64,000 nucleotides of DNA from Armatimonadota bacterium. Its GTDB lineage: Bacteria > Armatimonadota > Fimbriimonadia > Fimbriimonadales > GBS-DC. Location: contig JBBIML010000007.1 of NCBI GenBank assembly GCA_037444405.1, forward strand, positions 96,001-160,000, in the 5' to 3' direction. The notes below the pieces were generated by a model that saw nothing but the letters and a program-made list of their open reading frames with translations, had not been told where the DNA came from and did no database searches. Positions 1 to 64,000 of the stretch are shown here, piece by piece (within the stretch, counting starts at the first letter, position 1; each line of letters begins with the position of its first letter). A program made the translations under genes and the position numbers.

Positions 1-2
1 TG

Positions 3-350
3 ATGTTGGCGCTGGTGCGCAGTTTTGAGGTGAGCGGCGGCGCCGATCTCACAGCGGTGGCTCAGCGGGGGCTGGCAGGCATGCTGGAACTGACGGGTGG
101 CGTCATGGTGCTGTGCATTCAGATTGCGGCGCCGGCGGGCGGCGTGCTGCTGATTGTGGATGCGGCGATGGCGGCGGTGTCGCGCGCGGTGCCGCAGGTG
201 CCCATCTGGCTGGTGGGCATGCCCGCCAAAATCGCGATCGGCTTCGTCGCGCTGGGCGCGAGCCTGCCCGTGATGGTGGGCATCAGCCTGCGCATGACGG
301 AGCTGACTGCCCGATTCCTTGCCGACTGGCTCAAAGCGCTGGGCGGCTGA
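3..350 (+). CDS. fliR: Flagellar biosynthesis protein FliR, C-terminal part (5' end outside window)
   Basis: 'IQIAAPAGGVLLIVDAAMAAVSRAVPQVPIWLVGMPAKIAIG' matches the FliR/SpaR C-terminal signature. Confidence 0.85.
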   Translation: MLALVRSFEVSGGADLTAVAQRGLAGMLELTGGVMVLCIQIAAPAGGVLLIVDAAMAAVSRAVPQVPIWLVGMPAKIAIGFVALGASLPVMVGISLRMTELTARFLADWLKALGG

Positions 351-392
351 TGGGGCAGGAGAATGCGCGCCCCACGCGGTATCTGTGAAGGG

Positions 393-1034
393 ATGATTTT
401 TGTCAAGATTTGCGGCATCACGCGCCTGCAGGACGCGCAGGTGGCGATCGAGGCGGGCGCGGACGCGCTCGGCTTCGTGTTCGAGCCGCGCAGCCCGCGC
501 CACCTGCCCCTGCGAGCCGGCTGGCAGGATTGGCTGTCCACTCTCAGAGGCGCCCAGCGCGTGCTGGTGATTGCCGACCCCGCCAACCTGCCCGCCGAAT
601 GGCAACTGTTTGAGGCAATCCAGTGCAATCTGGTAGAGGGTGTGGATGCCGAATCGCTGAAGCGCATGCTGCCGCCCCTGCCGCTGTGGCTGGCATTGCG
701 GGTCAAGCCTGCCGACGCGCCCGAATCGCTGCTGGCGGTGATGCGGGCATTCGAGCCGTATGTGGAGCGGTTCGTGCTGGACAGTTATCATCCCACCATG
801 CCCGGCGGCACGGGCGCTGTTCACGACTGGCGACTGGCACAGATGGTGTGTGCGCAGGCGCCGCGCCCCGTGCTGCTCGCGGGCGGGCTGAACCCCGACA
901 ATGTGGCGGCGGCGATTCGGCAGGTTCGCCCCGACGGCGTGGATGTCAGCAGCGGCGTGGAGGCGCAACCTGGCACCAAAGATGCCGAAAAAGTGAAACA
1001 GTTCATTCAGCGCGCGCGGACGCAAGGGGTATAA
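393..1034 (+). CDS. trpF: Phosphoribosylanthranilate isomerase
   Basis: 'VKICGIT', 'GADALGFVF', 'GGTG..HDW', 'LAGGLNPDNV', 'GVDVSSGVE'; start placed at ATG 393. Confidence 0.95.
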   Translation: MIFVKICGITRLQDAQVAIEAGADALGFVFEPRSPRHLPLRAGWQDWLSTLRGAQRVLVIADPANLPAEWQLFEAIQCNLVEGVDAESLKRMLPPLPLWLALRVKPADAPESLLAVMRAFEPYVERFVLDSYHPTMPGGTGAVHDWRLAQMVCAQAPRPVLLAGGLNPDNVAAAIRQVRPDGVDVSSGVEAQPGTKDAEKVKQFIQRARTQGV

Positions 1035-1040
1035 TCGCGC

Positions 1041-1322
1041 ATGGTGGCGATGCGTCGGTTGACCGCGATTGTGCGCGGGCGAGTGCAGGGTGTGGGCTAT
1101 CGGATGTTCGTGCTGGAGCATGCGCGACGGCTGGGTTTAAAGGGCTATGTGCGCAATCTGCCCGACGGCGAGGTGGAGGTCGTGGCTGAAGGCGACGAGA
1201 CCGCCCTGCATACGCTGATTGCCCACCTGCAGAGAGGTCCCATCGGCGCGATGGTGCGTGAGGTGGAGACCCACTGGAGCGAGCCGACAGGCGAGTTTGA
1301 GCAGTTTTTCATCGCGCGATGA
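1041..1322 (+). CDS. acyP: Acylphosphatase
   Basis: 'GRVQGVGYR' and 'GYVRNLPDGEVE' signatures. Confidence 0.95.
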   Translation: MVAMRRLTAIVRGRVQGVGYRMFVLEHARRLGLKGYVRNLPDGEVEVVAEGDETALHTLIAHLQRGPIGAMVREVETHWSEPTGEFEQFFIAR

Positions 1323-3475
1323 GAGGGGCGGTTCCCGCACTGCTGTTGTGCCTGCTGATTTCCGCGCGGGCAGAGCCACGCCTGGTGCTGGTGCTGGTTC
1401 ACGAAGGATTGACGCCGGAGCAACTGAGTGGCGACATTCCGCACCAGTCGGCGTGGATGCTGTGGAAGCGCGTGCCAGCGGTGCCCGATACTGCCGAGCC
1501 GTGGCTGATGGGGCGTGCGCTGGTGTTTGCAACGGGGCGTCGGCTGCCCGCGGATGCGAGCGACGGGGTGGTGTTGATGGACAACGCGCCGTTTGAGCGC
1601 GGCACGGCGTGGCAGGCGTTTCGGCGGCGCACGGGGACGACACCGCCCCGACCGGCTCTGCTTGCGCTCAACGCGGGTGGTTTGAGCCGACGGGAGGTGC
1701 TGCAACACACGATGGGCGCACGCCTGCAACGCGCGGGGCTGACAGGACTCTATCTCGTTACGCCCGAATCGCCCCCGCCCAGTCCCTACGCGCTGATCGG
1801 GGTCAACCGCGACGGTTATATGCCCGTGCGCGCCTTCCCCGATTTTGAGAGCATGCGCGTCGCTCTGCCCGCGCTCGACGCCGACTGGGTGCTGATCGAG
1901 ATGGCACGCTGGGACTACGCCGCGCTGGAGCTGCTGATGGCGGAGGGCATCGAAACCTGGGTGGTGAGCCTTCAGCCGCCCGATGGCGGTCTGGACGGCG
2001 TCGCGCGACTGACCGCGATTGTGCGCTATGCCGCCCGTGAGCCGACCGGTCTGCTCACTTCGGCGTCCACACGCTGGACAGGGCTGATTATAGAGGCGGA
2101 CCTTGTGCCGACGCTGACGCGAGCGATTGGGGGCGAATCGGTGAACTGGCGGGAAGCCGACGGCGTGCCCGCGTTCAACGCGAGCGAATCGGACTGGCAC
2201 GCCTTCTGGAACGGGCAACTGCTGCGCACGGGCACGCGCGCCCTGCGCCAGACGATGGGGCTGAGCGACCGCCGCGATATGCTCACCCGGATCGAGGAGC
2301 ACTGGCGCATTCAGCATGAGCTGGCGCCCGTGCTGCTCATTGTCGTCGCCGCGATTGGCACTGTGTGGGTTCTTGGCGGGCTTGGGCTGTGGTGGCTTCA
2401 GCGGCTGGGCGGCTGGCTGCGCTCGTTCTATCGGGTCGGGCTGGCGGTGCTGCTGCTGTTCCCAGCCGTCGCTATCTGGTACAGCTACTGCCCGTTTGAG
2501 CTGTGGACAGGCGATCGGGCAGGCGATGCGTCGGTGCTGGTGGGCTGGCTGGTGGCAGGCTGGGTCGTTTTGAGCCTCGTGATGGCGGCGCTCATCCACC
2601 GGCTGGAGATGCCGCCGCTCAGCGCGGCGGGCGCTGTCGTGCTGCTGGTCATCCTGCTCGATATCTATTTTGCGGGCGGCTATGGCGTCAATCGCTCGCT
2701 GATGGGTCTCTATTTATGGGAGGGGGCGCGCCTGTACGGACTGGACAACACCTATCTGGGGATTGTGCTGCCGCTGGCGCTGCTTGCGCCCGCGAGCTGG
2801 CTGGAGAGCGTCGGGCGCCATCGCCCTGGAGGGCGCGGGCTGATGGCGCTCACGGCGTTCTACGCGCTCCTTATACTTACCTTCGGGCTGCCGATGCTGG
2901 GTTCGAACCTGGGTGCGTGGGCGCCGATGGCGCTGGCGTTCGGCTGGATGCTGAACGCGCTGCTGCCAGAGCACGTATCGGCGAGCTGGCGCACGCCCCT
3001 GCCCGGTCGCTGGTTGCTGCCTGCGTTGCTGGCGCTCGCGTTCATTGCGATGATGCTGGTCGTCTGGCTCGATTCGCGCCAGCACTGGCGGCTACAGTCG
3101 CATTTCGGGCGGGCGTGGCAATCGATGCTGGCAGGCGACTTCGGCATGCTCATCGGGGCGAAGCTGACGGTGGCGCAGCGGGTGATGTTCTCCTTGCCGA
3201 TGATAGCGGCAGTAGTGGGCTTCGGGCTGCTCGCGCTGGCGGTTTGGCAGTGGTTGCGCCTGCCGCTGGTTCGGCTCTGGCACGGCATCAACGCGCTGCG
3301 CTCGGCAATCTATGCCTGTGGGGTGGGCGCAATCGCCGCCGTGCTGTTCAACGATTCGGGGCTGGTGACCGCCGCGCTGATTGCTGGAGGCGTCGTGCTG
3401 TGGCTGCTCGACGCGCTGGTCAGCCAGGTGGAGTGGGTTCAACTGCCCACAAACGGACATCGCAGGGGATTTTGA
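1319..3475 (+). CDS. Conserved hypothetical polytopic membrane protein with exported N-terminal domain
   Basis: Signal peptide, soluble region ('GLLTSASTRWTGLI'), then many hydrophobic segments with 'GARLYGLDNTYLG', 'QSHFGRA', 'LFNDSG'; ATGA overlap with acyP. Confidence 0.75.
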   Translation: MRGAVPALLLCLLISARAEPRLVLVLVHEGLTPEQLSGDIPHQSAWMLWKRVPAVPDTAEPWLMGRALVFATGRRLPADASDGVVLMDNAPFERGTAWQAFRRRTGTTPPRPALLALNAGGLSRREVLQHTMGARLQRAGLTGLYLVTPESPPPSPYALIGVNRDGYMPVRAFPDFESMRVALPALDADWVLIEMARWDYAALELLMAEGIETWVVSLQPPDGGLDGVARLTAIVRYAAREPTGLLTSASTRWTGLIIEADLVPTLTRAIGGESVNWREADGVPAFNASESDWHAFWNGQLLRTGTRALRQTMGLSDRRDMLTRIEEHWRIQHELAPVLLIVVAAIGTVWVLGGLGLWWLQRLGGWLRSFYRVGLAVLLLFPAVAIWYSYCPFELWTGDRAGDASVLVGWLVAGWVVLSLVMAALIHRLEMPPLSAAGAVVLLVILLDIYFAGGYGVNRSLMGLYLWEGARLYGLDNTYLGIVLPLALLAPASWLESVGRHRPGGRGLMALTAFYALLILTFGLPMLGSNLGAWAPMALAFGWMLNALLPEHVSASWRTPLPGRWLLPALLALAFIAMMLVVWLDSRQHWRLQSHFGRAWQSMLAGDFGMLIGAKLTVAQRVMFSLPMIAAVVGFGLLALAVWQWLRLPLVRLWHGINALRSAIYACGVGAIAAVLFNDSGLVTAALIAGGVVLWLLDALVSQVEWVQLPTNGHRRGF

Positions 3476-3482
3476 AACCTTC

Positions 3483-3513
3483 TGGAGTGCGGAAGCCGTG
3501 CTTCCGCACTCCA
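3483..3513. repeat. Intergenic palindrome (REP-like hairpin)
   Basis: TGGAGTGCGGAAGC-cgt-GCTTCCGCACTCCA, perfect 14-bp stem, no U-tract. Confidence 0.75.
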
Positions 3514-3561
3514 TAGGTGCCTGCAAGGATTTCGCCGCCCTTGAGCGAAACAGGGAGTGGG

Positions 3562-4635
3562 ATGCAGATTGCGTTCACGACCTTCACGGTGCAGAAGCGG
3601 TTTCCGCTGACCATCAGTCGGGGCACGACGGCGCAGACCACCAATGTGTGGGTGCGGGTTCAGGCAGATGATATCGAGGGCTGGGGCGAGGCGTCGCCCT
3701 TTTCGATTGGCGACCACCGCCAGCCGACTGAGAGCCTGCTTCGGGCGATGGAGCAAGCGCGCGAACAGCTCGCCGACCTGCACCCCCTGCAGCGCCAGCA
3801 GGTGGAAACGTGCCTGCGCGAGATGGAACTCCCCTCCGCTGCCCGCGCCGCCATCGACATGGCGCTGCTCGACTGGCTGGGCAAACGCGCGGGGCTACCC
3901 CTGTGGCAGCTGATGGGGCTGGCACGCGAGCGGATCGTGCCCACCTCCGTGACGATTGGCATCAACCCGCCCGAAGTCGCCCGCCAGCGCGTGCGCGACT
4001 GGCTCCAGCTCACCCATGCCCGCGCCCTCAAAATCAAGATGGGCAACCCCGACGGCATCGAAGCGGATCAGGCGATGCTGGAAGCCATTCGCGAGGAGCT
4101 GCATAGCCTGAACCAGCGCGTCGCGCTGCGAGTGGACGCGAACGGCGGCTGGAGCCTCGCCGACGCCCAGCGCATGGTTCGCTGGCTGGCGGAGCGCGGG
4201 GTGGAATATGTGGAGCAACCGCTCCGCCGCGGCGAGGAAGACGCCCTGCCCGAACTCTATCGCCACACGCCCATCCCCCTCTTTATCGATGAAAGCTGCT
4301 TCGACAGCCGCGATGTGGTGCGCTTCGCCGACCGCGTTCACGGCATCAACATCAAGCTGATGAAGTGCGGGGGTATCACGGAGGCGGTGCGGATGGTGCA
4401 TACGGCGCGCGCGCTCGGCTTGCAGGTGATGTACGGCTGCTACTCGGACAGCAGTCTCGCCATCAGCGCGGCGGCGCAAATCGCCCCACTCGCCGACCAT
4501 CTCGATCTGGACAGCCATCTGAACCTGTTGAACGACCCGTTCGAGGGCGTGTCGCTGATGGATGGGCGTGTGCTACCGTCGGACGCGCCAGGGCTGGGCG
4601 TGCGGCTGAAAGCGATGCTTAACGACGATGCTTGA
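3562..4635 (+). CDS. Dipeptide (L-Ala-D/L-Glu) epimerase, enolase superfamily
   Basis: 'GWGEA', 'KIKMG', 'RVDANGGW', 'VEQP', 'IDES', 'NIKLMKCGG', 'DLD'; RBS GGGAG before ATG 3562. Confidence 0.9.
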   Translation: MQIAFTTFTVQKRFPLTISRGTTAQTTNVWVRVQADDIEGWGEASPFSIGDHRQPTESLLRAMEQAREQLADLHPLQRQQVETCLREMELPSAARAAIDMALLDWLGKRAGLPLWQLMGLARERIVPTSVTIGINPPEVARQRVRDWLQLTHARALKIKMGNPDGIEADQAMLEAIREELHSLNQRVALRVDANGGWSLADAQRMVRWLAERGVEYVEQPLRRGEEDALPELYRHTPIPLFIDESCFDSRDVVRFADRVHGINIKLMKCGGITEAVRMVHTARALGLQVMYGCYSDSSLAISAAAQIAPLADHLDLDSHLNLLNDPFEGVSLMDGRVLPSDAPGLGVRLKAMLNDDA

Positions 4636-5851
4636 GGGTCTCCGGGCGTGTGTGGGCAGTGAGGGCGTTCTGGACGAAAATGCTCGCTACGCCATCGGTG
4701 GGCGCGAGCCGCCCCTCGTGCTGGCGCCGCAAAGCGAGCAGGAAATCGTCGCCCTGATCGAGCATGCGAAGGGCTATCGGCTGCCATTCGCGATTGCGGG
4801 CAGCGGCACGCACCTTGGCGCGATTTGTCCGCCTGAACCTTACAGCTGGACGCTCTGCACCCTGCGTCTGAACCGATTGATCGACTATGCGCCTGCTGAT
4901 CTGGTCATCACGCTCGGTGCCGGGATGCGCCTGAGCGAGGCGCAGGCGATTCTGGGTCAGCACGGGCAGTACCTGCCGTGGAACCCGCCGCTGCCCGATG
5001 AGGCGACGATTGGCGGGATTGTGGCAAGCGGGCGCAGCGGCGCGTGGCGCTTCCGACACGGCACCCCGCGCGACCGCCTGTTAGCTCTGCGTGCCGTGCG
5101 CGGCGACGGTACACCCTTCAAAAGCGGCGCGAAGGTGGTCAAAAGCGTCGCGGGCTACGACCTCCATCGGCTGATGTGCGGCAGCTGGGGCACGCTCGGC
5201 GTCATCACAGAGATCACACTCAAGGTCGCGCCGTTGCCCCCTGCGCGTCAGGCGGTGCAAATCGCCATCCCCCGCTGGGATTCGGTCGAACCGACGCTCG
5301 CGCAGCTGATGCAGGCGCCCCTCCAGCCTGAGCGACTCGATCTGGTGCGCATCCCATCGCTGACGGGTGTGGAGGCTCCGATTCTGCTGCTGGAGTTCGC
5401 TGGCTCGGAGGCAGGCGTCGCATGGCAACTGCGCTGGCTGCAGGAGCAGGGCTTTGAGGCGAATCCCGTGCCCGCTGAGTGGCTGGAACGACTGCGCGAC
5501 TGGCTCGCCCCGCGCCAGCATCACCTGCTGCTCAAGCTGCTGATGCGCAGCAGTGAGGTCGCCGACTGGATGGCGCGACTGTCGGCTGTTGAGGGTTGTA
5601 ATCTCTATGCCCATGCGGGCAGCGGCGTGCTGTATGTCAGTTGTGAAGCGGATGAGCCAGCGAAGCAGGCGCTTCAGGCGTTGCAGGGCGCGAGTGCGGG
5701 CGTCGGGACGCCGCGCTGGTACGCCCTGCAGATGCTTCCATCCCTCCATGAGGACGAGCTGCCCACACCCCTGCACGCCGAACGCCGTTCACCCCTCGCC
5801 CAGCGCCTTAAAAGCGTTTTTGACCCCCACTCGCTACTGCCTCCGCTGTAG
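4628..5851 (+). CDS. FAD-binding oxidoreductase, glycolate oxidase GlcE-like
   Basis: 'ATIGGIVA', 'GAKVVKSVAGYDLHRLMCGSWGTLGVITE', C-terminal 'LKSVFDP'. Confidence 0.85.
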   Translation: MLEGLRACVGSEGVLDENARYAIGGREPPLVLAPQSEQEIVALIEHAKGYRLPFAIAGSGTHLGAICPPEPYSWTLCTLRLNRLIDYAPADLVITLGAGMRLSEAQAILGQHGQYLPWNPPLPDEATIGGIVASGRSGAWRFRHGTPRDRLLALRAVRGDGTPFKSGAKVVKSVAGYDLHRLMCGSWGTLGVITEITLKVAPLPPARQAVQIAIPRWDSVEPTLAQLMQAPLQPERLDLVRIPSLTGVEAPILLLEFAGSEAGVAWQLRWLQEQGFEANPVPAEWLERLRDWLAPRQHHLLLKLLMRSSEVADWMARLSAVEGCNLYAHAGSGVLYVSCEADEPAKQALQALQGASAGVGTPRWYALQMLPSLHEDELPTPLHAERRSPLAQRLKSVFDPHSLLPPL

Positions 5852-6398
5852 GTGATTTGCGATTCAGCCACGCAAAGGCGACAAATCCCCACAGGATGCC
5901 GATCAGGACACCTGTTAGCACATCGGAGGGGTAATGCACGCCCCGATAGATACGGGACAGTCCCACCAGTGTCGCTATTAGCCAGCCGAACCAGCCGAGC
6001 CAGCGATAGCGCGTGCCCCGCACCATCAGCCACAGCCAGCACGCCAGCGCGAACGCTGTCGCCGTGTGTCCCGACGGAAACGAGTTCGCATAAATGCGCT
6101 CATCGGGCGCCACCAGCACATCGGGCAGATTCGATGGACGCGGGCGCGGAAACAGGTGCTTCAGAATCTGAACCGTCGCACCGCTGCCCAGCCACGCCAC
6201 CAAGCCGGGCAGAAACAGTTGCCGCCACCGATGTTGCCAGCGCACGCACAGCGTCGCCGTTAGCAACAGAATCAGCTGCACCCAGCCCAGCCCCAGCGAG
6301 GTGAAACACCACATCAGTGGGCTGACCAGCGGATGGTGCAGCCCGTGATTGATTGCGTAGAGAACCTGCCGATCCCACTCCTGCAACCACTCCGTCAT
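5808..6398 (-). CDS. PAP2-family membrane phosphatase (undecaprenyl-PP phosphatase-like)
   Basis: K-x6-RP, 'SFPSGH', 'SRIYRGVHYPSDV' motifs. Confidence 0.92.
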   Translation of the reverse strand: MTEWLQEWDRQVLYAINHGLHHPLVSPLMWCFTSLGLGWVQLILLLTATLCVRWQHRWRQLFLPGLVAWLGSGATVQILKHLFPRPRPSNLPDVLVAPDERIYANSFPSGHTATAFALACWLWLMVRGTRYRWLGWFGWLIATLVGLSRIYRGVHYPSDVLTGVLIGILWGFVAFAWLNRKSPTAEAVASGGQKRF

Positions 6399-6913
6399 GG
6401 TGAACGAACAGACTTGGAGTGCCCGTCTGCAAAGCCGATGTTATTTACCTCTTTAATATGGCGGGGCGGGCTGGGCAGGCTGGTCACGGGATCGTGCGCG
6501 TTCCAGGCGAGATTGGAGGAGTCGTACACCAGCGGCGTTTGTGCGGGGTTTGCAACGGTTGCCATCTTCTGGCGTGAGAGGCGCACATTCATCGCGTAGC
6601 CGTAGCCCTGCCCATACCGCACGGACGGGCAGCGATAGGTGTCCGGGTCATGCACATAGGGGCGGGTAAGATCGCCCCAGCGTGAGGCTTGCGGGAACCG
6701 ATTGCCATAATCGTTGGCGTACATCTGCTGGGCTAATAGCAGCTGCCGCAGATTGCTCAGGCACTGCGTCTGACGCGCTGCCTCGCGCGCCTGCACGAAC
6801 ACGGGGAGCAGAATCGCGGGGCAGACGAAGCAGCTGGCAAGCACGCAGAAACCCAGCCCGATGAGCATCACAATCAGCCACGCGGGCGTCCGCCGGGTCG
6901 GTTGCACGCTCAT
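6395..6913 (-). CDS. Prepilin-like/DUF1559-type protein with H-X9-DG-like C-terminus, membrane anchored
   Basis: 'AILLPVFVQAREAARQTQCLSNLRQL', 'YRCPS', 'GYAMN', 'H..NIGFADGHSK'; no GFxLxE cleavage motif; start ATG 6913. Confidence 0.8.
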   Translation of the reverse strand: MSVQPTRRTPAWLIVMLIGLGFCVLASCFVCPAILLPVFVQAREAARQTQCLSNLRQLLLAQQMYANDYGNRFPQASRWGDLTRPYVHDPDTYRCPSVRYGQGYGYAMNVRLSRQKMATVANPAQTPLVYDSSNLAWNAHDPVTSLPSPPRHIKEVNNIGFADGHSKSVRSP

Positions 6914-6946
6914 AGTGGGGTTATGATACCCGATAAGAGTCGGGCG

Positions 6947-7050
6947 GTACGGGCACGGTCTCCGTGCCCCTACAACCGTGCCCGTGCAACGGTTCGGACG
7001 CCCGTGCAACGGTTCGGACAATGGTACAGGCGCGGGCACCGCGCCCCTAC
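6947..7050. repeat. REP-like cluster: two GTAG-type palindromes flanking a 20-bp tandem duplication
   Basis: GTACGGGCACGG-tct-CCGTGCCCCTAC (6947-6973), GCCCGTGCAACGGTTCGGAC x2 (6980-7019), GTACAGGCGCGG-gca-CCGCGCCCCTAC (7024-7050). Confidence 0.8.
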
Positions 7051-7682
7051 TCTGCAATCCAAGCGGGTTCGCTGATGAGCGAGCGCTGGCGTTGCAGGTA
7101 GTCGCGCACCACCTGCGCGATGCTGCGCCCTATGCTGGAGGCGATTTGATCCTTGCTCCAGATTCGGAAGTAGCCGAGTGCGCCGCGCGCCAGCGGCGCG
7201 GTGGTCGCCACGCGATAAGTGCGTTTCGGGTCGAGCTTCGCACCCGCGATAATCACACTGCGTATGCGCTTGCCCGGCTCCGCTTTCGGGTCGAAGCGCA
7301 CTTCCGCGCCTGTAAGCTGCAGGAAGGCGTTGTTCTTCTGCGGGTAGAGTTCGACGGAGCGCTCCAGCGCCTGCAGGAGCTGTTCGCCCGTCAGGTTCAG
7401 CACCACCACCTCGTCGTCAGGATAGCGCAACGCCTTCAGCAGGGCATCGATGGGTTGCTGACCGGCGGGCAACTGCAGGCTCTCGTCAAAAAAGGCGGCG
7501 CCCAGCATGGCTAAATCGGCGCCCGTTGCCGCGCGCAGGGCGTCCACCAGCGTCTGGGCAATCGGGTTCGCACCCTCACCCACATTCTCCATCGAGACCG
7601 CGCGCGACAGCTGAACCGTCTGGGCAGATGAGAGGCCCAGTCCAAGCCCAACCATCACCGCTATCAACCACAGTTTTCGCAT
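7047..7682 (-). CDS. Secreted stand-alone 5'-nucleotidase C-terminal domain protein
   Basis: Signal peptide; 'DALRAATGADLAML', 'LTGEQLLQALERSV', 'FLQLTG..FDPK...GKRI', 'YRVAT'. Confidence 0.8.
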   Translation of the reverse strand: MRKLWLIAVMVGLGLGLSSAQTVQLSRAVSMENVGEGANPIAQTLVDALRAATGADLAMLGAAFFDESLQLPAGQQPIDALLKALRYPDDEVVVLNLTGEQLLQALERSVELYPQKNNAFLQLTGAEVRFDPKAEPGKRIRSVIIAGAKLDPKRTYRVATTAPLARGALGYFRIWSKDQIASSIGRSIAQVVRDYLQRQRSLISEPAWIAE

Positions 7683-7759
7683 ATTCAACTCCCGACAGGC
7701 GTCGCGCCTATCTGTTTAGGCAGTGGCTTGTGGCTTCCAGCCCAAGCAAGCCCCTGCGC

Positions 7760-8888
7760 CTATCTGTTTATATCTACGACCGAGCGGCGTGAAGCGTTCC
7801 ATCGCAGATAGGCTTCGATGAAGCCGTCGATCTCGCCGTCCAGCACCGCCTGCGCGTTGCCCGTTTCATAATCGGTGCGGTGGTCTTTCACCAGCGTGTA
7901 GGGGTGCAGCACATAGGAGCGGATCTGGTGTCCCCATTCGGCGGGCACGGTATCGCCTTTGAGCTGCTGAAGTTTCTGCTCCTGCTGGCGGCGGTAATAC
8001 TCGGCGACGCGGGCAGCCAGCACTTTCATCGCGACGGCGCGGTTCTGATGTTGCGAGCGCTCGTTCTGGCAGCTGGCAGTGATGCCCGTCGGGATGTGGG
8101 TGATGCGCACCGCCGATTCGGTCTTGTTCACATGCTGTCCGCCGTGCCCGCTTGCCCGATAGGTGTCGATGCGCAGGTCTTCGGGATTGAGCTGGATGGC
8201 GGTTTCTTCGATATCGGGCATCACTTCGACGAGGGCGAAGGTGGTGTGGCGTCGGCGGTTGGCATCGAACGGCGAGATTCGCACGAGGCGATGCACGCCA
8301 TGCTCCGATTTGAGCAGTCCGTAGGCGTAGTCGCCCTCGATCAGCACGCCGACGCTGGCATAGCCGACGACGCTGCCGGGCGTCTCGTCCACGATTTCGG
8401 CGCGGAAGCCCTTGCGTTGCGCCCAGCGCAGGTACATGCGCAGCAGCATCTGCACCCAGTCGCACGCTTCCGTGCCGCCCGCGCCCGCGTCGATCTCCAG
8501 CAGGGCGTTATGGCGGTCGTACTCGCCGCTCAACAGGGTGAACAGATCAAGCCGATCCACCTCGCGCTTGAGCGTTTCGACCTGCGCGGCGACCTCGCGG
8601 GCGGTCGCATCGTCGTACTCCATCTGGAGCAGGTTGAGCCACTCCTCGCATTCGCTAACAGTGGCGAGCAGTCGCTCGTACGGTTCGATGCGATTTTTCA
8701 GGCGGGCGATGGTCTGCATCGTTGCCTGCGCCCGCGCAGGCTCCGCCCAGAAAGCAGGGTCCTCGGTCTCGCGCTCCAGCCGCGCGAGCTCCGCCTTCAG
8801 ATTGGCGATGTCAAAGATGCTCCCCGATCGCCTGCAGGCGTCGGCGAGCCTCCTGAAGCGATTCGCTGATGGTCCGCAAATCCAGCAT
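7760..8888 (-). CDS. prfB: Peptide chain release factor 2, with programmed +1 frameshift
   Basis: SPF and GGQ motifs; upstream ATG 8888 reads MLDLRTISESLQEARRRLQAIGEHL-TGA, and the +1 frame continues DIANLKAE into the long ORF. Confidence 0.95.
8810..8825 (-). promoter_or_regulatory. RF2 +1 frameshift signal
   Basis: Minus strand GGGGAG-CAT-CTTTGAC: internal SD, 3-nt spacer, CUU-UGA-C. Confidence 0.95.
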
Positions 8889-8906
8889 TTTTCAATCCCT
8901 CAACGG

Positions 8907-9230
8907 TTAATCAAGATGCCTTTTCACGCGCTCTTCGATGACCCCTCTGGGCAATGCGCCCACAATCTGATCCACAATCAGCCCGTTCTTGAACAGCAAC
9001 AGCGTTGGGATGCTCATAATCCCGTACCGGATCGCCAGCCCCTGTTCCTGATCGACATCCACCTTCAGCACCTTGAGCTTATCGGCATACTGGGTTGCCA
9101 GCTCTTCCACAATCGGCGCGATCAGGCGGCACGGCGCACACCAGACCGCCCAGAAGTCGACCAGCACTGGCACAGGCGATTGCAACACTTCGGTTTCCCA
9201 TTCGCGTTCTGTAACGGCTCTTGCTGCCAT
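8907..9230 (-). CDS. trxA: Thioredoxin
   Basis: 'VLVDFWAVWCAPC', 'IMSIPTLLLFKNG'; RBS GGAGG upstream of ATG 9230. Confidence 0.95.
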   Translation of the reverse strand: MAARAVTEREWETEVLQSPVPVLVDFWAVWCAPCRLIAPIVEELATQYADKLKVLKVDVDQEQGLAIRYGIMSIPTLLLFKNGLIVDQIVGALPRGVIEERVKRHLD

Positions 9231-9267
9231 CGTTTTTCCCTCCAGCGGGATTATACCCGATGAGTCG

Positions 9268-10854
9268 TCAACGCAAGCCTGTGAGCGTGATTCCGAACAG
9301 GAGCACGCCGGGCGTGCGTCGCCAGTAGAGGAACGGTTCGATGCAGTGGATGCGCCAGCCGAGAAAGAGCTGGATGTCATAGAGGTCGTTTCGTTCGGTG
9401 TCGTATTTGAGCAGGGCGCCCCAGCGCAGGTTGCCGATCAGCCCTTCGCCGCGCAGGGCAACTTCCTGGCGGGCGGCGATCTGATCCGACTGAAACGGCG
9501 TGCGTCCCTGCATGCGGGTGAGCGCGTAGCCGAGCATCAGCCCGAAGGTCTCGCCATGCTGATAGCGCAGTTCGAGCTGGGGACGCAGCCAGCTGAAAGA
9601 GCGGGTATCGCCGTAGCGCACATGGCTTGCCCACAGGTGCAGGTTCAGCTCCAGAGGCGACGGGCGCATCAGAGGCTGGAGCCATTCGGCTTCGAGGGCG
9701 AGCCGCTGCAGGGTGGGCGTGTGCTGGTTGTCCAGCCGCTCGCGCATGGAACCCCATCGCAGGCTGATGCCGCCCAGCCCTGTGCCCACATTGAAGCCCG
9801 TGCTGATGGCAAGCTCTAAGGGGCGGGAAACACGCAGGCGGGCGTCGCGGGCGAACAGCGGGCGCACATCGGCACTGTGTTCCAGCCGCAGGGTGGTGGT
9901 ACGCTCGCGCAGGGCGTTCCGCTCGCGTTCCGGCGTAATGCGCAGGTTATACAGCGCGCTCGATTCGAGCCGCTGGCTCAACTCTGGCTCGGTCAGCGCG
10001 GGCGTGTCGCCAGCAAGTGCGACAGCGAGCGCCAAGCGCGTTTCTGGAACCGCCCGCGTGTGAACCGCGCCGTTCAGCACGAGCAGCGACTGCGCACCGA
10101 GCGGCAACGCGAGCTGATAGCGAGCGCCAGGTCCGGTGTCAGGGCTATAGGTGGGGGTTGGCAGTTCCAGCGTCTCGCGTCGCTCGCGCAGGTTCAAACT
10201 GATGGTGGGAATGCTTAACAGAGTGCGTCCGCGCCAGCGCAGGCGCGCGTTATAGAGGCGCAGCCGCTGACCCCCGCGCAGGCTGGCACGCGCCGCCTCC
10301 ACCGTGAAGTCGGGATGATCACGGTCGCAGGTGGTGGCGCGTATCGCCTGCGCCTCAAATCGCTGAAGGTCGCCCTCCAGTTGCTGCGCCCAGAGTCGAG
10401 CGGCGACTCTCTCCTGCTGGGGCGGGGTGCCCCAGCCACGAGGCGCGCGTGAGGAAGCAGGCAGAAACAGCACCGCCTGCACATCGGTGAACCGCCCGCG
10501 ACGCTCCTCATAAAAATAGAGCAGGCTCTGACCTCGCAGGTAGCCTTCGGGCGCGAGCAGCTCAAACGGCGCGTTGCCCTGCACCACCGCTTTCGCCGTG
10601 TCCAGCTGCAGAGCTTCCGTGCGCAGCTGACGGTCGCCGTAGAGCAGTTGCACCCTGCCGCGCAGCTCAAGTTGCAACGAGCCGTCCGACTGGCGCACCG
10701 CGCGCGAGTGAAGCGCCCGCAGGGTGAGCGACTGATCCTGCGCCGCCCTGCCGGGGGAGAGGGACTGGTTAGCTCCCTCTCCCCAGAGAGGGGAAGGACT
10801 TAGGGTGAGGGCAATCGTAAGCGGCAGGGCGGTGAGCATCAGCACCGCCCTCAC
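9268..10854 (-). CDS. LptD/OstA-like outer-membrane assembly protein
   Basis: Signal peptide, beta-jellyroll-like N-terminus ('LRGRVQLLYG'), 'ATTCDRDHPDF', beta-strand-rich C-terminus with 'HC'. Confidence 0.65.
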   Translation of the reverse strand: MRAVLMLTALPLTIALTLSPSPLWGEGANQSLSPGRAAQDQSLTLRALHSRAVRQSDGSLQLELRGRVQLLYGDRQLRTEALQLDTAKAVVQGNAPFELLAPEGYLRGQSLLYFYEERRGRFTDVQAVLFLPASSRAPRGWGTPPQQERVAARLWAQQLEGDLQRFEAQAIRATTCDRDHPDFTVEAARASLRGGQRLRLYNARLRWRGRTLLSIPTISLNLRERRETLELPTPTYSPDTGPGARYQLALPLGAQSLLVLNGAVHTRAVPETRLALAVALAGDTPALTEPELSQRLESSALYNLRITPERERNALRERTTTLRLEHSADVRPLFARDARLRVSRPLELAISTGFNVGTGLGGISLRWGSMRERLDNQHTPTLQRLALEAEWLQPLMRPSPLELNLHLWASHVRYGDTRSFSWLRPQLELRYQHGETFGLMLGYALTRMQGRTPFQSDQIAARQEVALRGEGLIGNLRWGALLKYDTERNDLYDIQLFLGWRIHCIEPFLYWRRTPGVLLFGITLTGLR

Positions 10855-10855
10855 C

Positions 10856-11782
10856 TCAGGCTTCCCAGGCGAACGGCTCCGCGTCGGTCAGCACCCGCGC
10901 GGTCTGAATCACCTCGCGCAGGTAGGGTGGGATCGCGAACATCGCGAAGTGGGTCTGCGGATCATAGTAGCGCAGCCCCGTTACACCGCGCGTCTCCAGC
11001 CGCCGCGCCACCTCATCAGGCGTCAGCGCCAGCGGGTCATGCTTCTTGGACGCCAGCACGAAACCCCACGGCAACATAAACGACGCGACGAACGACCAGT
11101 AGGGGCGCACAATCGGGAACACCTCCTGCAGCGTGCGCACGATACAGCCGTACAGATAGGGGTAGAGCGGGTCGCCCGCGCCCGACTGAACCGTCAGCAC
11201 GCCCTCATCGGTCAGCGCGTCATAGACCATCTGATAAAACTCGCGCGTGAACAGATATTGCGACGGTCCCGCCTCCAGTGGGTCGGTCAAATCGGACACG
11301 ATCACATCGAACTCGTTGCGATATTGCGGGATGACCTTGCGAGCGTCGTCAAAGAGGAGCGTCGTGCGCGGGTCAGAGAATGAACCCTGATGCCATTCGG
11401 GCATGTAGCGCTCGCAGTAGCGCACCAGCTCCTCATCGATGTCGACCATGACAGCTTTTTGCACGGTGCGATGGCGTAGCACCTCGCGCAGGGTTGCCCC
11501 CTCGCCCCCGCCCGCTACCAGCACGCGCTGCGGGTTCGGATGCGTGATCATGCCAGGCTGCACCATCGGCTCATGGAACATATACTCGTCCAGCAGCGCC
11601 GACTGGATTTTGTTATCCAAAAAGAGCGACTTCCCGTAGCCGGCTAACTCCACCAGCATCGCGTGCTGGAACTTCGTTTGCGCTATCTGATAGACCTGCT
11701 TCACGCGATAGGTGTACATCACGGCGTCGGTGTGCGTCTCCGATAGCAATAGCCCTCCGCAAGCATGGTGTGCCGCTGCCAT
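10856..11782 (-). CDS. speE: Polyamine aminopropyltransferase (spermidine synthase)
   Basis: 'LDNKIQS...DEYMFHE', 'VLVAGGGEGATLRE', 'MVDIDEE', 'FDVIVSDLTDP'. Confidence 0.93.
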   Translation of the reverse strand: MAAAHHACGGLLLSETHTDAVMYTYRVKQVYQIAQTKFQHAMLVELAGYGKSLFLDNKIQSALLDEYMFHEPMVQPGMITHPNPQRVLVAGGGEGATLREVLRHRTVQKAVMVDIDEELVRYCERYMPEWHQGSFSDPRTTLLFDDARKVIPQYRNEFDVIVSDLTDPLEAGPSQYLFTREFYQMVYDALTDEGVLTVQSGAGDPLYPYLYGCIVRTLQEVFPIVRPYWSFVASFMLPWGFVLASKKHDPLALTPDEVARRLETRGVTGLRYYDPQTHFAMFAIPPYLREVIQTARVLTDAEPFAWEA

Positions 11783-11795
11783 TTTCAGCCTCCGT

Positions 11796-12866
11796 TCAGC
11801 GATTGAGTTTTGCCAGTTCGGCTTTGAGCCGATCGATGTAGTCGATACTGTAGGGGTCGACTTCGTTCAGGTAGGCGAGGTAGAGGCTCACGAAGTCGCC
11901 GAGGTAGGTGAGGGTGAGTAGGCGTTCGAGCAGGCTGTCGCCTTCTGCCCACACTTCATGCCATTCGGCGGTGTCGCCGACCAGCTGGCGCGTAACTTCG
12001 ACGCGCGTGCGGGTCTGCAGGCTCTCGCTGGGGTCGCGCAGCACGACGATGCTGAAGTTTTGCGCCTGTCGGGATGCGCCCACCCAGCCCAGAATCTCGT
12101 TATGATTTAACTCAGGGAATGTGCTGGCAAAGGCGTGCTGTTTGGCGTTCTCGTTGAACTGCCCTTTCCAGCGGGTGGCGACAATCGCGCGATAGCCACC
12201 TGAACCGTAGAGGATGGGTAGTTTGCCCTGCAGCGCGCTGGCTAACTGCTTGGCGGGGTTTTGCTCGCAGGGGATTTCGGGCTGCCAGCGGTCGCGCGAT
12301 TGGGCGAGGCGTTGCAGGGCGCGAGCGCGCGCCGTTTCGCCGTTCGGCAGCAGGTTCCACCGCTCACACAGCACCAGCATCGGCAGGAACAGATAGCCCA
12401 GCGCGGTGCGTGGGGGTTGACCGCCGGGCACCGGCAGGTGGGGAACGCCGTCGCGCCGGGCGCGCGATTGCAGTTCGCCGCCGCTGGAGAGCGCGACGAT
12501 CATCGCGCCTCGCTCGCGCGCCTCCGCGTAGCACGCCAGCGTCTCCTCCGTGTTGCCCGAATAGCTGACCGCAAAGAGCAGCGTGTTCGCATCGACGCAG
12601 TGGGGCAGTTGATAATCGCGCACGACCAGCACGGGATGGTTGCCTTCCGCTTCGAACAGCGCCCGCAGGTAGTCGCCTCCGATGCCGGAGCCGCCCATAC
12701 CGCTGACCACAATCAGGCGTGGCTCGCGAGGCAATAGGGGCAGTGTCCATGCCTGTGCCAGCTCGATTGCCCGCTTGCACTGGGCGGGGAAATCGAGCGT
12801 GAGCGCCATCATGCCGTGCGGGTCCGCCGTGCGCAGTCGCCCCGCCTCATCGAGTGGGTGCGCCAT
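11796..12866 (-). CDS. Bifunctional phosphoglucose/phosphomannose isomerase
   Basis: 'GMGGSGIGG', 'SYSGNTEET', 'QPPR', 'QFNENAK', 'PELNHNEI'. Confidence 0.92.
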   Translation of the reverse strand: MAHPLDEAGRLRTADPHGMMALTLDFPAQCKRAIELAQAWTLPLLPREPRLIVVSGMGGSGIGGDYLRALFEAEGNHPVLVVRDYQLPHCVDANTLLFAVSYSGNTEETLACYAEARERGAMIVALSSGGELQSRARRDGVPHLPVPGGQPPRTALGYLFLPMLVLCERWNLLPNGETARARALQRLAQSRDRWQPEIPCEQNPAKQLASALQGKLPILYGSGGYRAIVATRWKGQFNENAKQHAFASTFPELNHNEILGWVGASRQAQNFSIVVLRDPSESLQTRTRVEVTRQLVGDTAEWHEVWAEGDSLLERLLTLTYLGDFVSLYLAYLNEVDPYSIDYIDRLKAELAKLNR

Positions 12867-12875
12867 CGGTGTGCC

Positions 12876-13160
12876 TCACTGGGCAATATAGGGCAGCAGC
12901 GCCAGCTCCCGCGCCCGCTTGATGGCTAACGCCAGCTGACGCTGGCACTTCGCGCAGGTGCCCGTCTGGCGCCGCGGCAGAATCTTGCCCCGATCGGAGA
13001 TGTAGCGGCGCAGGCGCGCTACATCCTTGTAATCGATGGGCTTCCGCTCGATACAGAAGGCGCACGCCTTGCGCTTGTAGCGCACGCGCCGCACCTTCGC
13101 ACCTAACTCCAGCTCCTCATCCAGTTCCTTCTTCTCCAGCTCCAGTGGTTCGGTTGCCAT
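12876..13160 (-). CDS. rpsR: 30S ribosomal protein S18 (Cys-containing form)
   Basis: '[48 protein letters not shown]'. Confidence 0.97.
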
Positions 13161-13247
13161 TCTTTAAACCTCCAGCCTTGTCTGGCGAGGTGAGATTGTA
13201 CCCCTCTGTCAGGCGGGGAAGCGCTATTCCCTTCAGTGTCCTGATAT

Positions 13248-13796
13248 TCACGGCATTTCGGCGAAGGGGTCGCCCTCGACTTCGAAATCCTCGTCCATCA
13301 GCTCTTCGGGGATTTCGAACTCTTCTTCGGGTTCAGGTGGGGAGGCGGGCGCAGGGCGTCGGGCGGCGGCTCCCTGCGCGGGCGTAACAGCGGTTGCCGA
13401 AACAGGTCGCGCCGCATCGCCCGATTCGGTGGTTTCAAAACCTGCTTCAGGCGCCCCGGCGGCTGGGGTTACCTCCTCCTCGCGCGGGCGATCCAGCAGG
13501 CGCACGGTCTCCGCCACCACCTCGTACGCCTTGCGGCGGATGCCCTCCCGATCGGTGTAGGAGCGGCTCTGGAGGCGCCCCTCCACCAGCACCAGTCGCC
13601 CTTTGGTGGCGTAGTTCGCCAGGAAGTCTGCCTGCTGGCGAAAGGCGACGAAGTCGAAAAAGTCCGCCACCTCCTCGCCGCCGCTGCGTCGGTTGACTGC
13701 GATCCCGCATCGCACCAGCTCAACGCCATCGGGCGTGGTGCGCAGCTCCGGATCGCGAGTGAGACGACCTATCAGAATGATGCGGTTGTAGTTCAT
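13248..13796 (-). CDS. ssb: Single-stranded DNA-binding protein
   Basis: 'NRIILIGRLTRDPELR', 'KGRLVLVEGRLQSRSY', acidic tail 'EGDPF'; located between rpsF and rpsR. Confidence 0.95.
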   Translation of the reverse strand: MNYNRIILIGRLTRDPELRTTPDGVELVRCGIAVNRRSGGEEVADFFDFVAFRQQADFLANYATKGRLVLVEGRLQSRSYTDREGIRRKAYEVVAETVRLLDRPREEEVTPAAGAPEAGFETTESGDAARPVSATAVTPAQGAAARRPAPASPPEPEEEFEIPEELMDEDFEVEGDPFAEMP

Positions 13797-13807
13797 CGTA
13801 TACCCCC

Positions 13808-14131
13808 TTATATCTGCGCGAGGGCAGCCACCTCTTCCGGTTCGAGGCGGAAGATTCGGAAGCGCAGGATGCTCTCGGTGATGCCCAGCACGCGGCGCAG
13901 CTCCTCTGCCGCCGCGGGGGGACCTTCGAACCGAAACAGCAGATAGATGCCCTCGTTCACATGCTTGATTTCGTAGGCGAGCTTGCGTCGGTCCCAGACA
14001 CGCGCCTCCACCACGCGCGCGCCCTGATTCTCCAGCAGGGTGCGGAACCGCTCGATGAGCGCATCCACCGCCTCCTGCTCCGTGTTGCCCGGCACAATCA
14101 CCATCGTTTCGTAGAATCGCGGTTTGATCAT
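13808..14131 (-). CDS. rpsF: 30S ribosomal protein S6
   Basis: 'YETMVIV', 'WDRRKLAYEIK', 'EGIY', 'ILRF'. Confidence 0.95.
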   Translation of the reverse strand: MIKPRFYETMVIVPGNTEQEAVDALIERFRTLLENQGARVVEARVWDRRKLAYEIKHVNEGIYLLFRFEGPPAAAEELRRVLGITESILRFRIFRLEPEEVAALAQI

Positions 14132-14203
14132 TCGTACCCTCCTTCGGACCGTTTGGGACCCGCGCTGGGGTCAGAAGGGTCCGCTCTGTGCGCTCGATTA
14201 TAC
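14132..14203 (-). promoter_or_regulatory. rpsF promoter (-10 TATAAT) and candidate S6:S18 autoregulatory leader
   Basis: Minus strand GGGTATAAT, then ACCCTTC...GACC/GGTC...CCG-AAGGAGGGT: an anti-SD helix with CCG immediately 5' of the SD. Confidence 0.55.
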
Positions 14204-14443
14204 CCCATCGTCCGTTTTCAACTCTTTGAGAAGTTGTTCGACCTGCTGGTGCATGCGCGCCTGCGTGCGCGGGTCGGTTTCGAAGCTCACCACCAGCCAG
14301 TGTCCCTCGCGCGTGCTGGGCGGGAGCCATTCGAGGGGCACGAGCCACTCGAAGTAGTCGCCCTCGCGCCAGCGTACAATCAGCACTGCTACACGCTCGC
14401 CACTTTCCAGCGTTTGCACCCTGTCTACAAAGGCATGAATCAT
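14198..14443 (-). CDS. DUF3006-like small protein
   Basis: 'AFVDR...AVL...VPLEWLP..REGHWL' followed by a C-terminal helix. Confidence 0.65.
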   Translation of the reverse strand: MIHAFVDRVQTLESGERVAVLIVRWREGDYFEWLVPLEWLPPSTREGHWLVVSFETDPRTQARMHQQVEQLLKELKTDDGV

Positions 14444-14448
14444 CCCAT

Positions 14449-16170
14449 TTACCTCCTCTGCCGCAGCCAGCTGCGCAGTCCGGGCAGCGGGCGCGTGTTA
14501 AGGATTCGCTCTGGTGTCAGCCATCCCCGCTGGGCAAGTCCGACCGCCAGTTCCATAAAGCGCAGGTCGCTGACGGTGTGGGCGTCGGTGCCGAGCGCGA
14601 CGGCAGCGCCGCTTTCGTTCAGCAGGCGCACGAGCGGTGTGGGCGGGTCCATGCGGGTGTAGTAGCCATTGACTTCGACGGCTTTGCCCAGCTCGGCGGC
14701 GCGGGCGAAGATGCGCTCCCAATCGGCTTCGTTCGGTTCACGCTTGCCGAAGCGTCGCCCTGTCGGGTGCGCCAGAATATGCACGGCGGGATGCTCCAGT
14801 GCGCGCAGCAGGCGGCGCGTCATCACCTCTGGCGGCTGACCGTGTGTGTGATGCACGCCCGCCACCACGATCTCCGCCTCGCGCAGCAGCTCGTCGGGCG
14901 CGTCGAGGCTGCCATCGGCTTCAATATTGACCTCCAGCCCGTTCAGCAGGTAGGGTTTGCCCCCGAACCGCTCGTTGAGCTGCTCGATCTCGCGCTGGCG
15001 GCGGCGGAACACTTCGCGCAACTCGCCATGCCAGAGCAGCATCTCCACATGGTCGGTCAGTGCGAGGTATTCGTAGCTAAGCGATTGGGCAGCAGTCATC
15101 AGCTGTTCGGTGGAGCTGCGCCCGTCCGACCATGGCGAGTGGGCTTGCAGGTCGCCGCGCACCTGTTCGAGCTGGATGAGCGCGGGCAGTGTGCCCTGCT
15201 CGGCGGCTTCCAGCTCGCCCTGATTCTCGCGCAGGGTGGGCGGTATGTACGGTAGCCCCAGCGCAGCGTACATCTCTTCTTCGGTGAGGCTGGCAACGCG
15301 CTCCACACCGCGCCACACGCCGTACTCGTTCAGTTTCAAGCCCCGCTCGATCGCCCGCTCGCGCAGGCGGATCGAATGCGGTTTGGAACCCGTGATATAG
15401 AGCATGCCCGCGCCCCAGCTGTCAGGCGGCACAATCTTGAGATCCACCTGCAAGCCGTCGCTCAAAAACACCTGGGCGCGATTCTCGCCCCGCGAGAAGA
15501 CCTCCGTCACGCCGGGCATCCGCACGAATGCCTCAATCACGACCTCGTTCTGCTCGCTGGCGACCAGATAGTCTAAATCGCCGATGGTCTCCTGCATACG
15601 GCGCACAGAGCCGCCCAGCAAAGCGTTCTGCACGCCGGGCAGCTGGCGCAGCCATTCCAGCCGTTCGCGCCCCAGCCACAGCACCGACCCCAGCGGACGC
15701 CGCACGCGCGACTTCTTAACTAAATCTAACAGATGCAGCAGGCGCTGGCGTTTCTGCTCGCCGAAGCCGGGCAGTTTCAGCACCTGCTGGCTCTCCAGCG
15801 CGCGCTGCAGGCTGGCTAAATCCTGCACGCCGAGCCGCTCAGTCAGCAGGCGAGCGGTCTTCGGACCGATGCCGGGCACCGCCATCACCTCCAGAATGCC
15901 CGCTGGCACCTGCGACAGCAGCTGCTGATGTTTGGGAATCGCGCCCGTCTCCAGATAGGTGAGGATCTTCTCGGCGATTGCGCTGCCAATGCCCGGAATC
16001 GCCTCCAGCGCTTCGCGCCCCTGCTCGGCGAGGGTCTCGATGGGGGTCTGCATCGTCTCTAACAGGCGGGCTGCCTGACGATAGGCACGCGATTTGAACG
16101 GATTATCGCCCACATAGTCCGATAAGTCCGCCAGCTCCGATAACAGTCGTGCCACCTCGCTGTTCCGCAC
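14449..16170 (-). CDS. polX: DNA polymerase X with PHP 3'-5' exonuclease domain
   Basis: 'NPFKSRAYR', HhH 'IPGIG', 'GSVRRMQETIGDLD', 'GDLQAHSPWSDG', 'LAHPTGR', 'GTDAH'; GTG start. Confidence 0.93.
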   Translation of the reverse strand: MRNSEVARLLSELADLSDYVGDNPFKSRAYRQAARLLETMQTPIETLAEQGREALEAIPGIGSAIAEKILTYLETGAIPKHQQLLSQVPAGILEVMAVPGIGPKTARLLTERLGVQDLASLQRALESQQVLKLPGFGEQKRQRLLHLLDLVKKSRVRRPLGSVLWLGRERLEWLRQLPGVQNALLGGSVRRMQETIGDLDYLVASEQNEVVIEAFVRMPGVTEVFSRGENRAQVFLSDGLQVDLKIVPPDSWGAGMLYITGSKPHSIRLRERAIERGLKLNEYGVWRGVERVASLTEEEMYAALGLPYIPPTLRENQGELEAAEQGTLPALIQLEQVRGDLQAHSPWSDGRSSTEQLMTAAQSLSYEYLALTDHVEMLLWHGELREVFRRRQREIEQLNERFGGKPYLLNGLEVNIEADGSLDAPDELLREAEIVVAGVHHTHGQPPEVMTRRLLRALEHPAVHILAHPTGRRFGKREPNEADWERIFARAAELGKAVEVNGYYTRMDPPTPLVRLLNESGAAVALGTDAHTVSDLRFMELAVGLAQRGWLTPERILNTRPLPGLRSWLRQRR

Positions 16171-16223
16171 GCCACGATTCTACCTGATGGCGGGTATACT
16201 GCTTGCGATTGGAGGCAACAGCG

Positions 16224-16814
16224 ATGACGATTAAGGAGCAACTGGACGCGATTGTGGAGCGATGGAACCTGCTCAATCATCCGTTCTATCAGGCGTGGAG
16301 CGCGGGCACCCTGCCAGTGGAGTCGTTGCGCGACTATGCCTGTGAGTACGGCGCGTTCATCTGCGAGCTGCCGGCGGGCTGGCGCGTGCAGAACGATGTC
16401 GACACCGCCCATGAAGAGGAGGAGCATATCGAACTGTGGGCGCAGTTCGCGACGGCGCTGGGCACCACGATTGGCGAGGCGGGGCGACCTGCAGTGCGCC
16501 AGCTGGTGATGACCGCGCGCGAGCTGTTCGCCGAGCCAGCGACCGCGCTCGGCGCGCTCTATGCGTTCGAGGCGCAGCAGCCTGCCACCGCCCGGTCGAA
16601 GCTGGATGGGTTGATCCGCCACTATGACCTGCCCGACGGCGTGCGACCCTACTTCGAGGTGCATGCGGCGAACCATCACGAAGCGGAAAAGATACTGGAG
16701 CGATTAAACCGGCTCAGCCCCGAAGCGCAGGCGCGCGCGCTGACCGCCTGCGAGCAGATGGCGCGTGCCCTCTGGAACGCCCTCACTGACCTGACGCCAC
16801 CCGCGGCGGGTTAA
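16224..16814 (+). CDS. CADD/PqqC-like heme-oxygenase-fold diiron enzyme
   Basis: 'LLNHPFYQAWSAGTL', 'EEEEHIELW', 'ALYAFEAQQP..ARSKLDGL..HY', 'YFEVH'; RBS GGAGG. Confidence 0.8.
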   Translation: MTIKEQLDAIVERWNLLNHPFYQAWSAGTLPVESLRDYACEYGAFICELPAGWRVQNDVDTAHEEEEHIELWAQFATALGTTIGEAGRPAVRQLVMTARELFAEPATALGALYAFEAQQPATARSKLDGLIRHYDLPDGVRPYFEVHAANHHEAEKILERLNRLSPEAQARALTACEQMARALWNALTDLTPPAAG

Positions 16815-16825
16815 GCGAGGTTTGT

Positions 16826-16905
16826 CCCCTCACCCGTACCCTCTCCCCCGCAGTCGGGGGAGAGGGCGGATGAACTCCCTCTCCCCTCTGGGGAGAGGTT
16901 TTTTT
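16826..16905 (+). terminator. CCCTCTCCCC/GGGGAGAGGG repeat element forming an intrinsic terminator
   Basis: Two hairpins; the second (CCTCTCCCC-tct-GGGGAGAGG, 16878-16898) is followed by T7. Confidence 0.75.
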
Positions 16906-16983
16906 CATTAAGTCCCTGTGCGTTTTACCTGCATCGGGGTTCCCGCGCTATGGAACGACTTGCTCCAGGAGGGAGCGACCAGA

Positions 16984-18729
16984 ATGAGACGCTTTTGGGG
17001 AGTTCTGCTGAGCTGGGCGATCTTCACAACGCTCTGTGCGGACGAAACTGCCGCCACGCGCACGCCGCACGGTATGCTCTGGGCGGGCACAACCTTCACC
17101 CTGCAGGCAGTGGCGACCTACGGCAACATCGCCAGCAACTCCAGCACCGCTCAGGTGCGCGTCGGGCAGGTGTACCACTGGCAGATGCAGATGACCTCGC
17201 CGCGGGGCGCGAGCGTGCCTTCAGGGGACGCCCTTTTTCGATTCCAGCTGACCAATCTGGGCAACGGCTATGACAGCCCTCGTTTCGAAGGCTGGCATCT
17301 GGAACTGACAGAGACGCGCGTGTGGCAGGTGAGCCTGTTTGAGGATCGGAACTCGAACGGCATGCCCGATGGCAGTGAGCAGATCAGCAATCAGGGCAGC
17401 TTGCTGTCGCCTGTGGGTGTGATGGGCTATGTCTTGCGCATGCGTCCGCCTTCTTCCTCAACCCCCACCGATGGCGCGTGGGCAGGCGTGGCGGTTCGCT
17501 CCTTCGCCATAATGGGCGGTTCCCTGATTGCCGACTATGTGGCGGGCGTTCTTCGTGAGCTCTGGTATCAAAGTCGTGGCAGTTGCCTCAGTGGTCAATC
17601 GATGCTGGTTCCAGGGGTCTATGTTGCGGGTCGCGCGTTCTGGATGGGCACCGACAGCAACAACATCACCCGCCTGTTCTACACGCCGAACCGCCTCGAT
17701 CAGGCGGGCGGCACCTTCAGTAGCAACCGTGCCACCTATGGGCGTGCGCTCAACTTCGTGCCCGATGGCTGGAGCGTGGCGGTGGACAACGGCTGGTTCG
17801 TGGGCACGAGCGATGGGCGACTGTTACGGATTGACCTGACCCGCATCCTGAACAACGACACCAGCGCCGACCCGTATCAGCAGGTGAACTTGCCCAACGG
17901 GGTTCAGGCGCGTCGCGATTTACAGCCGATCATGTATCGCTCGCGACTGTATCTGGTCGGCAGCGATAACCGGGTGCATGTTATCTCTTCGGCGGGCACA
18001 TGGCTTTCACAGAGCGCGCGACCGAGCAGCGCGGTCGGCACTATTTCGTGCCCACCGCTGCTGACTAGTCGCGCGATTGTGGTGGGCACCTCGCAGGGCT
18101 ATGTGGTGGCGTTCGATCTGGTTACGGGCGGGATTCGACTGGCGCGTCAGGTGGCGACGGAGCCGATTAAAAGCCTCGCGGTAACCGCCGATGAGCGGCT
18201 GTTGCTGGCACAGATTGGCTCCGCGCGCATCGTGGCGCTCACCGCGCTGCAGGGCACCACCTACTGGACGGTCAGCCTGCCCGATGTGGTGGTCTCCCCG
18301 CTGGCGTACGAGCCGGACACGGATCTGGTGCTGGTGCTGACCCGTTCGGGCTGGCTCTATGCGTTCAGCGGTTCAACCGGCATGCTCGCATCCTATTATC
18401 CGCAACAGGTTTTCAGCGGTCAGCCGCTGGAGCGAGCCACGATAGCCACACTGCGTCGCACCGATCGCAAATCGCCCTATGCCTATGTGCTGGCACAGCA
18501 ACGAATCAGCGGCAGCAGCGCCACGCAACCCCGCATGGCGATGGTCACAGTGAGGAACCCCTATAACCGCTATGAGGCACCTGAATCGGCGCTGGGTTCA
18601 CAGGCGGACTACCTGCCCGCTATCCGCTTCACCGGCGACGCCATCGGGAGCTTCTGCCTGGTGTTCCAGAAGCAGGCGTACACGGGCACAACGACTCAGG
18701 GGCTTGTCGTTGCGTTCCCTGTGCTGTAG
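16984..18729 (+). CDS. Exported protein with Ig-like N-terminal domain and PQQ-like beta-propeller repeats
   Basis: Signal peptide, 'FQLTNLGNGYD', repeats such as 'VGTSQGYVVAFDLVTG' and 'LTRSGWLYAFSGSTG'. Confidence 0.7.
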   Translation: MRRFWGVLLSWAIFTTLCADETAATRTPHGMLWAGTTFTLQAVATYGNIASNSSTAQVRVGQVYHWQMQMTSPRGASVPSGDALFRFQLTNLGNGYDSPRFEGWHLELTETRVWQVSLFEDRNSNGMPDGSEQISNQGSLLSPVGVMGYVLRMRPPSSSTPTDGAWAGVAVRSFAIMGGSLIADYVAGVLRELWYQSRGSCLSGQSMLVPGVYVAGRAFWMGTDSNNITRLFYTPNRLDQAGGTFSSNRATYGRALNFVPDGWSVAVDNGWFVGTSDGRLLRIDLTRILNNDTSADPYQQVNLPNGVQARRDLQPIMYRSRLYLVGSDNRVHVISSAGTWLSQSARPSSAVGTISCPPLLTSRAIVVGTSQGYVVAFDLVTGGIRLARQVATEPIKSLAVTADERLLLAQIGSARIVALTALQGTTYWTVSLPDVVVSPLAYEPDTDLVLVLTRSGWLYAFSGSTGMLASYYPQQVFSGQPLERATIATLRRTDRKSPYAYVLAQQRISGSSATQPRMAMVTVRNPYNRYEAPESALGSQADYLPAIRFTGDAIGSFCLVFQKQAYTGTTTQGLVVAFPVL

Positions 18730-18741
18730 GCGTGATCAGCA

Positions 18742-18790
18742 AAGGTCGGGCATGTCGGGGTGGGTTCGACAGGGCGACATGTCCGACCTT
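18742..18790. repeat. Inverted repeat between convergent genes
   Basis: AAGGTCGGGCATGTCG ... CGACATGTCCGACCTT, 16-bp arms with one G-T pair. Confidence 0.7.
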
Positions 18791-19691
18791 ACCGCCGCCA
18801 GGTGAAGCTGGTGCTGTTGCGTGGCTGGGCGGTGGCGACGGGCGCGCTCTGCGCCAGCTTCGTCAGATAGCCTTTCAGATCTTCCAGGCGGCGCACCTCG
18901 ACAATCGCGAGGTACTGCACGCCCTGATTGAAGCGCACGCCGCTGACCCGATTGCGCCGACACAGCTTGGAGAGCTTGCCCGCGATAATCCAGTCGGCGG
19001 AGTCGTTGGTCAGCTCATCGGTGAGCATCGGTCCAATCCGCCGAATCCATGTGTCGACGGGCTGCAGGTAGTGGTAGTCGGCAGGGTCAACGCGCGTCTC
19101 CAGCTCGTAGAGCGCGACCATATCACGCAGCAGCAGCGAGCCGACCTTGGGTCCCATCCCGCGGATGTCGGTAATCTTCTGGTAGATGGGTTCGACGCGC
19201 CCGCTGCGCACAATCGCCTGATGGATGTGCGTCCAGATGTTGCCGATCTCGTCTTCCTGATAGATCTGGGTGGCGAACTCTGCCAGCCCTTCAATCAGCC
19301 CGCGATTGAGCTGCTCGTTGATTTTGCGCTGGTTCTCCTGGCAGATTTGCACGAACGCTTCCCACAGTTGCTGGGGCGCGGTGCCCGAAGCGAGCAGCGC
19401 GCTGAAGTTCTCTTTCTTGCCCTTCAGGGCGCGCTCCAGAGCGGAGAGGGCGAACGCGGAGTATTCGGCGCGGTCGTTGCCCCGCTTCGCGAAGGCGTAA
19501 TAGCCCAGCATCGCACGGAAGGCATAGTACGGGTCTGCCAGCGCCTCGCGCACCTCCTGCGGGCTGTTGCCATGAACGCGCATCGTGCGCGCCAGCTGCG
19601 GATACAGCACCTCCTTCTGGAAGCGCTCCGCCTTCTCGCCTGCCAGCCGGTTCAGAATCGCATTCACCTCGTACGGTGTGAAAGTGACCAT
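18789..19691 (-). CDS. Hypothetical protein with HhH-GPD DNA-glycosylase-like motifs
   Basis: 'ITDIRGMGPKVGSLLLRD' (HhH) and 'QPVDTWIRRI'; RBS GAGGAGG. Confidence 0.6.
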   Translation of the reverse strand: MVTFTPYEVNAILNRLAGEKAERFQKEVLYPQLARTMRVHGNSPQEVREALADPYYAFRAMLGYYAFAKRGNDRAEYSAFALSALERALKGKKENFSALLASGTAPQQLWEAFVQICQENQRKINEQLNRGLIEGLAEFATQIYQEDEIGNIWTHIHQAIVRSGRVEPIYQKITDIRGMGPKVGSLLLRDMVALYELETRVDPADYHYLQPVDTWIRRIGPMLTDELTNDSADWIIAGKLSKLCRRNRVSGVRFNQGVQYLAIVEVRRLEDLKGYLTKLAQSAPVATAQPRNSTSFTWRR

Positions 19692-19823
19692 CGTTTTATA
19701 AACCTCCTCGCACGGTCATGCCCGCTACAGGGAGCATCGAAACGGCGCTTCGCTGCATATTTAGACGGCATCCGGCTCTACGAAGTTGCTTTCGAAGTCC
19801 CTCGCGCGGGCTTCCATACTTAA

Positions 19824-20975
19824 TTATACGGAATCGCGCTCGAAAAATTCACCCGTCGCGTTGAGGAGCAGGCGGGGCGGTCGCTCGCCTAATCGGGCGA
19901 CGATTTCGTGCGGGGTGGTCTGCAGAATCTGCGCCAGTTCCTCCACGCGGATGCGTTCGTTGCCGTCGGCGCCAATCAGGGTCGCCACTTCGCCCGGTTG
20001 CACTTCGGGCAGCTCCGAGACATCGATCATCATCATGTCCATGCAGATGCGACCGATCTGAGGTACACGCCGTCCGTGCAGGATGACCTCGCTCCGCCCG
20101 CTGAGCGCGATGGGGTAGCCGTCGGCATAGCCGACGCCGAGCGTGGCGACGCGCGTGGGGCGCTGGGCGCGGAACCGCCAGCCGTAGCTCACGCCCTGCC
20201 CCGCGGGTATCGTGCGTACCGACAGCACACGCGCCCGCCAGCCCAGCACCGGCTCCAGCCCCAGCTCGGGCGGCGCGCTGATGAGCGGCATGATGCCGTA
20301 CAGCAACAGCCCGCATCGCACCGCATGCAGGCGACTTTCGGGCAGGGTTAATAGTCCCGCGCTGGCAGCTGCATGCAGGGGCACATCGGGAAAGCCCGCC
20401 TGCCGCAGACCCTCCACTGCCGTCAGAAACTGTTGCAGCTGCCCGCGTGTGGCGTCCTCGTCCCGATCGGCGCAGGCGAAGTGGGTGAAGACGCTCCGCC
20501 AGCGGATGGGATGCTCCACCTGCCAGCGTTGCAGCAGCGCGGGCAGTTCCCCTGGTTGCCAGCCCAGTCGGCTCAATCCCGTGTCGATCTCCAGATGGGC
20601 GTCGATGGGCGCGCCGGCGCGCTCCGCCTGCATCAGCGCCTGCTGATAGCCTCCTTCGCCCTCCACCACCACCTCCAGCCGATAATGCTGGGCGGCTGAC
20701 CACTCCTCGCCGCTGATGGGCGGGCAGAGCGCCATAATCGGTGCGGTGATGCCCGCCTCTCTCAGCTCGACGCCTTCAGCGATGGTGGCAACAATCATGC
20801 GCGCGATGCCCGCCTGCTGAAGGGCACGCGCAATCGGCACGGCGCCGTGCCCGTAGGCGTTGGTTTTCACCACTGCCCACAGCGCACACCGCTCGCCTAT
20901 CAGCGTCTGAACGCGCCGCGCGTTCCGTCGCAGGGCGTTCAGGTCAATCTCGAACCAGTTCGTTGCGTTTATCAT
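19824..20975 (-). CDS. alr: Alanine racemase
   Basis: 'AVVKTNAYGHG', 'IDTGLSRLG', 'THFACAD', 'VSYG', 'GYADG', 'GRICMD'; start ATG 20975. Confidence 0.95.
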   Translation of the reverse strand: MINATNWFEIDLNALRRNARRVQTLIGERCALWAVVKTNAYGHGAVPIARALQQAGIARMIVATIAEGVELREAGITAPIMALCPPISGEEWSAAQHYRLEVVVEGEGGYQQALMQAERAGAPIDAHLEIDTGLSRLGWQPGELPALLQRWQVEHPIRWRSVFTHFACADRDEDATRGQLQQFLTAVEGLRQAGFPDVPLHAAASAGLLTLPESRLHAVRCGLLLYGIMPLISAPPELGLEPVLGWRARVLSVRTIPAGQGVSYGWRFRAQRPTRVATLGVGYADGYPIALSGRSEVILHGRRVPQIGRICMDMMMIDVSELPEVQPGEVATLIGADGNERIRVEELAQILQTTPHEIVARLGERPPRLLLNATGEFFERDSV

Positions 20976-20985
20976 TTTTCTCTCC

Positions 20986-22530
20986 TCACCCGCCGAGCCG
21001 CCAGCGACCAAGCTGCTCCCACACATTGATGACGCGCCGGTCCTGATCGGGTGTTCCACCCAGCCTGCTGGGGGTTGCGACGCGGCTGCGGGGCAGGGCA
21101 GCAAGCGTCGCCAGCCCGACCAGCACCACGTCGGGCACATCGGCAGGTGGGGTCAGCAGTTCGGTGTGCTGGCGCAAAAAGCCCGTGTGCAGTTCGCCCG
21201 CCTGAAACGCGGGATGGCGTAATATCTCGATAAGCAGTTCCAGGTTCGTGCGCACGCCCAGCACGAGAGCCTGCTGGAGCGCGTTCAGCAATCGTTGCCG
21301 TGCCTGCTCCCGATCGGCGCCCCACGCGATAATCTTCGCCAGCATCGGGTCATAGTGGTGCGTGATGACGCTGCCGCGCTCCACGCCCGAATCGATGCGC
21401 ACGCCGGGCAGGTTCGGCATCTGCCACACGCTCAGCGTGCCCAGCGAGGGCGCAAACTCGTTCGCGGGGTCTTCCGCATAGAGGCGCGCCTCGATCGCGT
21501 GCCCGCGCCCTTCAATATCGCCCTGATTGAACGGCAGCCGCTCGCCCATCGCTATCCGCAACTGCCAGTGAACCAGGTCCAGCCCCGTCACCATCTCCGT
21601 GACGGGATGCTCCACCTGCAGGCGCGTGTTGACCTCCAGAAAGTAGAATCGGGCGCCGTCGGGCGTCTCTTCAAAGAGAAACTCGACCGTGCCCGCGTTC
21701 ACATAGCCCACTGCCTGCGCGATTCGCACGGCGGCGTCGGTGATGGCGGCGCGCGTGGCTGGATCGAGGGCGGGCGACGGGCTTTCCTCGATAATTTTTT
21801 GATAGCGGCGCTGGATGGAGCATTCGCGTTCGAACAGGTGCAACACCTTGCCGTGTTGGTCCGCCAGAATCTGCACTTCGATGTGGCGCGGGCGCGGGAG
21901 GTAGCGTTCGAGCATCAGGCGCGGGTCGCCGAACGCGCCCTGCGCTTCGCGTGCCGCGCTTTCCGCCGCGAGCAAAAACTCCGATTCGTCGTTCACAATG
22001 CGCATGCCCTTGCCGCCGCCGCCTGCAACCGCTTTCAGCAGCAGCGGGAAGCCGACCGCGCGCGCATGGGTCAGCAGCGCTTCAGGCGTGAGCGGCGCTT
22101 GCGGGATGAAGCCCGGCACCAGCGGTACGCCTGCGCGCTCCGCCAATCGCTTCGCCTCGCCCTTGTCGCCCAGCAGGCGAATGACCGACGCGGGCGGTCC
22201 GATAAAGGTAATCCCTGCCTGCTCGCACGCCTGCGCAAAATCGGGGTTCTCCGACAGGAAGCCGTAGCCGGGATGAATGGCGTCCGCGCCCGCCTGCTGC
22301 GCAATCGTCAGAATCTTATCGATGGCGAGGTAGCTTTCGCTAACAGGCGCGTCGCCCAGCAGGTACGCTTCATCCGCTTCCTGCACGAACGGCGCGAACC
22401 GGTCTGCTTCTGAATAGACGGCGACGGTGCGCAGCCCCAGTTCACGGCAGGCGGTGATCACCCGTCGGGCAATCTCGCCCCGATTGGCGATCAACACCTT
22501 GCGGAAGGCTTTTTTAGCGGAACGGGTCAT
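20986..22530 (-). CDS. Biotin carboxylase subunit of an acyl-CoA carboxylase
   Basis: 'KVLIANRGEIA', 'HPGYGFLSEN', 'GGGGKGMR', 'ECSIQRR', 'FLEVNTRLQVEHPVTE', 'YDPMLAK'. Confidence 0.93.
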   Translation of the reverse strand: MTRSAKKAFRKVLIANRGEIARRVITACRELGLRTVAVYSEADRFAPFVQEADEAYLLGDAPVSESYLAIDKILTIAQQAGADAIHPGYGFLSENPDFAQACEQAGITFIGPPASVIRLLGDKGEAKRLAERAGVPLVPGFIPQAPLTPEALLTHARAVGFPLLLKAVAGGGGKGMRIVNDESEFLLAAESAAREAQGAFGDPRLMLERYLPRPRHIEVQILADQHGKVLHLFERECSIQRRYQKIIEESPSPALDPATRAAITDAAVRIAQAVGYVNAGTVEFLFEETPDGARFYFLEVNTRLQVEHPVTEMVTGLDLVHWQLRIAMGERLPFNQGDIEGRGHAIEARLYAEDPANEFAPSLGTLSVWQMPNLPGVRIDSGVERGSVITHHYDPMLAKIIAWGADREQARQRLLNALQQALVLGVRTNLELLIEILRHPAFQAGELHTGFLRQHTELLTPPADVPDVVLVGLATLAALPRSRVATPSRLGGTPDQDRRVINVWEQLGRWRLGG

Positions 22531-24583
22531 CTTCGTCCAGTTCGTCAGACCAGTCGGCGCCGTCGGAGAGGTCGGCGAGCAGGTCGCCTGTGGCGGGCGG
22601 CGGCGGCAGGTCGTCGGGGATGGTGCGCACGGTCGGGCGCTGCGGGATCAGCCGCTCGAATCGGCTCAACACCTCGCCCGCAGGCGGTCGCTCAACCCGC
22701 ACCCGATTGAGCGCGTCCACCACCGCCTGATGGTTCGGCTTGCCATCGATATCGCATGTGCGGGCGATGATGTCGGCGACGGCATTGCGCGTGATAGCAG
22801 GGTCCAGCTCCTGCAGGCTGCGCCAGACCGCATCCTCCAGTGGCAGATCGGGTTCAGGCTGATAGCGCTGCAGTCCGTCCTGACCGCGCATCAGCGCGGG
22901 GCGCGGGAATCGCACAAAGATGGGCTGCGTGAAGTAGGGATGGCGCACCAGCACCTCGCCGGGCGAGAGCGCGCCCATCTTCTCCTTCACCGCAGGGCTG
23001 AAAATCTGATAGCCGGGCTGCGCCATCTCCTCCATCTCGATGCGCCCGTAGAGTGAGGTGGAGGCGTTGCCGATAATCTGCTTGTCCACCTGCGAGCGGA
23101 ACTGTTGCGCCCCGAACAGCACCAGCCCTAAGTAGCGCCCGCGCGCACAGATGTCGCGTAGCGTGCGCATCACATAGGTCTCGCTTGCATTCACTGGCGC
23201 ATAGCGATTCAACTCATCCACAATCACGATCACTGTCTCCACGCCGAGCTGCCGCCGCTCCATGCGCTCGCGCAGCTCGGCAATCACGCGCGTGAAGATC
23301 AAATCCTGCGCCTCCGCCGACAGGTTCGCCACATCGATCACATAGAGCGTGCGATCCTGGAACTGACCCCAGGGCAGGTCATACACCACATCGCTTTCGG
23401 CGACCAGCCCCGCGAAGCGCGTGGTCAGATTCACAAGGCGGTTCTGAAGCTTGCGAATGGTCTCCAGCGCGAAGCTGCGCCAGGCGCGCTTGTTCGTGCG
23501 TTCCATGTAGCATAGCACCTGATCGAACCAGCGCACCAGCTCGGTGAAGTTTGTTACACGCAGTTCGATGGGCAGCTCCATCTCGCGCATAAAGGCGGCT
23601 TCCTCTTCATCGAATCGGAATCGTCCTGGTTCGATGACGCGCTGGCGCAGAAACTGCAGAAAGGCGTCGGCTTTCACATCCACATCGTCGCGATTGAGCA
23701 GCACCTCCACATAGCGCATGACCTCCTGCAAGCCCCAGCAGAGCGGCTTAACCGTGCCGCGCAGACCGGGATTCGTGCGCAAGGTGGCGAGATTCACGCG
23801 GTCGGGCTTGAACGGCGCGTAGTACTCCACGCGCGGGAACGGCTTCGGCTCGACCCCCAGCAGCCGATAAATCTCAAGGTCTTCCTCGCTCAGTTGATGG
23901 ACGGGCGACTGATCCACAAAGAGCAGGTCGCCCCCTTTGACATTGAAACAGACCGCTGCGACGGAGCGCTGCACCTTCTGGAAAATCGCCGACACCAGGA
24001 ACTGAATGGCGCTCGTTTTGGCAGCCAGCCCGCTTGTGCCCGTTACATTCAAGTGCCCCGCTTCAGGACCCAGCAGGAAGTCGGCGTCCAGATAGACAGG
24101 CGCCTTGAGATTGCCGCTCTGATAGATGCCGATGGGGATTCGTCGCTCTTCGGGGATGGCGTCGATTCGCAGGGCAATCAGCACATCCTGCTCGGTTGCC
24201 AGGTAGACGGGTCCGATGGGCACGGGCTGGATGGGCTGTTCGGGTTCGTGGCGCAGCACGGCGGCGGTGTAGACGCGGATTTCGGGGCGCGTGGTGGGTG
24301 CGATTGCCTGCGGGTCGCCATCCGCGCCTAAATAGTCGAACATCGGGCTGGCGACATCGTTATAGCCCAGCCCCTCCACCACCACGCCCCACACGGTGCG
24401 CTGGGGCGTATGCACCACCACCAGCGTGCCGATACCAACGGGGCTATCGGGTGTCGCCCAGAAGTGGAACTGGAACGCCGTGTTCGGCTGACGCTCCGTC
24501 GCCACCACACGCCCGATCAGCTGGCGCTCCTGCCGATAGTGCCCATTGCCCACCTGCTGCCACTCTCCATAGAGGTCGGTCAT
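22514..24583 (-). CDS. HerA/FtsK-like ATPase with N-terminal HAS-barrel-like domain
   Basis: 'HLNVTGTSGLAAKTS' (variant Walker A), 'FNVKG', 'IVDELNRY', 'RGRYLGLVLFGAQQ'. Confidence 0.85.
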   Translation of the reverse strand: MTDLYGEWQQVGNGHYRQERQLIGRVVATERQPNTAFQFHFWATPDSPVGIGTLVVVHTPQRTVWGVVVEGLGYNDVASPMFDYLGADGDPQAIAPTTRPEIRVYTAAVLRHEPEQPIQPVPIGPVYLATEQDVLIALRIDAIPEERRIPIGIYQSGNLKAPVYLDADFLLGPEAGHLNVTGTSGLAAKTSAIQFLVSAIFQKVQRSVAAVCFNVKGGDLLFVDQSPVHQLSEEDLEIYRLLGVEPKPFPRVEYYAPFKPDRVNLATLRTNPGLRGTVKPLCWGLQEVMRYVEVLLNRDDVDVKADAFLQFLRQRVIEPGRFRFDEEEAAFMREMELPIELRVTNFTELVRWFDQVLCYMERTNKRAWRSFALETIRKLQNRLVNLTTRFAGLVAESDVVYDLPWGQFQDRTLYVIDVANLSAEAQDLIFTRVIAELRERMERRQLGVETVIVIVDELNRYAPVNASETYVMRTLRDICARGRYLGLVLFGAQQFRSQVDKQIIGNASTSLYGRIEMEEMAQPGYQIFSPAVKEKMGALSPGEVLVRHPYFTQPIFVRFPRPALMRGQDGLQRYQPEPDLPLEDAVWRSLQELDPAITRNAVADIIARTCDIDGKPNHQAVVDALNRVRVERPPAGEVLSRFERLIPQRPTVRTIPDDLPPPPATGDLLADLSDGADWSDELDEDDPFR

Positions 24584-24727
24584 CAACTTACCCCCTGTAT
24601 GTGCCACCTATTATACCTGATGAACCCCCCAAATCGCAAGGGAAGCTGGAAAGTTTGTAGCCTACCTCTGAGGGATTGAAACAAAAGATCATATCCATGT
24701 ACGCCTTAAACGGTGTGAATAAGGAGG

Positions 24728-25261
24728 ATGCAAATGGCACAGATTGTGCGTGTGGAAGTGATTACCTATCGGGACAAGCAAACCCAGCAATACCTCGGCT
24801 TAGACCAGCTGGGACGCACACCGACACTTCCTGAGCGTTTCCCCATCCGCCATATCGACACGGAAGTCTACCCCAACGCCCTGATAGGAGCTATCACGCT
24901 GCACAGCCGTCGCCCTGAGCGTGTCCAGATAGAAACCCTCTGGGAGTACGGGCTGATGCCCGAGCGCACGATGAGCAGTCTTGCCAAAGTGATCAAACGC
25001 CTGCAGACCACCCACTGGGAGATTATCCCAGAATGGCGTACGATAGAGATCCCTCTGAGCGTCTCATCTGGAAAGTCGGTAAAATCTGCTCTGTCGCACG
25101 GTAAGGGCGTGGTTGCCACGCCCGTACACTATGCCTTATACACTATGCTTTATGGATGCAGTGTCCGGCGGCGTCGTGGAAGGCTTCCATCAGCGATTCC
25201 ACCAGTGTCGGGTGCGGATGGATGGTGTCCACCAGCTCATCGAGGGTCGCCTCCAGCTTGA
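24728..25261 (+). CDS. Hypothetical protein, 3' end possibly disrupted
   Basis: Strong RBS (TAAGGAGG); the ORF runs through a REP at 25101 and overlaps the lpd 3' end. Confidence 0.5.
   Translation: MQMAQIVRVEVITYRDKQTQQYLGLDQLGRTPTLPERFPIRHIDTEVYPNALIGAITLHSRRPERVQIETLWEYGLMPERTMSSLAKVIKRLQTTHWEIIPEWRTIEIPLSVSSGKSVKSALSHGKGVVATPVHYALYTMLYGCSVRRRRGRLPSAIPPVSGADGWCPPAHRGSPPA
25101..25127. repeat. GTAG-type REP-like palindrome
   Basis: GTAAGGGCGTGG-ttg-CCACGCCCGTAC. Confidence 0.75.
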
Positions 25262-26561
25262 TGGCAAGCACCGCCTCCTGCAGCAGGTCGCTCCCATGCT
25301 CGCAGCAGAGATGCACACCGAGTATCTGCCCGTATCGAGCGTCGGCGACCACCTTCACCAGCCCTTCACGGATGCCCGCCGCCATTGCACGTCCCAAGAT
25401 TCGCGGCGGGAACCTGCCGATTCGCACCTCGTAGCCCTGCTCGCGCGCCTGCTGTTCGGTCAGCCCGACGCCCGCCACCTCCGGCACGGTGTAGACCACA
25501 TTCGGGATGGCGCGATGGTCCATTCGTCGCTCCGCCCCGAAGCAGTTCTCCGCCGCCACAATCCCCTGCATGCTGGCGACATGCGCCAGTGGCGCAATCC
25601 CCGTCAGGTCGCCAATCGCGTAGATGTTCGGGATGTTCGTGCGCATGTATTCATCGACGGCGACCCAGCGCTTGTTCATCTGGATGCCGACGGTTTCCAG
25701 CCCGATGCCCTCCACATTCGGCTTGCGTCCGACGCCGATCAGCACCACCTGCACCTCGATGCTCTGCTCGCCTTTGGGCGTTTCCACATGGCAGAGCCAG
25801 CGGTCGCCCTTGCGCTCCGCCGATTTGAGCGTACTGTTCAGGATGAACTGGATGCCCTGACGACTCAGCGCGCGCTCGGCTTCTTTAGCAACCTCTTCGT
25901 CGAAGGTGGGCAGTATCTGGGGCATAATCTCCACGACGGTGACTTTCGAGCCGAGCGCGTTGAACACATAGGCGAACTCCACGCCGACCGCGCCCGCGCC
26001 CAGAATCAGCATGCTGTCGGGCACGAAGGGTGCGTTCACGGCGTCATCGCTCGTCCACACATTCTCGCCTTCCAGCCCCGGAATGTTGAGCTTCATCACG
26101 CTGGAGCCAGTGGCGAGGATGATATTTTTCGCGCGCAGGGTCTGACGGCTGCCATCGGCGCGGGTAATCTCCAGCGTGTTCGCGTCCAGCAGTTTGCCTG
26201 TGCCCTCTATCGATTGCACGCCGTTCTTTTTGAAAAGCGTGGCGATGCCGTTGCGCAGGGTCTGCACGATTTTGTCTTTGCGCGCCTGCATCTGGGCGAA
26301 GTCGTAGCGAATGGTGCCCTCAATCTGGATGCCCATCTCGCTGGCGTGCAGCACATGCTGGTAGCGTTCGGCGTGCGCGATCATCGCCTTGCTGGGGATA
26401 CAGCCCCAGTTAAGGCATGTGCCGCCGAGAAACTCGCGCTCGATGCAGGCGACTGCGCCGCCGCGCTCTTTCGCTATCTGTGCTGCGCGGATCGCCGCCA
26501 CATAGCCGCCCGGACCCGCGCCCAGAACCGCCACATCCACATCGTAGGTTTGCGTTGCCAT
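25143..26561 (-). CDS. lpdA: Dihydrolipoyl dehydrogenase
   Basis: 'GAGPGGYVAAI', 'GGTCLNWGCIPSK', 'HPHPTLVE'; start ATG 26561 with RBS GGAGG. Confidence 0.95.
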   Translation of the reverse strand: MATQTYDVDVAVLGAGPGGYVAAIRAAQIAKERGGAVACIEREFLGGTCLNWGCIPSKAMIAHAERYQHVLHASEMGIQIEGTIRYDFAQMQARKDKIVQTLRNGIATLFKKNGVQSIEGTGKLLDANTLEITRADGSRQTLRAKNIILATGSSVMKLNIPGLEGENVWTSDDAVNAPFVPDSMLILGAGAVGVEFAYVFNALGSKVTVVEIMPQILPTFDEEVAKEAERALSRQGIQFILNSTLKSAERKGDRWLCHVETPKGEQSIEVQVVLIGVGRKPNVEGIGLETVGIQMNKRWVAVDEYMRTNIPNIYAIGDLTGIAPLAHVASMQGIVAAENCFGAERRMDHRAIPNVVYTVPEVAGVGLTEQQAREQGYEVRIGRFPPRILGRAMAAGIREGLVKVVADARYGQILGVHLCCEHGSDLLQEAVLAIKLEATLDELVDTIHPHPTLVESLMEAFHDAAGHCIHKA

Positions 26562-26665
26562 CAGTGTCCTCCGTCCTGCCTGTGTTAGCCTGTCGGGAAT
26601 TGTACCCGATAGGGCGCCCATCAGGTAAACTTCTGACGCTGCCGATAATAGGAAAGGGCTGAACG

Positions 26666-27994
26666 ATGCGAATCGCGATTGCTGGTGCGGGCTATGTGGG
26701 GCTGGTTACGGGCGCGGTGTTCGCCGACCTGGGGAACGAGGTCATCTGCGTCGATGTGGACGCCCGCAAGGTGGAACTGATCCGCAAAGGTATACCGCCT
26801 ATCTACGAGCCGGGTCTGGAGGAGCTGCTCCAGCGCAATCTGGAAGAGGAGCGGCTCACGGCGACCACCGATCTGGAATCGGCGGTGCGCGAGTCGGAGA
26901 TTATCTTTATCACGGTGGGCACGCCGCCCCGCGAAGACGGCGAACCCGACCTGTGCCATGTGATCGAGGTGGCGCAGACCATCGGGCGTGCCCTCAACGG
27001 CTACAAGATTATCGTGAACAAGTCCACCGTGCCCGTCGGTACTGGCGACCTGGTGCGCCGCATGATTGAAGCTTATCGCGTGGAGCCGCACGAGTTCGAT
27101 GTGGTCTCCAATCCCGAATTTTTGCGCGAAGGCTCCGCCGTCCACGACACGCTCTACCCCGACCGTATCGTGATTGGCGCGGACAACCCGCGCGCGGCGA
27201 TGAAGATTGTGGAGCTGTACGCGCCGCTGGAGCGCCCGATGCTTATCACCAATCTGGCGACCGCCGAGATTATCAAATACGCCTCCAACACCTTCCTCGC
27301 GCTCAAAATCTCCTTTATTAATGCGATTGCCGATCTGTGCGAGCGTACGGGCGCGGATGTGGTGCAGGTGGCGAAGGCGATGGGCGCCGATTCGCGGATC
27401 GGGCACGCCTTTTTGCAGGCGGGGCTGGGCTTCGGCGGCTCCTGCTTCCCCAAAGATGTGCAGGCGTTCGCCCACACCATGAAGCGCTACGGGCTGGACG
27501 CCACCCTGTTCGAGACCGTACTGACCATCAACGAGCAGCGCCCGGTGCAGTTCGTGGCGCGGATACGCGAGCGACTGGGCACACTGCAGGGGCGCGTGAT
27601 CGGACTGCTGGGGCTGGCGTTCAAGCCCAACACCGACGACATCCGCGAGGCGCGCTCGCTGGAGATTATCCGACTCCTGCTGCAGGAAGGCGCGACCATC
27701 AAGGCGTACGACCCCGCCGCGATGCCCCGAGTGCAGGCGATTTATCCCCAGATCACCTACTGCCGCAACGCCTACGAGGTTGCCGAAGGCGCTGACGCCC
27801 TCGCGCTGGTCACCGAGTGGAACGAGTTCAAACAGCTCAATATGGAGCGCATCCGCTCGCTGATGCGTGCGCCCAATCTGTTCGACGGGCGCAATCTCTA
27901 TGACCCGTGCCGCATGCAGAAGCTGGGCTTCTTCTACTATGGCGTCGGGCGCGGCGCGGATAACAGCACGCATGAACCTGACGCCTTTGCATAA
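26666..27994 (+). CDS. ugd: UDP-glucose 6-dehydrogenase
   Basis: 'GAGYVG', 'NKSTVPVGT', 'SNPEFLREG', 'GFGGSCFPKD', 'FKPNTDDIRE'. Confidence 0.95.
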   Translation: MRIAIAGAGYVGLVTGAVFADLGNEVICVDVDARKVELIRKGIPPIYEPGLEELLQRNLEEERLTATTDLESAVRESEIIFITVGTPPREDGEPDLCHVIEVAQTIGRALNGYKIIVNKSTVPVGTGDLVRRMIEAYRVEPHEFDVVSNPEFLREGSAVHDTLYPDRIVIGADNPRAAMKIVELYAPLERPMLITNLATAEIIKYASNTFLALKISFINAIADLCERTGADVVQVAKAMGADSRIGHAFLQAGLGFGGSCFPKDVQAFAHTMKRYGLDATLFETVLTINEQRPVQFVARIRERLGTLQGRVIGLLGLAFKPNTDDIREARSLEIIRLLLQEGATIKAYDPAAMPRVQAIYPQITYCRNAYEVAEGADALALVTEWNEFKQLNMERIRSLMRAPNLFDGRNLYDPCRMQKLGFFYYGVGRGADNSTHEPDAFA

Positions 27995-28011
27995 GGTACA
28001 ATCGCCATGCT

Positions 28012-29364
28012 ATGGCGCATGTGACGGTTGTCGGGGGCGGGTTTGCTGGCGTGGAGGCGGCATGGGCGGCAGCGCGGCAGGGCGTGCGCGTGCGCCTCTA
28101 TGAGATGCGCCCGCAAAAGATGACCCCTGCACACAAAACGGGCTGGCTCGCCGAACTGGTCTGCTCCAATTCGTTCAAATCGATGCTGCCCACCACGCCG
28201 TCGGGTCAGCTCAAGTGGGAGATGGAGCAGCTCGGCTCGATCGTGATCCCGACGGCGCGCGAGTTCGCGGTGCCCGCGGGCGAGGCGTTAGCCGTCGAGC
28301 GCGAGCCATTCGCGCAAGCCATCACCGCCCGCCTGGAGAGCCACCCGCTGATCGAGATTATCCGTGAGGAAGTGACCACCATCCCTCACGACCGCCCGTT
28401 GATCATCGCGACGGGACCGCTCACCTCCGAGCCGTTGGCAGATGCGATTGCCCGCCTCACCGGACGCAAACATCTCTACTTCTACGATGCGGTCGCACCG
28501 ATTGTGGACGCCAGCACGATAGACTATGAGCGGGTGTTTTTCGGCAGTCGGCGCGAGAAGGGCGACCCTGCCTATATCAACTGCCCCTTCACCCGTGAAG
28601 AGTACGAACGATTCTGGGAAGCGCTGGTGTCGGCGGAGCGCGCGCCGTTGCACGATTTTGAGCAACCGCGCTTCTTTGAGGGCTGCGTGCCGATTGAGGA
28701 GCTGGCGGAGCGCGGCAAAGACACGCTGCGCTTCGGTCCGCTGAAACCCGTCGGGCTGATCGACCCACGCACGGGCAAACGCCCCTACGCCGTGCTGCAA
28801 CTGCGCCCGGAGAACAACGAGCGCACGCTCTACAGCCTCGTGGCGTGCCAGACGCGCCTGAAGTGGGGCGAGCAGAAGCGCGTGTTCCGACTGGTGCCCG
28901 GTCTGGAGAACGCCGAGTTCGTCCGCTACGGCGTGGTGCATCGCAACACCTATCTCGATTCGCCGCGCCTGCTGATGCCCACCCTGCAGTTTCGCGAGGA
29001 CACCCGCCTCTTCTTCGCGGGTCAGCTGGTGGGCGTGGAGGGCTACATTGAGTCGGCGGCGTCGGGCATCATCGCGGGGCTGAACGCGGCACGGCTGCTC
29101 AAAGGCAAGCCGCCGCTGACGCCCCCACGCGAGATGGTGATTGGCTCCCTCCTGCACTATATCGCGACCTATCCGCACCCCGATTTTCCGCCGATGAACG
29201 CGAACTGGGGGCTGTTGCCAGAGCCAGATGATGCGCCGCGCGACCGCGAGCAGCGCCGTGCCCTCAAACTCGAACGCGCCCGCGTCGCGACCGAAGTGTT
29301 TGTGCGAATCATCGGGGATTCAGCAGCACGCGCAGCCACGCCGACAGCCGAATCAGCGCGATGA
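28012..29364 (+). CDS. trmFO: Folate-dependent tRNA m5U54 methyltransferase
   Basis: 'AELVCSNSF', 'IIATGPLTS', 'FEGCVPIE', 'FGPLKPVGL', 'RYGVVHRNTY', 'GVEGYIES'. Confidence 0.96.
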   Translation: MAHVTVVGGGFAGVEAAWAAARQGVRVRLYEMRPQKMTPAHKTGWLAELVCSNSFKSMLPTTPSGQLKWEMEQLGSIVIPTAREFAVPAGEALAVEREPFAQAITARLESHPLIEIIREEVTTIPHDRPLIIATGPLTSEPLADAIARLTGRKHLYFYDAVAPIVDASTIDYERVFFGSRREKGDPAYINCPFTREEYERFWEALVSAERAPLHDFEQPRFFEGCVPIEELAERGKDTLRFGPLKPVGLIDPRTGKRPYAVLQLRPENNERTLYSLVACQTRLKWGEQKRVFRLVPGLENAEFVRYGVVHRNTYLDSPRLLMPTLQFREDTRLFFAGQLVGVEGYIESAASGIIAGLNAARLLKGKPPLTPPREMVIGSLLHYIATYPHPDFPPMNANWGLLPEPDDAPRDREQRRALKLERARVATEVFVRIIGDSAARAATPTAESAR

Positions 29365-30190
29365 TCAGCGCGTACAGGGGCAGCGGCAGTCGCCGGCGAT
29401 AGTGCTTCGCGTAGAACCGTTCCAGCGCGCGGTGCGACTCTAAAATCGCCGCGCGACGCACCTGGCGCGTGCTGGCGCCCCCATGATGCAGAATCACCAC
29501 CTCGGGCACGAACCAGATCTGCCAGCCCGCCTGCCAGATTCGATAGCACCAGTCCACATCGTTGAAAAAGAGCGGGAACGACTCGTCCATCAGCCCCACC
29601 TGCTCAATTACTGCACGCCGCACCATCAGAAAAGTGCCCATCGGCTGATCGACGGGGCTTGCGCGGTCGTAGTGGAACCAGCGCATGCGATAGGCGGCGA
29701 GCAGGCGCGAGCGGGGAAAGAGTCGCGCCAGCCCCAGCACTTCAAACAACAGGTTGCGCGGGGTCGGGAAGCCACGCACGGATGGCTGAACCTGCCCGTC
29801 GGGCAGGAGCTGTTTCGCCCCGATCGCGCCCACCTCGGGATGCGCGCGCAGGAAGCGCAACGCAGTCGGCAAAGTGCCCGCCTGAACCTCCGTGTCGGGG
29901 TTCAGAAGCAGAATGAACTCGCCCTGCGCCCGCCTCATTGCCTGATTGTTGCCCGCCGCATAGCCCCGATTCTCGGCATTCGCGATCAGCACCACCTGCG
30001 GGAACTCCGCCTGAACCATCGCCGCACTGCCATCGCTGGACGCATTATCCACCACAATCACCTCGAACGGCTCATCGGGGGGATGCTGATAAATGGAGCG
30101 CAGGCAGGCACGCAGCAGCTCGCGCGTGTTCCAGTTCACGATGCAGATGCTGAGCGCAACGGGCAGGCGACCCCGACTCTCTGCTGGCAT
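29309..30190 (-). CDS. GT2 glycosyltransferase (WbbL-like); start uncertain (30190 or 30202)
   Basis: 'IVNWNT', 'VVDNASSDG', 'LLLNPD', 'DESFPLFFNDVDWCYR', 'HHGGAS'. Confidence 0.9.
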   Translation of the reverse strand: MPAESRGRLPVALSICIVNWNTRELLRACLRSIYQHPPDEPFEVIVVDNASSDGSAAMVQAEFPQVVLIANAENRGYAAGNNQAMRRAQGEFILLLNPDTEVQAGTLPTALRFLRAHPEVGAIGAKQLLPDGQVQPSVRGFPTPRNLLFEVLGLARLFPRSRLLAAYRMRWFHYDRASPVDQPMGTFLMVRRAVIEQVGLMDESFPLFFNDVDWCYRIWQAGWQIWFVPEVVILHHGGASTRQVRRAAILESHRALERFYAKHYRRRLPLPLYALIIALIRLSAWLRVLLNPR

Positions 30191-30377
30191 TAATAGCAGC
30201 ATACCTTCGATGCGTGAAGCGGGTGTACTTGCGTCGATGGGATGAAGCCGATTCGCCTCTCCGTCCACGCAAGCGAAGTGTCGGAAGAACTTCGCCTATA
30301 ATGCAGAGTGGAACGGCAAGTTCTATAACACAAAGCAGGTGCGCCCAATCTTTGTGGAAGAAGCGAACGAGAGTAGC

Positions 30378-31274
30378 TCATAAGGAAGCCTGCTCGCTGC
30401 CGCCAACGGGCTGACCGCCAGCCTCGATAATCTGGCGGTTGCCCGGCAGTTGCTCCAGTCGATGCGCCAGCACCGACACCGTGCGCTGATGCGCTATGAG
30501 TTCACAGCACAGTTGCACGATGTAGCCGTCGGGGCGGGCTTCGATCACGAACACGCTCTCACTCAGATAGGCGATCAGCGCGTCGCGATAGCGACTGTTC
30601 GAGGCGACCCAGCCGTCGCGCGGGCGGAACGGACTGATCGCCAGCGCATGGGCGGGGTCGAACTCAGTGCGCCAGATTCGCGCCTGACGCAACGGCTCCC
30701 GACGCAGGTCATCGCCGAACGCGCTCAATAGTCCCCGATCCAGCACCAGCCCATAGGGATGATCCGCCCGTAGCGCACAGAGCAACGCCCGCTGATAGGC
30801 AGGCTGGTTGAGGCTTGTGAGGGGCACCCAGCCGTTTTGCAGAAACGCCTGCGCCACCTGCTCCAGCTCGGTCAGCCCCTCCGCTGAAACGGTGTGCGAC
30901 GCCAGCAGGGCGACCGTCGGCTCGCTCAACAGCGCGTAGTTGCCATAAAGGAACAGGATAGCGGGCGGATCGGGCATGCTTTCGAGCTGGCGCGGATATG
31001 CCGCATCCTGAAAGCTGAACCAGCGCACGCCACAGCGCGTGAGGGACGCCTCCAGCCGTTCGGTTTCCTGAACCAGCGCGGCGCGGTTCTCCTGCAGAGC
31101 GCGAATGGCGCGTGAGGGCAGGCGATAGTCGTGCTGAAGAGTCTCCGCTGGCGCCCGCAGAATCTCTTCGGGCGTCACCCGCCACACCGACTGCCGCTCC
31201 AGCAGATAGCGCAAAGTCTGCCGCCCCACATCGGGCAACAAACTCAAAAAGAGCAGCCATTGACGCTCTGACAT
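30378..31274 (-). CDS. Divergent DprA/Smf-like protein
   Basis: 'YPRQLESMPDPPAILFLYGN', 'RDALIAYLSESVFVIEA', 'GNRQIIEAG'; the canonical GSR and SGxAxGID motifs are replaced. Confidence 0.7.
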   Translation of the reverse strand: MSERQWLLFLSLLPDVGRQTLRYLLERQSVWRVTPEEILRAPAETLQHDYRLPSRAIRALQENRAALVQETERLEASLTRCGVRWFSFQDAAYPRQLESMPDPPAILFLYGNYALLSEPTVALLASHTVSAEGLTELEQVAQAFLQNGWVPLTSLNQPAYQRALLCALRADHPYGLVLDRGLLSAFGDDLRREPLRQARIWRTEFDPAHALAISPFRPRDGWVASNSRYRDALIAYLSESVFVIEARPDGYIVQLCCELIAHQRTVSVLAHRLEQLPGNRQIIEAGGQPVGGSEQASL

Positions 31275-31289
31275 CTATTGATCAGCACC

Positions 31290-31646
31290 TCACAAAGGGA
31301 GCCATATCACTCTGTTTTCGAGTTCTTCGGGAAAGCCGGCTACAAGTAGTAGCTCCAGATCAGAAATTGCGCGTCCAATCGGCAAATCCTGCGGCACGAC
31401 GACCACACCTGGTACAAATAGCCCCTGCTGTAGACGCTCAAATACCAGAGGGGGTATGGAAACCTTATCGTGGGTCAGGAGGATTCGCCCCTCAGTGGCA
31501 GCACGCTCCAAGATGCCTTCATCAGGTTCCTCTGCCAGACCCAGTTCCTGCGCCGTGACAACATCTAAGTTTCTAAGCCGACGGAGCAGTCCCTGCACGA
31601 TGAGTCGATTGAAGTTTGTGTCCACCATGACCTTGATAGTTCTCAT
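31290..31646 (-). CDS. DUF5615 PIN-like toxin
   Basis: 'VMVDTN', 'GLAEEPDEGILERAATEGRILLTHD', 'PGVVVV'; overlaps the upstream DUF433 gene. Confidence 0.88.
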   Translation of the reverse strand: MRTIKVMVDTNFNRLIVQGLLRRLRNLDVVTAQELGLAEEPDEGILERAATEGRILLTHDKVSIPPLVFERLQQGLFVPGVVVVPQDLPIGRAISDLELLLVAGFPEELENRVIWLPL

Positions 31647-32020
31647 TCCTTCGCTTTGTCTGACTGTTGCTGGGTTTGGAGCCGTCGATAGCGTTTGAGC
31701 AGTCGCTGGCGCAGGTTGCGGGCAGGATGGAGCATCGCCCACTGCCTTCGGTTCTCTTCTCCCACTCGCTCCATCACCTCCAGATAAGCGTCCAGCACTT
31801 CGCGATTATGCAAATAGCATGTTACAATTGTGTACACATCTTCCAGCTGAAGTGTGGGATATTGCATGGCAATCTCTTCGGGCGTGTATCCCTGCTGGAA
31901 GGCTATCAACACCGTCTCCAGCGGGATTCGTGTGCGCCCGACTCGAATTATGCCGCGTTCATCAACTCGGAGCGGCAGTGATGGTGTAGTTAACTGTTCC
32001 AGTACACGCCTCGCATCCAT
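31643..32020 (-). CDS. DUF433 antitoxin
   Basis: 'IRVGRTRIPLETVL..FQQGYTPEEIAMQYPTLQLEDVY'. Confidence 0.9.
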   Translation of the reverse strand: MDARRVLEQLTTPSLPLRVDERGIIRVGRTRIPLETVLIAFQQGYTPEEIAMQYPTLQLEDVYTIVTCYLHNREVLDAYLEVMERVGEENRRQWAMLHPARNLRQRLLKRYRRLQTQQQSDKAKE

Positions 32021-32046
32021 ACTTTTCAGGATACCTTAAGCCGAGC

Positions 32047-34260
32047 CTACTCCTGAATGATTTTATGATAGCGGGCAAGCCAGTAGGGGAGCAGGAAGGC
32101 GGTGCCATCGTCTTCGCTGCGTCCGAGAGGGTCGCCCCCATCGAGCCGATAGGGGTTGCCGTTCCAGCGCATCACTACCCGCTCGCTATAGGGCAGCACC
32201 TCCACCGATTGCCATTCGCCGAACCGACCCCGATTCACATCGAGTGTGATGTCCCGCCGATGGCTGTTGCGACACTCATAGTTGCGCAGGTCTAACGGCC
32301 ACTCCTGCAGGGTCTGCACGGCAGCCTCCACATCGCACGGCTTGCCCGTTACCGCGCCGTAAATGAAGTTAAACAGCGGGCTGCGTTCGGGGCGCTCAAT
32401 CTGCCAGCTGCGCTCCAGACTCATCAGCCACAGCCGCCGATAGGTCGGATCCCGCTCATACAGCAACAGCGGATAGTAGCACAGGAACGCCAGCTGGTCA
32501 TCGGAGTGATTGATTTCGTAGGGCGGCAGCATCTTCTGCGTGACGGCGTTCAACAGGTAGTGATGCTCGCGAATCAGCTGCTCATAGGCTTGCTGATATT
32601 TCGCGTTGCCCGTGATGTGATGGGCGACCTTCAGATGGGAGAGAATAGAAAGCGCGTTCAGCCCGCGCTCCTCCTCCCACAGCGGGTCGTCATTCAGCGA
32701 TTCGGGATTGAAGATTGCCCAGCGGGTGGGCTTGCCATCCTTATCGATCAGGCGCCAGTTGTTCTGCATCAGGTGGTCGGTGACGCGGCGCACCACGCCC
32801 CGAATCGCCTCCTTCTCCTTCTCGTCCGCCACCAGGTCATAATAGATGGCCCAGATGAAGTAGTGCCCGTCCAGCTCGTCGGAGCTGGTGTCGCCCTTCC
32901 AGATGTAGCTGGGGTCGACGGGCGATTCGTGCCACTCGCCCGACGATTGATGATAGCGCGTCTCGCTTTTATGGATGATGCTGCGAGCGGGGAAGCCGGG
33001 GATGCCCGTGAGCCGTTCCAGCTCCAGCAGGGCGTGCAGGGAGCGTCGGGCGCGCTCGCGTGCCTGCTGGTCGCCTGTGGCAGCGTACTGGAAGCACTGC
33101 GCGGCGCAATAGAGCGCGGTCCACAGCCCGTCGTTGTCGCTTGCTTCAATCTTCCAGCTATCGGGGTCGTTCGGGTCGTCCCAGTCGCAGCTGGTGACGA
33201 AGCCGTTGCGGTTGTGGCGTAGGGCGATCAGGTGTTCGTAATGCTCCGCCTTCTCGCGTAGGGTCATGCGCACCGATTCGATGCAGGCAAGCCCATTCGC
33301 GGTGGCAACCCAAGCGCGATTGCGCGAATCGACGGCAATCGCCTGAACGCGATTATCAGGCAGCCAGCGTTTGCCCCAGAAATAGCTCCATCTGCCGTCG
33401 CGCAGTCGGCATGCGCCTTCGGGCGTGCCGAGCCACAGGTCACCATCGGGCGCGAAAGTCAGACAGCGCGCTTCGCCATAGGGTGGACCGCCCTCCCTGC
33501 CCTCGCGGGGCAGCCACCAGCCGTCGCCATCGCCCAGCAATAGCCCCGTGCGCGTGCCAATCCACAGATGTCCCGATGCGTCGCTGATGGCGCACAGCCA
33601 GCGGTCGTCATAGTACCGCCCGCGATTGTCACGGATGCCGACAACCTGCCAGCGTCCTGTTGCTCTGTCGAGCCGATAGAGGGCGCGCTCCAGCTCGCCC
33701 TCCGCAAAGGCGAACAGGCGTCCCTGCGCATCCTCCACCAGCCAGTGGAAGCGTCGAGCAGGCGGCGATGCATAACGCGCGCGGATACCATCCAGAAAGT
33801 GCAGCAGCTCATCGGCATAGAGGAGCCAGACACCGCCCTCCCGCGCTGCATACACCCCTATCAGCGGTGACGAGGATTCATAAATGCGTTCAGGTCGGTC
33901 AGGTGATGGGAGCCGCCAGAGCGTCTGTTCGTTCGCAGCGTAGAGTATCTTGCTTACAGGGTCGACCGCGAGCCAGCGGATGGGCGCATTCAGCACCGTT
34001 TGCCAGCGGGGCGAATCGAGCGGGGCGCGCGCCAGCCCCTTCGCCGTGCCCACCCAGAGCGTGTCACCCGTAATACACAGCGCGTGAATATTCGCGTCTG
34101 GAATGCCATGCTCAACACCAAAAAAGCGGCTCCTGTCCTGCCAGTAGGGTTGCAGGGTGTAAGTGTTGCTCATCATCATGCTCACCGCCAGCATCGCCAC
34201 GCTCACCAGCATGGTTGCCCCTTTTCTGGCTACAGGCATCGTTTCCTGCTTTACCCTCAC
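32047..34260 (-). CDS. Exported protein: regulator-type beta-propeller plus putative (alpha/alpha)6 glycosidase-like domain; start uncertain
   Basis: 'LWVGTAKGL', 'LWIGTRTGL', 'LPDNRVQAI' repeats; C-terminal 'SDNDGLWT', 'WKGDTSSDELDGH', 'NHSDDQL'. Confidence 0.7.
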   Translation of the reverse strand: MRVKQETMPVARKGATMLVSVAMLAVSMMMSNTYTLQPYWQDRSRFFGVEHGIPDANIHALCITGDTLWVGTAKGLARAPLDSPRWQTVLNAPIRWLAVDPVSKILYAANEQTLWRLPSPDRPERIYESSSPLIGVYAAREGGVWLLYADELLHFLDGIRARYASPPARRFHWLVEDAQGRLFAFAEGELERALYRLDRATGRWQVVGIRDNRGRYYDDRWLCAISDASGHLWIGTRTGLLLGDGDGWWLPREGREGGPPYGEARCLTFAPDGDLWLGTPEGACRLRDGRWSYFWGKRWLPDNRVQAIAVDSRNRAWVATANGLACIESVRMTLREKAEHYEHLIALRHNRNGFVTSCDWDDPNDPDSWKIEASDNDGLWTALYCAAQCFQYAATGDQQARERARRSLHALLELERLTGIPGFPARSIIHKSETRYHQSSGEWHESPVDPSYIWKGDTSSDELDGHYFIWAIYYDLVADEKEKEAIRGVVRRVTDHLMQNNWRLIDKDGKPTRWAIFNPESLNDDPLWEEERGLNALSILSHLKVAHHITGNAKYQQAYEQLIREHHYLLNAVTQKMLPPYEINHSDDQLAFLCYYPLLLYERDPTYRRLWLMSLERSWQIERPERSPLFNFIYGAVTGKPCDVEAAVQTLQEWPLDLRNYECRNSHRRDITLDVNRGRFGEWQSVEVLPYSERVVMRWNGNPYRLDGGDPLGRSEDDGTAFLLPYWLARYHKIIQE

Positions 34261-34303
34261 CTCCAGGAAGTGGAAACGGCTCGCGGGGTATACTTGAGTT
34301 ACT

Positions 34304-35560
34304 ATGTGTGCAGGGAGAGCGTTCCGTAAAGGGTTTGTCGGGCTATTCAGCCTGTTGCTGGGGTGGGCAGGTGCGCAGACGCCCGCATTTTACGGTGCAG
34401 GCGACTTGCCCGGTGGCAACTACAGCAGCAACCTGTTCGCCATCTCCGCGAATGGACAGGTCGCCGTCGGTTCCAGCCTTTCTGCGAACGGCACAGAAGC
34501 GTGCTACTGGACGGTTACGACAGGGCTGGTGCCGCTGGGCGATTTGCCGGGTGGTACTTTTGTCAGCATCGCGTGGGGTGCATCGTATGACGGCGCGGTG
34601 ATTGTCGGTCAGGCGCGCTCGGCAAGTGGCACGGAGGCGTTCCTGTGGCGACGCGACACGGGCAGCATGATCGGGCTGGGCGATTTGCCTGGAGGTACAT
34701 TCCAGAGCTTCGCCCTTGGCGTGTCCGCCGACGGCAGTGTGGTGGTCGGCTGGAGCGCGTCAGCAAATGGCTCGGAGGCGTTCCGCTGGACACTGGACGC
34801 AGGCATGGTGCCGCTGGGCGACCTTCCCGGTGGCTCTTTCGCCAGCTATGCCCAGAATGTGTCTGCCGATGGGAATGTGATTGTCGGGCGCAGTGAATCG
34901 GCGAACGGCACGGAGGCGTTCCGCTGGACGCAAAGCACTGGCATGGAGCCGCTGGGCAGTCTGGGCGGCGCGTCATTTTTCAGCTACGCCTACGCCGCTT
35001 CCGCCGATGGCAGTGTGGTGGTCGGCTGGAGCCGCTCACTGAACGGGCTGGAGGCGTTCCGCTGGACCGCCGATGACGGCATGCAGGGGCTGGGCGATCT
35101 GGAATCGGGCGCCTTTGAGAGCCGCGCGTATGCGGTGTCAGCAGATGGACGCCTGATAGGCGGGTTCGGCACCTCCGATATTGGTAAAGAGGCGGTGCTG
35201 TGGGACCCTGTCAACGGCATGCGGCGAGTCAGGGATATCCTGCTGGCGCTGGGTCTTTCGGAGGTAGAGAACTGGCGACTGGAGGAGGTGCGTGCCATTT
35301 CTGCCGACGGCACGGTGATTGCAGGCACAGGCGAGAATCCCAGCGGCAACAGGGAAGCATGGATTGCTGTCATCCCGCGCACAGATCGCCATGCAGGGGA
35401 TATTAATCTTGACGGCTGTGTGGACGACGCCGACCTGCTGCAGGTGCTGTTCGCCTTCGGCAATACAGGCTACTTCCCGCCCGAAGATGGGAACTACGAC
35501 GCGGTGGTGGATGATGCCGACCTGCTGCAGGTGCTGTTCAATTTTGGCAGCGGGTGTTAG
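34304..35560 (+). CDS. Extracellular HAF-repeat protein with C-terminal dockerin/EF-hand-like duplicate
   Basis: Repeated 'EAFRWT..GM..LGDLPGG.F.S.A..VSADG.VVVG' units; 'GDINLDGCVDDADLLQVLFAFG...DDADLLQVLFNFGSGC'. Confidence 0.88.
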   Translation: MCAGRAFRKGFVGLFSLLLGWAGAQTPAFYGAGDLPGGNYSSNLFAISANGQVAVGSSLSANGTEACYWTVTTGLVPLGDLPGGTFVSIAWGASYDGAVIVGQARSASGTEAFLWRRDTGSMIGLGDLPGGTFQSFALGVSADGSVVVGWSASANGSEAFRWTLDAGMVPLGDLPGGSFASYAQNVSADGNVIVGRSESANGTEAFRWTQSTGMEPLGSLGGASFFSYAYAASADGSVVVGWSRSLNGLEAFRWTADDGMQGLGDLESGAFESRAYAVSADGRLIGGFGTSDIGKEAVLWDPVNGMRRVRDILLALGLSEVENWRLEEVRAISADGTVIAGTGENPSGNREAWIAVIPRTDRHAGDINLDGCVDDADLLQVLFAFGNTGYFPPEDGNYDAVVDDADLLQVLFNFGSGC

Positions 35561-35789
35561 GCTGCCCCCTGCGTAGGAGAGGGGCATGAAGCTGGGGAAA
35601 GATGTAGCGAGCCAGTGCGTCGCTTGCAATCCCCAGGTGTTGCCCAGATTTTTCCTTCCTGACTCGCGACCGCAAACCCTGCCAGAGGGTGTGCATGACC
35701 TGGGGATTCGCCGCGCTGAGATTCGCCCCTGAATGGCAGGGATACAGGATATGGTGGCGTACAGGAGCAGGGGACACAACAGAAAGGGT

Positions 35790-35874
35790 TGGTGCCCGGG
35801 GCGGGACTCGAACCCGCACGGGTTATCCCCAGAGGATTTTAAGTCCCCCGCGTCTGCCGTTCCGCCACCCGGGC
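35790..35874 (-). tRNA. tRNA-Leu (anticodon UAA), CCA encoded
   Basis: GCCCGGG-TGGCGGAACGGCAGACGC-GGGGA-CT-TAA-AA-TCCTC, long variable arm, GCGGG-TTCGAGT-CCCGC, CCCGGGC-ACCA. Confidence 0.97.
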
Positions 35875-35940
35875 AACGGTTTCCTCCCTGAATGGATGAT
35901 GGGCGCTCATAATCGCGGATGCAGGTTCCGCGCAGCTAAA

Positions 35941-36090
35941 AGGATACCCTATCGCTTTGTCGAATAGCCCACGCAGGCGGCTCATCTGTATCAATCGCCG
36001 CAGTTGCATGCGGATTAAGCAGGAATCGGCGATCCGCTGTCGAAGATCGTTCAACAGGAAGGCAATTAAGCAGGAATCGGCGTGTCGATA
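35941..36090 (+). promoter_or_regulatory. Tandem sigmaH-like promoters and an 18-bp direct repeat
   Basis: AGGA-N17-GAAT (35941/35962) and AGGA-N17-GAAG (36021/36042), both with TGTCGAA; ATTAAGCAGGAATCGGCG at 36014 and 36065. Confidence 0.55.
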
Positions 36091-36220
36091 CAAGTATTCT
36101 ATAGCCGAAGCAGGGCACTGATACAAAGTGAGCAGCTGGAAGGGTGGCGGCTGTTGCCTCGACGCTTTTCCCTGAGCGATGTCTGTGCAGCGCGTATGCG
36201 CGTGTTAGCGGAGGTAGGCG

Positions 36221-36913
36221 ATGGTGGAGCGTCGCTGGAGTGCAGCTCAGATCGAGGCGACCCTGCGCGAGCTGAAAGGCGTGTGCGGAGCGCGTGTGGT
36301 GGCGGATGAAAAGGGTCTCATTCAGGAAATCCACCTGCTGGTGGAGGGGGATCGGAACCCGAAGCAGGTGGTGCGCGATGTCGAATCCGCCCTGATGGCG
36401 CACTTCGGCGTGCATATCGACCATCGCAAGGTGAGCGTGGCACAGAAAGGCGCAGGGCGTGGGTATACTCCCGCGCGATTGCGCTGGCTCGATTTGCAGA
36501 TTGTTCAGGAAGGCACGCGAGCGACCGCGACGGTGTTCGTGGAGCGGGGCGGTCAGGTCTATCGGGGTACGGCGTCCGGCGTGCGCGCCAGCACGCAACT
36601 CCCACGACTGGTCGCCACCGCCACCCTGCGCGCTGTTGAGTCGGCACACGGGCTACATGAGCGGTTCGGACTGGAAGATGTGTCGACCAACACGGTGCTG
36701 GCAGGGTATCCTGTGGCAGTGGTGCTGGTGAGCGCGGTGCGTGAGAACGGCGAGGACCTGCTGGTGGGCAGTGCGCTGGTGCGTCAGGATGTGTATCGAG
36801 CGATTGGGCTGGCAACTTTAGATGCGGTTAATCGGCGGGTGGTTGCTTTCCCCAGCGATTTTGAGCCGACGCCAGAGGCGGCGGTGCTGATGCAGGGACA
36901 AGTAACGGATTAG
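36221..36913 (+). CDS. Conserved hypothetical cytoplasmic protein
   Basis: RBS GGAGGT; 'IQEIHLL...RNPKQVVRDVESAL..FG..IDHRKVSVAQ', 'LLVGSALV', 'ATLDAVNRR'. Confidence 0.85.
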   Translation: MVERRWSAAQIEATLRELKGVCGARVVADEKGLIQEIHLLVEGDRNPKQVVRDVESALMAHFGVHIDHRKVSVAQKGAGRGYTPARLRWLDLQIVQEGTRATATVFVERGGQVYRGTASGVRASTQLPRLVATATLRAVESAHGLHERFGLEDVSTNTVLAGYPVAVVLVSAVRENGEDLLVGSALVRQDVYRAIGLATLDAVNRRVVAFPSDFEPTPEAAVLMQGQVTD

Positions 36914-36936
36914 GGGCGCGGTCACCGCGCCCGTAC
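36911..36936. repeat. GTAG-type REP-like palindrome supplying the stop codon
   Basis: TAGGGGCGCGG-tca-CCGCGCCCGTAC; its TAG is the stop of 36221-36913. Confidence 0.75.
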
Positions 36937-37041
36937 CCACTTGGGGCGCATATCCCGCAGATGCGCCCTATCGGGCAGGGCGAGCGCAGAAGCGGAGCGG
37001 AACCGAGCGACGCATATTCTCGACACAGGAGGGAGCAGCTG

Positions 37042-37179
37042 ATGCGACGGTGGCTCGTTCTGATGGCTGCGCTCGTTGCGCTGATGGCGGTCGCCAGCGC
37101 GAAGAAGGTGTACTACCCGCACCGCTGGGATGACCCGCTGGAGGCGCAACCCAACACGGTGGTGTTGCCCACACCATAA
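37042..37179 (+). CDS. 45-aa secreted peptide precursor
   Basis: RBS AGGAGGGAG; MRRWLVLMAALVALMAVASA-KKVYYPHRWDDPLEAQPNTVVLPTP, with a basic n-region, hydrophobic h-region and A-S-A site. Confidence 0.75.
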   Translation: MRRWLVLMAALVALMAVASAKKVYYPHRWDDPLEAQPNTVVLPTP

Positions 37180-37283
37180 GGGGCACACTTGAAAGGATAG
37201 CGCGAAGCGCTTGCCCTGCCTGAAAGTGAACCCTCGTTCCCGGCGGCACTGGCTGCCGCCTATAGCCGCATCGGAAACGAACA

Positions 37284-38651
37284 ATGGCAATCGCGCACAG
37301 GAATCAGCTGCGGAGGCGGCACTGGCTCTGGAGTGGACTGCTTTCGGCAACGGCGATACTGATTCTGATGGCGGCGGGCAGCCCCATCCAGCAAGCAGGG
37401 CAACTGCCCCTGCTACTGGGGCTGGCAGCTGTCGCGCTGCTGGGTGAGCTGCTGCTGATCCGCTATCCGCTCCGCCACGGCTACACCGATCGCGGCATCT
37501 GGGTGAGCGTCAGCACGCCCATCGTGGCGGCGGTGATTTTGCTCTACGGTTGGGCGATGGGCGTGTGGCTCGATGCGGGCGTCACCTTCGGCGCAGGACT
37601 GCTCACCGCTCGGCTCAAACAGTCGCGCCTGCGCTGGGTGTGGCTCAACACGGCGCAGAGCGTGCTGTGCGCCGCTGCAGCCGGCATCTGTCCCATCGCT
37701 TTCCAGTACCTGTTAGATGGGTTCAGCGAGGCGCCTGCCGGCGTTTTTGCGAACACCCTCTTTGCTTCACCTGCCGTCGCTGTGCTGGCTCTGTTCACCA
37801 TCCTGGTTGTTTATAGCATGATCAATAACCTGCTGGTGTCGGTCACGGTGGCTCTGGCGGAGGGCGTGCGGTTTGGGTGGGTGTTGCGCGAGTCGCTGCT
37901 CGATTTGCCGCGCGAGACACTGCCGATGTTCCCGCTGAGCCTGCTGCTAATGGCGATGCTCCATCTATATGGGCTTACAGGTTCGCTGACCGTGCTGGCG
38001 CCCTATCTGGCGCTGCGCCAGGCGTTCATTCTCTCCACACGCCAGCATGAGCTGTATCATCAGACGATTCGCAGTCTGGGCTTTTTGATTCAGCGGGCGC
38101 ATCCGTACACTGGGGGGCATCTGCAGCGGGTGGCGCAGTGGGGTCGGCGTGTCGCCGAGCGGCTGGGGCTACCCCCCGAACGCTGTGAACTCATCTACGA
38201 AGCCGCGCTCCTGCACGACCTCGGCAAAACGGTGCTGGATGAACGAATCCTCAACAAACCGGGGCGACTGACCCCGCGCGAATGGGAGCAGGTGCAACGC
38301 CATCCGCAGCTGGGCGCGGAAATCCTCACCGATGTGCCGTTCCTGAACGCGATTGTGCCCTGGATTACCTATCACCATGAGCGCCCCGATGGCAAAGGCT
38401 ACCCGCACGGACTGAGAGGCGACCAGATTCCGCTGGAGGCACGGATTATCGCCGTCGTGGACGCCTTCGACGCGATGATTGGCGGCGAAGCGCCCAGTCA
38501 GCAGCGCCAGTATCGGCGCTCACTCACCATCCCCGAAGCGCTGAACGAGCTGCGGCGCGGCGCGGGCACGCAGTTCGACCCGCAGGTGGTGCAGGTGTTC
38601 GAGCAGGTGGTGCAGGAATGGTTGCCGTATCAGGAGGGGACGCGGAGGTAA
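37284..38651 (+). CDS. Multi-TM HD-GYP cyclic-dinucleotide phosphodiesterase
   Basis: Multi-TM N-terminus; 'HPYTGGHLQRV', 'LLHDLGK', 'HHERPDGKGYPHGL', 'VDAFDAM', 'RQYR', 'GTQFDP'. Confidence 0.92.
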   Translation: MAIAHRNQLRRRHWLWSGLLSATAILILMAAGSPIQQAGQLPLLLGLAAVALLGELLLIRYPLRHGYTDRGIWVSVSTPIVAAVILLYGWAMGVWLDAGVTFGAGLLTARLKQSRLRWVWLNTAQSVLCAAAAGICPIAFQYLLDGFSEAPAGVFANTLFASPAVAVLALFTILVVYSMINNLLVSVTVALAEGVRFGWVLRESLLDLPRETLPMFPLSLLLMAMLHLYGLTGSLTVLAPYLALRQAFILSTRQHELYHQTIRSLGFLIQRAHPYTGGHLQRVAQWGRRVAERLGLPPERCELIYEAALLHDLGKTVLDERILNKPGRLTPREWEQVQRHPQLGAEILTDVPFLNAIVPWITYHHERPDGKGYPHGLRGDQIPLEARIIAVVDAFDAMIGGEAPSQQRQYRRSLTIPEALNELRRGAGTQFDPQVVQVFEQVVQEWLPYQEGTRR

Positions 38652-38654
38652 GCG

Positions 38655-39371
38655 ATGGAGAACCTGTGGCTGGGTCTGGCAGTGGTGCTGGCTTCGATCG
38701 GTGCGCTGGGCTATTATGCTTTTATTTTTCTACCCGCCCAGCTCCATCGCTGGCACTGTCAGACCCTGCGGGCGTTCGCGAAGGTGATCGAGCTACGCAC
38801 CCAGGGTCGCTACGGGGACACCGAAACCATGGCGCAGTTAGCGCGGGCGGTCAGCGCGCGATTGGGGCTCGACGCGCAGGAACGCAAACGGCTGGAGCTA
38901 TCGGTCTACCTGCGCGACATCAGCATGGTGAGCCTGCCCTACGCGCTGCTGAATAAGACGACGCCCCTCTCACCGATGGAGCAGCTGACACTGATGCGGC
39001 ATGCGGAGATCAGCGCGGCGATGGTGGAGCAGATTCCGGGACTGAGTGCGGTGGCGCCGCTGGTGCGCCTGCATCATGTGAGTTATGCGCAGCAGCCCGA
39101 TGCCCCGCTGAGCGCGCACCTGCTGTCGGCGCTGTCAGACCTGATGGAGCAGGCTCAGCGGGAGGGCTATGAGGCGGCGTTGCGCGTGTTGCAGGCAGGT
39201 GCGGGCACGCGCTATCACCCCGCGGTTGTGCCGGCAATTGAGGCGGAGCTGCAGGCGCGCCCGCTGGAGAGCTGGGTGCCCCTACGGCGTTCCGCTGCCC
39301 TGTGGTTCGGGCTGATACTGTATCCGCTGAAAGATCTGTCGCGCCTGCTCATAGAATTCGCGCGGCACTAA
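38655..39371 (+). CDS. Single-TM degenerate HD-GYP-like protein
   Basis: N-terminal TM; HD replaced by 'LRDIS'; 'HHVSY' lacks the DGxGYP loop; 'AGTRYHP' remains. Confidence 0.8.
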   Translation: MENLWLGLAVVLASIGALGYYAFIFLPAQLHRWHCQTLRAFAKVIELRTQGRYGDTETMAQLARAVSARLGLDAQERKRLELSVYLRDISMVSLPYALLNKTTPLSPMEQLTLMRHAEISAAMVEQIPGLSAVAPLVRLHHVSYAQQPDAPLSAHLLSALSDLMEQAQREGYEAALRVLQAGAGTRYHPAVVPAIEAELQARPLESWVPLRRSAALWFGLILYPLKDLSRLLIEFARH

Positions 39372-40361
39372 CTTCGGCGCGCGCACCCCCTCCGCCAGCG
39401 GGATCGCCACAATCTCGGTGCCACGCAATGCCGACATCAGCCCGAACTGGCGTTCATGCACCAGCTCGGCAGCTTTGAGCGCGAGTCGCGTCGCCAGCAC
39501 GCGATCGAACACTGTCGGCGGTCCGCCCCGCTGAATGTGCCCGATGACCGCATAGCGCGTCTCGAAGCCTGTTATCTCTTCGATTTTCTGGGCGATTCGG
39601 GCGCCGACCGCGCGCTCGCGCAGCACGGGATGCCCGAAGTCGTCGGTGGCTATCGGCTGCCCGTCATGTTCAAACGGCAGCTCCACTCCTTCGGAGACGA
39701 CCACCAGTGCGTAGCGCTTGCCACTGGCATAGAGCTGGCGCAGGTAGTCGCACATCTCCTGGAGGTCGATGGGCACTTCGGGGATCAGAATCCAGTCGGC
39801 GCCGCCACCGATGCCCGCGTAGAGCGCGACCCAGCCCGCATGGCGCCCCATCACCTCCAGCACGATGACCCGCGTGTGCGATTTGGCGGTGTCGCGCAGG
39901 CGGTCCATCGCCTCCACCGCGACCGAGACCGCGCTATCAAACCCGAAGGTGAAGTCGGTGCCGCTTAAATCGTTGTCCATCGTTTTGGGCACGCCGACGA
40001 CAGGGAGCTGATGCTCCTGATAGAGGCGGTTGGCGACGCCCAGCGTGTCCTCCCCGCCGATGGCGATCAGGGCATCCAGTTGAAGGGCGCGATAGTTCTC
40101 CAGCAGGCGCTGGAGGTCGCCCTCCTGCTTGAACGGGTTCGTGCGGGAGGTGCCCAGAATGGTGCCGCCCTCCCGAATAATCTCGTCCACGCGCTCGACG
40201 CTGAGTGGGACGGTCCAGCCTTCCACCAGTCCGCGCCAGCCGTGCTGGATGCCGACAGGTGTATGACCGTCGCGTATCAGGCGCAGCGTTGCGCCCCGTA
40301 TCGCGGGATTCAGACCGGGGCAGTCGCCCCCACCTGTCAAAATGCCAACGCGCATAACCAT
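39282..40361 (-). CDS. pfkA: 6-phosphofructokinase (group III, GGED/PKT signature)
   Basis: 'TGGGDCPGLN', 'GGTILGTSR', 'GGEDT', 'PKTMDND', 'EVMGRHAGW', 'GHIQRGG'. Confidence 0.92.
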   Translation of the reverse strand: MVMRVGILTGGGDCPGLNPAIRGATLRLIRDGHTPVGIQHGWRGLVEGWTVPLSVERVDEIIREGGTILGTSRTNPFKQEGDLQRLLENYRALQLDALIAIGGEDTLGVANRLYQEHQLPVVGVPKTMDNDLSGTDFTFGFDSAVSVAVEAMDRLRDTAKSHTRVIVLEVMGRHAGWVALYAGIGGGADWILIPEVPIDLQEMCDYLRQLYASGKRYALVVVSEGVELPFEHDGQPIATDDFGHPVLRERAVGARIAQKIEEITGFETRYAVIGHIQRGGPPTVFDRVLATRLALKAAELVHERQFGLMSALRGTEIVAIPLAEGVRAPKLVPREFYEQARQIFQRIQYQPEPQGSGTP

Positions 40362-40591
40362 CGCCTCCTTACACTCCCGTGCGATCGGGGCTATCATACT
40401 ATTTTACCGCATACCGCGTGTGTTAGTGCCCTTCGACTCAGCGGTAGTCGGCAGGCGAAAAGTCCTCCGGCGGGGTTTCAGCGCGGATTTTGCCTCCCGT
40501 CTTTTTACGGGGTTCTGCAGCCGCTGTCCGCTTTTGGCGTTTCAACGAGTCTATATCGGATGGAGAGTAACCTTCCTTCCAGAATGCAGTC

Positions 40592-40627
40592 AATCCCCCC
40601 ATCGGGGTGCCAGTGGGGGGATTTTTT
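40592..40627 (+). terminator. Hairpin with U-tract on the + strand
   Basis: AATCCCCCCA-N12-TGGGGGGATT followed by further T's. Confidence 0.65.
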
Positions 40628-40648
40628 GGCGGATTGGGCTACAGGGGT

Positions 40649-41170
40649 TCAGAAGCGGAACTGGAGCGCGACGGTGAAGCCCTGAAGGTCGTCGCCGCCG
40701 TCCACGAAACCGCCATAGCCCACGAACAGGGCGACCGGTGTGGTGCCCGCGCTGAAGTTGTAGCCGAAGCCGAGCGACCAGTCGAAGCCAGTCTTGTCAT
40801 CGCCATTGCTGGCGAAGCCGATCCCGGCAGTCGCGCGGTAGAAGAACTGCTCGTTGAGGTAGCCCGTGAAGCTCAGTCCGACGGGGATGACGCGGGCATC
40901 ACTGGTGCCGTAGAAACCTACGAACGCCCCCAGATCGTAGTAGTAGCCCGACTCAGTCGGCTTGCTGGTCTGGAAGTTGTAGGTGAGGTTGACGCTGAAC
41001 CACACATCCTCGGTCGCCTTGCGCACCGACTCCTTGGATGGGAGGAAGATACCAGCGTACACCGCATAGCCCTGCTGGTTCGTCTCTTGCGCACGGGCTG
41101 GTGCTGCCAGCATCAGCGTTCCCACCAGCGCTACTGTTATAAGCCACAGCATTCCCTTGTGCATCATCAT
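40649..41170 (-). CDS. Small outer-membrane beta-barrel protein
   Basis: Signal peptide (ARA), amphipathic strands, terminal 'ALQFRF'. Confidence 0.75.
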   Translation of the reverse strand: MMMHKGMLWLITVALVGTLMLAAPARAQETNQQGYAVYAGIFLPSKESVRKATEDVWFSVNLTYNFQTSKPTESGYYYDLGAFVGFYGTSDARVIPVGLSFTGYLNEQFFYRATAGIGFASNGDDKTGFDWSLGFGYNFSAGTTPVALFVGYGGFVDGGDDLQGFTVALQFRF

Positions 41171-41199
41171 AGACCCTCCGTGTGTAGAGTGTGTCTCTG

Positions 41200-41227
41200 A
41201 TTATACCCGCATTTTCACTCTTGTCAA
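41200..41227 (-). promoter_or_regulatory. Consensus sigma70 promoter for the beta-barrel gene
   Basis: TTGACA-N16-TATAAT on the minus strand. Confidence 0.85.
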
Positions 41228-41239
41228 GGGGTAGAGCGG

Positions 41240-42226
41240 CTAACATGCCATCAAGCCGGGCGCCTGCGGGGCGACGGGGATAATCTGTTCGGCGACCTTC
41301 TGCAGGGCGGCGAGCGTGCGCTGGGGCTGAAGGGTCAGCACTATCACGGTGCCGCTGGCGCCGCCTGCGCCCGCCAGCTTTGCTCCCAGTGCGCCATTCT
41401 CCAGCGCGACCTGCACCAGCCGATGGAGCGATTCGCTGCTGCCGCCCAGCGCGTGAATGACGGCGTAGTTCTCGTTCATCAGCGCGCCCAGCGTCTGCCA
41501 CTCCTGCTCCAGCAGGGCGCGTTTGGCTTCGCGTGCCAGTCGCCCGATGTGCGCCATGCCGTCTATCACGGCGCGTTCGCCCGATTCCCAGCGTTCGCGC
41601 AAGGAGCGATGCACGGCTCCCGAAAAGCGCTGCCCGCCCGTGGTCGCCAGCCAGAGCGGGAGCGTGACCCCACGCAAATAGCCACCGAGCGATTCCACCG
41701 TTGCCAGCGGCTCGTTCGCATCGCGCCCCAGCCCCTCCTTATCGCGAAACTCCATCAGATTGACACCGCCGAACACCGCCATATAGAAGTCCTGATAGCC
41801 GCAGGTGACCCGCAGGTGCTGGGCTTCGATCTGGCGCACGCACTCCGCCAGCCGATGGGGGATGGGCATCTCGCGCCGATAATGGAGCAGGCATGCCACT
41901 ATCGCGGTCAACAGCGCGGAGGAGCCTGCCAGACCCGACTGCATCGGGATGTCGCTTTCGATGCGCAGGCTGAACCGCGCTGTATCGATGCTGTAGCCCA
42001 GCGCCCGCAGCGCGGCGCGACACAGGTCGAACTCGTCTCCCTGATGCTCCAGCGTGTCGGGTGTCAGCGTGCGGGCAGGCGACTGGAAGCTGAGATGGTC
42101 CGCAGGCTGAAGCGTGCAACGGGCACGCAACGGAATGGCGCAGGAAATCACAGTGCCACCATATAAATCGCTGGGATTGCCAATAATGCCTGCCCGACCC
42201 GGCGCCGAATAGCGAATCGCCTCCAT
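41240..42226 (-). CDS. GHMP-family sugar kinase (glucuronokinase/HddA-like)
   Basis: '[13 protein letters not shown]', '[12 protein letters not shown]', 'CGYQD', 'GAKLAGAGG'. Confidence 0.85.
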
Positions 42227-42304
42227 ACCCCGTTGCGATTCGCGCTCCCTGCGCTATCTCCTGCAGCAGCCGCGCAGATTCGTGCCCCGGCGGGTATACT
42301 TCTG

Positions 42305-44464
<2,160 letters not shown>

Positions 44465-44465
44465 A

Positions 44466-45599
44466 ATGCAAACTTATCGCTATCTGATTATTGGCGGTGG
44501 GCTGGCAGCTGATGCGGCGGTGATGGGCATTCGCGCCGTCGATGAATCGGGTCGTATCGCGATTTTGAGCGAGGAGCCGCATCCGCCCTATCGTCGCCCC
44601 ATGTTGAGCAAGGCGCTCTGGTTCGGCACGCCGCTCGATGAGGTATGGCTGCCGACCGCCGATGCGGGCGCGGAGGTACACACAGGGGTGCGGGTCGTCC
44701 AGCTCGATCTGGGCGCAAAGCGCGTGCTGGATCAGCGCGGCAACGAGTGGGGCTTCGAGAAGCTTCTGCTGGCGACGGGTTGCACGCCGCGCACCCTGCC
44801 GAACGCGCCCGACGGTGTTCTCTACTTCCGCACCCTGAACGATTACCTTGCCCTGCGCAAGCAGGTTCAGAGCGCGGAGCATGTCGGCATCATCGGCGGG
44901 GGCTACATCGGCTCGGAGCTGGGCGCCGCGCTCGTTGCCAGCGGCAGGCGCGTCACGATGCTCTTTCCCGAATCGGGCATCTGCGCTCGCCTGCTGCCCC
45001 CGATTCTCAGCGACTGGCTGAACGCCTTCTATCGCGAGCGGGGCGTCGAGGTGCTGACTGGCGTGCTGGTTGAGGCGGTGGAGCGGGGCGAGCGGTGGCA
45101 GGTGCGGCTGTCCAGCGGGCAGACGCTCGCGTTCGACGCGCTGGTGGCGGGGCTGGGCGTGCGACCTCGCGATGAGCTGGCACGCTCCGCTGGACTGCCC
45201 ACGCCCGACGGCATCCGTGTCAATCCCTTCTTCCAGACGGAACACCCCGATGTGTACGCGGCGGGCGATGTCGCCTGCTTCCCCTACGCCGCGCTGGGCA
45301 TCGAAACGCGCGTCGAGCATGAAGACCATGCGATTGCCAGCGGCTTCTATGCGGGTCAGGCGATGGCGGGCGCGGCGCAACCCTACGAACACCTGCCGAT
45401 GTTCTACAGCGAGCTGTTCGGCATTCGATATGAGGCGGTCGGGCTGATCGATAGCCAGCTGGAGATGCGCATCGAGGGCGACCTGCCCGACGGCGCGGGT
45501 GTGGTCACCTATTATCAGAATGGGCGGCGAGTGGGCGCGCTCAGCTGGCGCCACGCCCGCCCCATCGACGAGCTGCGCGAGTGGCTCGCCGGCGCGTAG
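44466..45599 (+). CDS. NAD(P)/FAD-dependent oxidoreductase (ferredoxin-reductase/AIF-like)
   Basis: 'IIGGGLA', 'PYRRPMLSK', 'LLATG', 'GGGYIGSE', 'YAAGD', 'RVEHEDHA', 'PMFYS'. Confidence 0.88.
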   Translation: MQTYRYLIIGGGLAADAAVMGIRAVDESGRIAILSEEPHPPYRRPMLSKALWFGTPLDEVWLPTADAGAEVHTGVRVVQLDLGAKRVLDQRGNEWGFEKLLLATGCTPRTLPNAPDGVLYFRTLNDYLALRKQVQSAEHVGIIGGGYIGSELGAALVASGRRVTMLFPESGICARLLPPILSDWLNAFYRERGVEVLTGVLVEAVERGERWQVRLSSGQTLAFDALVAGLGVRPRDELARSAGLPTPDGIRVNPFFQTEHPDVYAAGDVACFPYAALGIETRVEHEDHAIASGFYAGQAMAGAAQPYEHLPMFYSELFGIRYEAVGLIDSQLEMRIEGDLPDGAGVVTYYQNGRRVGALSWRHARPIDELREWLAGA

Positions 45600-45627
45600 G
45601 TAGGGGCGCACGGCCGTGCGCCCCTAC
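45600..45627. repeat. Perfect 28-bp GTAG-type REP palindrome
   Basis: GTAGGGGCGCACGG/CCGTGCGCCCCTAC. Confidence 0.85.
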
Positions 45628-45698
45628 CTGCTCCTCCTCCGCTGAACGCCCTTACCTGTTCCTCCTCCGCTGAACGCCCCTACCTACTCCTCCGCCGA
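45621..45698. repeat. 28-bp tandem repeat (two copies plus a partial third)
   Basis: CCCCTACCTGCTCCTCCTCCGCTGAACG, CCCTTACCTGTTCCTCCTCCGCTGAACG, then CCCCTACCTACTCCTCCGCC. Confidence 0.8.
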
Positions 45699-48600
45699 GT
45701 CGAGCGCGCTCAGGTTCACCATTAGCTCGGGTAGCCGGTTCGCCCGCAGCTGCTCGTTGAGCTTCGGCACCTCCACGCGCAGATAATCCCGCATCGCGCT
45801 GATGACCGACTCCCACTCGGTTTTGACCTCGTTGAAGAACTCCACCTGCGCGGCGGTGGGTCCCGTGTTGCTGCTCATCATGCCGTAGACCGAGCCGAGT
45901 CGCGCGCGCAGGCGCGGACCGCGCGAGTAGGCGGGTCCCGTCTGCGGGTTCTCCACTTTCGCCTGAAGCTCGTCGATCTTTTTGACCTGCTCGGTCAGCA
46001 GCTCGTTCAGCTCGCGCGGGAGCCGAATGTCCTGCTGGCGAGCGGTCTGGCGCAGGTTGTTGATTTGCTCCTCGACGCTATTGAGCAGGCGCATCGCCCG
46101 ATCCAGCTGGCGAATCATATCGAGCGTCTCCAGCGCGAACTGGAAGCCTGCCTTCATACTGGCGAGGTAGGGCTCCAGCGCGGGTTCCACCTTCACGGTG
46201 AGCGTTTGCTCCTGCTGATAGTCGCCGAGCATCAGACGCACGCGATAGGTGCCTGGCAGCACCTGGGGTCCCATTATTGGAGCGCCGCCACGCCGTCCTG
46301 CTGGGGGCGGTTGGGGGGTCTCTTCCTCGTCGCGCGGGCTGACCCGCATGCGCAGGTTCCACTCCACGCGATGGATGCCTGGCTCCTGCGGCAGGCGACG
46401 CAGCTCCTGAAGCACCTTGCCCTGCGAGTCGAGAATCTGGATGCGCAGGCTACCCTGCTGGGGCTTCTCCTTCAGGTAGAAGGTGAGCATTGCGCCTGCG
46501 GGCGGGTTCGGTGCGACGAGGGGGCGGTCGCCACGACCATAGCGGGCGAAGCGCGTCGAGTAGCGCCACGCCACGCGCGGCGTGAACAGATAGGCAGGTT
46601 TCTGCAACACCTCCGCGCTGATCTCGCGCAGCGGCGTGATGTCGTCCAGCACCCAGATACTGCGCCCATGCGTGCCCACCACCAGATCATGCTCCGTCGG
46701 ATGAATCTGGATGTCGTCCACGCGCACGGGCGGCAGCCCCGGCAGCCGCTGCCACTGTTCACCCGCATCGAACGAGACGAACAGCCCGCGCTCCGTGCCA
46801 CAAAAGAGCAGGTTCGGGTTTTTTGGATCTTCGCGCACCACGAAGATGTACGCCTCGTCAGGCAAGCCGCTGGTGATCTTGCGCCAGGTTTTGCCGCCAT
46901 CGGTCGTCTTGTAGAGGTAGGGCTTGTAGTCGTCCAGCATGTGGCGGTCGAACGCGACATAGGCGACCTGAACCCCCGTGCGCGACGGCTCGATATGGGA
47001 GACAGGCGAGCTGGGCGGCAGGTCGGGCACATTCGGTGTGAGATTGCGCCATGTGCGCCCGCCATCGAAGGTCACCTGCAGGTTGCCATCGTCCGTGCCT
47101 GCCCAGATGACCCCCGCCTGCACGGGCGACTCGGCAATGCTGATAATCGTGCAGTGATATTCGGCGGTCGTGTTCTCCACCCACACGGGACCGCCCGCAT
47201 CTTTCTGCTTGTTCTTGTCGTTGGTGGTCAGATCAGGGCTGATGGGCGTCCAGGTCAGCCCGAAGTCGGTCGACTTGAAGACCACATTGGCGCCCACATA
47301 GACGGTGTTCGGGTCGTGTGGGCTGGGCACAATCGGCGTGTTCCAGTTGAAGCGGTACTTCAGCTCCCCGACGGGACCGCCGTCGTTGCGACGCGGCTGG
47401 GGGCTGATATCCAGCTGGATGCCCGTCGCCAGATCGGTGCGGTAGAGATTGCCGCCCTGCGACTCACTGAGGATCAGGTTCGGGTTTTCGGCGTGAATGA
47501 CGCAGTGGAATCCATCGCCGAAGCTGACCATCTGCCAGTGTTCGTTCACGATGCCGCCCTCTTTGGTGCGCACGAAGCCGACCCAGCTGCCGTTGTCCTG
47601 CAGTCCGCCCGCCACGCGATAGAAGGGCGACTCGTTGCTCAGGTGAATCTGGTAGAACTGTCCCAGCGGCAGGTTGCTGACCACATCCCATGTGCGCCCG
47701 CGATCCATCGAGAAGGCGATTCCGCCGTCGTTGCCCAGCCACAGAAAGTTGGGATTGGTGGGGTCGATCCAGAGCGCGTGATGGTCGCTATGCACACGGT
47801 TGGCAATCGGCGTGGAGGTGCGCCCACCATCGATGGAGACCCGAAAGCTGGCCGCCAGAAAGTAGAGGCGGTTCTCGTCTTTCGGGTCAACGCGCATGTC
47901 GGTGTAGTAGAAGCCGCGCGAGACGATGGCGGTCTCGGTGGAGACGCGCTCGAAGCTCTCGCCGCGATTATCGGAGCGGAACAGCACGCCATCGTTCGAC
48001 TCGGCAATCACATAGACCACATTCGGGTTGCTGGGCGCGACCTTGACCCCGATGCGCCCCATCAGTTTGGGCAGCCCGTTCTCCAGCTTCTTCCAGGTGC
48101 GCCCGCCATCGGTGGAGCGGAACACGCCGCCTTTTTCGCTGCCGCTGGTGAAGGTCCACGGCTTGCGTTCGAATCGCCACATGGCGGCATAGAGGATGTT
48201 CGGGTTCAGTGGGTCGATGTCCAGGTCGGCGGCGCCGTGATGCTCGTCGATATACAGCACCTTCTGCCAGGTTTTGCCGCCGTCGGTGGTCATGAAGACG
48301 CCGCGCTCCTCGTTGGGTCCGAAGGCGTGCCCCAGCGCGGCGACCCAGGCGGTGTTCGAATCGCGGGGATGCACAATAATGCGGGTGATGTGGCGCGTTT
48401 CGCGCAGACCCAGAAACTGCCAGGTTTTGCCGCCATCGGTCGATTTATAGACGCCCGCGCCGATGCAGACGCTGTTGCGCGGGTTGCCCTCGCCCGTGCC
48501 CACCCAGATAATGTCGGGGTTCTGCGGATCGAGGGCGATATCGCCGATGGAGAGCGTCTCCTGCTCGTCGAACAGTGGTGTCCAGGTGATGCCCATATCG

Positions 48601-48839
48601 GTGGTCTTGAACAGCCCACCGGACGCCGTTGCCACATAGACCACGCGGGGATTGCCGGGCACGCCCTCGATATCGGTGACACGCCCGCCCATGTTTGCTG
48701 GACCGATATTGCGCCAGCGCAGGTTTTTAAACAGCTCGGCGGAAGGGGGCACGGAAACTGTGCCCCTGCTCTCGATAGACGCCCATGCACAAACGCACGC
48801 GAGAAACGCGATTCCGAATAAAAAGGCTCGCTCTCTCAT
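45684..48839 (-). CDS. Exported BNR/Asp-box (VPS10/sortilin-like) beta-propeller protein, putative glycosyl hydrolase
   Basis: 'WRNIGPANMGGRV', many 'KSTDGGKTW' Asp-boxes, 'GGLQDNGSW', 'THGRSIWVLDD'. Confidence 0.88.
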   Translation of the reverse strand: MRERAFLFGIAFLACVCAWASIESRGTVSVPPSAELFKNLRWRNIGPANMGGRVTDIEGVPGNPRVVYVATASGGLFKTTDMGITWTPLFDEQETLSIGDIALDPQNPDIIWVGTGEGNPRNSVCIGAGVYKSTDGGKTWQFLGLRETRHITRIIVHPRDSNTAWVAALGHAFGPNEERGVFMTTDGGKTWQKVLYIDEHHGAADLDIDPLNPNILYAAMWRFERKPWTFTSGSEKGGVFRSTDGGRTWKKLENGLPKLMGRIGVKVAPSNPNVVYVIAESNDGVLFRSDNRGESFERVSTETAIVSRGFYYTDMRVDPKDENRLYFLAASFRVSIDGGRTSTPIANRVHSDHHALWIDPTNPNFLWLGNDGGIAFSMDRGRTWDVVSNLPLGQFYQIHLSNESPFYRVAGGLQDNGSWVGFVRTKEGGIVNEHWQMVSFGDGFHCVIHAENPNLILSESQGGNLYRTDLATGIQLDISPQPRRNDGGPVGELKYRFNWNTPIVPSPHDPNTVYVGANVVFKSTDFGLTWTPISPDLTTNDKNKQKDAGGPVWVENTTAEYHCTIISIAESPVQAGVIWAGTDDGNLQVTFDGGRTWRNLTPNVPDLPPSSPVSHIEPSRTGVQVAYVAFDRHMLDDYKPYLYKTTDGGKTWRKITSGLPDEAYIFVVREDPKNPNLLFCGTERGLFVSFDAGEQWQRLPGLPPVRVDDIQIHPTEHDLVVGTHGRSIWVLDDITPLREISAEVLQKPAYLFTPRVAWRYSTRFARYGRGDRPLVAPNPPAGAMLTFYLKEKPQQGSLRIQILDSQGKVLQELRRLPQEPGIHRVEWNLRMRVSPRDEEETPQPPPAGRRGGAPIMGPQVLPGTYRVRLMLGDYQQEQTLTVKVEPALEPYLASMKAGFQFALETLDMIRQLDRAMRLLNSVEEQINNLRQTARQQDIRLPRELNELLTEQVKKIDELQAKVENPQTGPAYSRGPRLRARLGSVYGMMSSNTGPTAAQVEFFNEVKTEWESVISAMRDYLRVEVPKLNEQLRANRLPELMVNLSALDSAEE

Positions 48840-48905
48840 ACCAGCGGGTTTCTCCGCCCGCGGGCGCGAGTCCTGCCCATGTGTTTCGTTGACTCGCCTT
48901 CTGGA

Positions 48906-49377
48906 CTAACAGCCGTTCCCGAAGTTAAAGAGCACCGTCAGCAGGTCGGCGTCGTCCACACAGCCGTCGCCGTTGGTATCACCGGAGCGCCAGGTATCCA
49001 GCAGGAAGGCTTCGATTCGCCCCGTGGCTCCATTTTTGCCAGCTCCGACGCTGACGATTACATTGCCGTTGGCAGATACGCCACGGGCTTCGCTTTTCGG
49101 CACCACCCAGCGTGCCCAGATCGCGCATGCCTTCATCGATGGTCCATCGGAAGGCGCGGGCCAGAGCGCGTTCCAGGTAATCAACAAGGTTGACGAACTC
49201 AAATCCCAGTGGTCGGCTGAGTTCCACAACCAGATCGACATCGCTATCGGAGCGGGGTGTGCCGTGTGCGAAGGAACCATAGATAGCGATGCGTGCGACG
49301 CCGAACTGCTCCGAAAGGTACGGTAGTTCACTCCGCAATCGTTCTATCAGCTCCTCGCGCGTTGTGACCTTCGCCAT
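48906..49377 (-). pseudogene. Chimera: MNT nucleotidyltransferase 5' part fused to a frameshifted HAF-repeat/dockerin-like 3' remnant
   Basis: 'IAIYGSFAHG...DSDVDLVVE' switches to 'RAFRWTIDEGMRDLGTLGG'; another frame continues 'SEARGVSANG...GDTNGDGCVDDADLLTVLFNFGNGC'. Confidence 0.85.
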
Positions 49378-49405
49378 AGTTGACCCTCGCTGATCATATC
49401 GAACC

Positions 49406-51532
<2,127 letters not shown>

Positions 51533-51539
51533 TTATAAA

Positions 51540-52457
51540 TCAGTGGGCGCGGCGGGTCATGGAGCGGGGAACTGGCACGGCGGGCGACTCGCTGTCCCTG
51601 AAGAAGTCGCGGAAGGCGGTCTGGATGAGATTGGTCAGCATCCGTTTGCGCAACTTGCGTCCCCTGTCGAACTCCTTATCACTGAGCGAGCGCCTCATTA
51701 AAACGCGCCCCGTCGCGCCATCGTACAGCACCAGGTCGCAATCGGTGCGCGTCTCATAGAGCCAGTAGGGATAGGTCTCCACATCGCGCGTGCGCCCATC
51801 GGGGTCGCGTCGCACAATCAGCTCATAACGCCGCTCCCGATTCGTGTGGCTTTTCACCGCCACCACCACGAGCATGTCGAAACCCATCGCCTTCGCCAGC
51901 TCGGCGACTTTGGGCACGGTGTCCCGATGAGCCGCGAGCAGGAGCCAGTCAGGGCTGATTCGTCGCTCGGACAAAATGGCGACGGCTTCCGATTCGGGGA
52001 TCAGCTCATAGCCGCGGTGGGTCAGCTCCTGCTCGATCTGCTGCCGCGCCGTCTCGCTCAGATAGGCGAGCGGCGAGAGGTTGACCGGCGTCAGCACCAG
52101 CACCCGCTTCGAGGTCGCACGGAAGGTAATCACTACCGCCTTACCCGAATCGGCAGGGCTGAACACAATCCGATTGGAGCGCAGGCAGAACTCCCCGCGC
52201 TGGGGGTGTTCATCCACCTGCCGAAACCCATGCTGGCTCACCTCATCGATTACCTGTACGGTGGCGGTGTCCACCACACAGCCTGGCGGAAAGTAGTAGA
52301 GCGGGTTGGCGACACGCGGTATCTGGAAGCGGAGACGCCACTCGCGCGGCTGTCTCGCAGCGGCTAATGGTGCGCGATTCTCCTGCGCCATCGCTAACGC
52401 CCACAGCGTGCCCGTCAGCCCGGCAAAAATCAGCCAGCCGATGATTCGGCACCCCAT
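51540..52457 (-). CDS. Hypothetical exported protein
   Basis: Signal peptide-like N-terminus; fills the intergenic space; GGTAGAAT box upstream. Confidence 0.7.
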   Translation of the reverse strand: MGCRIIGWLIFAGLTGTLWALAMAQENRAPLAAARQPREWRLRFQIPRVANPLYYFPPGCVVDTATVQVIDEVSQHGFRQVDEHPQRGEFCLRSNRIVFSPADSGKAVVITFRATSKRVLVLTPVNLSPLAYLSETARQQIEQELTHRGYELIPESEAVAILSERRISPDWLLLAAHRDTVPKVAELAKAMGFDMLVVVAVKSHTNRERRYELIVRRDPDGRTRDVETYPYWLYETRTDCDLVLYDGATGRVLMRRSLSDKEFDRGRKLRKRMLTNLIQTAFRDFFRDSESPAVPVPRSMTRRAH

Positions 52458-52609
52458 CGCCGTTCACCCGCTGGTTATTCTACCTGACTGTTCTACCTGA
52501 CTGTCGCCTGCGCCTGTTGCATTTCAGAACTCTATCGGTCGGCACCTCAAGCCACCAGCAGGAATCGCATAACCCAAAGGCGTATTCTCTATTATACAGG
52601 AGGACAACG

Positions 52610-52723
52610 ATGTCTCTGCGCAGATTATCGAGCATCGCTGTGGCTGGTAACCTATCTCGATATAGGGCGCGATGCCCCCAGTCAGTGAACCAATCCAGCA
52701 CGCGCGGTGGGGGGGCACCATGA
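52610..52723 (+). CDS. 37-aa leader-like ORF coupled to the LuxR gene
   Basis: RBS AGGAGG before ATG 52610; its TGA overlaps the ATG at 52720. Confidence 0.45.
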   Translation: MSLRRLSSIAVAGNLSRYRARCPQSVNQSSTRGGGAP

Positions 52724-53214
52724 AAACTGTCAAGGTGTTTGTCTGGGCACGCCATCCCTCCATCGAGACCCGCCTGCGTGAGCGCTTGCGCACGCTATCG
52801 GCGCTGAGCCTGATTGAGAAAGCTGGTCCTTTGAACAACCTGGCGCCTGACAACGATTCTGACAGCCCACAACCCCTCCAGGTCATTCTGCTAACACGCG
52901 ATCCACTTGTAGAAGCCTATTTGCGTCATCAATTGCGCACTCTGCCTGACCTGACCTGCACCTGCGTAAGCTGTCAGGAGGAGCATCCTGATGCAGTGAT
53001 TATAGATAGCCAGTTGCTGACACCGAGTGAGCAGCGCGTTCTGCAAGCCTGTGCGAAGTATGACCGCCTTTCGGAGGTTGCCGCAGAGTTGTGCCTGACC
53101 GAAGCGACGGTCAAAAAGCACCTGTGCCACATTTACACCAAGTTAGGGCGGCACAGTCTGCATCGGGCGCTGCTGTGTGCGATTCGGTGGGGATTGATAG
53201 AGGTGCCTGATTAG
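52720..53214 (+). CDS. LuxR-family HTH regulator
   Basis: 'LTPSEQRVL...EVAAELCLTEATVKKHLCHIYTKLG...AIRWGLI'. Confidence 0.82.
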   Translation: MKTVKVFVWARHPSIETRLRERLRTLSALSLIEKAGPLNNLAPDNDSDSPQPLQVILLTRDPLVEAYLRHQLRTLPDLTCTCVSCQEEHPDAVIIDSQLLTPSEQRVLQACAKYDRLSEVAAELCLTEATVKKHLCHIYTKLGRHSLHRALLCAIRWGLIEVPD

Positions 53215-53390
53215 CAATTTCTCCAGAAGTAGAAGGAAAAAGTTTCGCCCATAGGGGGTTGAAATGGGGTTCAGGGATGGAGTGAGCTACAGAGACAGAA
53301 GAGGTACGAGCAATGGCGACCTTGAGCCGAACGGAGCTGCGACCCAAAGATGTCTGCACACCATGCCCATAAAATGAGGTAAAGATAATC

Positions 53391-54518
53391 ATGCGCATAA
53401 TAATGATTTTATTTGTATGGTTGATACTGCTGGGAGCATGGGCAGATTCCTTGCCAGCGGAACTTGCTCATGCTCTCCAGCAGCGTGAACATTTTTACCA
53501 TAATCATTATATCACCTTTATAGTGGAAACTCAACACGATATTTTTCAACCACACCGCTATCAGAGCCGATCGCAATACATTCTGGAAATATTTCGTGCC
53601 GCAAGGGCTGTCAAAGTGACTCAGCGTCCCCTGCAAGGAATGGACCATCGTACGAAACAGGGCAATACTATCCAGTTTAATCTGGATAAGAATACTGGCA
53701 ATATCACGACGACATCAAGCTGTTATCTTGGCGAAGATGTCAATGCCCTGATGGAACCAGACATGGAATTTACTCAAAGTAACCAATCGTTGGCGCGCGC
53801 GCAGATGGGTGCTGTGATAGGAATGAGCAAGCTGCAGAACCTTTATAGTAACCCGCAGGTGTCAGGTTTCATCTGTCAAGAGGTGTGTAACCAACGAGGT
53901 GTTTTCACTATAGGTTTAGATGTTTCTAAGCTTTATGGTGTTCAGTGGGAGCGGATAGAAGAGCGTGCCCACCGATGGATAATGGTTGGTAGAATCAAAG
54001 CTCGTCATTATGATCCACAAGCAGCAGAGGGAGACCCCGATGTTACCCTTCGTGTGGAGCTGCGCAAGCCCGATGCGCTGATTTTAGAATTGGAGGTTCT
54101 GAGACCTCTGAGGGCGGCTAATAAGTGGCAGCGCAGCCAGTTTCGCACAGTGCAGATTAAAAAGATCGATGGACTAAGTATTCCTGCTGAGATTGAGTAT
54201 CGCGCTGATAGTTCAAGTGGAGGTTATATGATTCGCTCACATTACAGGCTCGTCAGTATTAAGCTACTTAGTGATGCGGTGGCTTTGGATCTACCATTGG
54301 GGACAAGAGTGGAAGATCGGCGGTTAGGAAGTTCAGTCAACTATCTTTGGCAGGGGCGTTTGCCGACGGAAGAAGAGTTGAAACGCCTGGCATTTCAGCA
54401 GGGCTATCTGCTGGCGCCCGAGTCGCCGCGCCGACGCTATTCGCCATGGCTGTTTGCTCCCGCAATGATCTTTTTCGCCGCTGCAGGGTATCTTTACTGG
54501 CGACAGAGACGAAAATGA
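53391..54518 (+). CDS. Hypothetical exported protein with C-terminal membrane anchor
   Basis: Signal peptide (AWA); C-terminal 'PWLFAPAMIFFAAAGYLYWRQRRK'; visibly AT-richer coding sequence. Confidence 0.8.
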   Translation: MRIIMILFVWLILLGAWADSLPAELAHALQQREHFYHNHYITFIVETQHDIFQPHRYQSRSQYILEIFRAARAVKVTQRPLQGMDHRTKQGNTIQFNLDKNTGNITTTSSCYLGEDVNALMEPDMEFTQSNQSLARAQMGAVIGMSKLQNLYSNPQVSGFICQEVCNQRGVFTIGLDVSKLYGVQWERIEERAHRWIMVGRIKARHYDPQAAEGDPDVTLRVELRKPDALILELEVLRPLRAANKWQRSQFRTVQIKKIDGLSIPAEIEYRADSSSGGYMIRSHYRLVSIKLLSDAVALDLPLGTRVEDRRLGSSVNYLWQGRLPTEEELKRLAFQQGYLLAPESPRRRYSPWLFAPAMIFFAAAGYLYWRQRRK

Positions 54519-55318
54519 AACGCGCAGGGTTCTCGCTGGTGGAACTGCTGGTGGTGCTGGGCATCATCTCGCTGCTGGCTGCCTTGCTGTATCCCGTTTT
54601 TGCCGCCGTCCGGGAAAGAGGGCGCGCTACTCGCTGCATTACTCAGCTGCGCCAGCTGGCGCAAAGCACCCAGATGTATCTTGCCGATTCGGACGATACC
54701 TATCCGCTGGCAGCCTACTTTAGCACACATAACGGACAGCCCTGCTTCTTCACGCTCTATCATGCGCTGGTGCCCTATGTGAAAGATAAGGAAATCGTGA
54801 AGTGTCCTTCAGATCCAAATCCCCTGGATGTGGAGGGAGTGATGAGCCGTCTGGCGTCGCTGTGTCCGGCGATGGGCTTTCGGCACAGCAGCTATATGGC
54901 GAACTGGTGCTTGATCGAAACAGGTGCGCTGCTGGGTGATTTTCATCCGCCCGTTTCCAGCGCACAGGTGGAGTTTCCTGCGGAAACGGTGCTGTATTAC
55001 GATGGCAGTATCACGGGCTTGCCGAACCTGCGTCCCTTTATACAGGGGCGACATAATGAGCAGGTTGTAGTGACGCTCGCCGATGGGCATAGCAAGGCGT
55101 GGAAGGCACGACAGGGATACGGACGGCACCGACAGGCAGATGGGGTCGAGGTGGCACAATACTGCTTGATTGAGCGATCAGCGTACTATCGAGGTGGAAT
55201 CTATTGTGAGGACATGTTAATCGGGCTTGTGCGGCGGGATAGGCGTGGCGAGGCGTGCTGGCACTGTCCGAATCGTTCACCAGGAGGTGTTGGGTATCTC
55301 TCGGGCAACTGCGAGTAG
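54515..55318 (+). CDS. Prepilin-type N-terminal cleavage/methylation protein with H-X9-DG motif
   Basis: 'MKRAG/FSLVELLVVLGIISLLAALLYPVF', 'KCPSD', 'HNEQVVVTLADGH'; ATGA overlap. Confidence 0.9.
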   Translation: MKRAGFSLVELLVVLGIISLLAALLYPVFAAVRERGRATRCITQLRQLAQSTQMYLADSDDTYPLAAYFSTHNGQPCFFTLYHALVPYVKDKEIVKCPSDPNPLDVEGVMSRLASLCPAMGFRHSSYMANWCLIETGALLGDFHPPVSSAQVEFPAETVLYYDGSITGLPNLRPFIQGRHNEQVVVTLADGHSKAWKARQGYGRHRQADGVEVAQYCLIERSAYYRGGIYCEDMLIGLVRRDRRGEACWHCPNRSPGGVGYLSGNCE

Positions 55319-56831
55319 GGGTCTAAGGGGATCTACAGAGCTTCTCTGGATAGCGAGCGCCGTTGCGACAGCGCTGGCGTTCGCGCCCGTGAATGCGTGG
55401 TGGCTGCTGGGGATAGCGCCAGCCATCTGGCTAAAGGTTCTCCAGAGGGTGCATGGTTCCCATCGGGTATGGACGGCATTTGGCTGGGGGCTGATTTTCG
55501 CGGCGGTTCAAAGCGGGTGGGCGCTGCCGACTTTTGCACAGCAGGCACAGGCAGAGTGGGCGGCGGGCATAGCGTGGGTGATGGTGTTGATATGGTACGC
55601 CAGCTGGTGTGCGCTGTTCGGCTGGCTGGTGGGATGCCTGCCTCAGGCAGGGATTGGTTGGGCAATCGGCGCGGCGTCCGCGTGGGTGGGTATCGGCTGG
55701 CTACGGAGTTTGGGTATCTGGGGCTTTCCGTGGGCGATGCTGGCTCTGCCGCTGACACGCTACCCGTTGCTGCTGCAACCTGCGGAGCTGGGCGGCATCT
55801 GGCTGGTGGAATGGCTTTTGATGCTCTGGAACGCGCTGATAGCGCAGGCAATCGGACGAGCGAGTATTCGCGCCTGGATTGCTCCCGTCGGGCTGCTTGT
55901 GCTGTGGGTGGGGGTCAGCAACTGGCTCTTGTGGCTGGTGCGCGCCACCATGCAGGGCGCATCCATCCGTGTGGCAGCCATTCAGCCCGAATATGATGCA
56001 CCGCGTGTGCTGTTTTCTGCCCAGCTACACGATTCGAGCATTGATCGGCTGCTTGATCAGGCGCGTCGAGCAGGAGCGCGCTGGGCAATATTGCCCGAGT
56101 CAACTGAAACTTACTTCTGGTCACGCTTGCTGGATCAAGACCGCATACGGCGATGGCAGGAGTGGTCCCGTGCGTATACACTCTATGTGATTGTTGGGGT
56201 CAGTCGCCAGCAAGGGGAGCAAGGTTTCAATAGTGCGCTGGGAGTAGCGCCTGCTGGTTCGTGCGTTTTCTACGACAAAGTAAAGCTGATGCCGTTTACC
56301 GAATATTCGCCTGCTGCGCCAATCGCGGAGTGGCTGAAAGTGCTGGGCGTTGTGCGACGCTCGTTGCAATGCGGCGAGCGGGTGCGCGCCATCAGACTGG
56401 GAGCGGAGCCTCCTGTGGGCACGCTCTTCTGCTATGAGAATCTGTTCGGCTGGATTGCGGCGCAGTTAGTGCGCGATGGGGCGCAGTGGCTGGTGGCGAT
56501 GACCAACGACCGCTGGTTATTGGGAGCGGGCTTGCGGGAACAGTATGCCGACTACTGTATCGTGCGAGCCATAGAAACACGGCGGTGGGTGGTGCGCGCC
56601 TCAACGGTGGGGATCAGCGGCTTTTTCAACCCCCTGGGCAAACGCTGGGAAGCACCGCGTGGGCATCCGTATGTGCTGACGCATTCTATCCGCTGCTCTA
56701 CGGCGCAAACCCTCTATGTAAGGTGGGGCGACTACTGGGGCTATGGCAGCTGCCTGATATATGGTGTGATAGTACTGTGGGGTCTGGCATCGTTGCGACA
56801 GACATCGCGTGTGGCGGTGCAGAGAAGTTGA
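55290..56831 (+). CDS. lnt: Apolipoprotein N-acyltransferase (start approximate)
   Basis: 'GFPW', 'VAAIQP', triad 'LPES', 'YDKVKLMPFTE', 'FCYE', 'TNDRW', 'RAIETRR', 'TLYVRWGD'. Confidence 0.88.
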   Translation: MGISRATASRGLRGSTELLWIASAVATALAFAPVNAWWLLGIAPAIWLKVLQRVHGSHRVWTAFGWGLIFAAVQSGWALPTFAQQAQAEWAAGIAWVMVLIWYASWCALFGWLVGCLPQAGIGWAIGAASAWVGIGWLRSLGIWGFPWAMLALPLTRYPLLLQPAELGGIWLVEWLLMLWNALIAQAIGRASIRAWIAPVGLLVLWVGVSNWLLWLVRATMQGASIRVAAIQPEYDAPRVLFSAQLHDSSIDRLLDQARRAGARWAILPESTETYFWSRLLDQDRIRRWQEWSRAYTLYVIVGVSRQQGEQGFNSALGVAPAGSCVFYDKVKLMPFTEYSPAAPIAEWLKVLGVVRRSLQCGERVRAIRLGAEPPVGTLFCYENLFGWIAAQLVRDGAQWLVAMTNDRWLLGAGLREQYADYCIVRAIETRRWVVRASTVGISGFFNPLGKRWEAPRGHPYVLTHSIRCSTAQTLYVRWGDYWGYGSCLIYGVIVLWGLASLRQTSRVAVQRS

Positions 56832-56887
56832 TGGTTTTGGTGCGAGCGTGTCCTGTGCTAACACTCTGTGTGGACGACACGAGCGCT

Positions 56888-58129
56888 CTAAAAGTAGTCT
56901 ATTGGGCGCAGGCAGGGCGCGCGGGTGGGGAAGAGGGCGTCCAGCGTGGTCAGCAGGTCGGAAGGGGCTTCAAGCAGCTCGCGGGCGGCGAGTTCGCTCG
57001 CGCTGAAGGTGCCCATCGTGAGCAGCGCGAGCGCACGCGGCTCAACACGCACCAGCGGCAACCGCTCCCGCGCACCGCGCTCCACGCGCCAGCCGCTCCC
57101 TGCACACGCCCGCAGCGTGTAGACACCGCTGTTCGCTTCAATCTGCGGGTCGTTCAGCGCAAGGCAGAAGGCGTCGCCGCTATCCGAGGGGCGCGCCGCG
57201 AGCAGGCTCTGCAGCAGGTTTTCGACATGCACCACGCGCCACATGAAGCCTGGCATCACCTCCCAGCGCAGGAACGGCTCGTCGGGATTGCGGTGCGCCG
57301 ATGTCCAGCCGGTGAGCGGGAGGCGCTGCAGTTCGTCGGGCGTGCCGCTGAACTCCACCTGACGCACATGCTCCTCGTTGGCGGCGAGCCAGCCAATCAG
57401 GGCGCGACATGCCCGCTCCGTACCCCACACCAGCTCGCGGATGCGCAGTACCCAGCCTGAGTCTACGAAGTCATAAATCAGGTAGCCCTCCACCCGCGAT
57501 TCGGGCGCGTACACCAGCTTGTGGCGGAAGTTCCACAGCAGGTAGTCCCAGCGCAGATCGTCCCGATGCAGGCGCCCGGTGGTGGGTATCACCTGCTGAT
57601 TGTAAAGCTGGCGCATCGCGGGGTAATCGCTTTCGGTCGCGCAGCGGACACCATCGGGCGCGAAGGGGGGCAGCAGGCGTGGCGGGATGCGCACGCGCGT
57701 CAGCATCCCGACCACCTCCCAGCCCAGCGGACGATAGAACTCGAAATCGAACGCCTGCAGCGCGGCGCCCGCAACCCCCTGCTGGTTCAGCGCGTTCAGC
57801 ACAGCGGTCAGCAATCGCCGTGCATAGCCCCGCCGCCGATAGTGCGGATGCGTCACCACACCTGCAATCCCCATGCAGGGAACCCGATTCTCACCAATCC
57901 ACATCTGCAGCGGGATAGCGGTCAGTATCGACACCAGCACGCGCGTGGAACCCTCACCCACCCACAAGCCCCACCGCTGATTGTGAGGATAGTACGGGTC
58001 GTTGTAAAAATAGGGGCGCGCGGTCGCCAAATCGAAGCCGAAGCCCTGACAGATCAGGCGCAGGAACGCCTCCTCCTCCGACGGCTCGACCAGATCGATC
58101 TGTACGGGTGGTCGCCACAGTTTGAGCAA
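56888..58129 (-). CDS. Eis-family GNAT acetyltransferase
   Basis: 'IAGVVTHPHYRRRGYA', 'FYRPLGWE', 'WRVVHVE', SCP2-like tail ending 'DYF'. Confidence 0.85.
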   Translation of the reverse strand: MLKLWRPPVQIDLVEPSEEEAFLRLICQGFGFDLATARPYFYNDPYYPHNQRWGLWVGEGSTRVLVSILTAIPLQMWIGENRVPCMGIAGVVTHPHYRRRGYARRLLTAVLNALNQQGVAGAALQAFDFEFYRPLGWEVVGMLTRVRIPPRLLPPFAPDGVRCATESDYPAMRQLYNQQVIPTTGRLHRDDLRWDYLLWNFRHKLVYAPESRVEGYLIYDFVDSGWVLRIRELVWGTERACRALIGWLAANEEHVRQVEFSGTPDELQRLPLTGWTSAHRNPDEPFLRWEVMPGFMWRVVHVENLLQSLLAARPSDSGDAFCLALNDPQIEANSGVYTLRACAGSGWRVERGARERLPLVRVEPRALALLTMGTFSASELAARELLEAPSDLLTTLDALFPTRAPCLRPIDYF

Positions 58130-58135
58130 TGGGCA

Positions 58136-58954
58136 TCAGCCTCCCTGCACAACGGCGTGCAACGCGAGCAGGGTTCGCAGCAGCGGCTCCACCTGATCCA
58201 GCGGATATTGCGTGGCAGGGTCGGAGAGCGCGCTTTCGGGGTTGGGGTGGACCTCCATAAAGAGCGCGTCGATGCCGACCGCGACGGCTGCCCGCGCCAG
58301 CGGCGCAATCGCCTCCCGATCCCCGCCTGACTGCTGACCTGCGCCGCCCGGACGCTGAACGCTGTGGGTGGCATCGAACACCACCGGCACATCGAACCAT
58401 CGCAACACGGGCAGACCCGCCATGTCCACAATCAGCGTGTTGTAGCCGAAGCTGGTGCCGCGCTCCGTGAGCAGGATGCCCGCCGCGCCGAACGCCCGCA
58501 ACTTCGCCACGATATTGCCCGCGTCCCACGGCGCCAGAAACTGACCCTTTTTGACATTCACGGGCTTGCCCGTTTGCGCCGCCGCGTGCAGTAAATCGGT
58601 CTGCCGGCACAGAAACGCGGGGATTTGCAGCAGATCCACTGCCTGCGCGACGGGTTCCGCCTGCCAGCTTTCGTGAATATCGGTCGTGACGGGGACGCCG
58701 AACTCCTGCCGAATGCGCGATAACACTTCCAGCCCGCGCTCCAGCCCGCAGCCGCGAAACGACTGGTGCGAGGTGCGGTTCGCCTTATCGAACGAGGCTT
58801 TGAAGATGTAGGGCATGCCGAGCCGTGCGCAGGTTTCAGCGAGCGTGCCCGCCACTTGCTGGCACAGCTCCAGGCTCTCAATCACGCAGGGACCTGCGAT
58901 GAGCGCGAGCCTGCCATCCCCGATTCGCACCGAGCCGACCTGAACCGTCGCCAT
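58136..58954 (-). CDS. kdsA: KDO8P synthase
   Basis: 'IAGPCVIES', '[12 protein letters not shown]', '[12 protein letters not shown]', 'KKGQF', 'DATHSVQ'. Confidence 0.97.
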
Positions 58955-58973
58955 AGTTCGAGTGTACCCCCCC

Positions 58974-59216
58974 CTACTTCGGGCGCAAGCCCCTCTCTTT
59001 CAGCAGGGCATCGAGCCATTCCATATCGTCGGGGGGCAGCTCAACAGGCGGATTGGCAGTGTAATCCAGTAGGAGCGGATAGCGTCCTTCCTGATAGACC
59101 CGATTCAGAATCGCCTGCAGGTCCACCACCACTTCGGGGTCGCCCCCGGCTAAAGGAATGGTGATTCGGGGTAACCGCTCGCGCAGGTTGATACACTGGT
59201 TCTCCATCGCTTTCAC
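58974..59216 (-). pseudogene. DUF4058-like C-terminal fragment
   Basis: 'LRERLPRITIPL..GDPEVVVDLQAILNRVY..GRY...DY..PP..L' resembles only the C-terminal part of DUF4058 proteins. Confidence 0.65.
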
Positions 59217-60214
59217 TGCTCCCGATTATAGGTGACGGGCACAGGTTCGCCCCGTCGAACCGATTCGTAGCCCGCAATGGCAACCGCGGCGGCGCGATAG
59301 CCATCGTCGCCCGTTGCCAGCGTCGGCGCGGACTCGCCCGCAACCGCCCGCAAAAATTCGTCGATCATCAGCGCGTCGATGTTGTCGCCCCAGAACACCT
59401 GCCGGATGCGCCCTGCGCGGTCGTCATAGTGGCGCAGGTACTGGGCGAACATGTCCATCTCGATCACGCCGCGCGTGCCGTACACAGCGAGCGTTACATC
59501 GCCCCAGGTGGGGAAGGTGCGCGGGCGCGACCAGCTCGAATCGAGCGTGGCGAAGATGCCCCGCTCAAAGGTGAGCGTCAGCATCGCCGTGTCATCGAAG
59601 TTGCCGTGATACATCAAGTTGTTCGTCTCGGCGTACACTTCAGTGATTTCCTGCCCTATGAGCAGGCGCATGAGGTCGGCGACATGCACGGTGTGATCCA
59701 TCATTGCGCCGCCGCCCGCCAGCTCAGGGTCGTTGAACCAGCCGCCGGGGTTCACGCCCCGATTAGTGCCGCGCAGAGCCAGCAGGTCGCCAATCTCGCC
59801 CGCCTGCACCATCGCCCGCAACTGCTGGAACGCAGGGCTGAATCGGCAGGGGAAAGCGGTGAAGAGCTGCACGCCTGTCGCGCGCGCCGCCGCCAGCATC
59901 GCCTGACCATCCTCCAGGCGCGTCATTAATGGCTTCTCGCATAAGATATGCTTGCCCGCCGCGGCTGCCATCTGTGCGAGCGGCGCATGCTTCACATTCT
60001 CCGAGCAGATAATCACTGCCTGCACATCGGACGCCAGCAGCGATTCGTAGCTATCGAACGCCTGCACGCCATACTGCCCGGCTTTCTGCCGGGCGCGCTG
60101 CGGGTCGTGATCGGCAATCCCGACAAACTCCGCGCGCGGATTGCTCACCAGGCAGTGCGCATAACTATCGGCGTGCAGATGTGCAAAACTCATTATGCCC
60201 ACTTTCACCTTCAT
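59213..60214 (-). CDS. Gfo/Idh/MocA oxidoreductase
   Basis: 'GKHILCEKP', 'AFPCRFSP', 'GGGAMMDHTVH'. Confidence 0.9.
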   Translation of the reverse strand: MKVKVGIMSFAHLHADSYAHCLVSNPRAEFVGIADHDPQRARQKAGQYGVQAFDSYESLLASDVQAVIICSENVKHAPLAQMAAAAGKHILCEKPLMTRLEDGQAMLAAARATGVQLFTAFPCRFSPAFQQLRAMVQAGEIGDLLALRGTNRGVNPGGWFNDPELAGGGAMMDHTVHVADLMRLLIGQEITEVYAETNNLMYHGNFDDTAMLTLTFERGIFATLDSSWSRPRTFPTWGDVTLAVYGTRGVIEMDMFAQYLRHYDDRAGRIRQVFWGDNIDALMIDEFLRAVAGESAPTLATGDDGYRAAAVAIAGYESVRRGEPVPVTYNREQ

Positions 60215-60235
60215 CGTGTGTCCCTCCCTGAACGC

Positions 60236-61216
60236 TCAGAGTCGCACCACTTTGCCCGTGCGTGCCGATTCGATGGCGGCGAGCGTGAGCCGAACTGCCT
60301 CGAAGCCGTCCTCGACGCTGATCTCGGGCGGATTGCCCGTGCGGTAGCAATCGATGAAGTGGCGCAGCTCCAGATAGTAGGGGTTCTGCACGGCGGGGCT
60401 TTCGGGCACCTCCACGCCGCCCGCCTGACCACCCTCGACGCGGCGTGCCACCCGCAGGGCGACCATCTGCGCCGAGTCGTACTCGACCATGCCCGCATCG
60501 CCGCAGATTTCGAAGCTCACCCGAAAGCCGCTCGGATCGCACCATGTGCCTTCGATATGCGCGATCGCGCCGCTGCGCAGGCGCATCGTCACCAGCGTGT
60601 AGTCCAGATGGGGCAGATTGCGGAAGGTGAGCGATCGGGCATAGACGCGCTCCACCTCGCCCAGCGTCCAGCGCACCCAGTCGAGGTCGTGGATAATCAA
60701 ATCCATAATGATGCCGCCGCTCTTGTCGAAGTCGGCGTACCAGTCGCTTTTGGTGAGCGGGAAGTCGCCTCCGCGTCGCATGCGCACGGCGGCGATTGTG
60801 CCCAGCGCGCCCGCTTTCACCATCTGGTGCGCGGTGCGGTATTCAGGGAAGAATCGCAACACATGGGCGGGCATAAAGAGCGTGTTGTGCTGGCGCACGG
60901 CTTCCACGATGCGCTCGCACTCCTGCAGGGTGCGGGCGAGCGGCTTCTCGCACACCACCGCCTTGCCCGCCTCAATCGCCGCCAGGGCATGCTCAGCGTG
61001 CCGGTAGGTGGGCGTGCAGATGTCCACGATCTCACAGCCCTGCAAAAACTCGTCTATGTTGCGAGCCATCGTTGCGCCGAACTCCTGGGCGAACGCCTCC
61101 GCGCGTTCGAGGTGATGGTCATACACCACGCTGATCTGCACATCGTCCATCTGCTGATAGGCTTCCGCGTGCTGGCGCCCCATCGTGCCCAGCCCGATAA
61201 TGCCGACCCTGACCAT
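60236..61216 (-). CDS. Gfo/Idh/MocA oxidoreductase
   Basis: 'VGIIGLGTMG', 'GKAVVCEKP', 'SGGIIMDLIIHDLD'; start ATG 61216. Confidence 0.9.
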   Translation of the reverse strand: MVRVGIIGLGTMGRQHAEAYQQMDDVQISVVYDHHLERAEAFAQEFGATMARNIDEFLQGCEIVDICTPTYRHAEHALAAIEAGKAVVCEKPLARTLQECERIVEAVRQHNTLFMPAHVLRFFPEYRTAHQMVKAGALGTIAAVRMRRGGDFPLTKSDWYADFDKSGGIIMDLIIHDLDWVRWTLGEVERVYARSLTFRNLPHLDYTLVTMRLRSGAIAHIEGTWCDPSGFRVSFEICGDAGMVEYDSAQMVALRVARRVEGGQAGGVEVPESPAVQNPYYLELRHFIDCYRTGNPPEISVEDGFEAVRLTLAAIESARTGKVVRL

Positions 61217-61323
61217 AGCCAGATTGTACCCAGCCAGCGCCGTCTCTGGTCTCCGATTCGGTAATTCGGCTGGTAAAGGCGATGGTCGACTGTGGAATAG
61301 AGAACCGTAGGGAGGGACAAACG

Positions 61324-62058
61324 ATGACAAGCAAGCTGATAGCCTTCTGGCTGGTTAGCGCTGCACTTTTGCAAGGCGCTTTTTCTGCTGGCACAGCGAC
61401 GGGCGTCGTTGGGGATGGACAGGGTGGCTCGACGGAACCTGTTGCTGTGGGCACGCCCATCGACTTCCAGTTCAGCGTCGTTAACGGCGCATCCACTGTT
61501 CAGTTTGAGGTGTACGATTCGCATGGTAACCGCGTCTATTACACCAGTCCGATGCCTGTGTCCGCCGATGGCAGCGTTTCATGGTCGTGGTCACCGCCCT
61601 TTGCTGATACCTTTACCGTGTGGGCGGTCAGCGACGGCTCGGACCGCCAGCAGGTGATGATTGTCACGGCATATCAGCCTGACGCCTCGGGCTTCATCAC
61701 AGGGGGCGGCTGGCTGGAGTTAGGAGGCGAGCGACAAACCTTCGGCTTCGTGGCGCAGGTTCAGCGCAACGGCAGTCTGCGTGGCAGCCTCGAATATCAG
61801 GACCACGGCTGGCAACTCAACCTGAAGTCGTTCGTCATCGACTGGGTCTATGTGCCTAACCCCAGCGAGGGCTACTTCAGTGGGCGGGCGACTCTGAACG
61901 GCAGTGGCGACTATCGCTTCTGGGTCGCCCTCTGGGATGGGGGCACGCCCGGCACCAGCGACATGTTCATGCTCTGGGTCTATGACGACGCGAACAACCT
62001 CGTCTATAGCGCGTGGGGCACACTGGCAGGCGGCAACCTGATGGTGCATACTCGCTGA
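61324..62058 (+). CDS. Exported protein with Ig-like domain and post-COAP-1-like C-terminal domain
   Basis: Signal peptide; 'ITGGGW...TFGFVAQ', 'D.G.PG..D.F', 'LAGGNLMVH'; RBS GGAGG. Confidence 0.7.
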   Translation: MTSKLIAFWLVSAALLQGAFSAGTATGVVGDGQGGSTEPVAVGTPIDFQFSVVNGASTVQFEVYDSHGNRVYYTSPMPVSADGSVSWSWSPPFADTFTVWAVSDGSDRQQVMIVTAYQPDASGFITGGGWLELGGERQTFGFVAQVQRNGSLRGSLEYQDHGWQLNLKSFVIDWVYVPNPSEGYFSGRATLNGSGDYRFWVALWDGGTPGTSDMFMLWVYDDANNLVYSAWGTLAGGNLMVHTR

Positions 62059-62068
62059 TAGAAAGAGA

Positions 62069-62116
62069 CCCTCCCCCTTCTGATGGAAGGGGGAGGGTGG
62101 GGAGTGGGGGTAGGGG
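62069..62116. repeat. CCCTCCCCC/GGGGGAGGG palindrome between convergent genes
   Basis: CCCTCCCCCTTC-tgatg-GAAGGGGGAGGG, 12-bp stem plus G-rich tail; same family as 16826. Confidence 0.7.
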
Positions 62117-62123
62117 AAAAGCC

Positions 62124-63059
62124 TCAGGCGCGGCGACGGCGCAGGGCGAGCAGCCCCATCAGACCCGTGCCCAGCGCGATCAGCGAGGCTGGCTCCGGCA
62201 CCACCACATAGAAGAACTGGTCGCCAGCGATGTTGCCGAAGTTCACATTGCGCGGCTCACCCAGATTACCGCCGCCGCCAATGCCCGCCAGCACCTGATT
62301 GGACACAAAGTCGTGCCCCGCGCCGTTAATAAAGGCGCTAACCTTGATGGTAGTGGCACCCGTGATGCCAATCGCGCCGAAGGGAATTGCCAGCTCCACG
62401 CCGGTGGTCACCAGCGAGCCGTCCCCTGACGCCAGCCCCGAACCGCCTTCAACACCCCCTGTGTTGCTGTTGTTGATGGTGACGCGAATGCCGTAGGGAT
62501 TGGTGCCGCCGCTGAGCGTTCCATCCGAAGCCGCACCTGTTGTGCCCAGATAATAGCCAGGACCGCCGCCACCAGTCAGCAGTTGCGCCCAGTTAGCATA
62601 GAGCGCGTAGGGTGAACCGCCGCCGGTGACGCCAATCCAGTAGTCCGCTTCGAATCCCGAGTCGAAGGTCAGCCCGTTGCCGCTGCCATCATCGCCCATG
62701 CGGTTCAGACCGTTGAAGTCCACACCCGAGTTGTCCCCGCGCAGGCGATTCTGCCCACCCGCAACCGTGTCGAAGAAGATTTCCAGCTTGTTGAAGTTCG
62801 ATTCCAGGTTGCCCGCGAGGAACAGGTACAGCACCTGCCCGGTCATGTCCACATAGGCGTAGGCGGCGTCCAGCTCGGAGCCGTTCGCGTAGTCCACCTG
62901 TCCGAGATTGCTATCGCCAAAGCCCGTCTGCGTGTCCTGCACCACAATCGCGCTGCCGTACAGCGCGTCGCGAGTGCCATCAATGGTCGGTTGCGCAAAG
63001 CCAGCAACGCTCAGCGTTGCCAGCCCGATTACCGCGCTCCATTTCACCAGCCGCATCAT
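62124..63059 (-). CDS. PEP-CTERM sorting-domain surface protein
   Basis: Signal peptide; C-terminal 'VPEPASLIALGTGLMGLLALRRRRA'. Confidence 0.92.
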   Translation of the reverse strand: MMRLVKWSAVIGLATLSVAGFAQPTIDGTRDALYGSAIVVQDTQTGFGDSNLGQVDYANGSELDAAYAYVDMTGQVLYLFLAGNLESNFNKLEIFFDTVAGGQNRLRGDNSGVDFNGLNRMGDDGSGNGLTFDSGFEADYWIGVTGGGSPYALYANWAQLLTGGGGPGYYLGTTGAASDGTLSGGTNPYGIRVTINNSNTGGVEGGSGLASGDGSLVTTGVELAIPFGAIGITGATTIKVSAFINGAGHDFVSNQVLAGIGGGGNLGEPRNVNFGNIAGDQFFYVVVPEPASLIALGTGLMGLLALRRRRA

Positions 63060-63214
63060 CTTTTCATCCTCCTGTTGCCTTGCATAATCGGTGGGGGAGC
63101 GAGACCACTCGTCCCCAGCGGGCGAGAATTCGTATTCTCGCCAGATCCCCCACAGGCGTGGGGGATAAACAGGGCGAAAGAGAGACATTCAGCAGCGCAG
63201 CGATCCTCACCTCT

Positions 63215-63243
63215 ATTATAGCACATCTCGACGCGAAATGCAA
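63215..63243 (-). promoter_or_regulatory. sigma70 promoter for the PEP-CTERM gene
   Basis: TTGCAT-N17-TATAAT with extended TG. Confidence 0.8.
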
Positions 63244-63306
63244 GGGGTTGGCAAAATCAGGTATTTTTGCGGGGTGCTGTAGCACGGGCATCCTGCCCGA
63301 ATCTGG

Positions 63307-63750
63307 CTAATCCTGCCGTGTGAGCAGGGAATGCAGCGCCTCCAGCGCAAGGATGTAGCTGCGTGCGCCGAAGCCGCTGATCTGTCCCACACACGCGGGT
63401 GCAATCACCGAATGGCGGCGGAACTCCTCGCGAGCATAGATGTTGGTCAGATGCACTTCAACGGTGGGTATCTGCACAGAAGCGATGGCGTCGCGCAGGG
63501 CGTAGCTGGTGTGGGTCAGCGCGCCCGCATTGATGATGACCCCATGCACGCGCTCCCGCGCCTGATGAAGAGCGTCGATCAGCACGCCCTCGTGGTTGGA
63601 CTGCACATGCTCAATCTCCATCTGGAGCGTGGCGGCGTGCTGGCGCAGTTGGTCAACAATCTGCTCCAGCGTCGCGGTGCCATAGAGATGCGGCTCCCGC
63701 TCGCCCAACAGATTGAGATTCGGACCGTTCAGCACCAGCACGCGCCACAT
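63307..63750 (-). CDS. aroQ: Type II 3-dehydroquinate dehydratase
   Basis: '[16 protein letters not shown]', 'QSNHEG', '[10 protein letters not shown]', '[14 protein letters not shown]'. Confidence 0.96.
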
Positions 63751-63755
63751 GGTTC

Positions 63756-64000
63756 TCAGCGGATGTATTTATCGGGGTCTTTGAGCGCTTTGGAGCGGCA
63801 GTTGGTACAGCAGAAGTAGACCTTGCGCCCTTTGATTTCCGCCCAGATGTCCTTGTTCACGGGTTCGCCGCTGACGGGGCAGGTGTTGATGCCGTCGCCC
63901 TTACCCAGGAACTCCTTCTGTGGGGCGGGTTGGGGCTGTGGGGCAGGCTGCGCTGGCGCAGGGGTCGGCTGTTGTTGCTGCATCCGCTGCTGCTCGTCGG
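63756..64000 (-). CDS. YHS-domain protein, C-terminal part (5' end outside window)
   Basis: 'CPVSGEPV...KVYFCCTNC...DPDKY' after a Gln/Pro linker. Confidence 0.75.

Follow-up and report, generated by a model that had tools for sequence, protein, structure and literature searches.

A cassette with the order A230, structured leader RNA, micro-protein, predicted MASE9-type HD-GYP protein and degenerate HD-GYP protein was found in the window (the whole stretch of 64,000 nucleotides of Armatimonadota DNA that was analysed), and this gene order is kept across at least five phyla. We give an even chance to the explanation that the cassette is an operon of ancient origin, maintained by vertical descent, that controls c-di-GMP and in which the micro-protein acts at the level of the membrane as a partner of the MASE9 sensor or as its ligand. 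The genes of the cassette and their neighbours are as follows:

35790-35874, minus strand: tRNA-Leu(taa), upstream of A230
36221-36913, plus strand: A230, 230 aa, from the ORF call
37042-37179, plus strand: micro-protein gene, 45 aa, a conserved family
37284-38651, plus strand: HD-GYP gene, 455 aa, with a Pfam HD_5 match
38655-39371, plus strand: HD238, 238 aa, degenerate, with an HD_5 match
39282-40397, minus strand: phosphofructokinase gene, convergent, from the profile scan

The ORF listing showed that A230, the micro-ORF, HD-GYP and HD238 are all co-oriented on the plus strand, as the earlier note had described, and the start of HD238 lies 3 nt past the HD-GYP stop, which is the spacing given there. 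The phosphofructokinase gene and HD238 share 90 nt at the 3′ end of HD238, and in other phyla a DUF5317 gene comes after the cassette. The small ORF reads as 72 aa from its first ATG (36961-37179); its conserved product begins at the ATG at 37042 (MRRW...) and has the 45 aa reported previously.

The A230/micro-ORF/HD-GYP order, small ORF included, was present in 20/20 ten-kb loci from 20 related genomes, and the layout was also seen in most of 80 loci from Armatimonadota, Actinomycetota, Bacillota, Sumerlaeota and Chloroflexota. The HD-GYP gene was no more than 1.5 kb away in 62 of the 64 cross-phylum loci with enough sequence. Among the 70 cross-phylum loci having at least 300 nt downstream, the micro-ORF was found in 65 by script, and L070 and L082 were added by eye; it was absent at L101, L110 and L111 although A230 is there, and two of these three also lack HD-GYP. 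The objection foreseen in the earlier note, namely homologous loci without a small ORF, thus finds no footing in the relatives (20/20) or across phyla (67/70). In 40 relatives, which are not independent samples, A230 was present in 24/24 of f1, 3/3 of f2, 1/1 of f4, 0/6 of f3 and 0/6 of f5, and the MASE9 region in 24/24, 3/3, 1/1, 1/6 (a weak match) and 0/6, respectively; A230 and this MASE9 subfamily come and go together. Examination of 30 MASE9 loci of the phylum showed A230 upstream of 13 short HD-GYP genes, 11 of which had the micro-ORF by script, and 12 long MASE9 proteins (641-852 aa) lacking both A230 and the micro-ORF. Because the long proteins lack both, the association concerns a single MASE9-HD-GYP subfamily rather than the MASE9 domain in general.

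The product of 37284-38651 matched HD_5 (PF13487) over aa 269-435 with an E-value of 3e-36 and 125.2 bits against a cut-off of 27.2. In a 24-sequence alignment, H279, H311-D312, H340, H364-H365, G372-Y373, D393 and R408 were invariant and E366 and P374 nearly so, which bears out the earlier claim of intact HD-GYP motifs; its sequence marks it as a polytopic HD-GYP c-di-GMP phosphodiesterase of the membrane whose catalytic set is intact. The membrane domain had been called possibly MASE9-like, and this holds for its orthologues and less directly for the protein itself. Orthologues L059, L073, L088, L105 and L119 and the Fimbriimonadales protein P0169, all of which align with the window HD-GYP along the membrane region, scored 25.2-36.9 bits with MASE9 (PF20972; prototype T. 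maritima TM1467) against a cut-off of 24.3, so that orthologues in five other lineages pass, whereas the window HD-GYP itself gave no MASE9 match at E ≤ 0.1 and a six-frame search of its own genome gave none either. The window protein is thus assigned to the MASE9 type by orthology. Galperin and Chou, who defined MASE9, predict eight membrane segments for it together with an intramembrane hairpin, note poorly conserved periplasmic loops and proposed that ligand is bound within the membrane (10.1101/2021.11.05.467447).

HD238 matched HD_5 more weakly (E 2.4e-14, 53.9 bits) and has a single N-terminal hydrophobic segment. It has D in place of the first His, RD for HD and HHV for HHE, and it lacks GYP; in 11/11 aligned second-gene sequences, the window's included, R, Q or M stands where HD has its His. 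The second HD-GYP is degenerate, as had been claimed, and HD238 reads as a single-TM paralogue without the full catalytic residue set. The earlier note knew of no characterised system with this layout. For the enzyme pair this has been superseded in part, because an hdgA/hdgB operon is described in Streptomyces venezuelae: HdgA and HdgB (vnz24090/vnz24095) are encoded by adjacent genes, probably in one operon, HdgA being a membrane HD-GYP protein with conserved motifs and HdgB a membrane HD-GYP protein without GYP that is predicted to be inactive, both proteins were confined to the membrane fraction, and deletions gave no developmental phenotype (PMC6205966). The MASE9 account gives HdgA as the sole protein of that type to have been studied (10.1101/2021.11.05.467447). 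The window pair likewise appears to combine an active-type and a degenerate HD-GYP; HdgB, however, is described as having 6TM and HD238 has one hydrophobic segment, and the available text of the two accounts mentions no micro-ORF, A230-like gene or RNA leader (PMC6205966, 10.1101/2021.11.05.467447). Other Actinomycetota loci, for example L117 and L120, carry both the micro-ORF and A230.

The window micro-protein consists of MRR, a 17-residue hydrophobic block ending in A-S-A and a 25-residue tail (KKVYYPHRWDDP...). Its family (21-47 aa) has a gapless 20-residue N-terminal block, MKRxxxxxxxLxALxLxxGA, and a 29-sequence alignment contains no gaps from the Met through G-A. Of 58 anchored distinct sequences, 50 have a G-A that ends at residue 20; 55 carry A at position -1, 55 have G or S at -2, and 55 have G, A or S at -3. 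The tail after the hydrophobic block has 4-9 residues in 43 of the 58, as it does in most phyla. Positions -3 to -1 are the most conserved, and conservation drops to 0.87 bits at position 0; the block, with L at -10, A at -8 and L at -7 and -5, is conserved across phyla, and it is the short tail that varies. No significant helical periodicity of conservation was found in the hydrophobic block (index 1.64, reached by 369/2000 shuffles). Over 33 micro-ORF codons, variable sites at codon positions 1/2/3 numbered 14/9/24, and pairwise comparison of 16 distinct family-level sequences gave 1041 synonymous versus 644 non-synonymous differences. The conservation of the micro-ORF exceeds chance.

Complex prediction for the micro-protein with the HD-GYP protein gave an ipSAE of 0.47 (runs 0.46-0.48), and the best of three controls gave 0.01; the runs share at least 85% of contacts, and the partner pLDDT is at least 51. 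The ipSAE mark is passed by 116/157 solved complexes and 2/215 mismatched pairs, with only 18 of the 157 solved complexes passing at 0.60 or below together with both passing mismatches, so that a pass at such a value is wrong in the majority of cases unless the pairing was likely beforehand, and these benchmark counts hold only roughly here because own alignments were used. The model hints that the micro-protein may bind the MASE9-type membrane domain.

The spacer around the micro-ORF contains a structured leader RNA, absent from the earlier note, with the following elements:

36944-36968, plus strand: local GC-rich hairpin, arms GGGCGCAT / ATGCGCCC, just 5′ of the long-range helix
36973-36987, plus strand: 5′ arm of helix P0, pairing with 37207-37221
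36991-37000, plus strand: tandem AGCGR repeats AGCGGAGCGG
37006-37010, plus strand: third AGCGR copy, AGCGA
37027-37033, plus strand: Shine-Dalgarno (SD) sequence AGGAGGG, 8 nt upstream of the ATG at 37042
37207-37221, plus strand: 3′ arm of helix P0, beginning 27 nt past the micro-ORF stop

P0 encloses the micro-ORF, and across 16 family-level loci 9 of its 15 pairs change on both sides and its two halves have 89.6% and 95.8% of cells paired. For the whole tested leader structure, 88.9% of cells were paired versus 38-48.5% with the partner slid, and its covariation score was reached by 0/500 shuffles. In 40/63 distinct loci, sequence 5′ of the micro-ORF forms a strict Watson-Crick helix with sequence in the 75 nt that follow its stop, the length counted being one reached by at most 1/100 shuffles. 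The arms of the 36944-36968 hairpin differ among genera yet remain complementary, as judged in the alignment by eye and uncounted. The AGCGR repeat columns are invariant in alignments, and in other phyla the third copy lies in the loop of a covarying hairpin, whose stem reaches 6 bp or more in 34/36 distinct arm pairs versus 7.4% of shuffles. The repeat pattern is essentially confined to the cassette in 5/5 other-phylum genomes, with one extra match (controls 0-1). In sister genera the SD sequence sits in a helix with the segment following the third repeat (12 pairs, 84.3% of cells paired, 5 pairs changed on both sides); this helix fits the window's own genus poorly. Investigation of Rfam 15 showed tRNA as the sole match in window positions 30000-45000 at E ≤ 0.1, and in six whole cross-phylum loci at E ≤ 1 the spacer from A230 to the micro-ORF had no match. 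The leader, with P0 and its repeats, has no Rfam counterpart, and we know of no counterpart for three AGCGR repeats with a UAGCGRA loop.

A230 is a cytoplasmic protein of a widespread uncharacterised family, with 620 homologues at E ≤ 0.001 and at least 586 tblastn-confirmed stretches in species-representative genomes. It gave no Pfam or NCBIfam match, and none in Pfam even at E ≤ 1; a profile search of PDB sequences at E ≤ 1 found nothing. The AF2 model (mean pLDDT 85.2) predicts a ferredoxin-like alpha-beta-beta-alpha-beta domain at aa 8-76, whose structural matches represent a common fold (Z 7-9.3), and at aa 88-204 a regulatory domain of the LeuA/citramalate-synthase type with two beta-beta-beta-alpha units. 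Foldseek matched A230 with LeuA (3hps_B, E 1e-5) and the LiCMS regulatory domain (3f6g_A, E 1.8e-4), VIA-align gave 3f6g_B with Z 9.2, rmsd 3.3 and 109 aligned residues, and the homologue P0078 scored 25.3 bits with LeuA_dimer (PF08502), barely above the cut-off of 24.9. The predicted fold matches that of the allosteric, dimerisation domain of LeuA and citramalate synthase (PF08502) at an identity of 15-19%; the A230 domain differs in having no synthase barrel, standing free behind the ferredoxin-like domain or being fused to CBS-GGDEF. Fusion to a CBS-GGDEF cyclase also occurs in the window's genome, and a fusion of the A230 domain with an intact GGDEF cyclase was found in 6/6 genomes checked. 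Neither the LeuA-type domain nor this link to diguanylate cyclase is in the earlier note. From fold and neighbourhood alone, A230 would be a cytoplasmic ligand-binding or dimerising regulator, and because its C-terminal domain is common to the CBS-GGDEF cyclase it could tie c-di-GMP synthesis to degradation.

In the control operon proposed here, the micro-protein would insert in the membrane with its N-terminus inside and, as partner or ligand of MASE9, would set phosphodiesterase activity, by analogy with small membrane proteins that tune other sensors. Because the peptide-gene layout recurs in several phyla, the micro-peptide probably supplies the input of the MASE9 enzyme. The degenerate paralogue would be a non-catalytic partner or a c-di-GMP-binding subunit, and the leader RNA would gate the amount of micro-protein, the RBS beside the third repeat being masked by a helix in most sister genera. 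Small membrane-protein modulators of this kind are known in MgrB-PhoQ, SafA-PhoQ, KdpF-KdpABC and AcrZ-AcrB. The micro-protein resembles them in having fewer than 50 aa, a single hydrophobic helix and a proposed helix-helix contact with a polytopic partner, to whose gene its own is linked and directly upstream; it differs in that it would act on the hydrolysis of a second messenger instead of on a kinase or pump, in that the peptide may be cleaved, and in showing no sequence relation to them.

It is also conceivable, if unlikely, that the first 20 residues are a Sec signal peptide and that the released tail is sensed from outside by MASE9, as an autocrine or cell-density signal acting on c-di-GMP turnover. 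Signal-peptide-like features can be read from the sequence: the n-region is basic, the hydrophobic core spans about 13-14 residues, and the residues at -3 and -1 are small (A at -1 in 55/58; A-S-A then K in the window). Signal peptidase may cut after the G-G-A or A-S-A motif. As the sharp fall of conservation past -1 resembles a signal-peptidase site, the functional species could be the released tail. The peptide gene is retained beside its putative receptor across phyla, and the tail varies between related species while the leader is kept, a pattern also seen in peptide pheromone precursors. In size and charge the micro-protein would be like SHP/ComS-type precursors: as described for SHP/Rgg, ComS/ComR, Phr/Rap and AgrD/AgrC, it would be a short precursor whose N-terminus is basic and whose body is hydrophobic, encoded beside a putative receptor gene. 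Those systems use cytoplasmic TPR/HTH regulators or histidine kinases as receptors, and the micro-protein family differs in spanning several phyla with a mature part that would have only 4-9 aa in most, the tail having 25 aa in the window. A product of 4-5 residues carries little information. Moreover, position-specific residues and a fixed block length over five phyla are unusual for a mere export signal, and -2 is limited to G or S beyond the -3/-1 rule. No export, processing or re-import genes were seen among the cassette genes and neighbours scanned, and Pfam scans of seven window proteins (four cassette, three flanking) and of 55 neighbouring ORFs from 8 cross-phylum loci revealed no Agr/RRNPP components. 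The intramembrane ligand binding expected by the MASE9 authors, with poorly conserved periplasmic loops, also argues against sensing from outside, as far as their available account goes (10.1101/2021.11.05.467447).

The leader RNA allows the micro-ORF to be read as a regulatory leader ORF whose translation, under control of the AGCGR leader, toggles P0, setting HD-GYP translation, processing or stability, with a peptide that has no role in trans; we regard this as distinctly unlikely. P0 encloses the whole ORF, there are alternative pairings around the SD sequence, and in many non-Fimbriimonadales loci the P0 3′ arm starts no more than about 20 nt past the stop (range 0-61 nt), so that a terminating ribosome would melt P0 there. 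Small ORFs enclosed or gated by a long-range helix are familiar from the hok mRNA fold-back and the erm/cat leader ORFs, and the window resembles these in its 12-16 bp helix linking the region upstream of the ORF to just past its stop and in the alternative pairings near the SD; it differs in that the ORF's own protein sequence is conserved. Regulatory leader peptides usually keep only the stalling motif, whereas the amino-acid sequence here is gapless across phyla despite diverged DNA, with more synonymous than non-synonymous changes, and the P0 3′ arm of the window ends 62 nt before the HD-GYP start, leaving its RBS uncovered. The small hydrophobic single-helix peptide, together with an ORF-enclosing helix that recalls hok fold-back inhibition, could also suggest an unrelated type I toxin-antitoxin membrane toxin, its mRNA silenced by 5′-3′ fold-back and its place beside HD-GYP due to chance. 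Type I toxin-antitoxin loci are mobile and multi-copy, however, and the micro-ORF is strictly syntenic with A230 and a single MASE9 subfamily, over five phyla and in one copy per genome, which makes a toxin very improbable.

The operon with a membrane-level partner or ligand is the explanation we favour. A more elaborate joint circuit, which we consider a long shot, would have the micro-protein exported and cut, with the tail or a retained fragment as the MASE9 ligand, together with feedback between A230 and the RNA and a coupling of synthesis to degradation. A230 would bind the three AGCGR repeats on a small-molecule cue, feeding back on peptide production, and through the domain common to the CBS-GGDEF cyclase would couple c-di-GMP synthesis to degradation. 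The cassette adds new parts to a known kind of enzyme, and the joint circuit, if true, would mean a new signalling architecture, a new RNA-binding protein family and a new cis-regulatory RNA in at least five phyla.

The genome under study (2.68 Mb, 98.9% complete), assigned to Armatimonadota/Fimbriimonadales by the names of homologues, carries a cassette of four co-oriented genes, found in the window as follows.

36221-36913, + strand: A230, first cassette gene, encoding a 230-aa protein without a family name
37042-37179, + strand: small ORF encoding a 45-aa micro-protein; conserved start ATG 37042, with the Shine-Dalgarno sequence AGGAGGG (37027-37033) 8 nt before it
37284-38651, + strand: HD-GYP (MASE9-type by orthology), encoding a 455-aa membrane c-di-GMP phosphodiesterase; HD_5 at aa 269-435 (Pfam E 3e-36)
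38655-39371, + strand: HD238, encoding a 238-aa degenerate HD-GYP protein; start 3 nt past the preceding stop, weaker HD_5 match (E 2.4e-14)

The ORF listing, Pfam searches and alignments bore out in every point the four co-oriented ORFs described in the earlier note, including the 45-aa size of the small ORF. Consensus scans for sigma-70 promoters and terminators found one promoter-like site (1.2 expected) and five terminator-like sites (2.7 expected), none of them between the four genes. The final 90 nt of the HD238 gene (39282-39371) are shared with a convergent phosphofructokinase gene; the second protein of several sister genera, 218 aa long, lacks the 20-residue tail that HD238 has in this overlap. 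Upstream of the cassette lie a 418-aa HAF-repeat protein with a signal-like N-terminus (34304-35560, + strand; TIGR02913 E 2e-37), whose two C-terminal DxDxDG...DDADLLQVLF repeats look dockerin-like by eye, and a 737-aa protein (32047-34260, − strand) in which Pfam found a two-component-regulator propeller repeat (Reg_prop, E 1.4e-15) and no family match for the large C-terminal part.

The alignment of 24 sequences of the 455-aa protein showed that H279, H311-D312, H340, H364-H365, G372-Y373, D393 and R408 are invariant and that E366 and P374 are nearly so, confirming the intact HD-GYP motifs that had been claimed. The second protein proved degenerate, as had also been proposed: in HD238 the first His is replaced by D, HD by RD and HHE by HHV, and GYP is gone, while the His of HD is R, Q or M in all 11 second-gene sequences aligned. 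These results demonstrate that the cassette pairs an active enzyme with a degenerate one. In Coriobacteriia (L074-L090 and other loci) the second gene encodes a protein of about 390-420 aa whose N-terminal part is long and whose HD match is weak; the second protein of locus L076 matched PF01966 (E 1.2e-10) and not HD_5. The suggestion of a MASE9-like membrane domain held for orthologues, but not directly for the window's own protein: scores of 25.2-36.9 bits with PF20972 (MASE9; cut-off 24.3 bits) were reached by one Fimbriimonadales protein and by orthologues in five further lineages, whereas the window's membrane region gave no MASE9 match by Pfam or in a six-frame search of its own genome.

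According to the available part of its description, T. maritima TM1467 is the protein on which MASE9 was defined, and eight segments are predicted for the domain, an intramembrane hairpin among them; the authors suggested ligand binding within the membrane, and HdgA of S. venezuelae is the only studied member named there (10.1101/2021.11.05.467447). The S. venezuelae genes hdgA and hdgB each encode a 6TM protein, an HD-GYP protein in the first case and a degenerate one without GYP in the second; both proteins are membrane-bound and the genes probably form one operon, and their deletions gave no phenotype, which was suggested to be likely due to absent activating signals (PMC6205966, as far as the source was available). 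The active/degenerate enzyme pair is therefore already known, HdgA/HdgB being of the same kind as the pair in the window, although the 6TM HdgB is closer to the Coriobacteriia second protein than to the single-TM HD238. In contrast, the available parts of the HdgA/HdgB literature mention no A230-like gene, micro-ORF or leader RNA, and within the literature seen in part no published link was found between MASE9-HD-GYP and any of these three. The view that the layout has no characterised counterpart consequently needs amending for the enzyme pair, but it stands for the upstream parts in that literature.

The conservation of the cassette was assessed in 10 kb around the A230 homologue from 20 related genomes. 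The order A230, small ORF, HD-GYP, second HD-GYP was found in 20/20. Beyond these relatives, 620 A230 homologues were found at E<=0.001, and at least 586 A230 stretches were confirmed in species-representative genomes, the best 80 of which formed the cross-phylum set. These best 80 came from Armatimonadota, Actinomycetota (mostly Coriobacteriia), Bacillota (Caloranaerobacter, Symbiobacterium, Geosporobacter, Thermincola and Thermosediminibacter), Sumerlaeota and Chloroflexota. Culturable species with the cassette include Caloranaerobacter azorensis DSM 13643, Geosporobacter subterraneus DSM 17957, Thermosediminibacter litoriperuensis DSM 16647 and Symbiobacterium thermophilum. Among those with at least 1.7 kb downstream, an HD-GYP homologue started within 1.5 kb of A230 at 62/64 loci. 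Among those with at least 300 nt downstream, a hydrophobic micro-ORF was detected by script at 65/70 loci and by eye at two more (L070 and L082), and was not found in L101, L110 and L111. The small ORF between A230 and HD-GYP described in the earlier note is thus kept in 20/20 relatives and 67/70 cross-phylum loci. These results demonstrate a conserved association. In the five families (f1-f5) of 40 relatives, which are non-independent samples, A230 and the MASE9-type membrane region had a common distribution.

Presence of A230 and of the MASE9-type membrane region in five families of relatives
f1: A230 24/24; MASE9 region 24/24
f2: A230 3/3; MASE9 region 3/3
f3: A230 0/6; MASE9 region 1/6 (weak)
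f4: A230 1/1; MASE9 region 1/1
f5: A230 0/6; MASE9 region 0/6

A phylum-wide scan gave a MASE9 match in 38/151 genomes. The 30 loci taken from it included 13 short MASE9-HD-GYP genes with A230 upstream, 11 of them with a micro-ORF by script, and 12 long MASE9 proteins (641-852 aa) with neither A230 nor micro-ORF.

Other genes were seen near the cassette in other lineages. In other phyla, 6/8 loci scanned have a DUF5317 (PF17248) gene after the HD-GYP gene(s) (L061, L073, L076, L088, L097 and L119; two copies in L097), and some Armatimonadota carry a PMT_2 glycosyltransferase gene next in line. A search for DUF5317 in the window's genome (98.9% complete) found none, and the literature searched holds no mention of it. 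In Geosporobacter subterraneus, the region some 2 kb upstream of the cassette (L097:2187-3277) contains a raiA RNA scoring 169 bits, a c-di-GMP-I riboswitch scoring 71.3 bits and a PilZ-domain gene; a gene for a ribosome hibernation factor comes after them, and L105 too has such a gene upstream.

The small ORF was compared within and between families. Its product has the family-level consensus MKRWLILMAMVVAMMSVASAKRVYYPHRWDDP... and, in a sister family, the version MFWAQILALLAALSALLGAKFTIYPPDD... When 16 distinct sequences were compared over their first 33 codons, the variable sites at codon positions 1/2/3 numbered 14/9/24, and pairwise codon differences comprised 1041 synonymous versus 644 non-synonymous. 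The micro-protein aligned without gaps from Met to G-A in 29 sequences from all the phyla of the cross-phylum set, with the pattern MKRxxxxxxxLxALxLxxGA. Among 58 anchored distinct sequences, G-A ended at residue 20 in 50, and 55 had A at position -1, as many had G or S at -2, and as many G, A or S at -3. Conservation fell to 0.87 bits right after G-A, and three positions further on an aromatic residue was preferred. The tail was 4-9 residues long in 43/58 sequences and 23-27 residues in 13/58, the window's own relatives among the latter. A test for helical periodicity in the conservation of the hydrophobic block, which could have spoken for a packed helix, was non-significant. Judged from these alignments, the micro-proteins are an undescribed hydrophobic peptide family of 21-47 aa that spans phyla.

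Between A230 and the micro-ORF lies a spacer whose DNA sequence is conserved. It contains or adjoins the following elements.

36973-36987 with 37207-37221: P0, a long-range helix enclosing the leader and the whole micro-ORF
36991-37000: tandem pair of AGCGR repeats
37006-37010: third AGCGR copy

At 16 family-level loci, both sides of P0 change in 9/15 pairs, its halves had 89.6% and 95.8% of cells paired, and the whole tested structure had 88.9% of cells paired versus 38-48.5% with the partner slid; the covariation score of the whole structure was reached by 0/500 shuffles. Two pairs of the window's P0 are G-T as read on the + strand, so P0 suits an RNA of that strand. In other phyla the arms have different sequences, with the core GGRCCRRCG and its complement. 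A permissive helix search, with G-U pairs and a single mismatch tolerated, failed to distinguish loci from shuffles (only 23/63 beat all 30); a strict Watson-Crick test took its place, and in it the helix length was reached by at most 1/100 shuffles at 40/63 distinct loci.

Outside Fimbriimonadales, the third AGCGR copy lies in the UAGCGRA loop of a hairpin with a freely varying stem. Because the MAFFT alignment of hairpin leaders was out of structural register, stems were counted by script: 34/36 distinct arm pairs formed a hairpin of at least 6 bp versus 7.4% of flank shuffles, and 7.9 positions paired within a locus versus 1.17 on average between loci. In most Fimbriimonadales genera a helix covering the Shine-Dalgarno sequence (SD helix) lies beside the third repeat (84.3% of cells paired, 5/12 pairs changing both sides); the window's own genus fits it poorly. 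These results demonstrate a conserved RNA structure. The repeat-plus-loop pattern occurred once, at the cassette, in 5/5 other-phylum genomes, with one extra match and 0-1 in controls. In the window's GC-rich genome a looser repeat pattern gave 7 matches versus 21 for the reversed control, which is chance level, so the repeat pattern alone is unspecific in that genome and does not point to a regulon; the tandem repeat alone matched once in the window (1.52 expected). Rfam gave no match in this spacer in the window or at the six cross-phylum loci scanned. The leader, present in no RNA family library searched, is a candidate new cis-regulatory RNA. Two more GC-rich hairpins, at 36914-36933 directly after the A230 stop and at 37242-37260 between P0's 3' arm and the start of HD-GYP, occur only in the window's genus and have no T-run behind them.

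A230 had no Pfam match in the window protein, in agreement with NCBIfam; members of its family are named only 'hypothetical protein' or 'predicted nucleic-acid-binding protein', a protein atlas search returned solely 'hypothetical protein' clusters, and a PDB sequence-profile search gave nothing at E<=1. In the AF2 model (mean pLDDT 85.2), a ferredoxin-like N-domain with only common-fold matches (Z 7-9.3) is followed by a C-domain of two beta-beta-beta-alpha units. For the latter, the matches were the regulatory domain of citramalate synthase, which binds isoleucine (Z 9.2 over 109 aligned residues), and that of LeuA (Foldseek E 1e-5), so that A230 is predicted to carry an amino-acid-sensor-type fold. 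A search for longer fused forms, by nature weak evidence, found none at E<=0.001. A reading of the second A230 match in the window's genome as LeuA was rejected: the match is a CBS-CBS-GGDEF protein of 453 aa, its GGDEF motif intact, which is encoded outside the window (contig C16, 34082-35440; locus L164:583-1941) and ends in an A230-type C-domain (33% identity over 120 residues). The same architecture was found in 5/5 further Armatimonadota genomes checked; four non-Armatimonadota carriers had A230 only. These results demonstrate domain sharing, and through the cassette neighbourhood and the GGDEF fusion the A230-type domain is linked twice to c-di-GMP enzymes.

We propose that, at the membrane, the micro-protein would serve the MASE9 domain as a partner or ligand. 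Complex prediction of the MASE9 region (aa 1-262) with the peptide gave an ipSAE of 0.47 (runs 0.46-0.48) versus 0.01 for the best of three controls, with at least 85% of contacts agreeing between runs and a partner pLDDT of at least 51. The mark for such predictions was reached by 116/157 solved complexes and 2/215 mismatched pairs, counts that are only rough here (own alignments were used); scores of 0.60 or below were obtained for only 18 of the solved complexes reaching it and for both passing mismatches. The prediction weakly suggests that the peptide may bind MASE9. The -3 to -1 pattern of the micro-protein equally fits a signal-peptidase site, so cleavage and release of the tail are possible. 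In the same proposal, the leader RNA would probably set micro-protein dosage, and A230 may bind the AGCGR repeats or act on the enzymes. The earlier interpretation, in which a processed peptide bound by the membrane domain would couple cell density to second-messenger turnover, is as a whole partly supported.

Taken together, the kind of enzyme system is known, and what is new is a layout with three undescribed conserved parts. The findings add a cross-phylum micro-protein family and a candidate cis-regulatory RNA. MASE9-HD-GYP enzymes are widespread; a hydrophobic peptide, the A230 family and a structured leader RNA are three candidate input components beside one MASE9-HD-GYP subfamily, and the question of what MASE9 senses is thereby open to bench experiments.

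Follow-up and report, generated by a model that had tools for sequence, protein, structure and literature searches.

A conserved micro-peptide gene inside a predicted RNA helix precedes a MASE9-type HD-GYP sensor in Armatimonadota

Introduction

MASE9 sensors are widespread, and the available part of 10.1101/2021.11.05.467447 proposes that the domain binds an as-yet unknown ligand within the membrane. One tested member gave no phenotype, possibly for want of signal; the available sections of PMC6205966, on HdgA and HdgB, suggest that activating signals were lacking in the tests described there. The window analyzed here (the whole stretch of 64,000 nucleotides from an Armatimonadota bacterium of the order Fimbriimonadales) holds a 45-codon ORF between a gene that we call up230 and a sensor of this type. 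An earlier note, made from the letters of the window, had described the ORF as an easily missed secreted peptide. Is it a gene, and does its product act on the neighboring sensor? We compared the locus with its relatives to address both questions.

Conservation of the 45-codon ORF

The ORF and its ribosome-binding site lie on the forward strand:

37027..37035 (+): Shine-Dalgarno site AGGAGGGAG, six bases upstream of the ATG
37042..37179 (+): micro-peptide gene, 45 aa (translation and conservation in relatives)

We reproduced the earlier translation of the peptide and the spacing of its Shine-Dalgarno site, as well as the remark that the ORF tool shows the 45-aa frame solely within a 72-aa ORF beginning at 36961. 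The 72-aa call is spurious, because an in-frame stop closes its 27-codon upstream extension in 20/25 copies. An antisense frame was also rejected: it is open in 21/25 copies, yet the variation sits on third positions of the forward frame.

A search of relatives matched the peptide in 24/24 genomes of the same family (Armatimonadota, Fimbriimonadales), with matches at chance level outside the host family. Codon-level conservation, which the note had named as a check, speaks for a gene: the ORF is kept in 24/24 relatives under purifying selection (pN/pS of 0.20 for the whole ORF among family copies). The ATG stands behind a GGAGG-type site in 25/25 family copies, and variable columns over the first 32 codons number 18, 12 and 27 at the three codon positions (24 copies, L055 left out). 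Against the closest genome there are six differences, every one silent and at a third position. The gene is single-copy in the host genome. Gene callers annotate it in related genomes as a hypothetical protein; Pfam and NCBIfam hold no model for it (window and 88 family members scanned), and a protein atlas search with the peptide gave no usable match. Judged by its pattern of substitution, the 45-codon ORF is a real, selected gene.

Leader, core and extension

The peptide divides into three parts:

37042..37101 (+): leader, residues 1-20, with a basic start, an uncharged hydrophobic stretch and an A-x-A end
37102..37119 (+): conserved core KKVYYP, residues 21-26 (lowest of the pN/pS values below; in the shortest members the entire C-terminal part aligns with it)
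37120..37176 (+): extension, with residues 27-32 conserved in the host family only and residues 33-45 variable

By part, pN/pS was 0.30 for the leader, 0.077 for residues 21-26 and 0.11 for residues 27-32. Signal peptidase I requires small residues at –3 and –1. With its basic N-region, a hydrophobic stretch and small residues at –3/–1, the peptide looks in sequence like a substrate of this enzyme, and the host genome has signal peptidase I genes. Two basic residues directly after a leader, as in KKVYYP, can hinder export, which speaks against an exported product. Across 25/25 family copies Ala18 and Ala20 are invariant, residue 19 varies and Lys21 is present. The signal-like leader and possible cut after Ala20 suggested previously are consistent with these data.

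The proposed nine-residue core, KKVYYPHRW, held only in part. The equivalent of residues 21-25/26 is kept family-wide, whereas His27 is kept in just 15/25 family copies and many members end before the HRW part. Since the shortest members terminate 4-6 residues after the leader, the family-wide core corresponds to KKVYYP, and residues 21-26 are likely, on conservation, the active part. The idea of a trimmed tail agrees with residues 33-45, which vary in both sequence and length.

Genes around the ORF

Three genes accompany the ORF on the same strand:

36221..36913 (+): up230, a 230-aa soluble protein with a small N-terminal alpha/beta domain and a C-terminal domain like the LeuA/CimA regulatory domain (structure model, Foldseek)
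37284..38651 (+): membrane HD-GYP protein, 455 aa, with a divergent MASE9-type sensor domain and an intact-looking phosphodiesterase domain (HD_5 E 3e-36)
38655..39371 (+): second HD-GYP protein, 238 aa, with one N-terminal hydrophobic segment (HD_5 E 2e-14)

up230, which marks the module in six phyla, matches no Pfam or NCBIfam model. The best Foldseek matches of its structure model (pLDDT 90.8) are LeuA/CimA regulatory domains (E 2e-5 to 9e-4), followed by dsRBD proteins; in the protein atlas it matched clusters without names and one that is labelled as a LeuA allosteric domain. On this model, up230 is a candidate RNA-binding regulator. Outside the window, a 475-codon frame of the host genome (G000:C16:34016-35440) encodes two CBS-like domains together with a GGDEF motif and an up230-type LeuA-regulatory domain. 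This fusion is a second tie of up230 to c-di-GMP, and up230 could pair with the CBS-GGDEF cyclase through the common domain type. Between up230 and a divergent tRNA-Leu(TAA) at 35790-35874 (–) lies an exact 18-base direct repeat (36014-36031 and 36065-36082), part of which is similar to a word that relatives keep in the promoter region of up230.

The 455-aa protein has no direct match to the Pfam MASE9 model, which is matched by 28/60 aligned sensor orthologues. Its N-terminal half scores 45.9 bits against a profile of 32 non-Armatimonadota orthologues, and the protein has 7 hydrophobic segments. It carries the HD, KPG, HHE..DG.GYP and RxYR motifs as defined in the available part of 10.1101/2021.11.05.467447, and is a predicted c-di-GMP phosphodiesterase and the likely receptor of the peptide. 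The 238-aa protein is degenerate (HD replaced by RD, GYP motif absent) and is, on these motifs, likely a non-catalytic partner. Some Armatimonadota sensors (6/60; L069, L071, L072 and related loci) have a rubredoxin-like insert inside the HD-GYP domain.

A peptide family in six phyla

We curated 109 copies of the peptide from Armatimonadota, Actinomycetota, Bacillota, Chloroflexota, Sumerlaeota and Atribacterota. Their plan, to which the window peptide conforms, is a leader of 19-21 residues ending small-small-Ala, then a core of 4-6 residues with an aromatic end. Leader length lies in this range in 105/109 copies (start codons chosen by hand), and an aromatic residue stands at +4 or +5 in 94/109. 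up230 is present in 59/251 Armatimonadota genomes; leaving aside the host genome, we fetched 40 of 58, and a family peptide follows up230 in 39/40 of these loci, with one doubtful. In two sister families, 4/4 loci carry it. A GTDB scan took 80 of 580 confirmed loci, of which 16 from the host family were left out and 64 analyzed; the peptide is present in 51/54 with enough DNA, one of the others being cut by an N gap and two lacking it. Four genomes marked as unpublished carry none of the claims made here. Within the host family, up230 lies upstream in 24/25 loci and the sensor downstream in 24/25, both misses being contig ends. At L261 and L263, two loci without up230, the sensor is preceded by a tandem pair of peptide genes that are identical or nearly so.

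The family associated with the MASE9-HD-GYP module is undescribed and widespread, and the window carries a derived variant. Because the gene order is kept across six phyla, we consider some partnership of peptide and sensor at the protein level quite probable from comparative sequence evidence.

DUF5317 and the shape of the peptide

Many related loci have a DUF5317 gene after the HD-GYP genes, and in most of the phyla it forms part of the module. With the Pfam model and our own profile, we did not find DUF5317 in the host genome (98.9% complete); it is absent from 41/41 genomes of the host order searched and present in 33/58 other up230-positive genomes. A hydrophobic leader combined with a tail of ≤11 residues characterizes 27/27 peptides of DUF5317-positive genomes versus 1/41 of DUF5317-negative ones (that genome being 85% complete), by thresholds set post hoc and in a pattern that on the tree represents about five events, not 68 independent points. 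The negative group comprises the host clade, one lineage whose leaders are amphipathic and individual genomes in which the leader has decayed. In the DUF5317-less host clade, all 32 peptides have Lys at +1 (32/32) and tails of 14-27 residues. Three host-clade families group together in a quick tree (support 89), with f4 outside its sampling. Sister lineages that lack DUF5317 have Leu, Phe or Tyr at –3 in 6/7 cases, so a cut after Ala fits poorly there. At L063, L065, L067 and L084, the second HD-GYP gene is directly followed by the glycosyltransferase gene that in sister loci comes after DUF5317, an arrangement consistent with clean deletion of DUF5317.

Lineage f32 (L073, L074, L077, L080-L082) has neither DUF5317 nor the RNA helix described below, and its leaders are amphipathic and Cys-containing. 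It has lost the hydrophobic leader (hydropathy 0.6-1.5) but retains an aromatic-Pro core and the sensor, so the kept part is the core, not the membrane helix. In f32 the HD-GYP genes are followed by another membrane protein, weakly matching MauE, which might offer a substitute route of processing.

Asn and Asp motifs are invariant in DUF5317. Profile comparison with LspA (hhalign) gave 21% probability, covering both conserved Asp motifs, versus 0.2-2.4% for controls; single-sequence comparison gave 0.6%. The lipoprotein signal model is weakly matched by 8/88 leaders. DUF5317 has no match to solved structures by sequence, and its confident model gave no clear Foldseek match and no link to LspA by fold; in a wide structural alignment the best hit was a designed helical bundle (Z 8.0), with LspA not among the best 50 matches. 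A literature search that left most subscription journals outside its coverage found no description of DUF5317. It is a putative LspA-like aspartic peptidase, with peptidase activity a lead, not a result.

Core variation among relatives

We compared cores and leaders in pairs of loci at up230 identity 0.65-0.92. Core identity is 0.23 versus 0.68 for the leader in Actinomycetota (37 pairs), and 0.29 versus 0.61 in DUF5317-bearing Armatimonadota (30 pairs). In the host family (180 pairs) the relation is reversed, 0.94 versus 0.83, with a higher mean up230 identity (0.81 versus 0.70). Core-sensor covariation, measured over pairs that are not independent, gave a partial r of –0.24 in the host family and of 0.34 and 0.19 in the other groups. 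The variability in Actinomycetota and DUF5317-bearing Armatimonadota is, by analogy, like that of pheromone cores. The nearly frozen core disfavors a kin-specific pheromone in the host family, where a signal that is autocrine or common to genera is more likely.

Nine of the 64 GTDB contigs end within the peptide gene; read by eye, the break falls at the leader/core junction in five. Together with one N gap, these broken or gapped loci are L137, L140, L150, L151, L156, L159, L171, L172, L180 and L158. Breaks at the junction are what strains with a common leader and divergent sequence from the core on would produce; they can be read as strain variation or as coverage effects. As to paralogy, 3/5 genomes checked have one leader copy, and MASE9 was found in only 1/5.

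Cleaved ligand or membrane subunit

The reading we prefer, although its chances stand about even, is that the gene encodes a ligand precursor, cut here by signal peptidase I, and that the adjacent MASE9-type sensor receives the ligand. The main competing account, which we hold to be rather unlikely, is that the product stays uncleaved and spans the membrane once, a micro-protein or tethered ligand whose docking on the MASE9 domain would set phosphodiesterase activity; elsewhere DUF5317 would remove or inactivate the peptide, and its loss here would have left a permanent subunit. The leader also suits a docking helix, with its fixed length, a 20-residue span that is aromatic at either end, purifying selection and Arg3, Trp4 and Met8 invariant in the host family. 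However, the same leader keeps Ala18-x-Ala20, with –3/–1 fixed and –2 free, in all family copies, as a cleaved substrate would. A core frozen in the host family also fits a subunit, but outside that family the core is hypervariable relative to the leader. Lys at +1 throughout the DUF5317-less clade and the poor –3 residues of sister lineages favor an uncut product, whereas f32 has core and sensor but no membrane-spanning leader to dock.

An RNA element around the ORF

The ORF lies inside a predicted RNA fold:

36942..36970 (+): short hairpin lying after up230 and before the RNA element (predicted fold; similar in most same-family copies)
36971..36987 (+): 5' arm of a long-range helix (predicted fold, covariation)
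36991..37009 (+): AGCG repeat motif, AGCGGAGCG at 36991-36999 and another AGCG at 37006-37009
37207..37223 (+): 3' arm of the long-range helix

The helix 36971-36987 × 37207-37223 encloses the ORF (z –3.45). An ungapped-stem test, chosen after a weaker test of total duplex energy, found that the equivalent stem passes shuffling in 25/25 family copies and 73/108 overall, with no stem in f32 (0/6) or f9 (0/3); the duplex energy test, among the loci listed, was passed by 12/25 in the family, 1/16 in Actinomycetota and 1/14 in Bacillota. In the family alignment 94% of helix cells pair, versus 35-54% for slid controls, and 9/15 pairs show double changes. The Shine-Dalgarno site forms the 3' strand of a weak hairpin in most same-family copies (87.6% of cells paired). 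Rfam 15 gave no match for the leader or helix (window and 15 related loci), and no riboswitch was found in the window. At the Geosporobacter locus (L153:1687-2224), a raiA RNA and a c-di-GMP-I riboswitch lie about 2.3 kb upstream of up230.

The word AGCG[AG]AGC occurs upstream of 92/109 peptide genes and downstream of 0/109. Among 20 Actinomycetota DUF5317 loci, which are not independent, the motif precedes the sensor in 9/9 with up230 and in 0/6 sensor loci without it, while five have neither gene; among the up230-less sensor loci, up230 is missing from 3/5 genomes checked. Since the motif tracks up230, these counts suggest that up230 may be its reader. The host genome holds 43 AGCG clusters, so no regulon can be drawn from them.

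Such an element could itself be the main function. The locus would then be a cis-acting RNA switch in which up230, or ribosomes on the ORF, open and close the helix and so control the sensor genes, the peptide being a monitoring or leader peptide. The conserved, doubly changed stem agrees with a switch, as does an in-frame ATG without a Shine-Dalgarno site 10-14 bases past the 3' arm in 16/24 family copies. In the window, though, the first in-frame ATG of the sensor is 60 bases past the arm, and many Bacillota and Actinomycetota sensors have their own Shine-Dalgarno site outside the helix. Pro runs can stall ribosomes, and Armatimonadota cores run into them, but non-Armatimonadota peptides lack a Pro run. 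Four Actinomycetota loci keep peptide, sensor and DUF5317 while motif and helix are absent, and the link of peptide shape to DUF5317 points to a protein-level role. We judge the switch improbable as the main function.

Type I toxin mRNAs combine a Shine-Dalgarno site in a hairpin with long-range pairing, as does this small hydrophobic peptide gene, but a membrane-damaging toxin or bacteriocin-like product silenced by 5'-3' pairing, with incidental neighbors, is very improbable given the fixed place before MASE9 sensors in six phyla, the single genomic copy and the lack of a toxin-family match among 88 members.

Proposed mechanism

On the ligand-precursor reading, membrane insertion of the leader would be followed by a cut after Ala20, for which signal peptidase I is the likely enzyme in this DUF5317-less lineage. 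The cut would expose a core with Lys first, which may bind the sensor domain and alter c-di-GMP turnover; the tail past Pro26 would be trimmed or tolerated. In other lineages DUF5317 would handle the leader. After its loss the clade may have lengthened the tail, giving a precursor of 34-47 residues suited to housekeeping export. At the RNA level, up230 would bind the AGCG repeats and set peptide output, and the helix might let the peptide mRNA be processed or stabilized separately from the sensor mRNA.

More tentatively, and with less probability than an even chance, these steps could belong to a wider system of peptide signaling with c-di-GMP output in Terrabacteria: RNA gated by up230 via AGCG repeats, an LspA-like cut by DUF5317 and sensing by MASE9. 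The peptidase would have been dropped once, in Fimbriimonadales and a sister lineage, and the precursor rebuilt as a signal peptidase I substrate with a fixed Lys-x-x-x-Tyr-Pro core. The locus is a natural experiment on DUF5317 loss, one that separates the core from its processing route.

Comparison with known systems

As far as the available parts of the published accounts go, the closest parallels are the MASE9-HD-GYP proteins of Thermotoga maritima (TM1467) and Streptomyces venezuelae (HdgA/HdgB), where a membrane sensor with an intact HD-GYP domain is likewise followed by a degenerate HD-GYP gene. The partner in the window has one hydrophobic segment, not six as in the HdgB type, and the window sensor scores below the Pfam MASE9 model. 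The word 'peptide' occurs 0 times in the available main text of 10.1101/2021.11.05.467447, and the hdgA/hdgB account in the available sections of PMC6205966 mentions no peptide, up230 or RNA element. In the literature covered, which excluded most subscription journals, we found no peptide controlling a c-di-GMP phosphodiesterase and no peptide partner of MASE9.

According to the available part of PMC4147580, the Phr, PapR and NprX peptides of RRNPP systems are similarly made as precursors of about 43-46 aa with an export signal, and the active part of NprX is internal to the C-terminal region. The PhrK model is weakly matched by 7/88 members through the leader (best E 0.004). In contrast to RRNPP receptors, which are cytoplasmic TPR proteins reached by re-import, the candidate here is an adjacent membrane c-di-GMP enzyme; no cytoplasmic TPR receptor adjoins the gene, whose neighbors are up230 and the membrane HD-GYP protein. 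Unlike in RRNPP propeptides, the core begins directly after the leader.

The agr system comprises a leader, a five-residue core with a hydrophobic end, a Pro/acidic tail, a multi-pass membrane sensor and a dedicated membrane peptidase. The module resembles AgrD/AgrB/AgrC in its leader, short core, Pro/acidic tail, multi-pass sensor and, in most lineages, a putative dedicated peptidase. It differs in that the ring-forming Cys/Ser/Thr is absent at core position 1, which is Lys21 throughout the family, and in that the output is HD-GYP, not a histidine kinase. The AgrD model matched none of 88 members, and AgrB was not found in the host genome.

LspA resembles the DUF5317 of related loci in that the Gly-x3-Asn, Asp and (Ser/Asn)-x-x-Asp motifs align in order, and many leaders end in a lipobox-like L-A-G; unlike LspA substrates, they have no Cys at the cut site. 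The host genome has one ordinary LspA alongside its lack of DUF5317.

A last comparison, by description, is with the CD1980.2 family of Clostridioides difficile, tiny membrane-associated proteins under RNA-level control that are outputs of c-di-GMP riboswitches (available part of PMC13724677), whereas the window peptide stands at the likely input of a phosphodiesterase. Besides the peptide, the locus draws attention to an RNA element that has no Rfam match, with up230 as its candidate protein reader. Overall, the family supplies short candidate peptides, of 5-12 residues, for MASE9 sensors.
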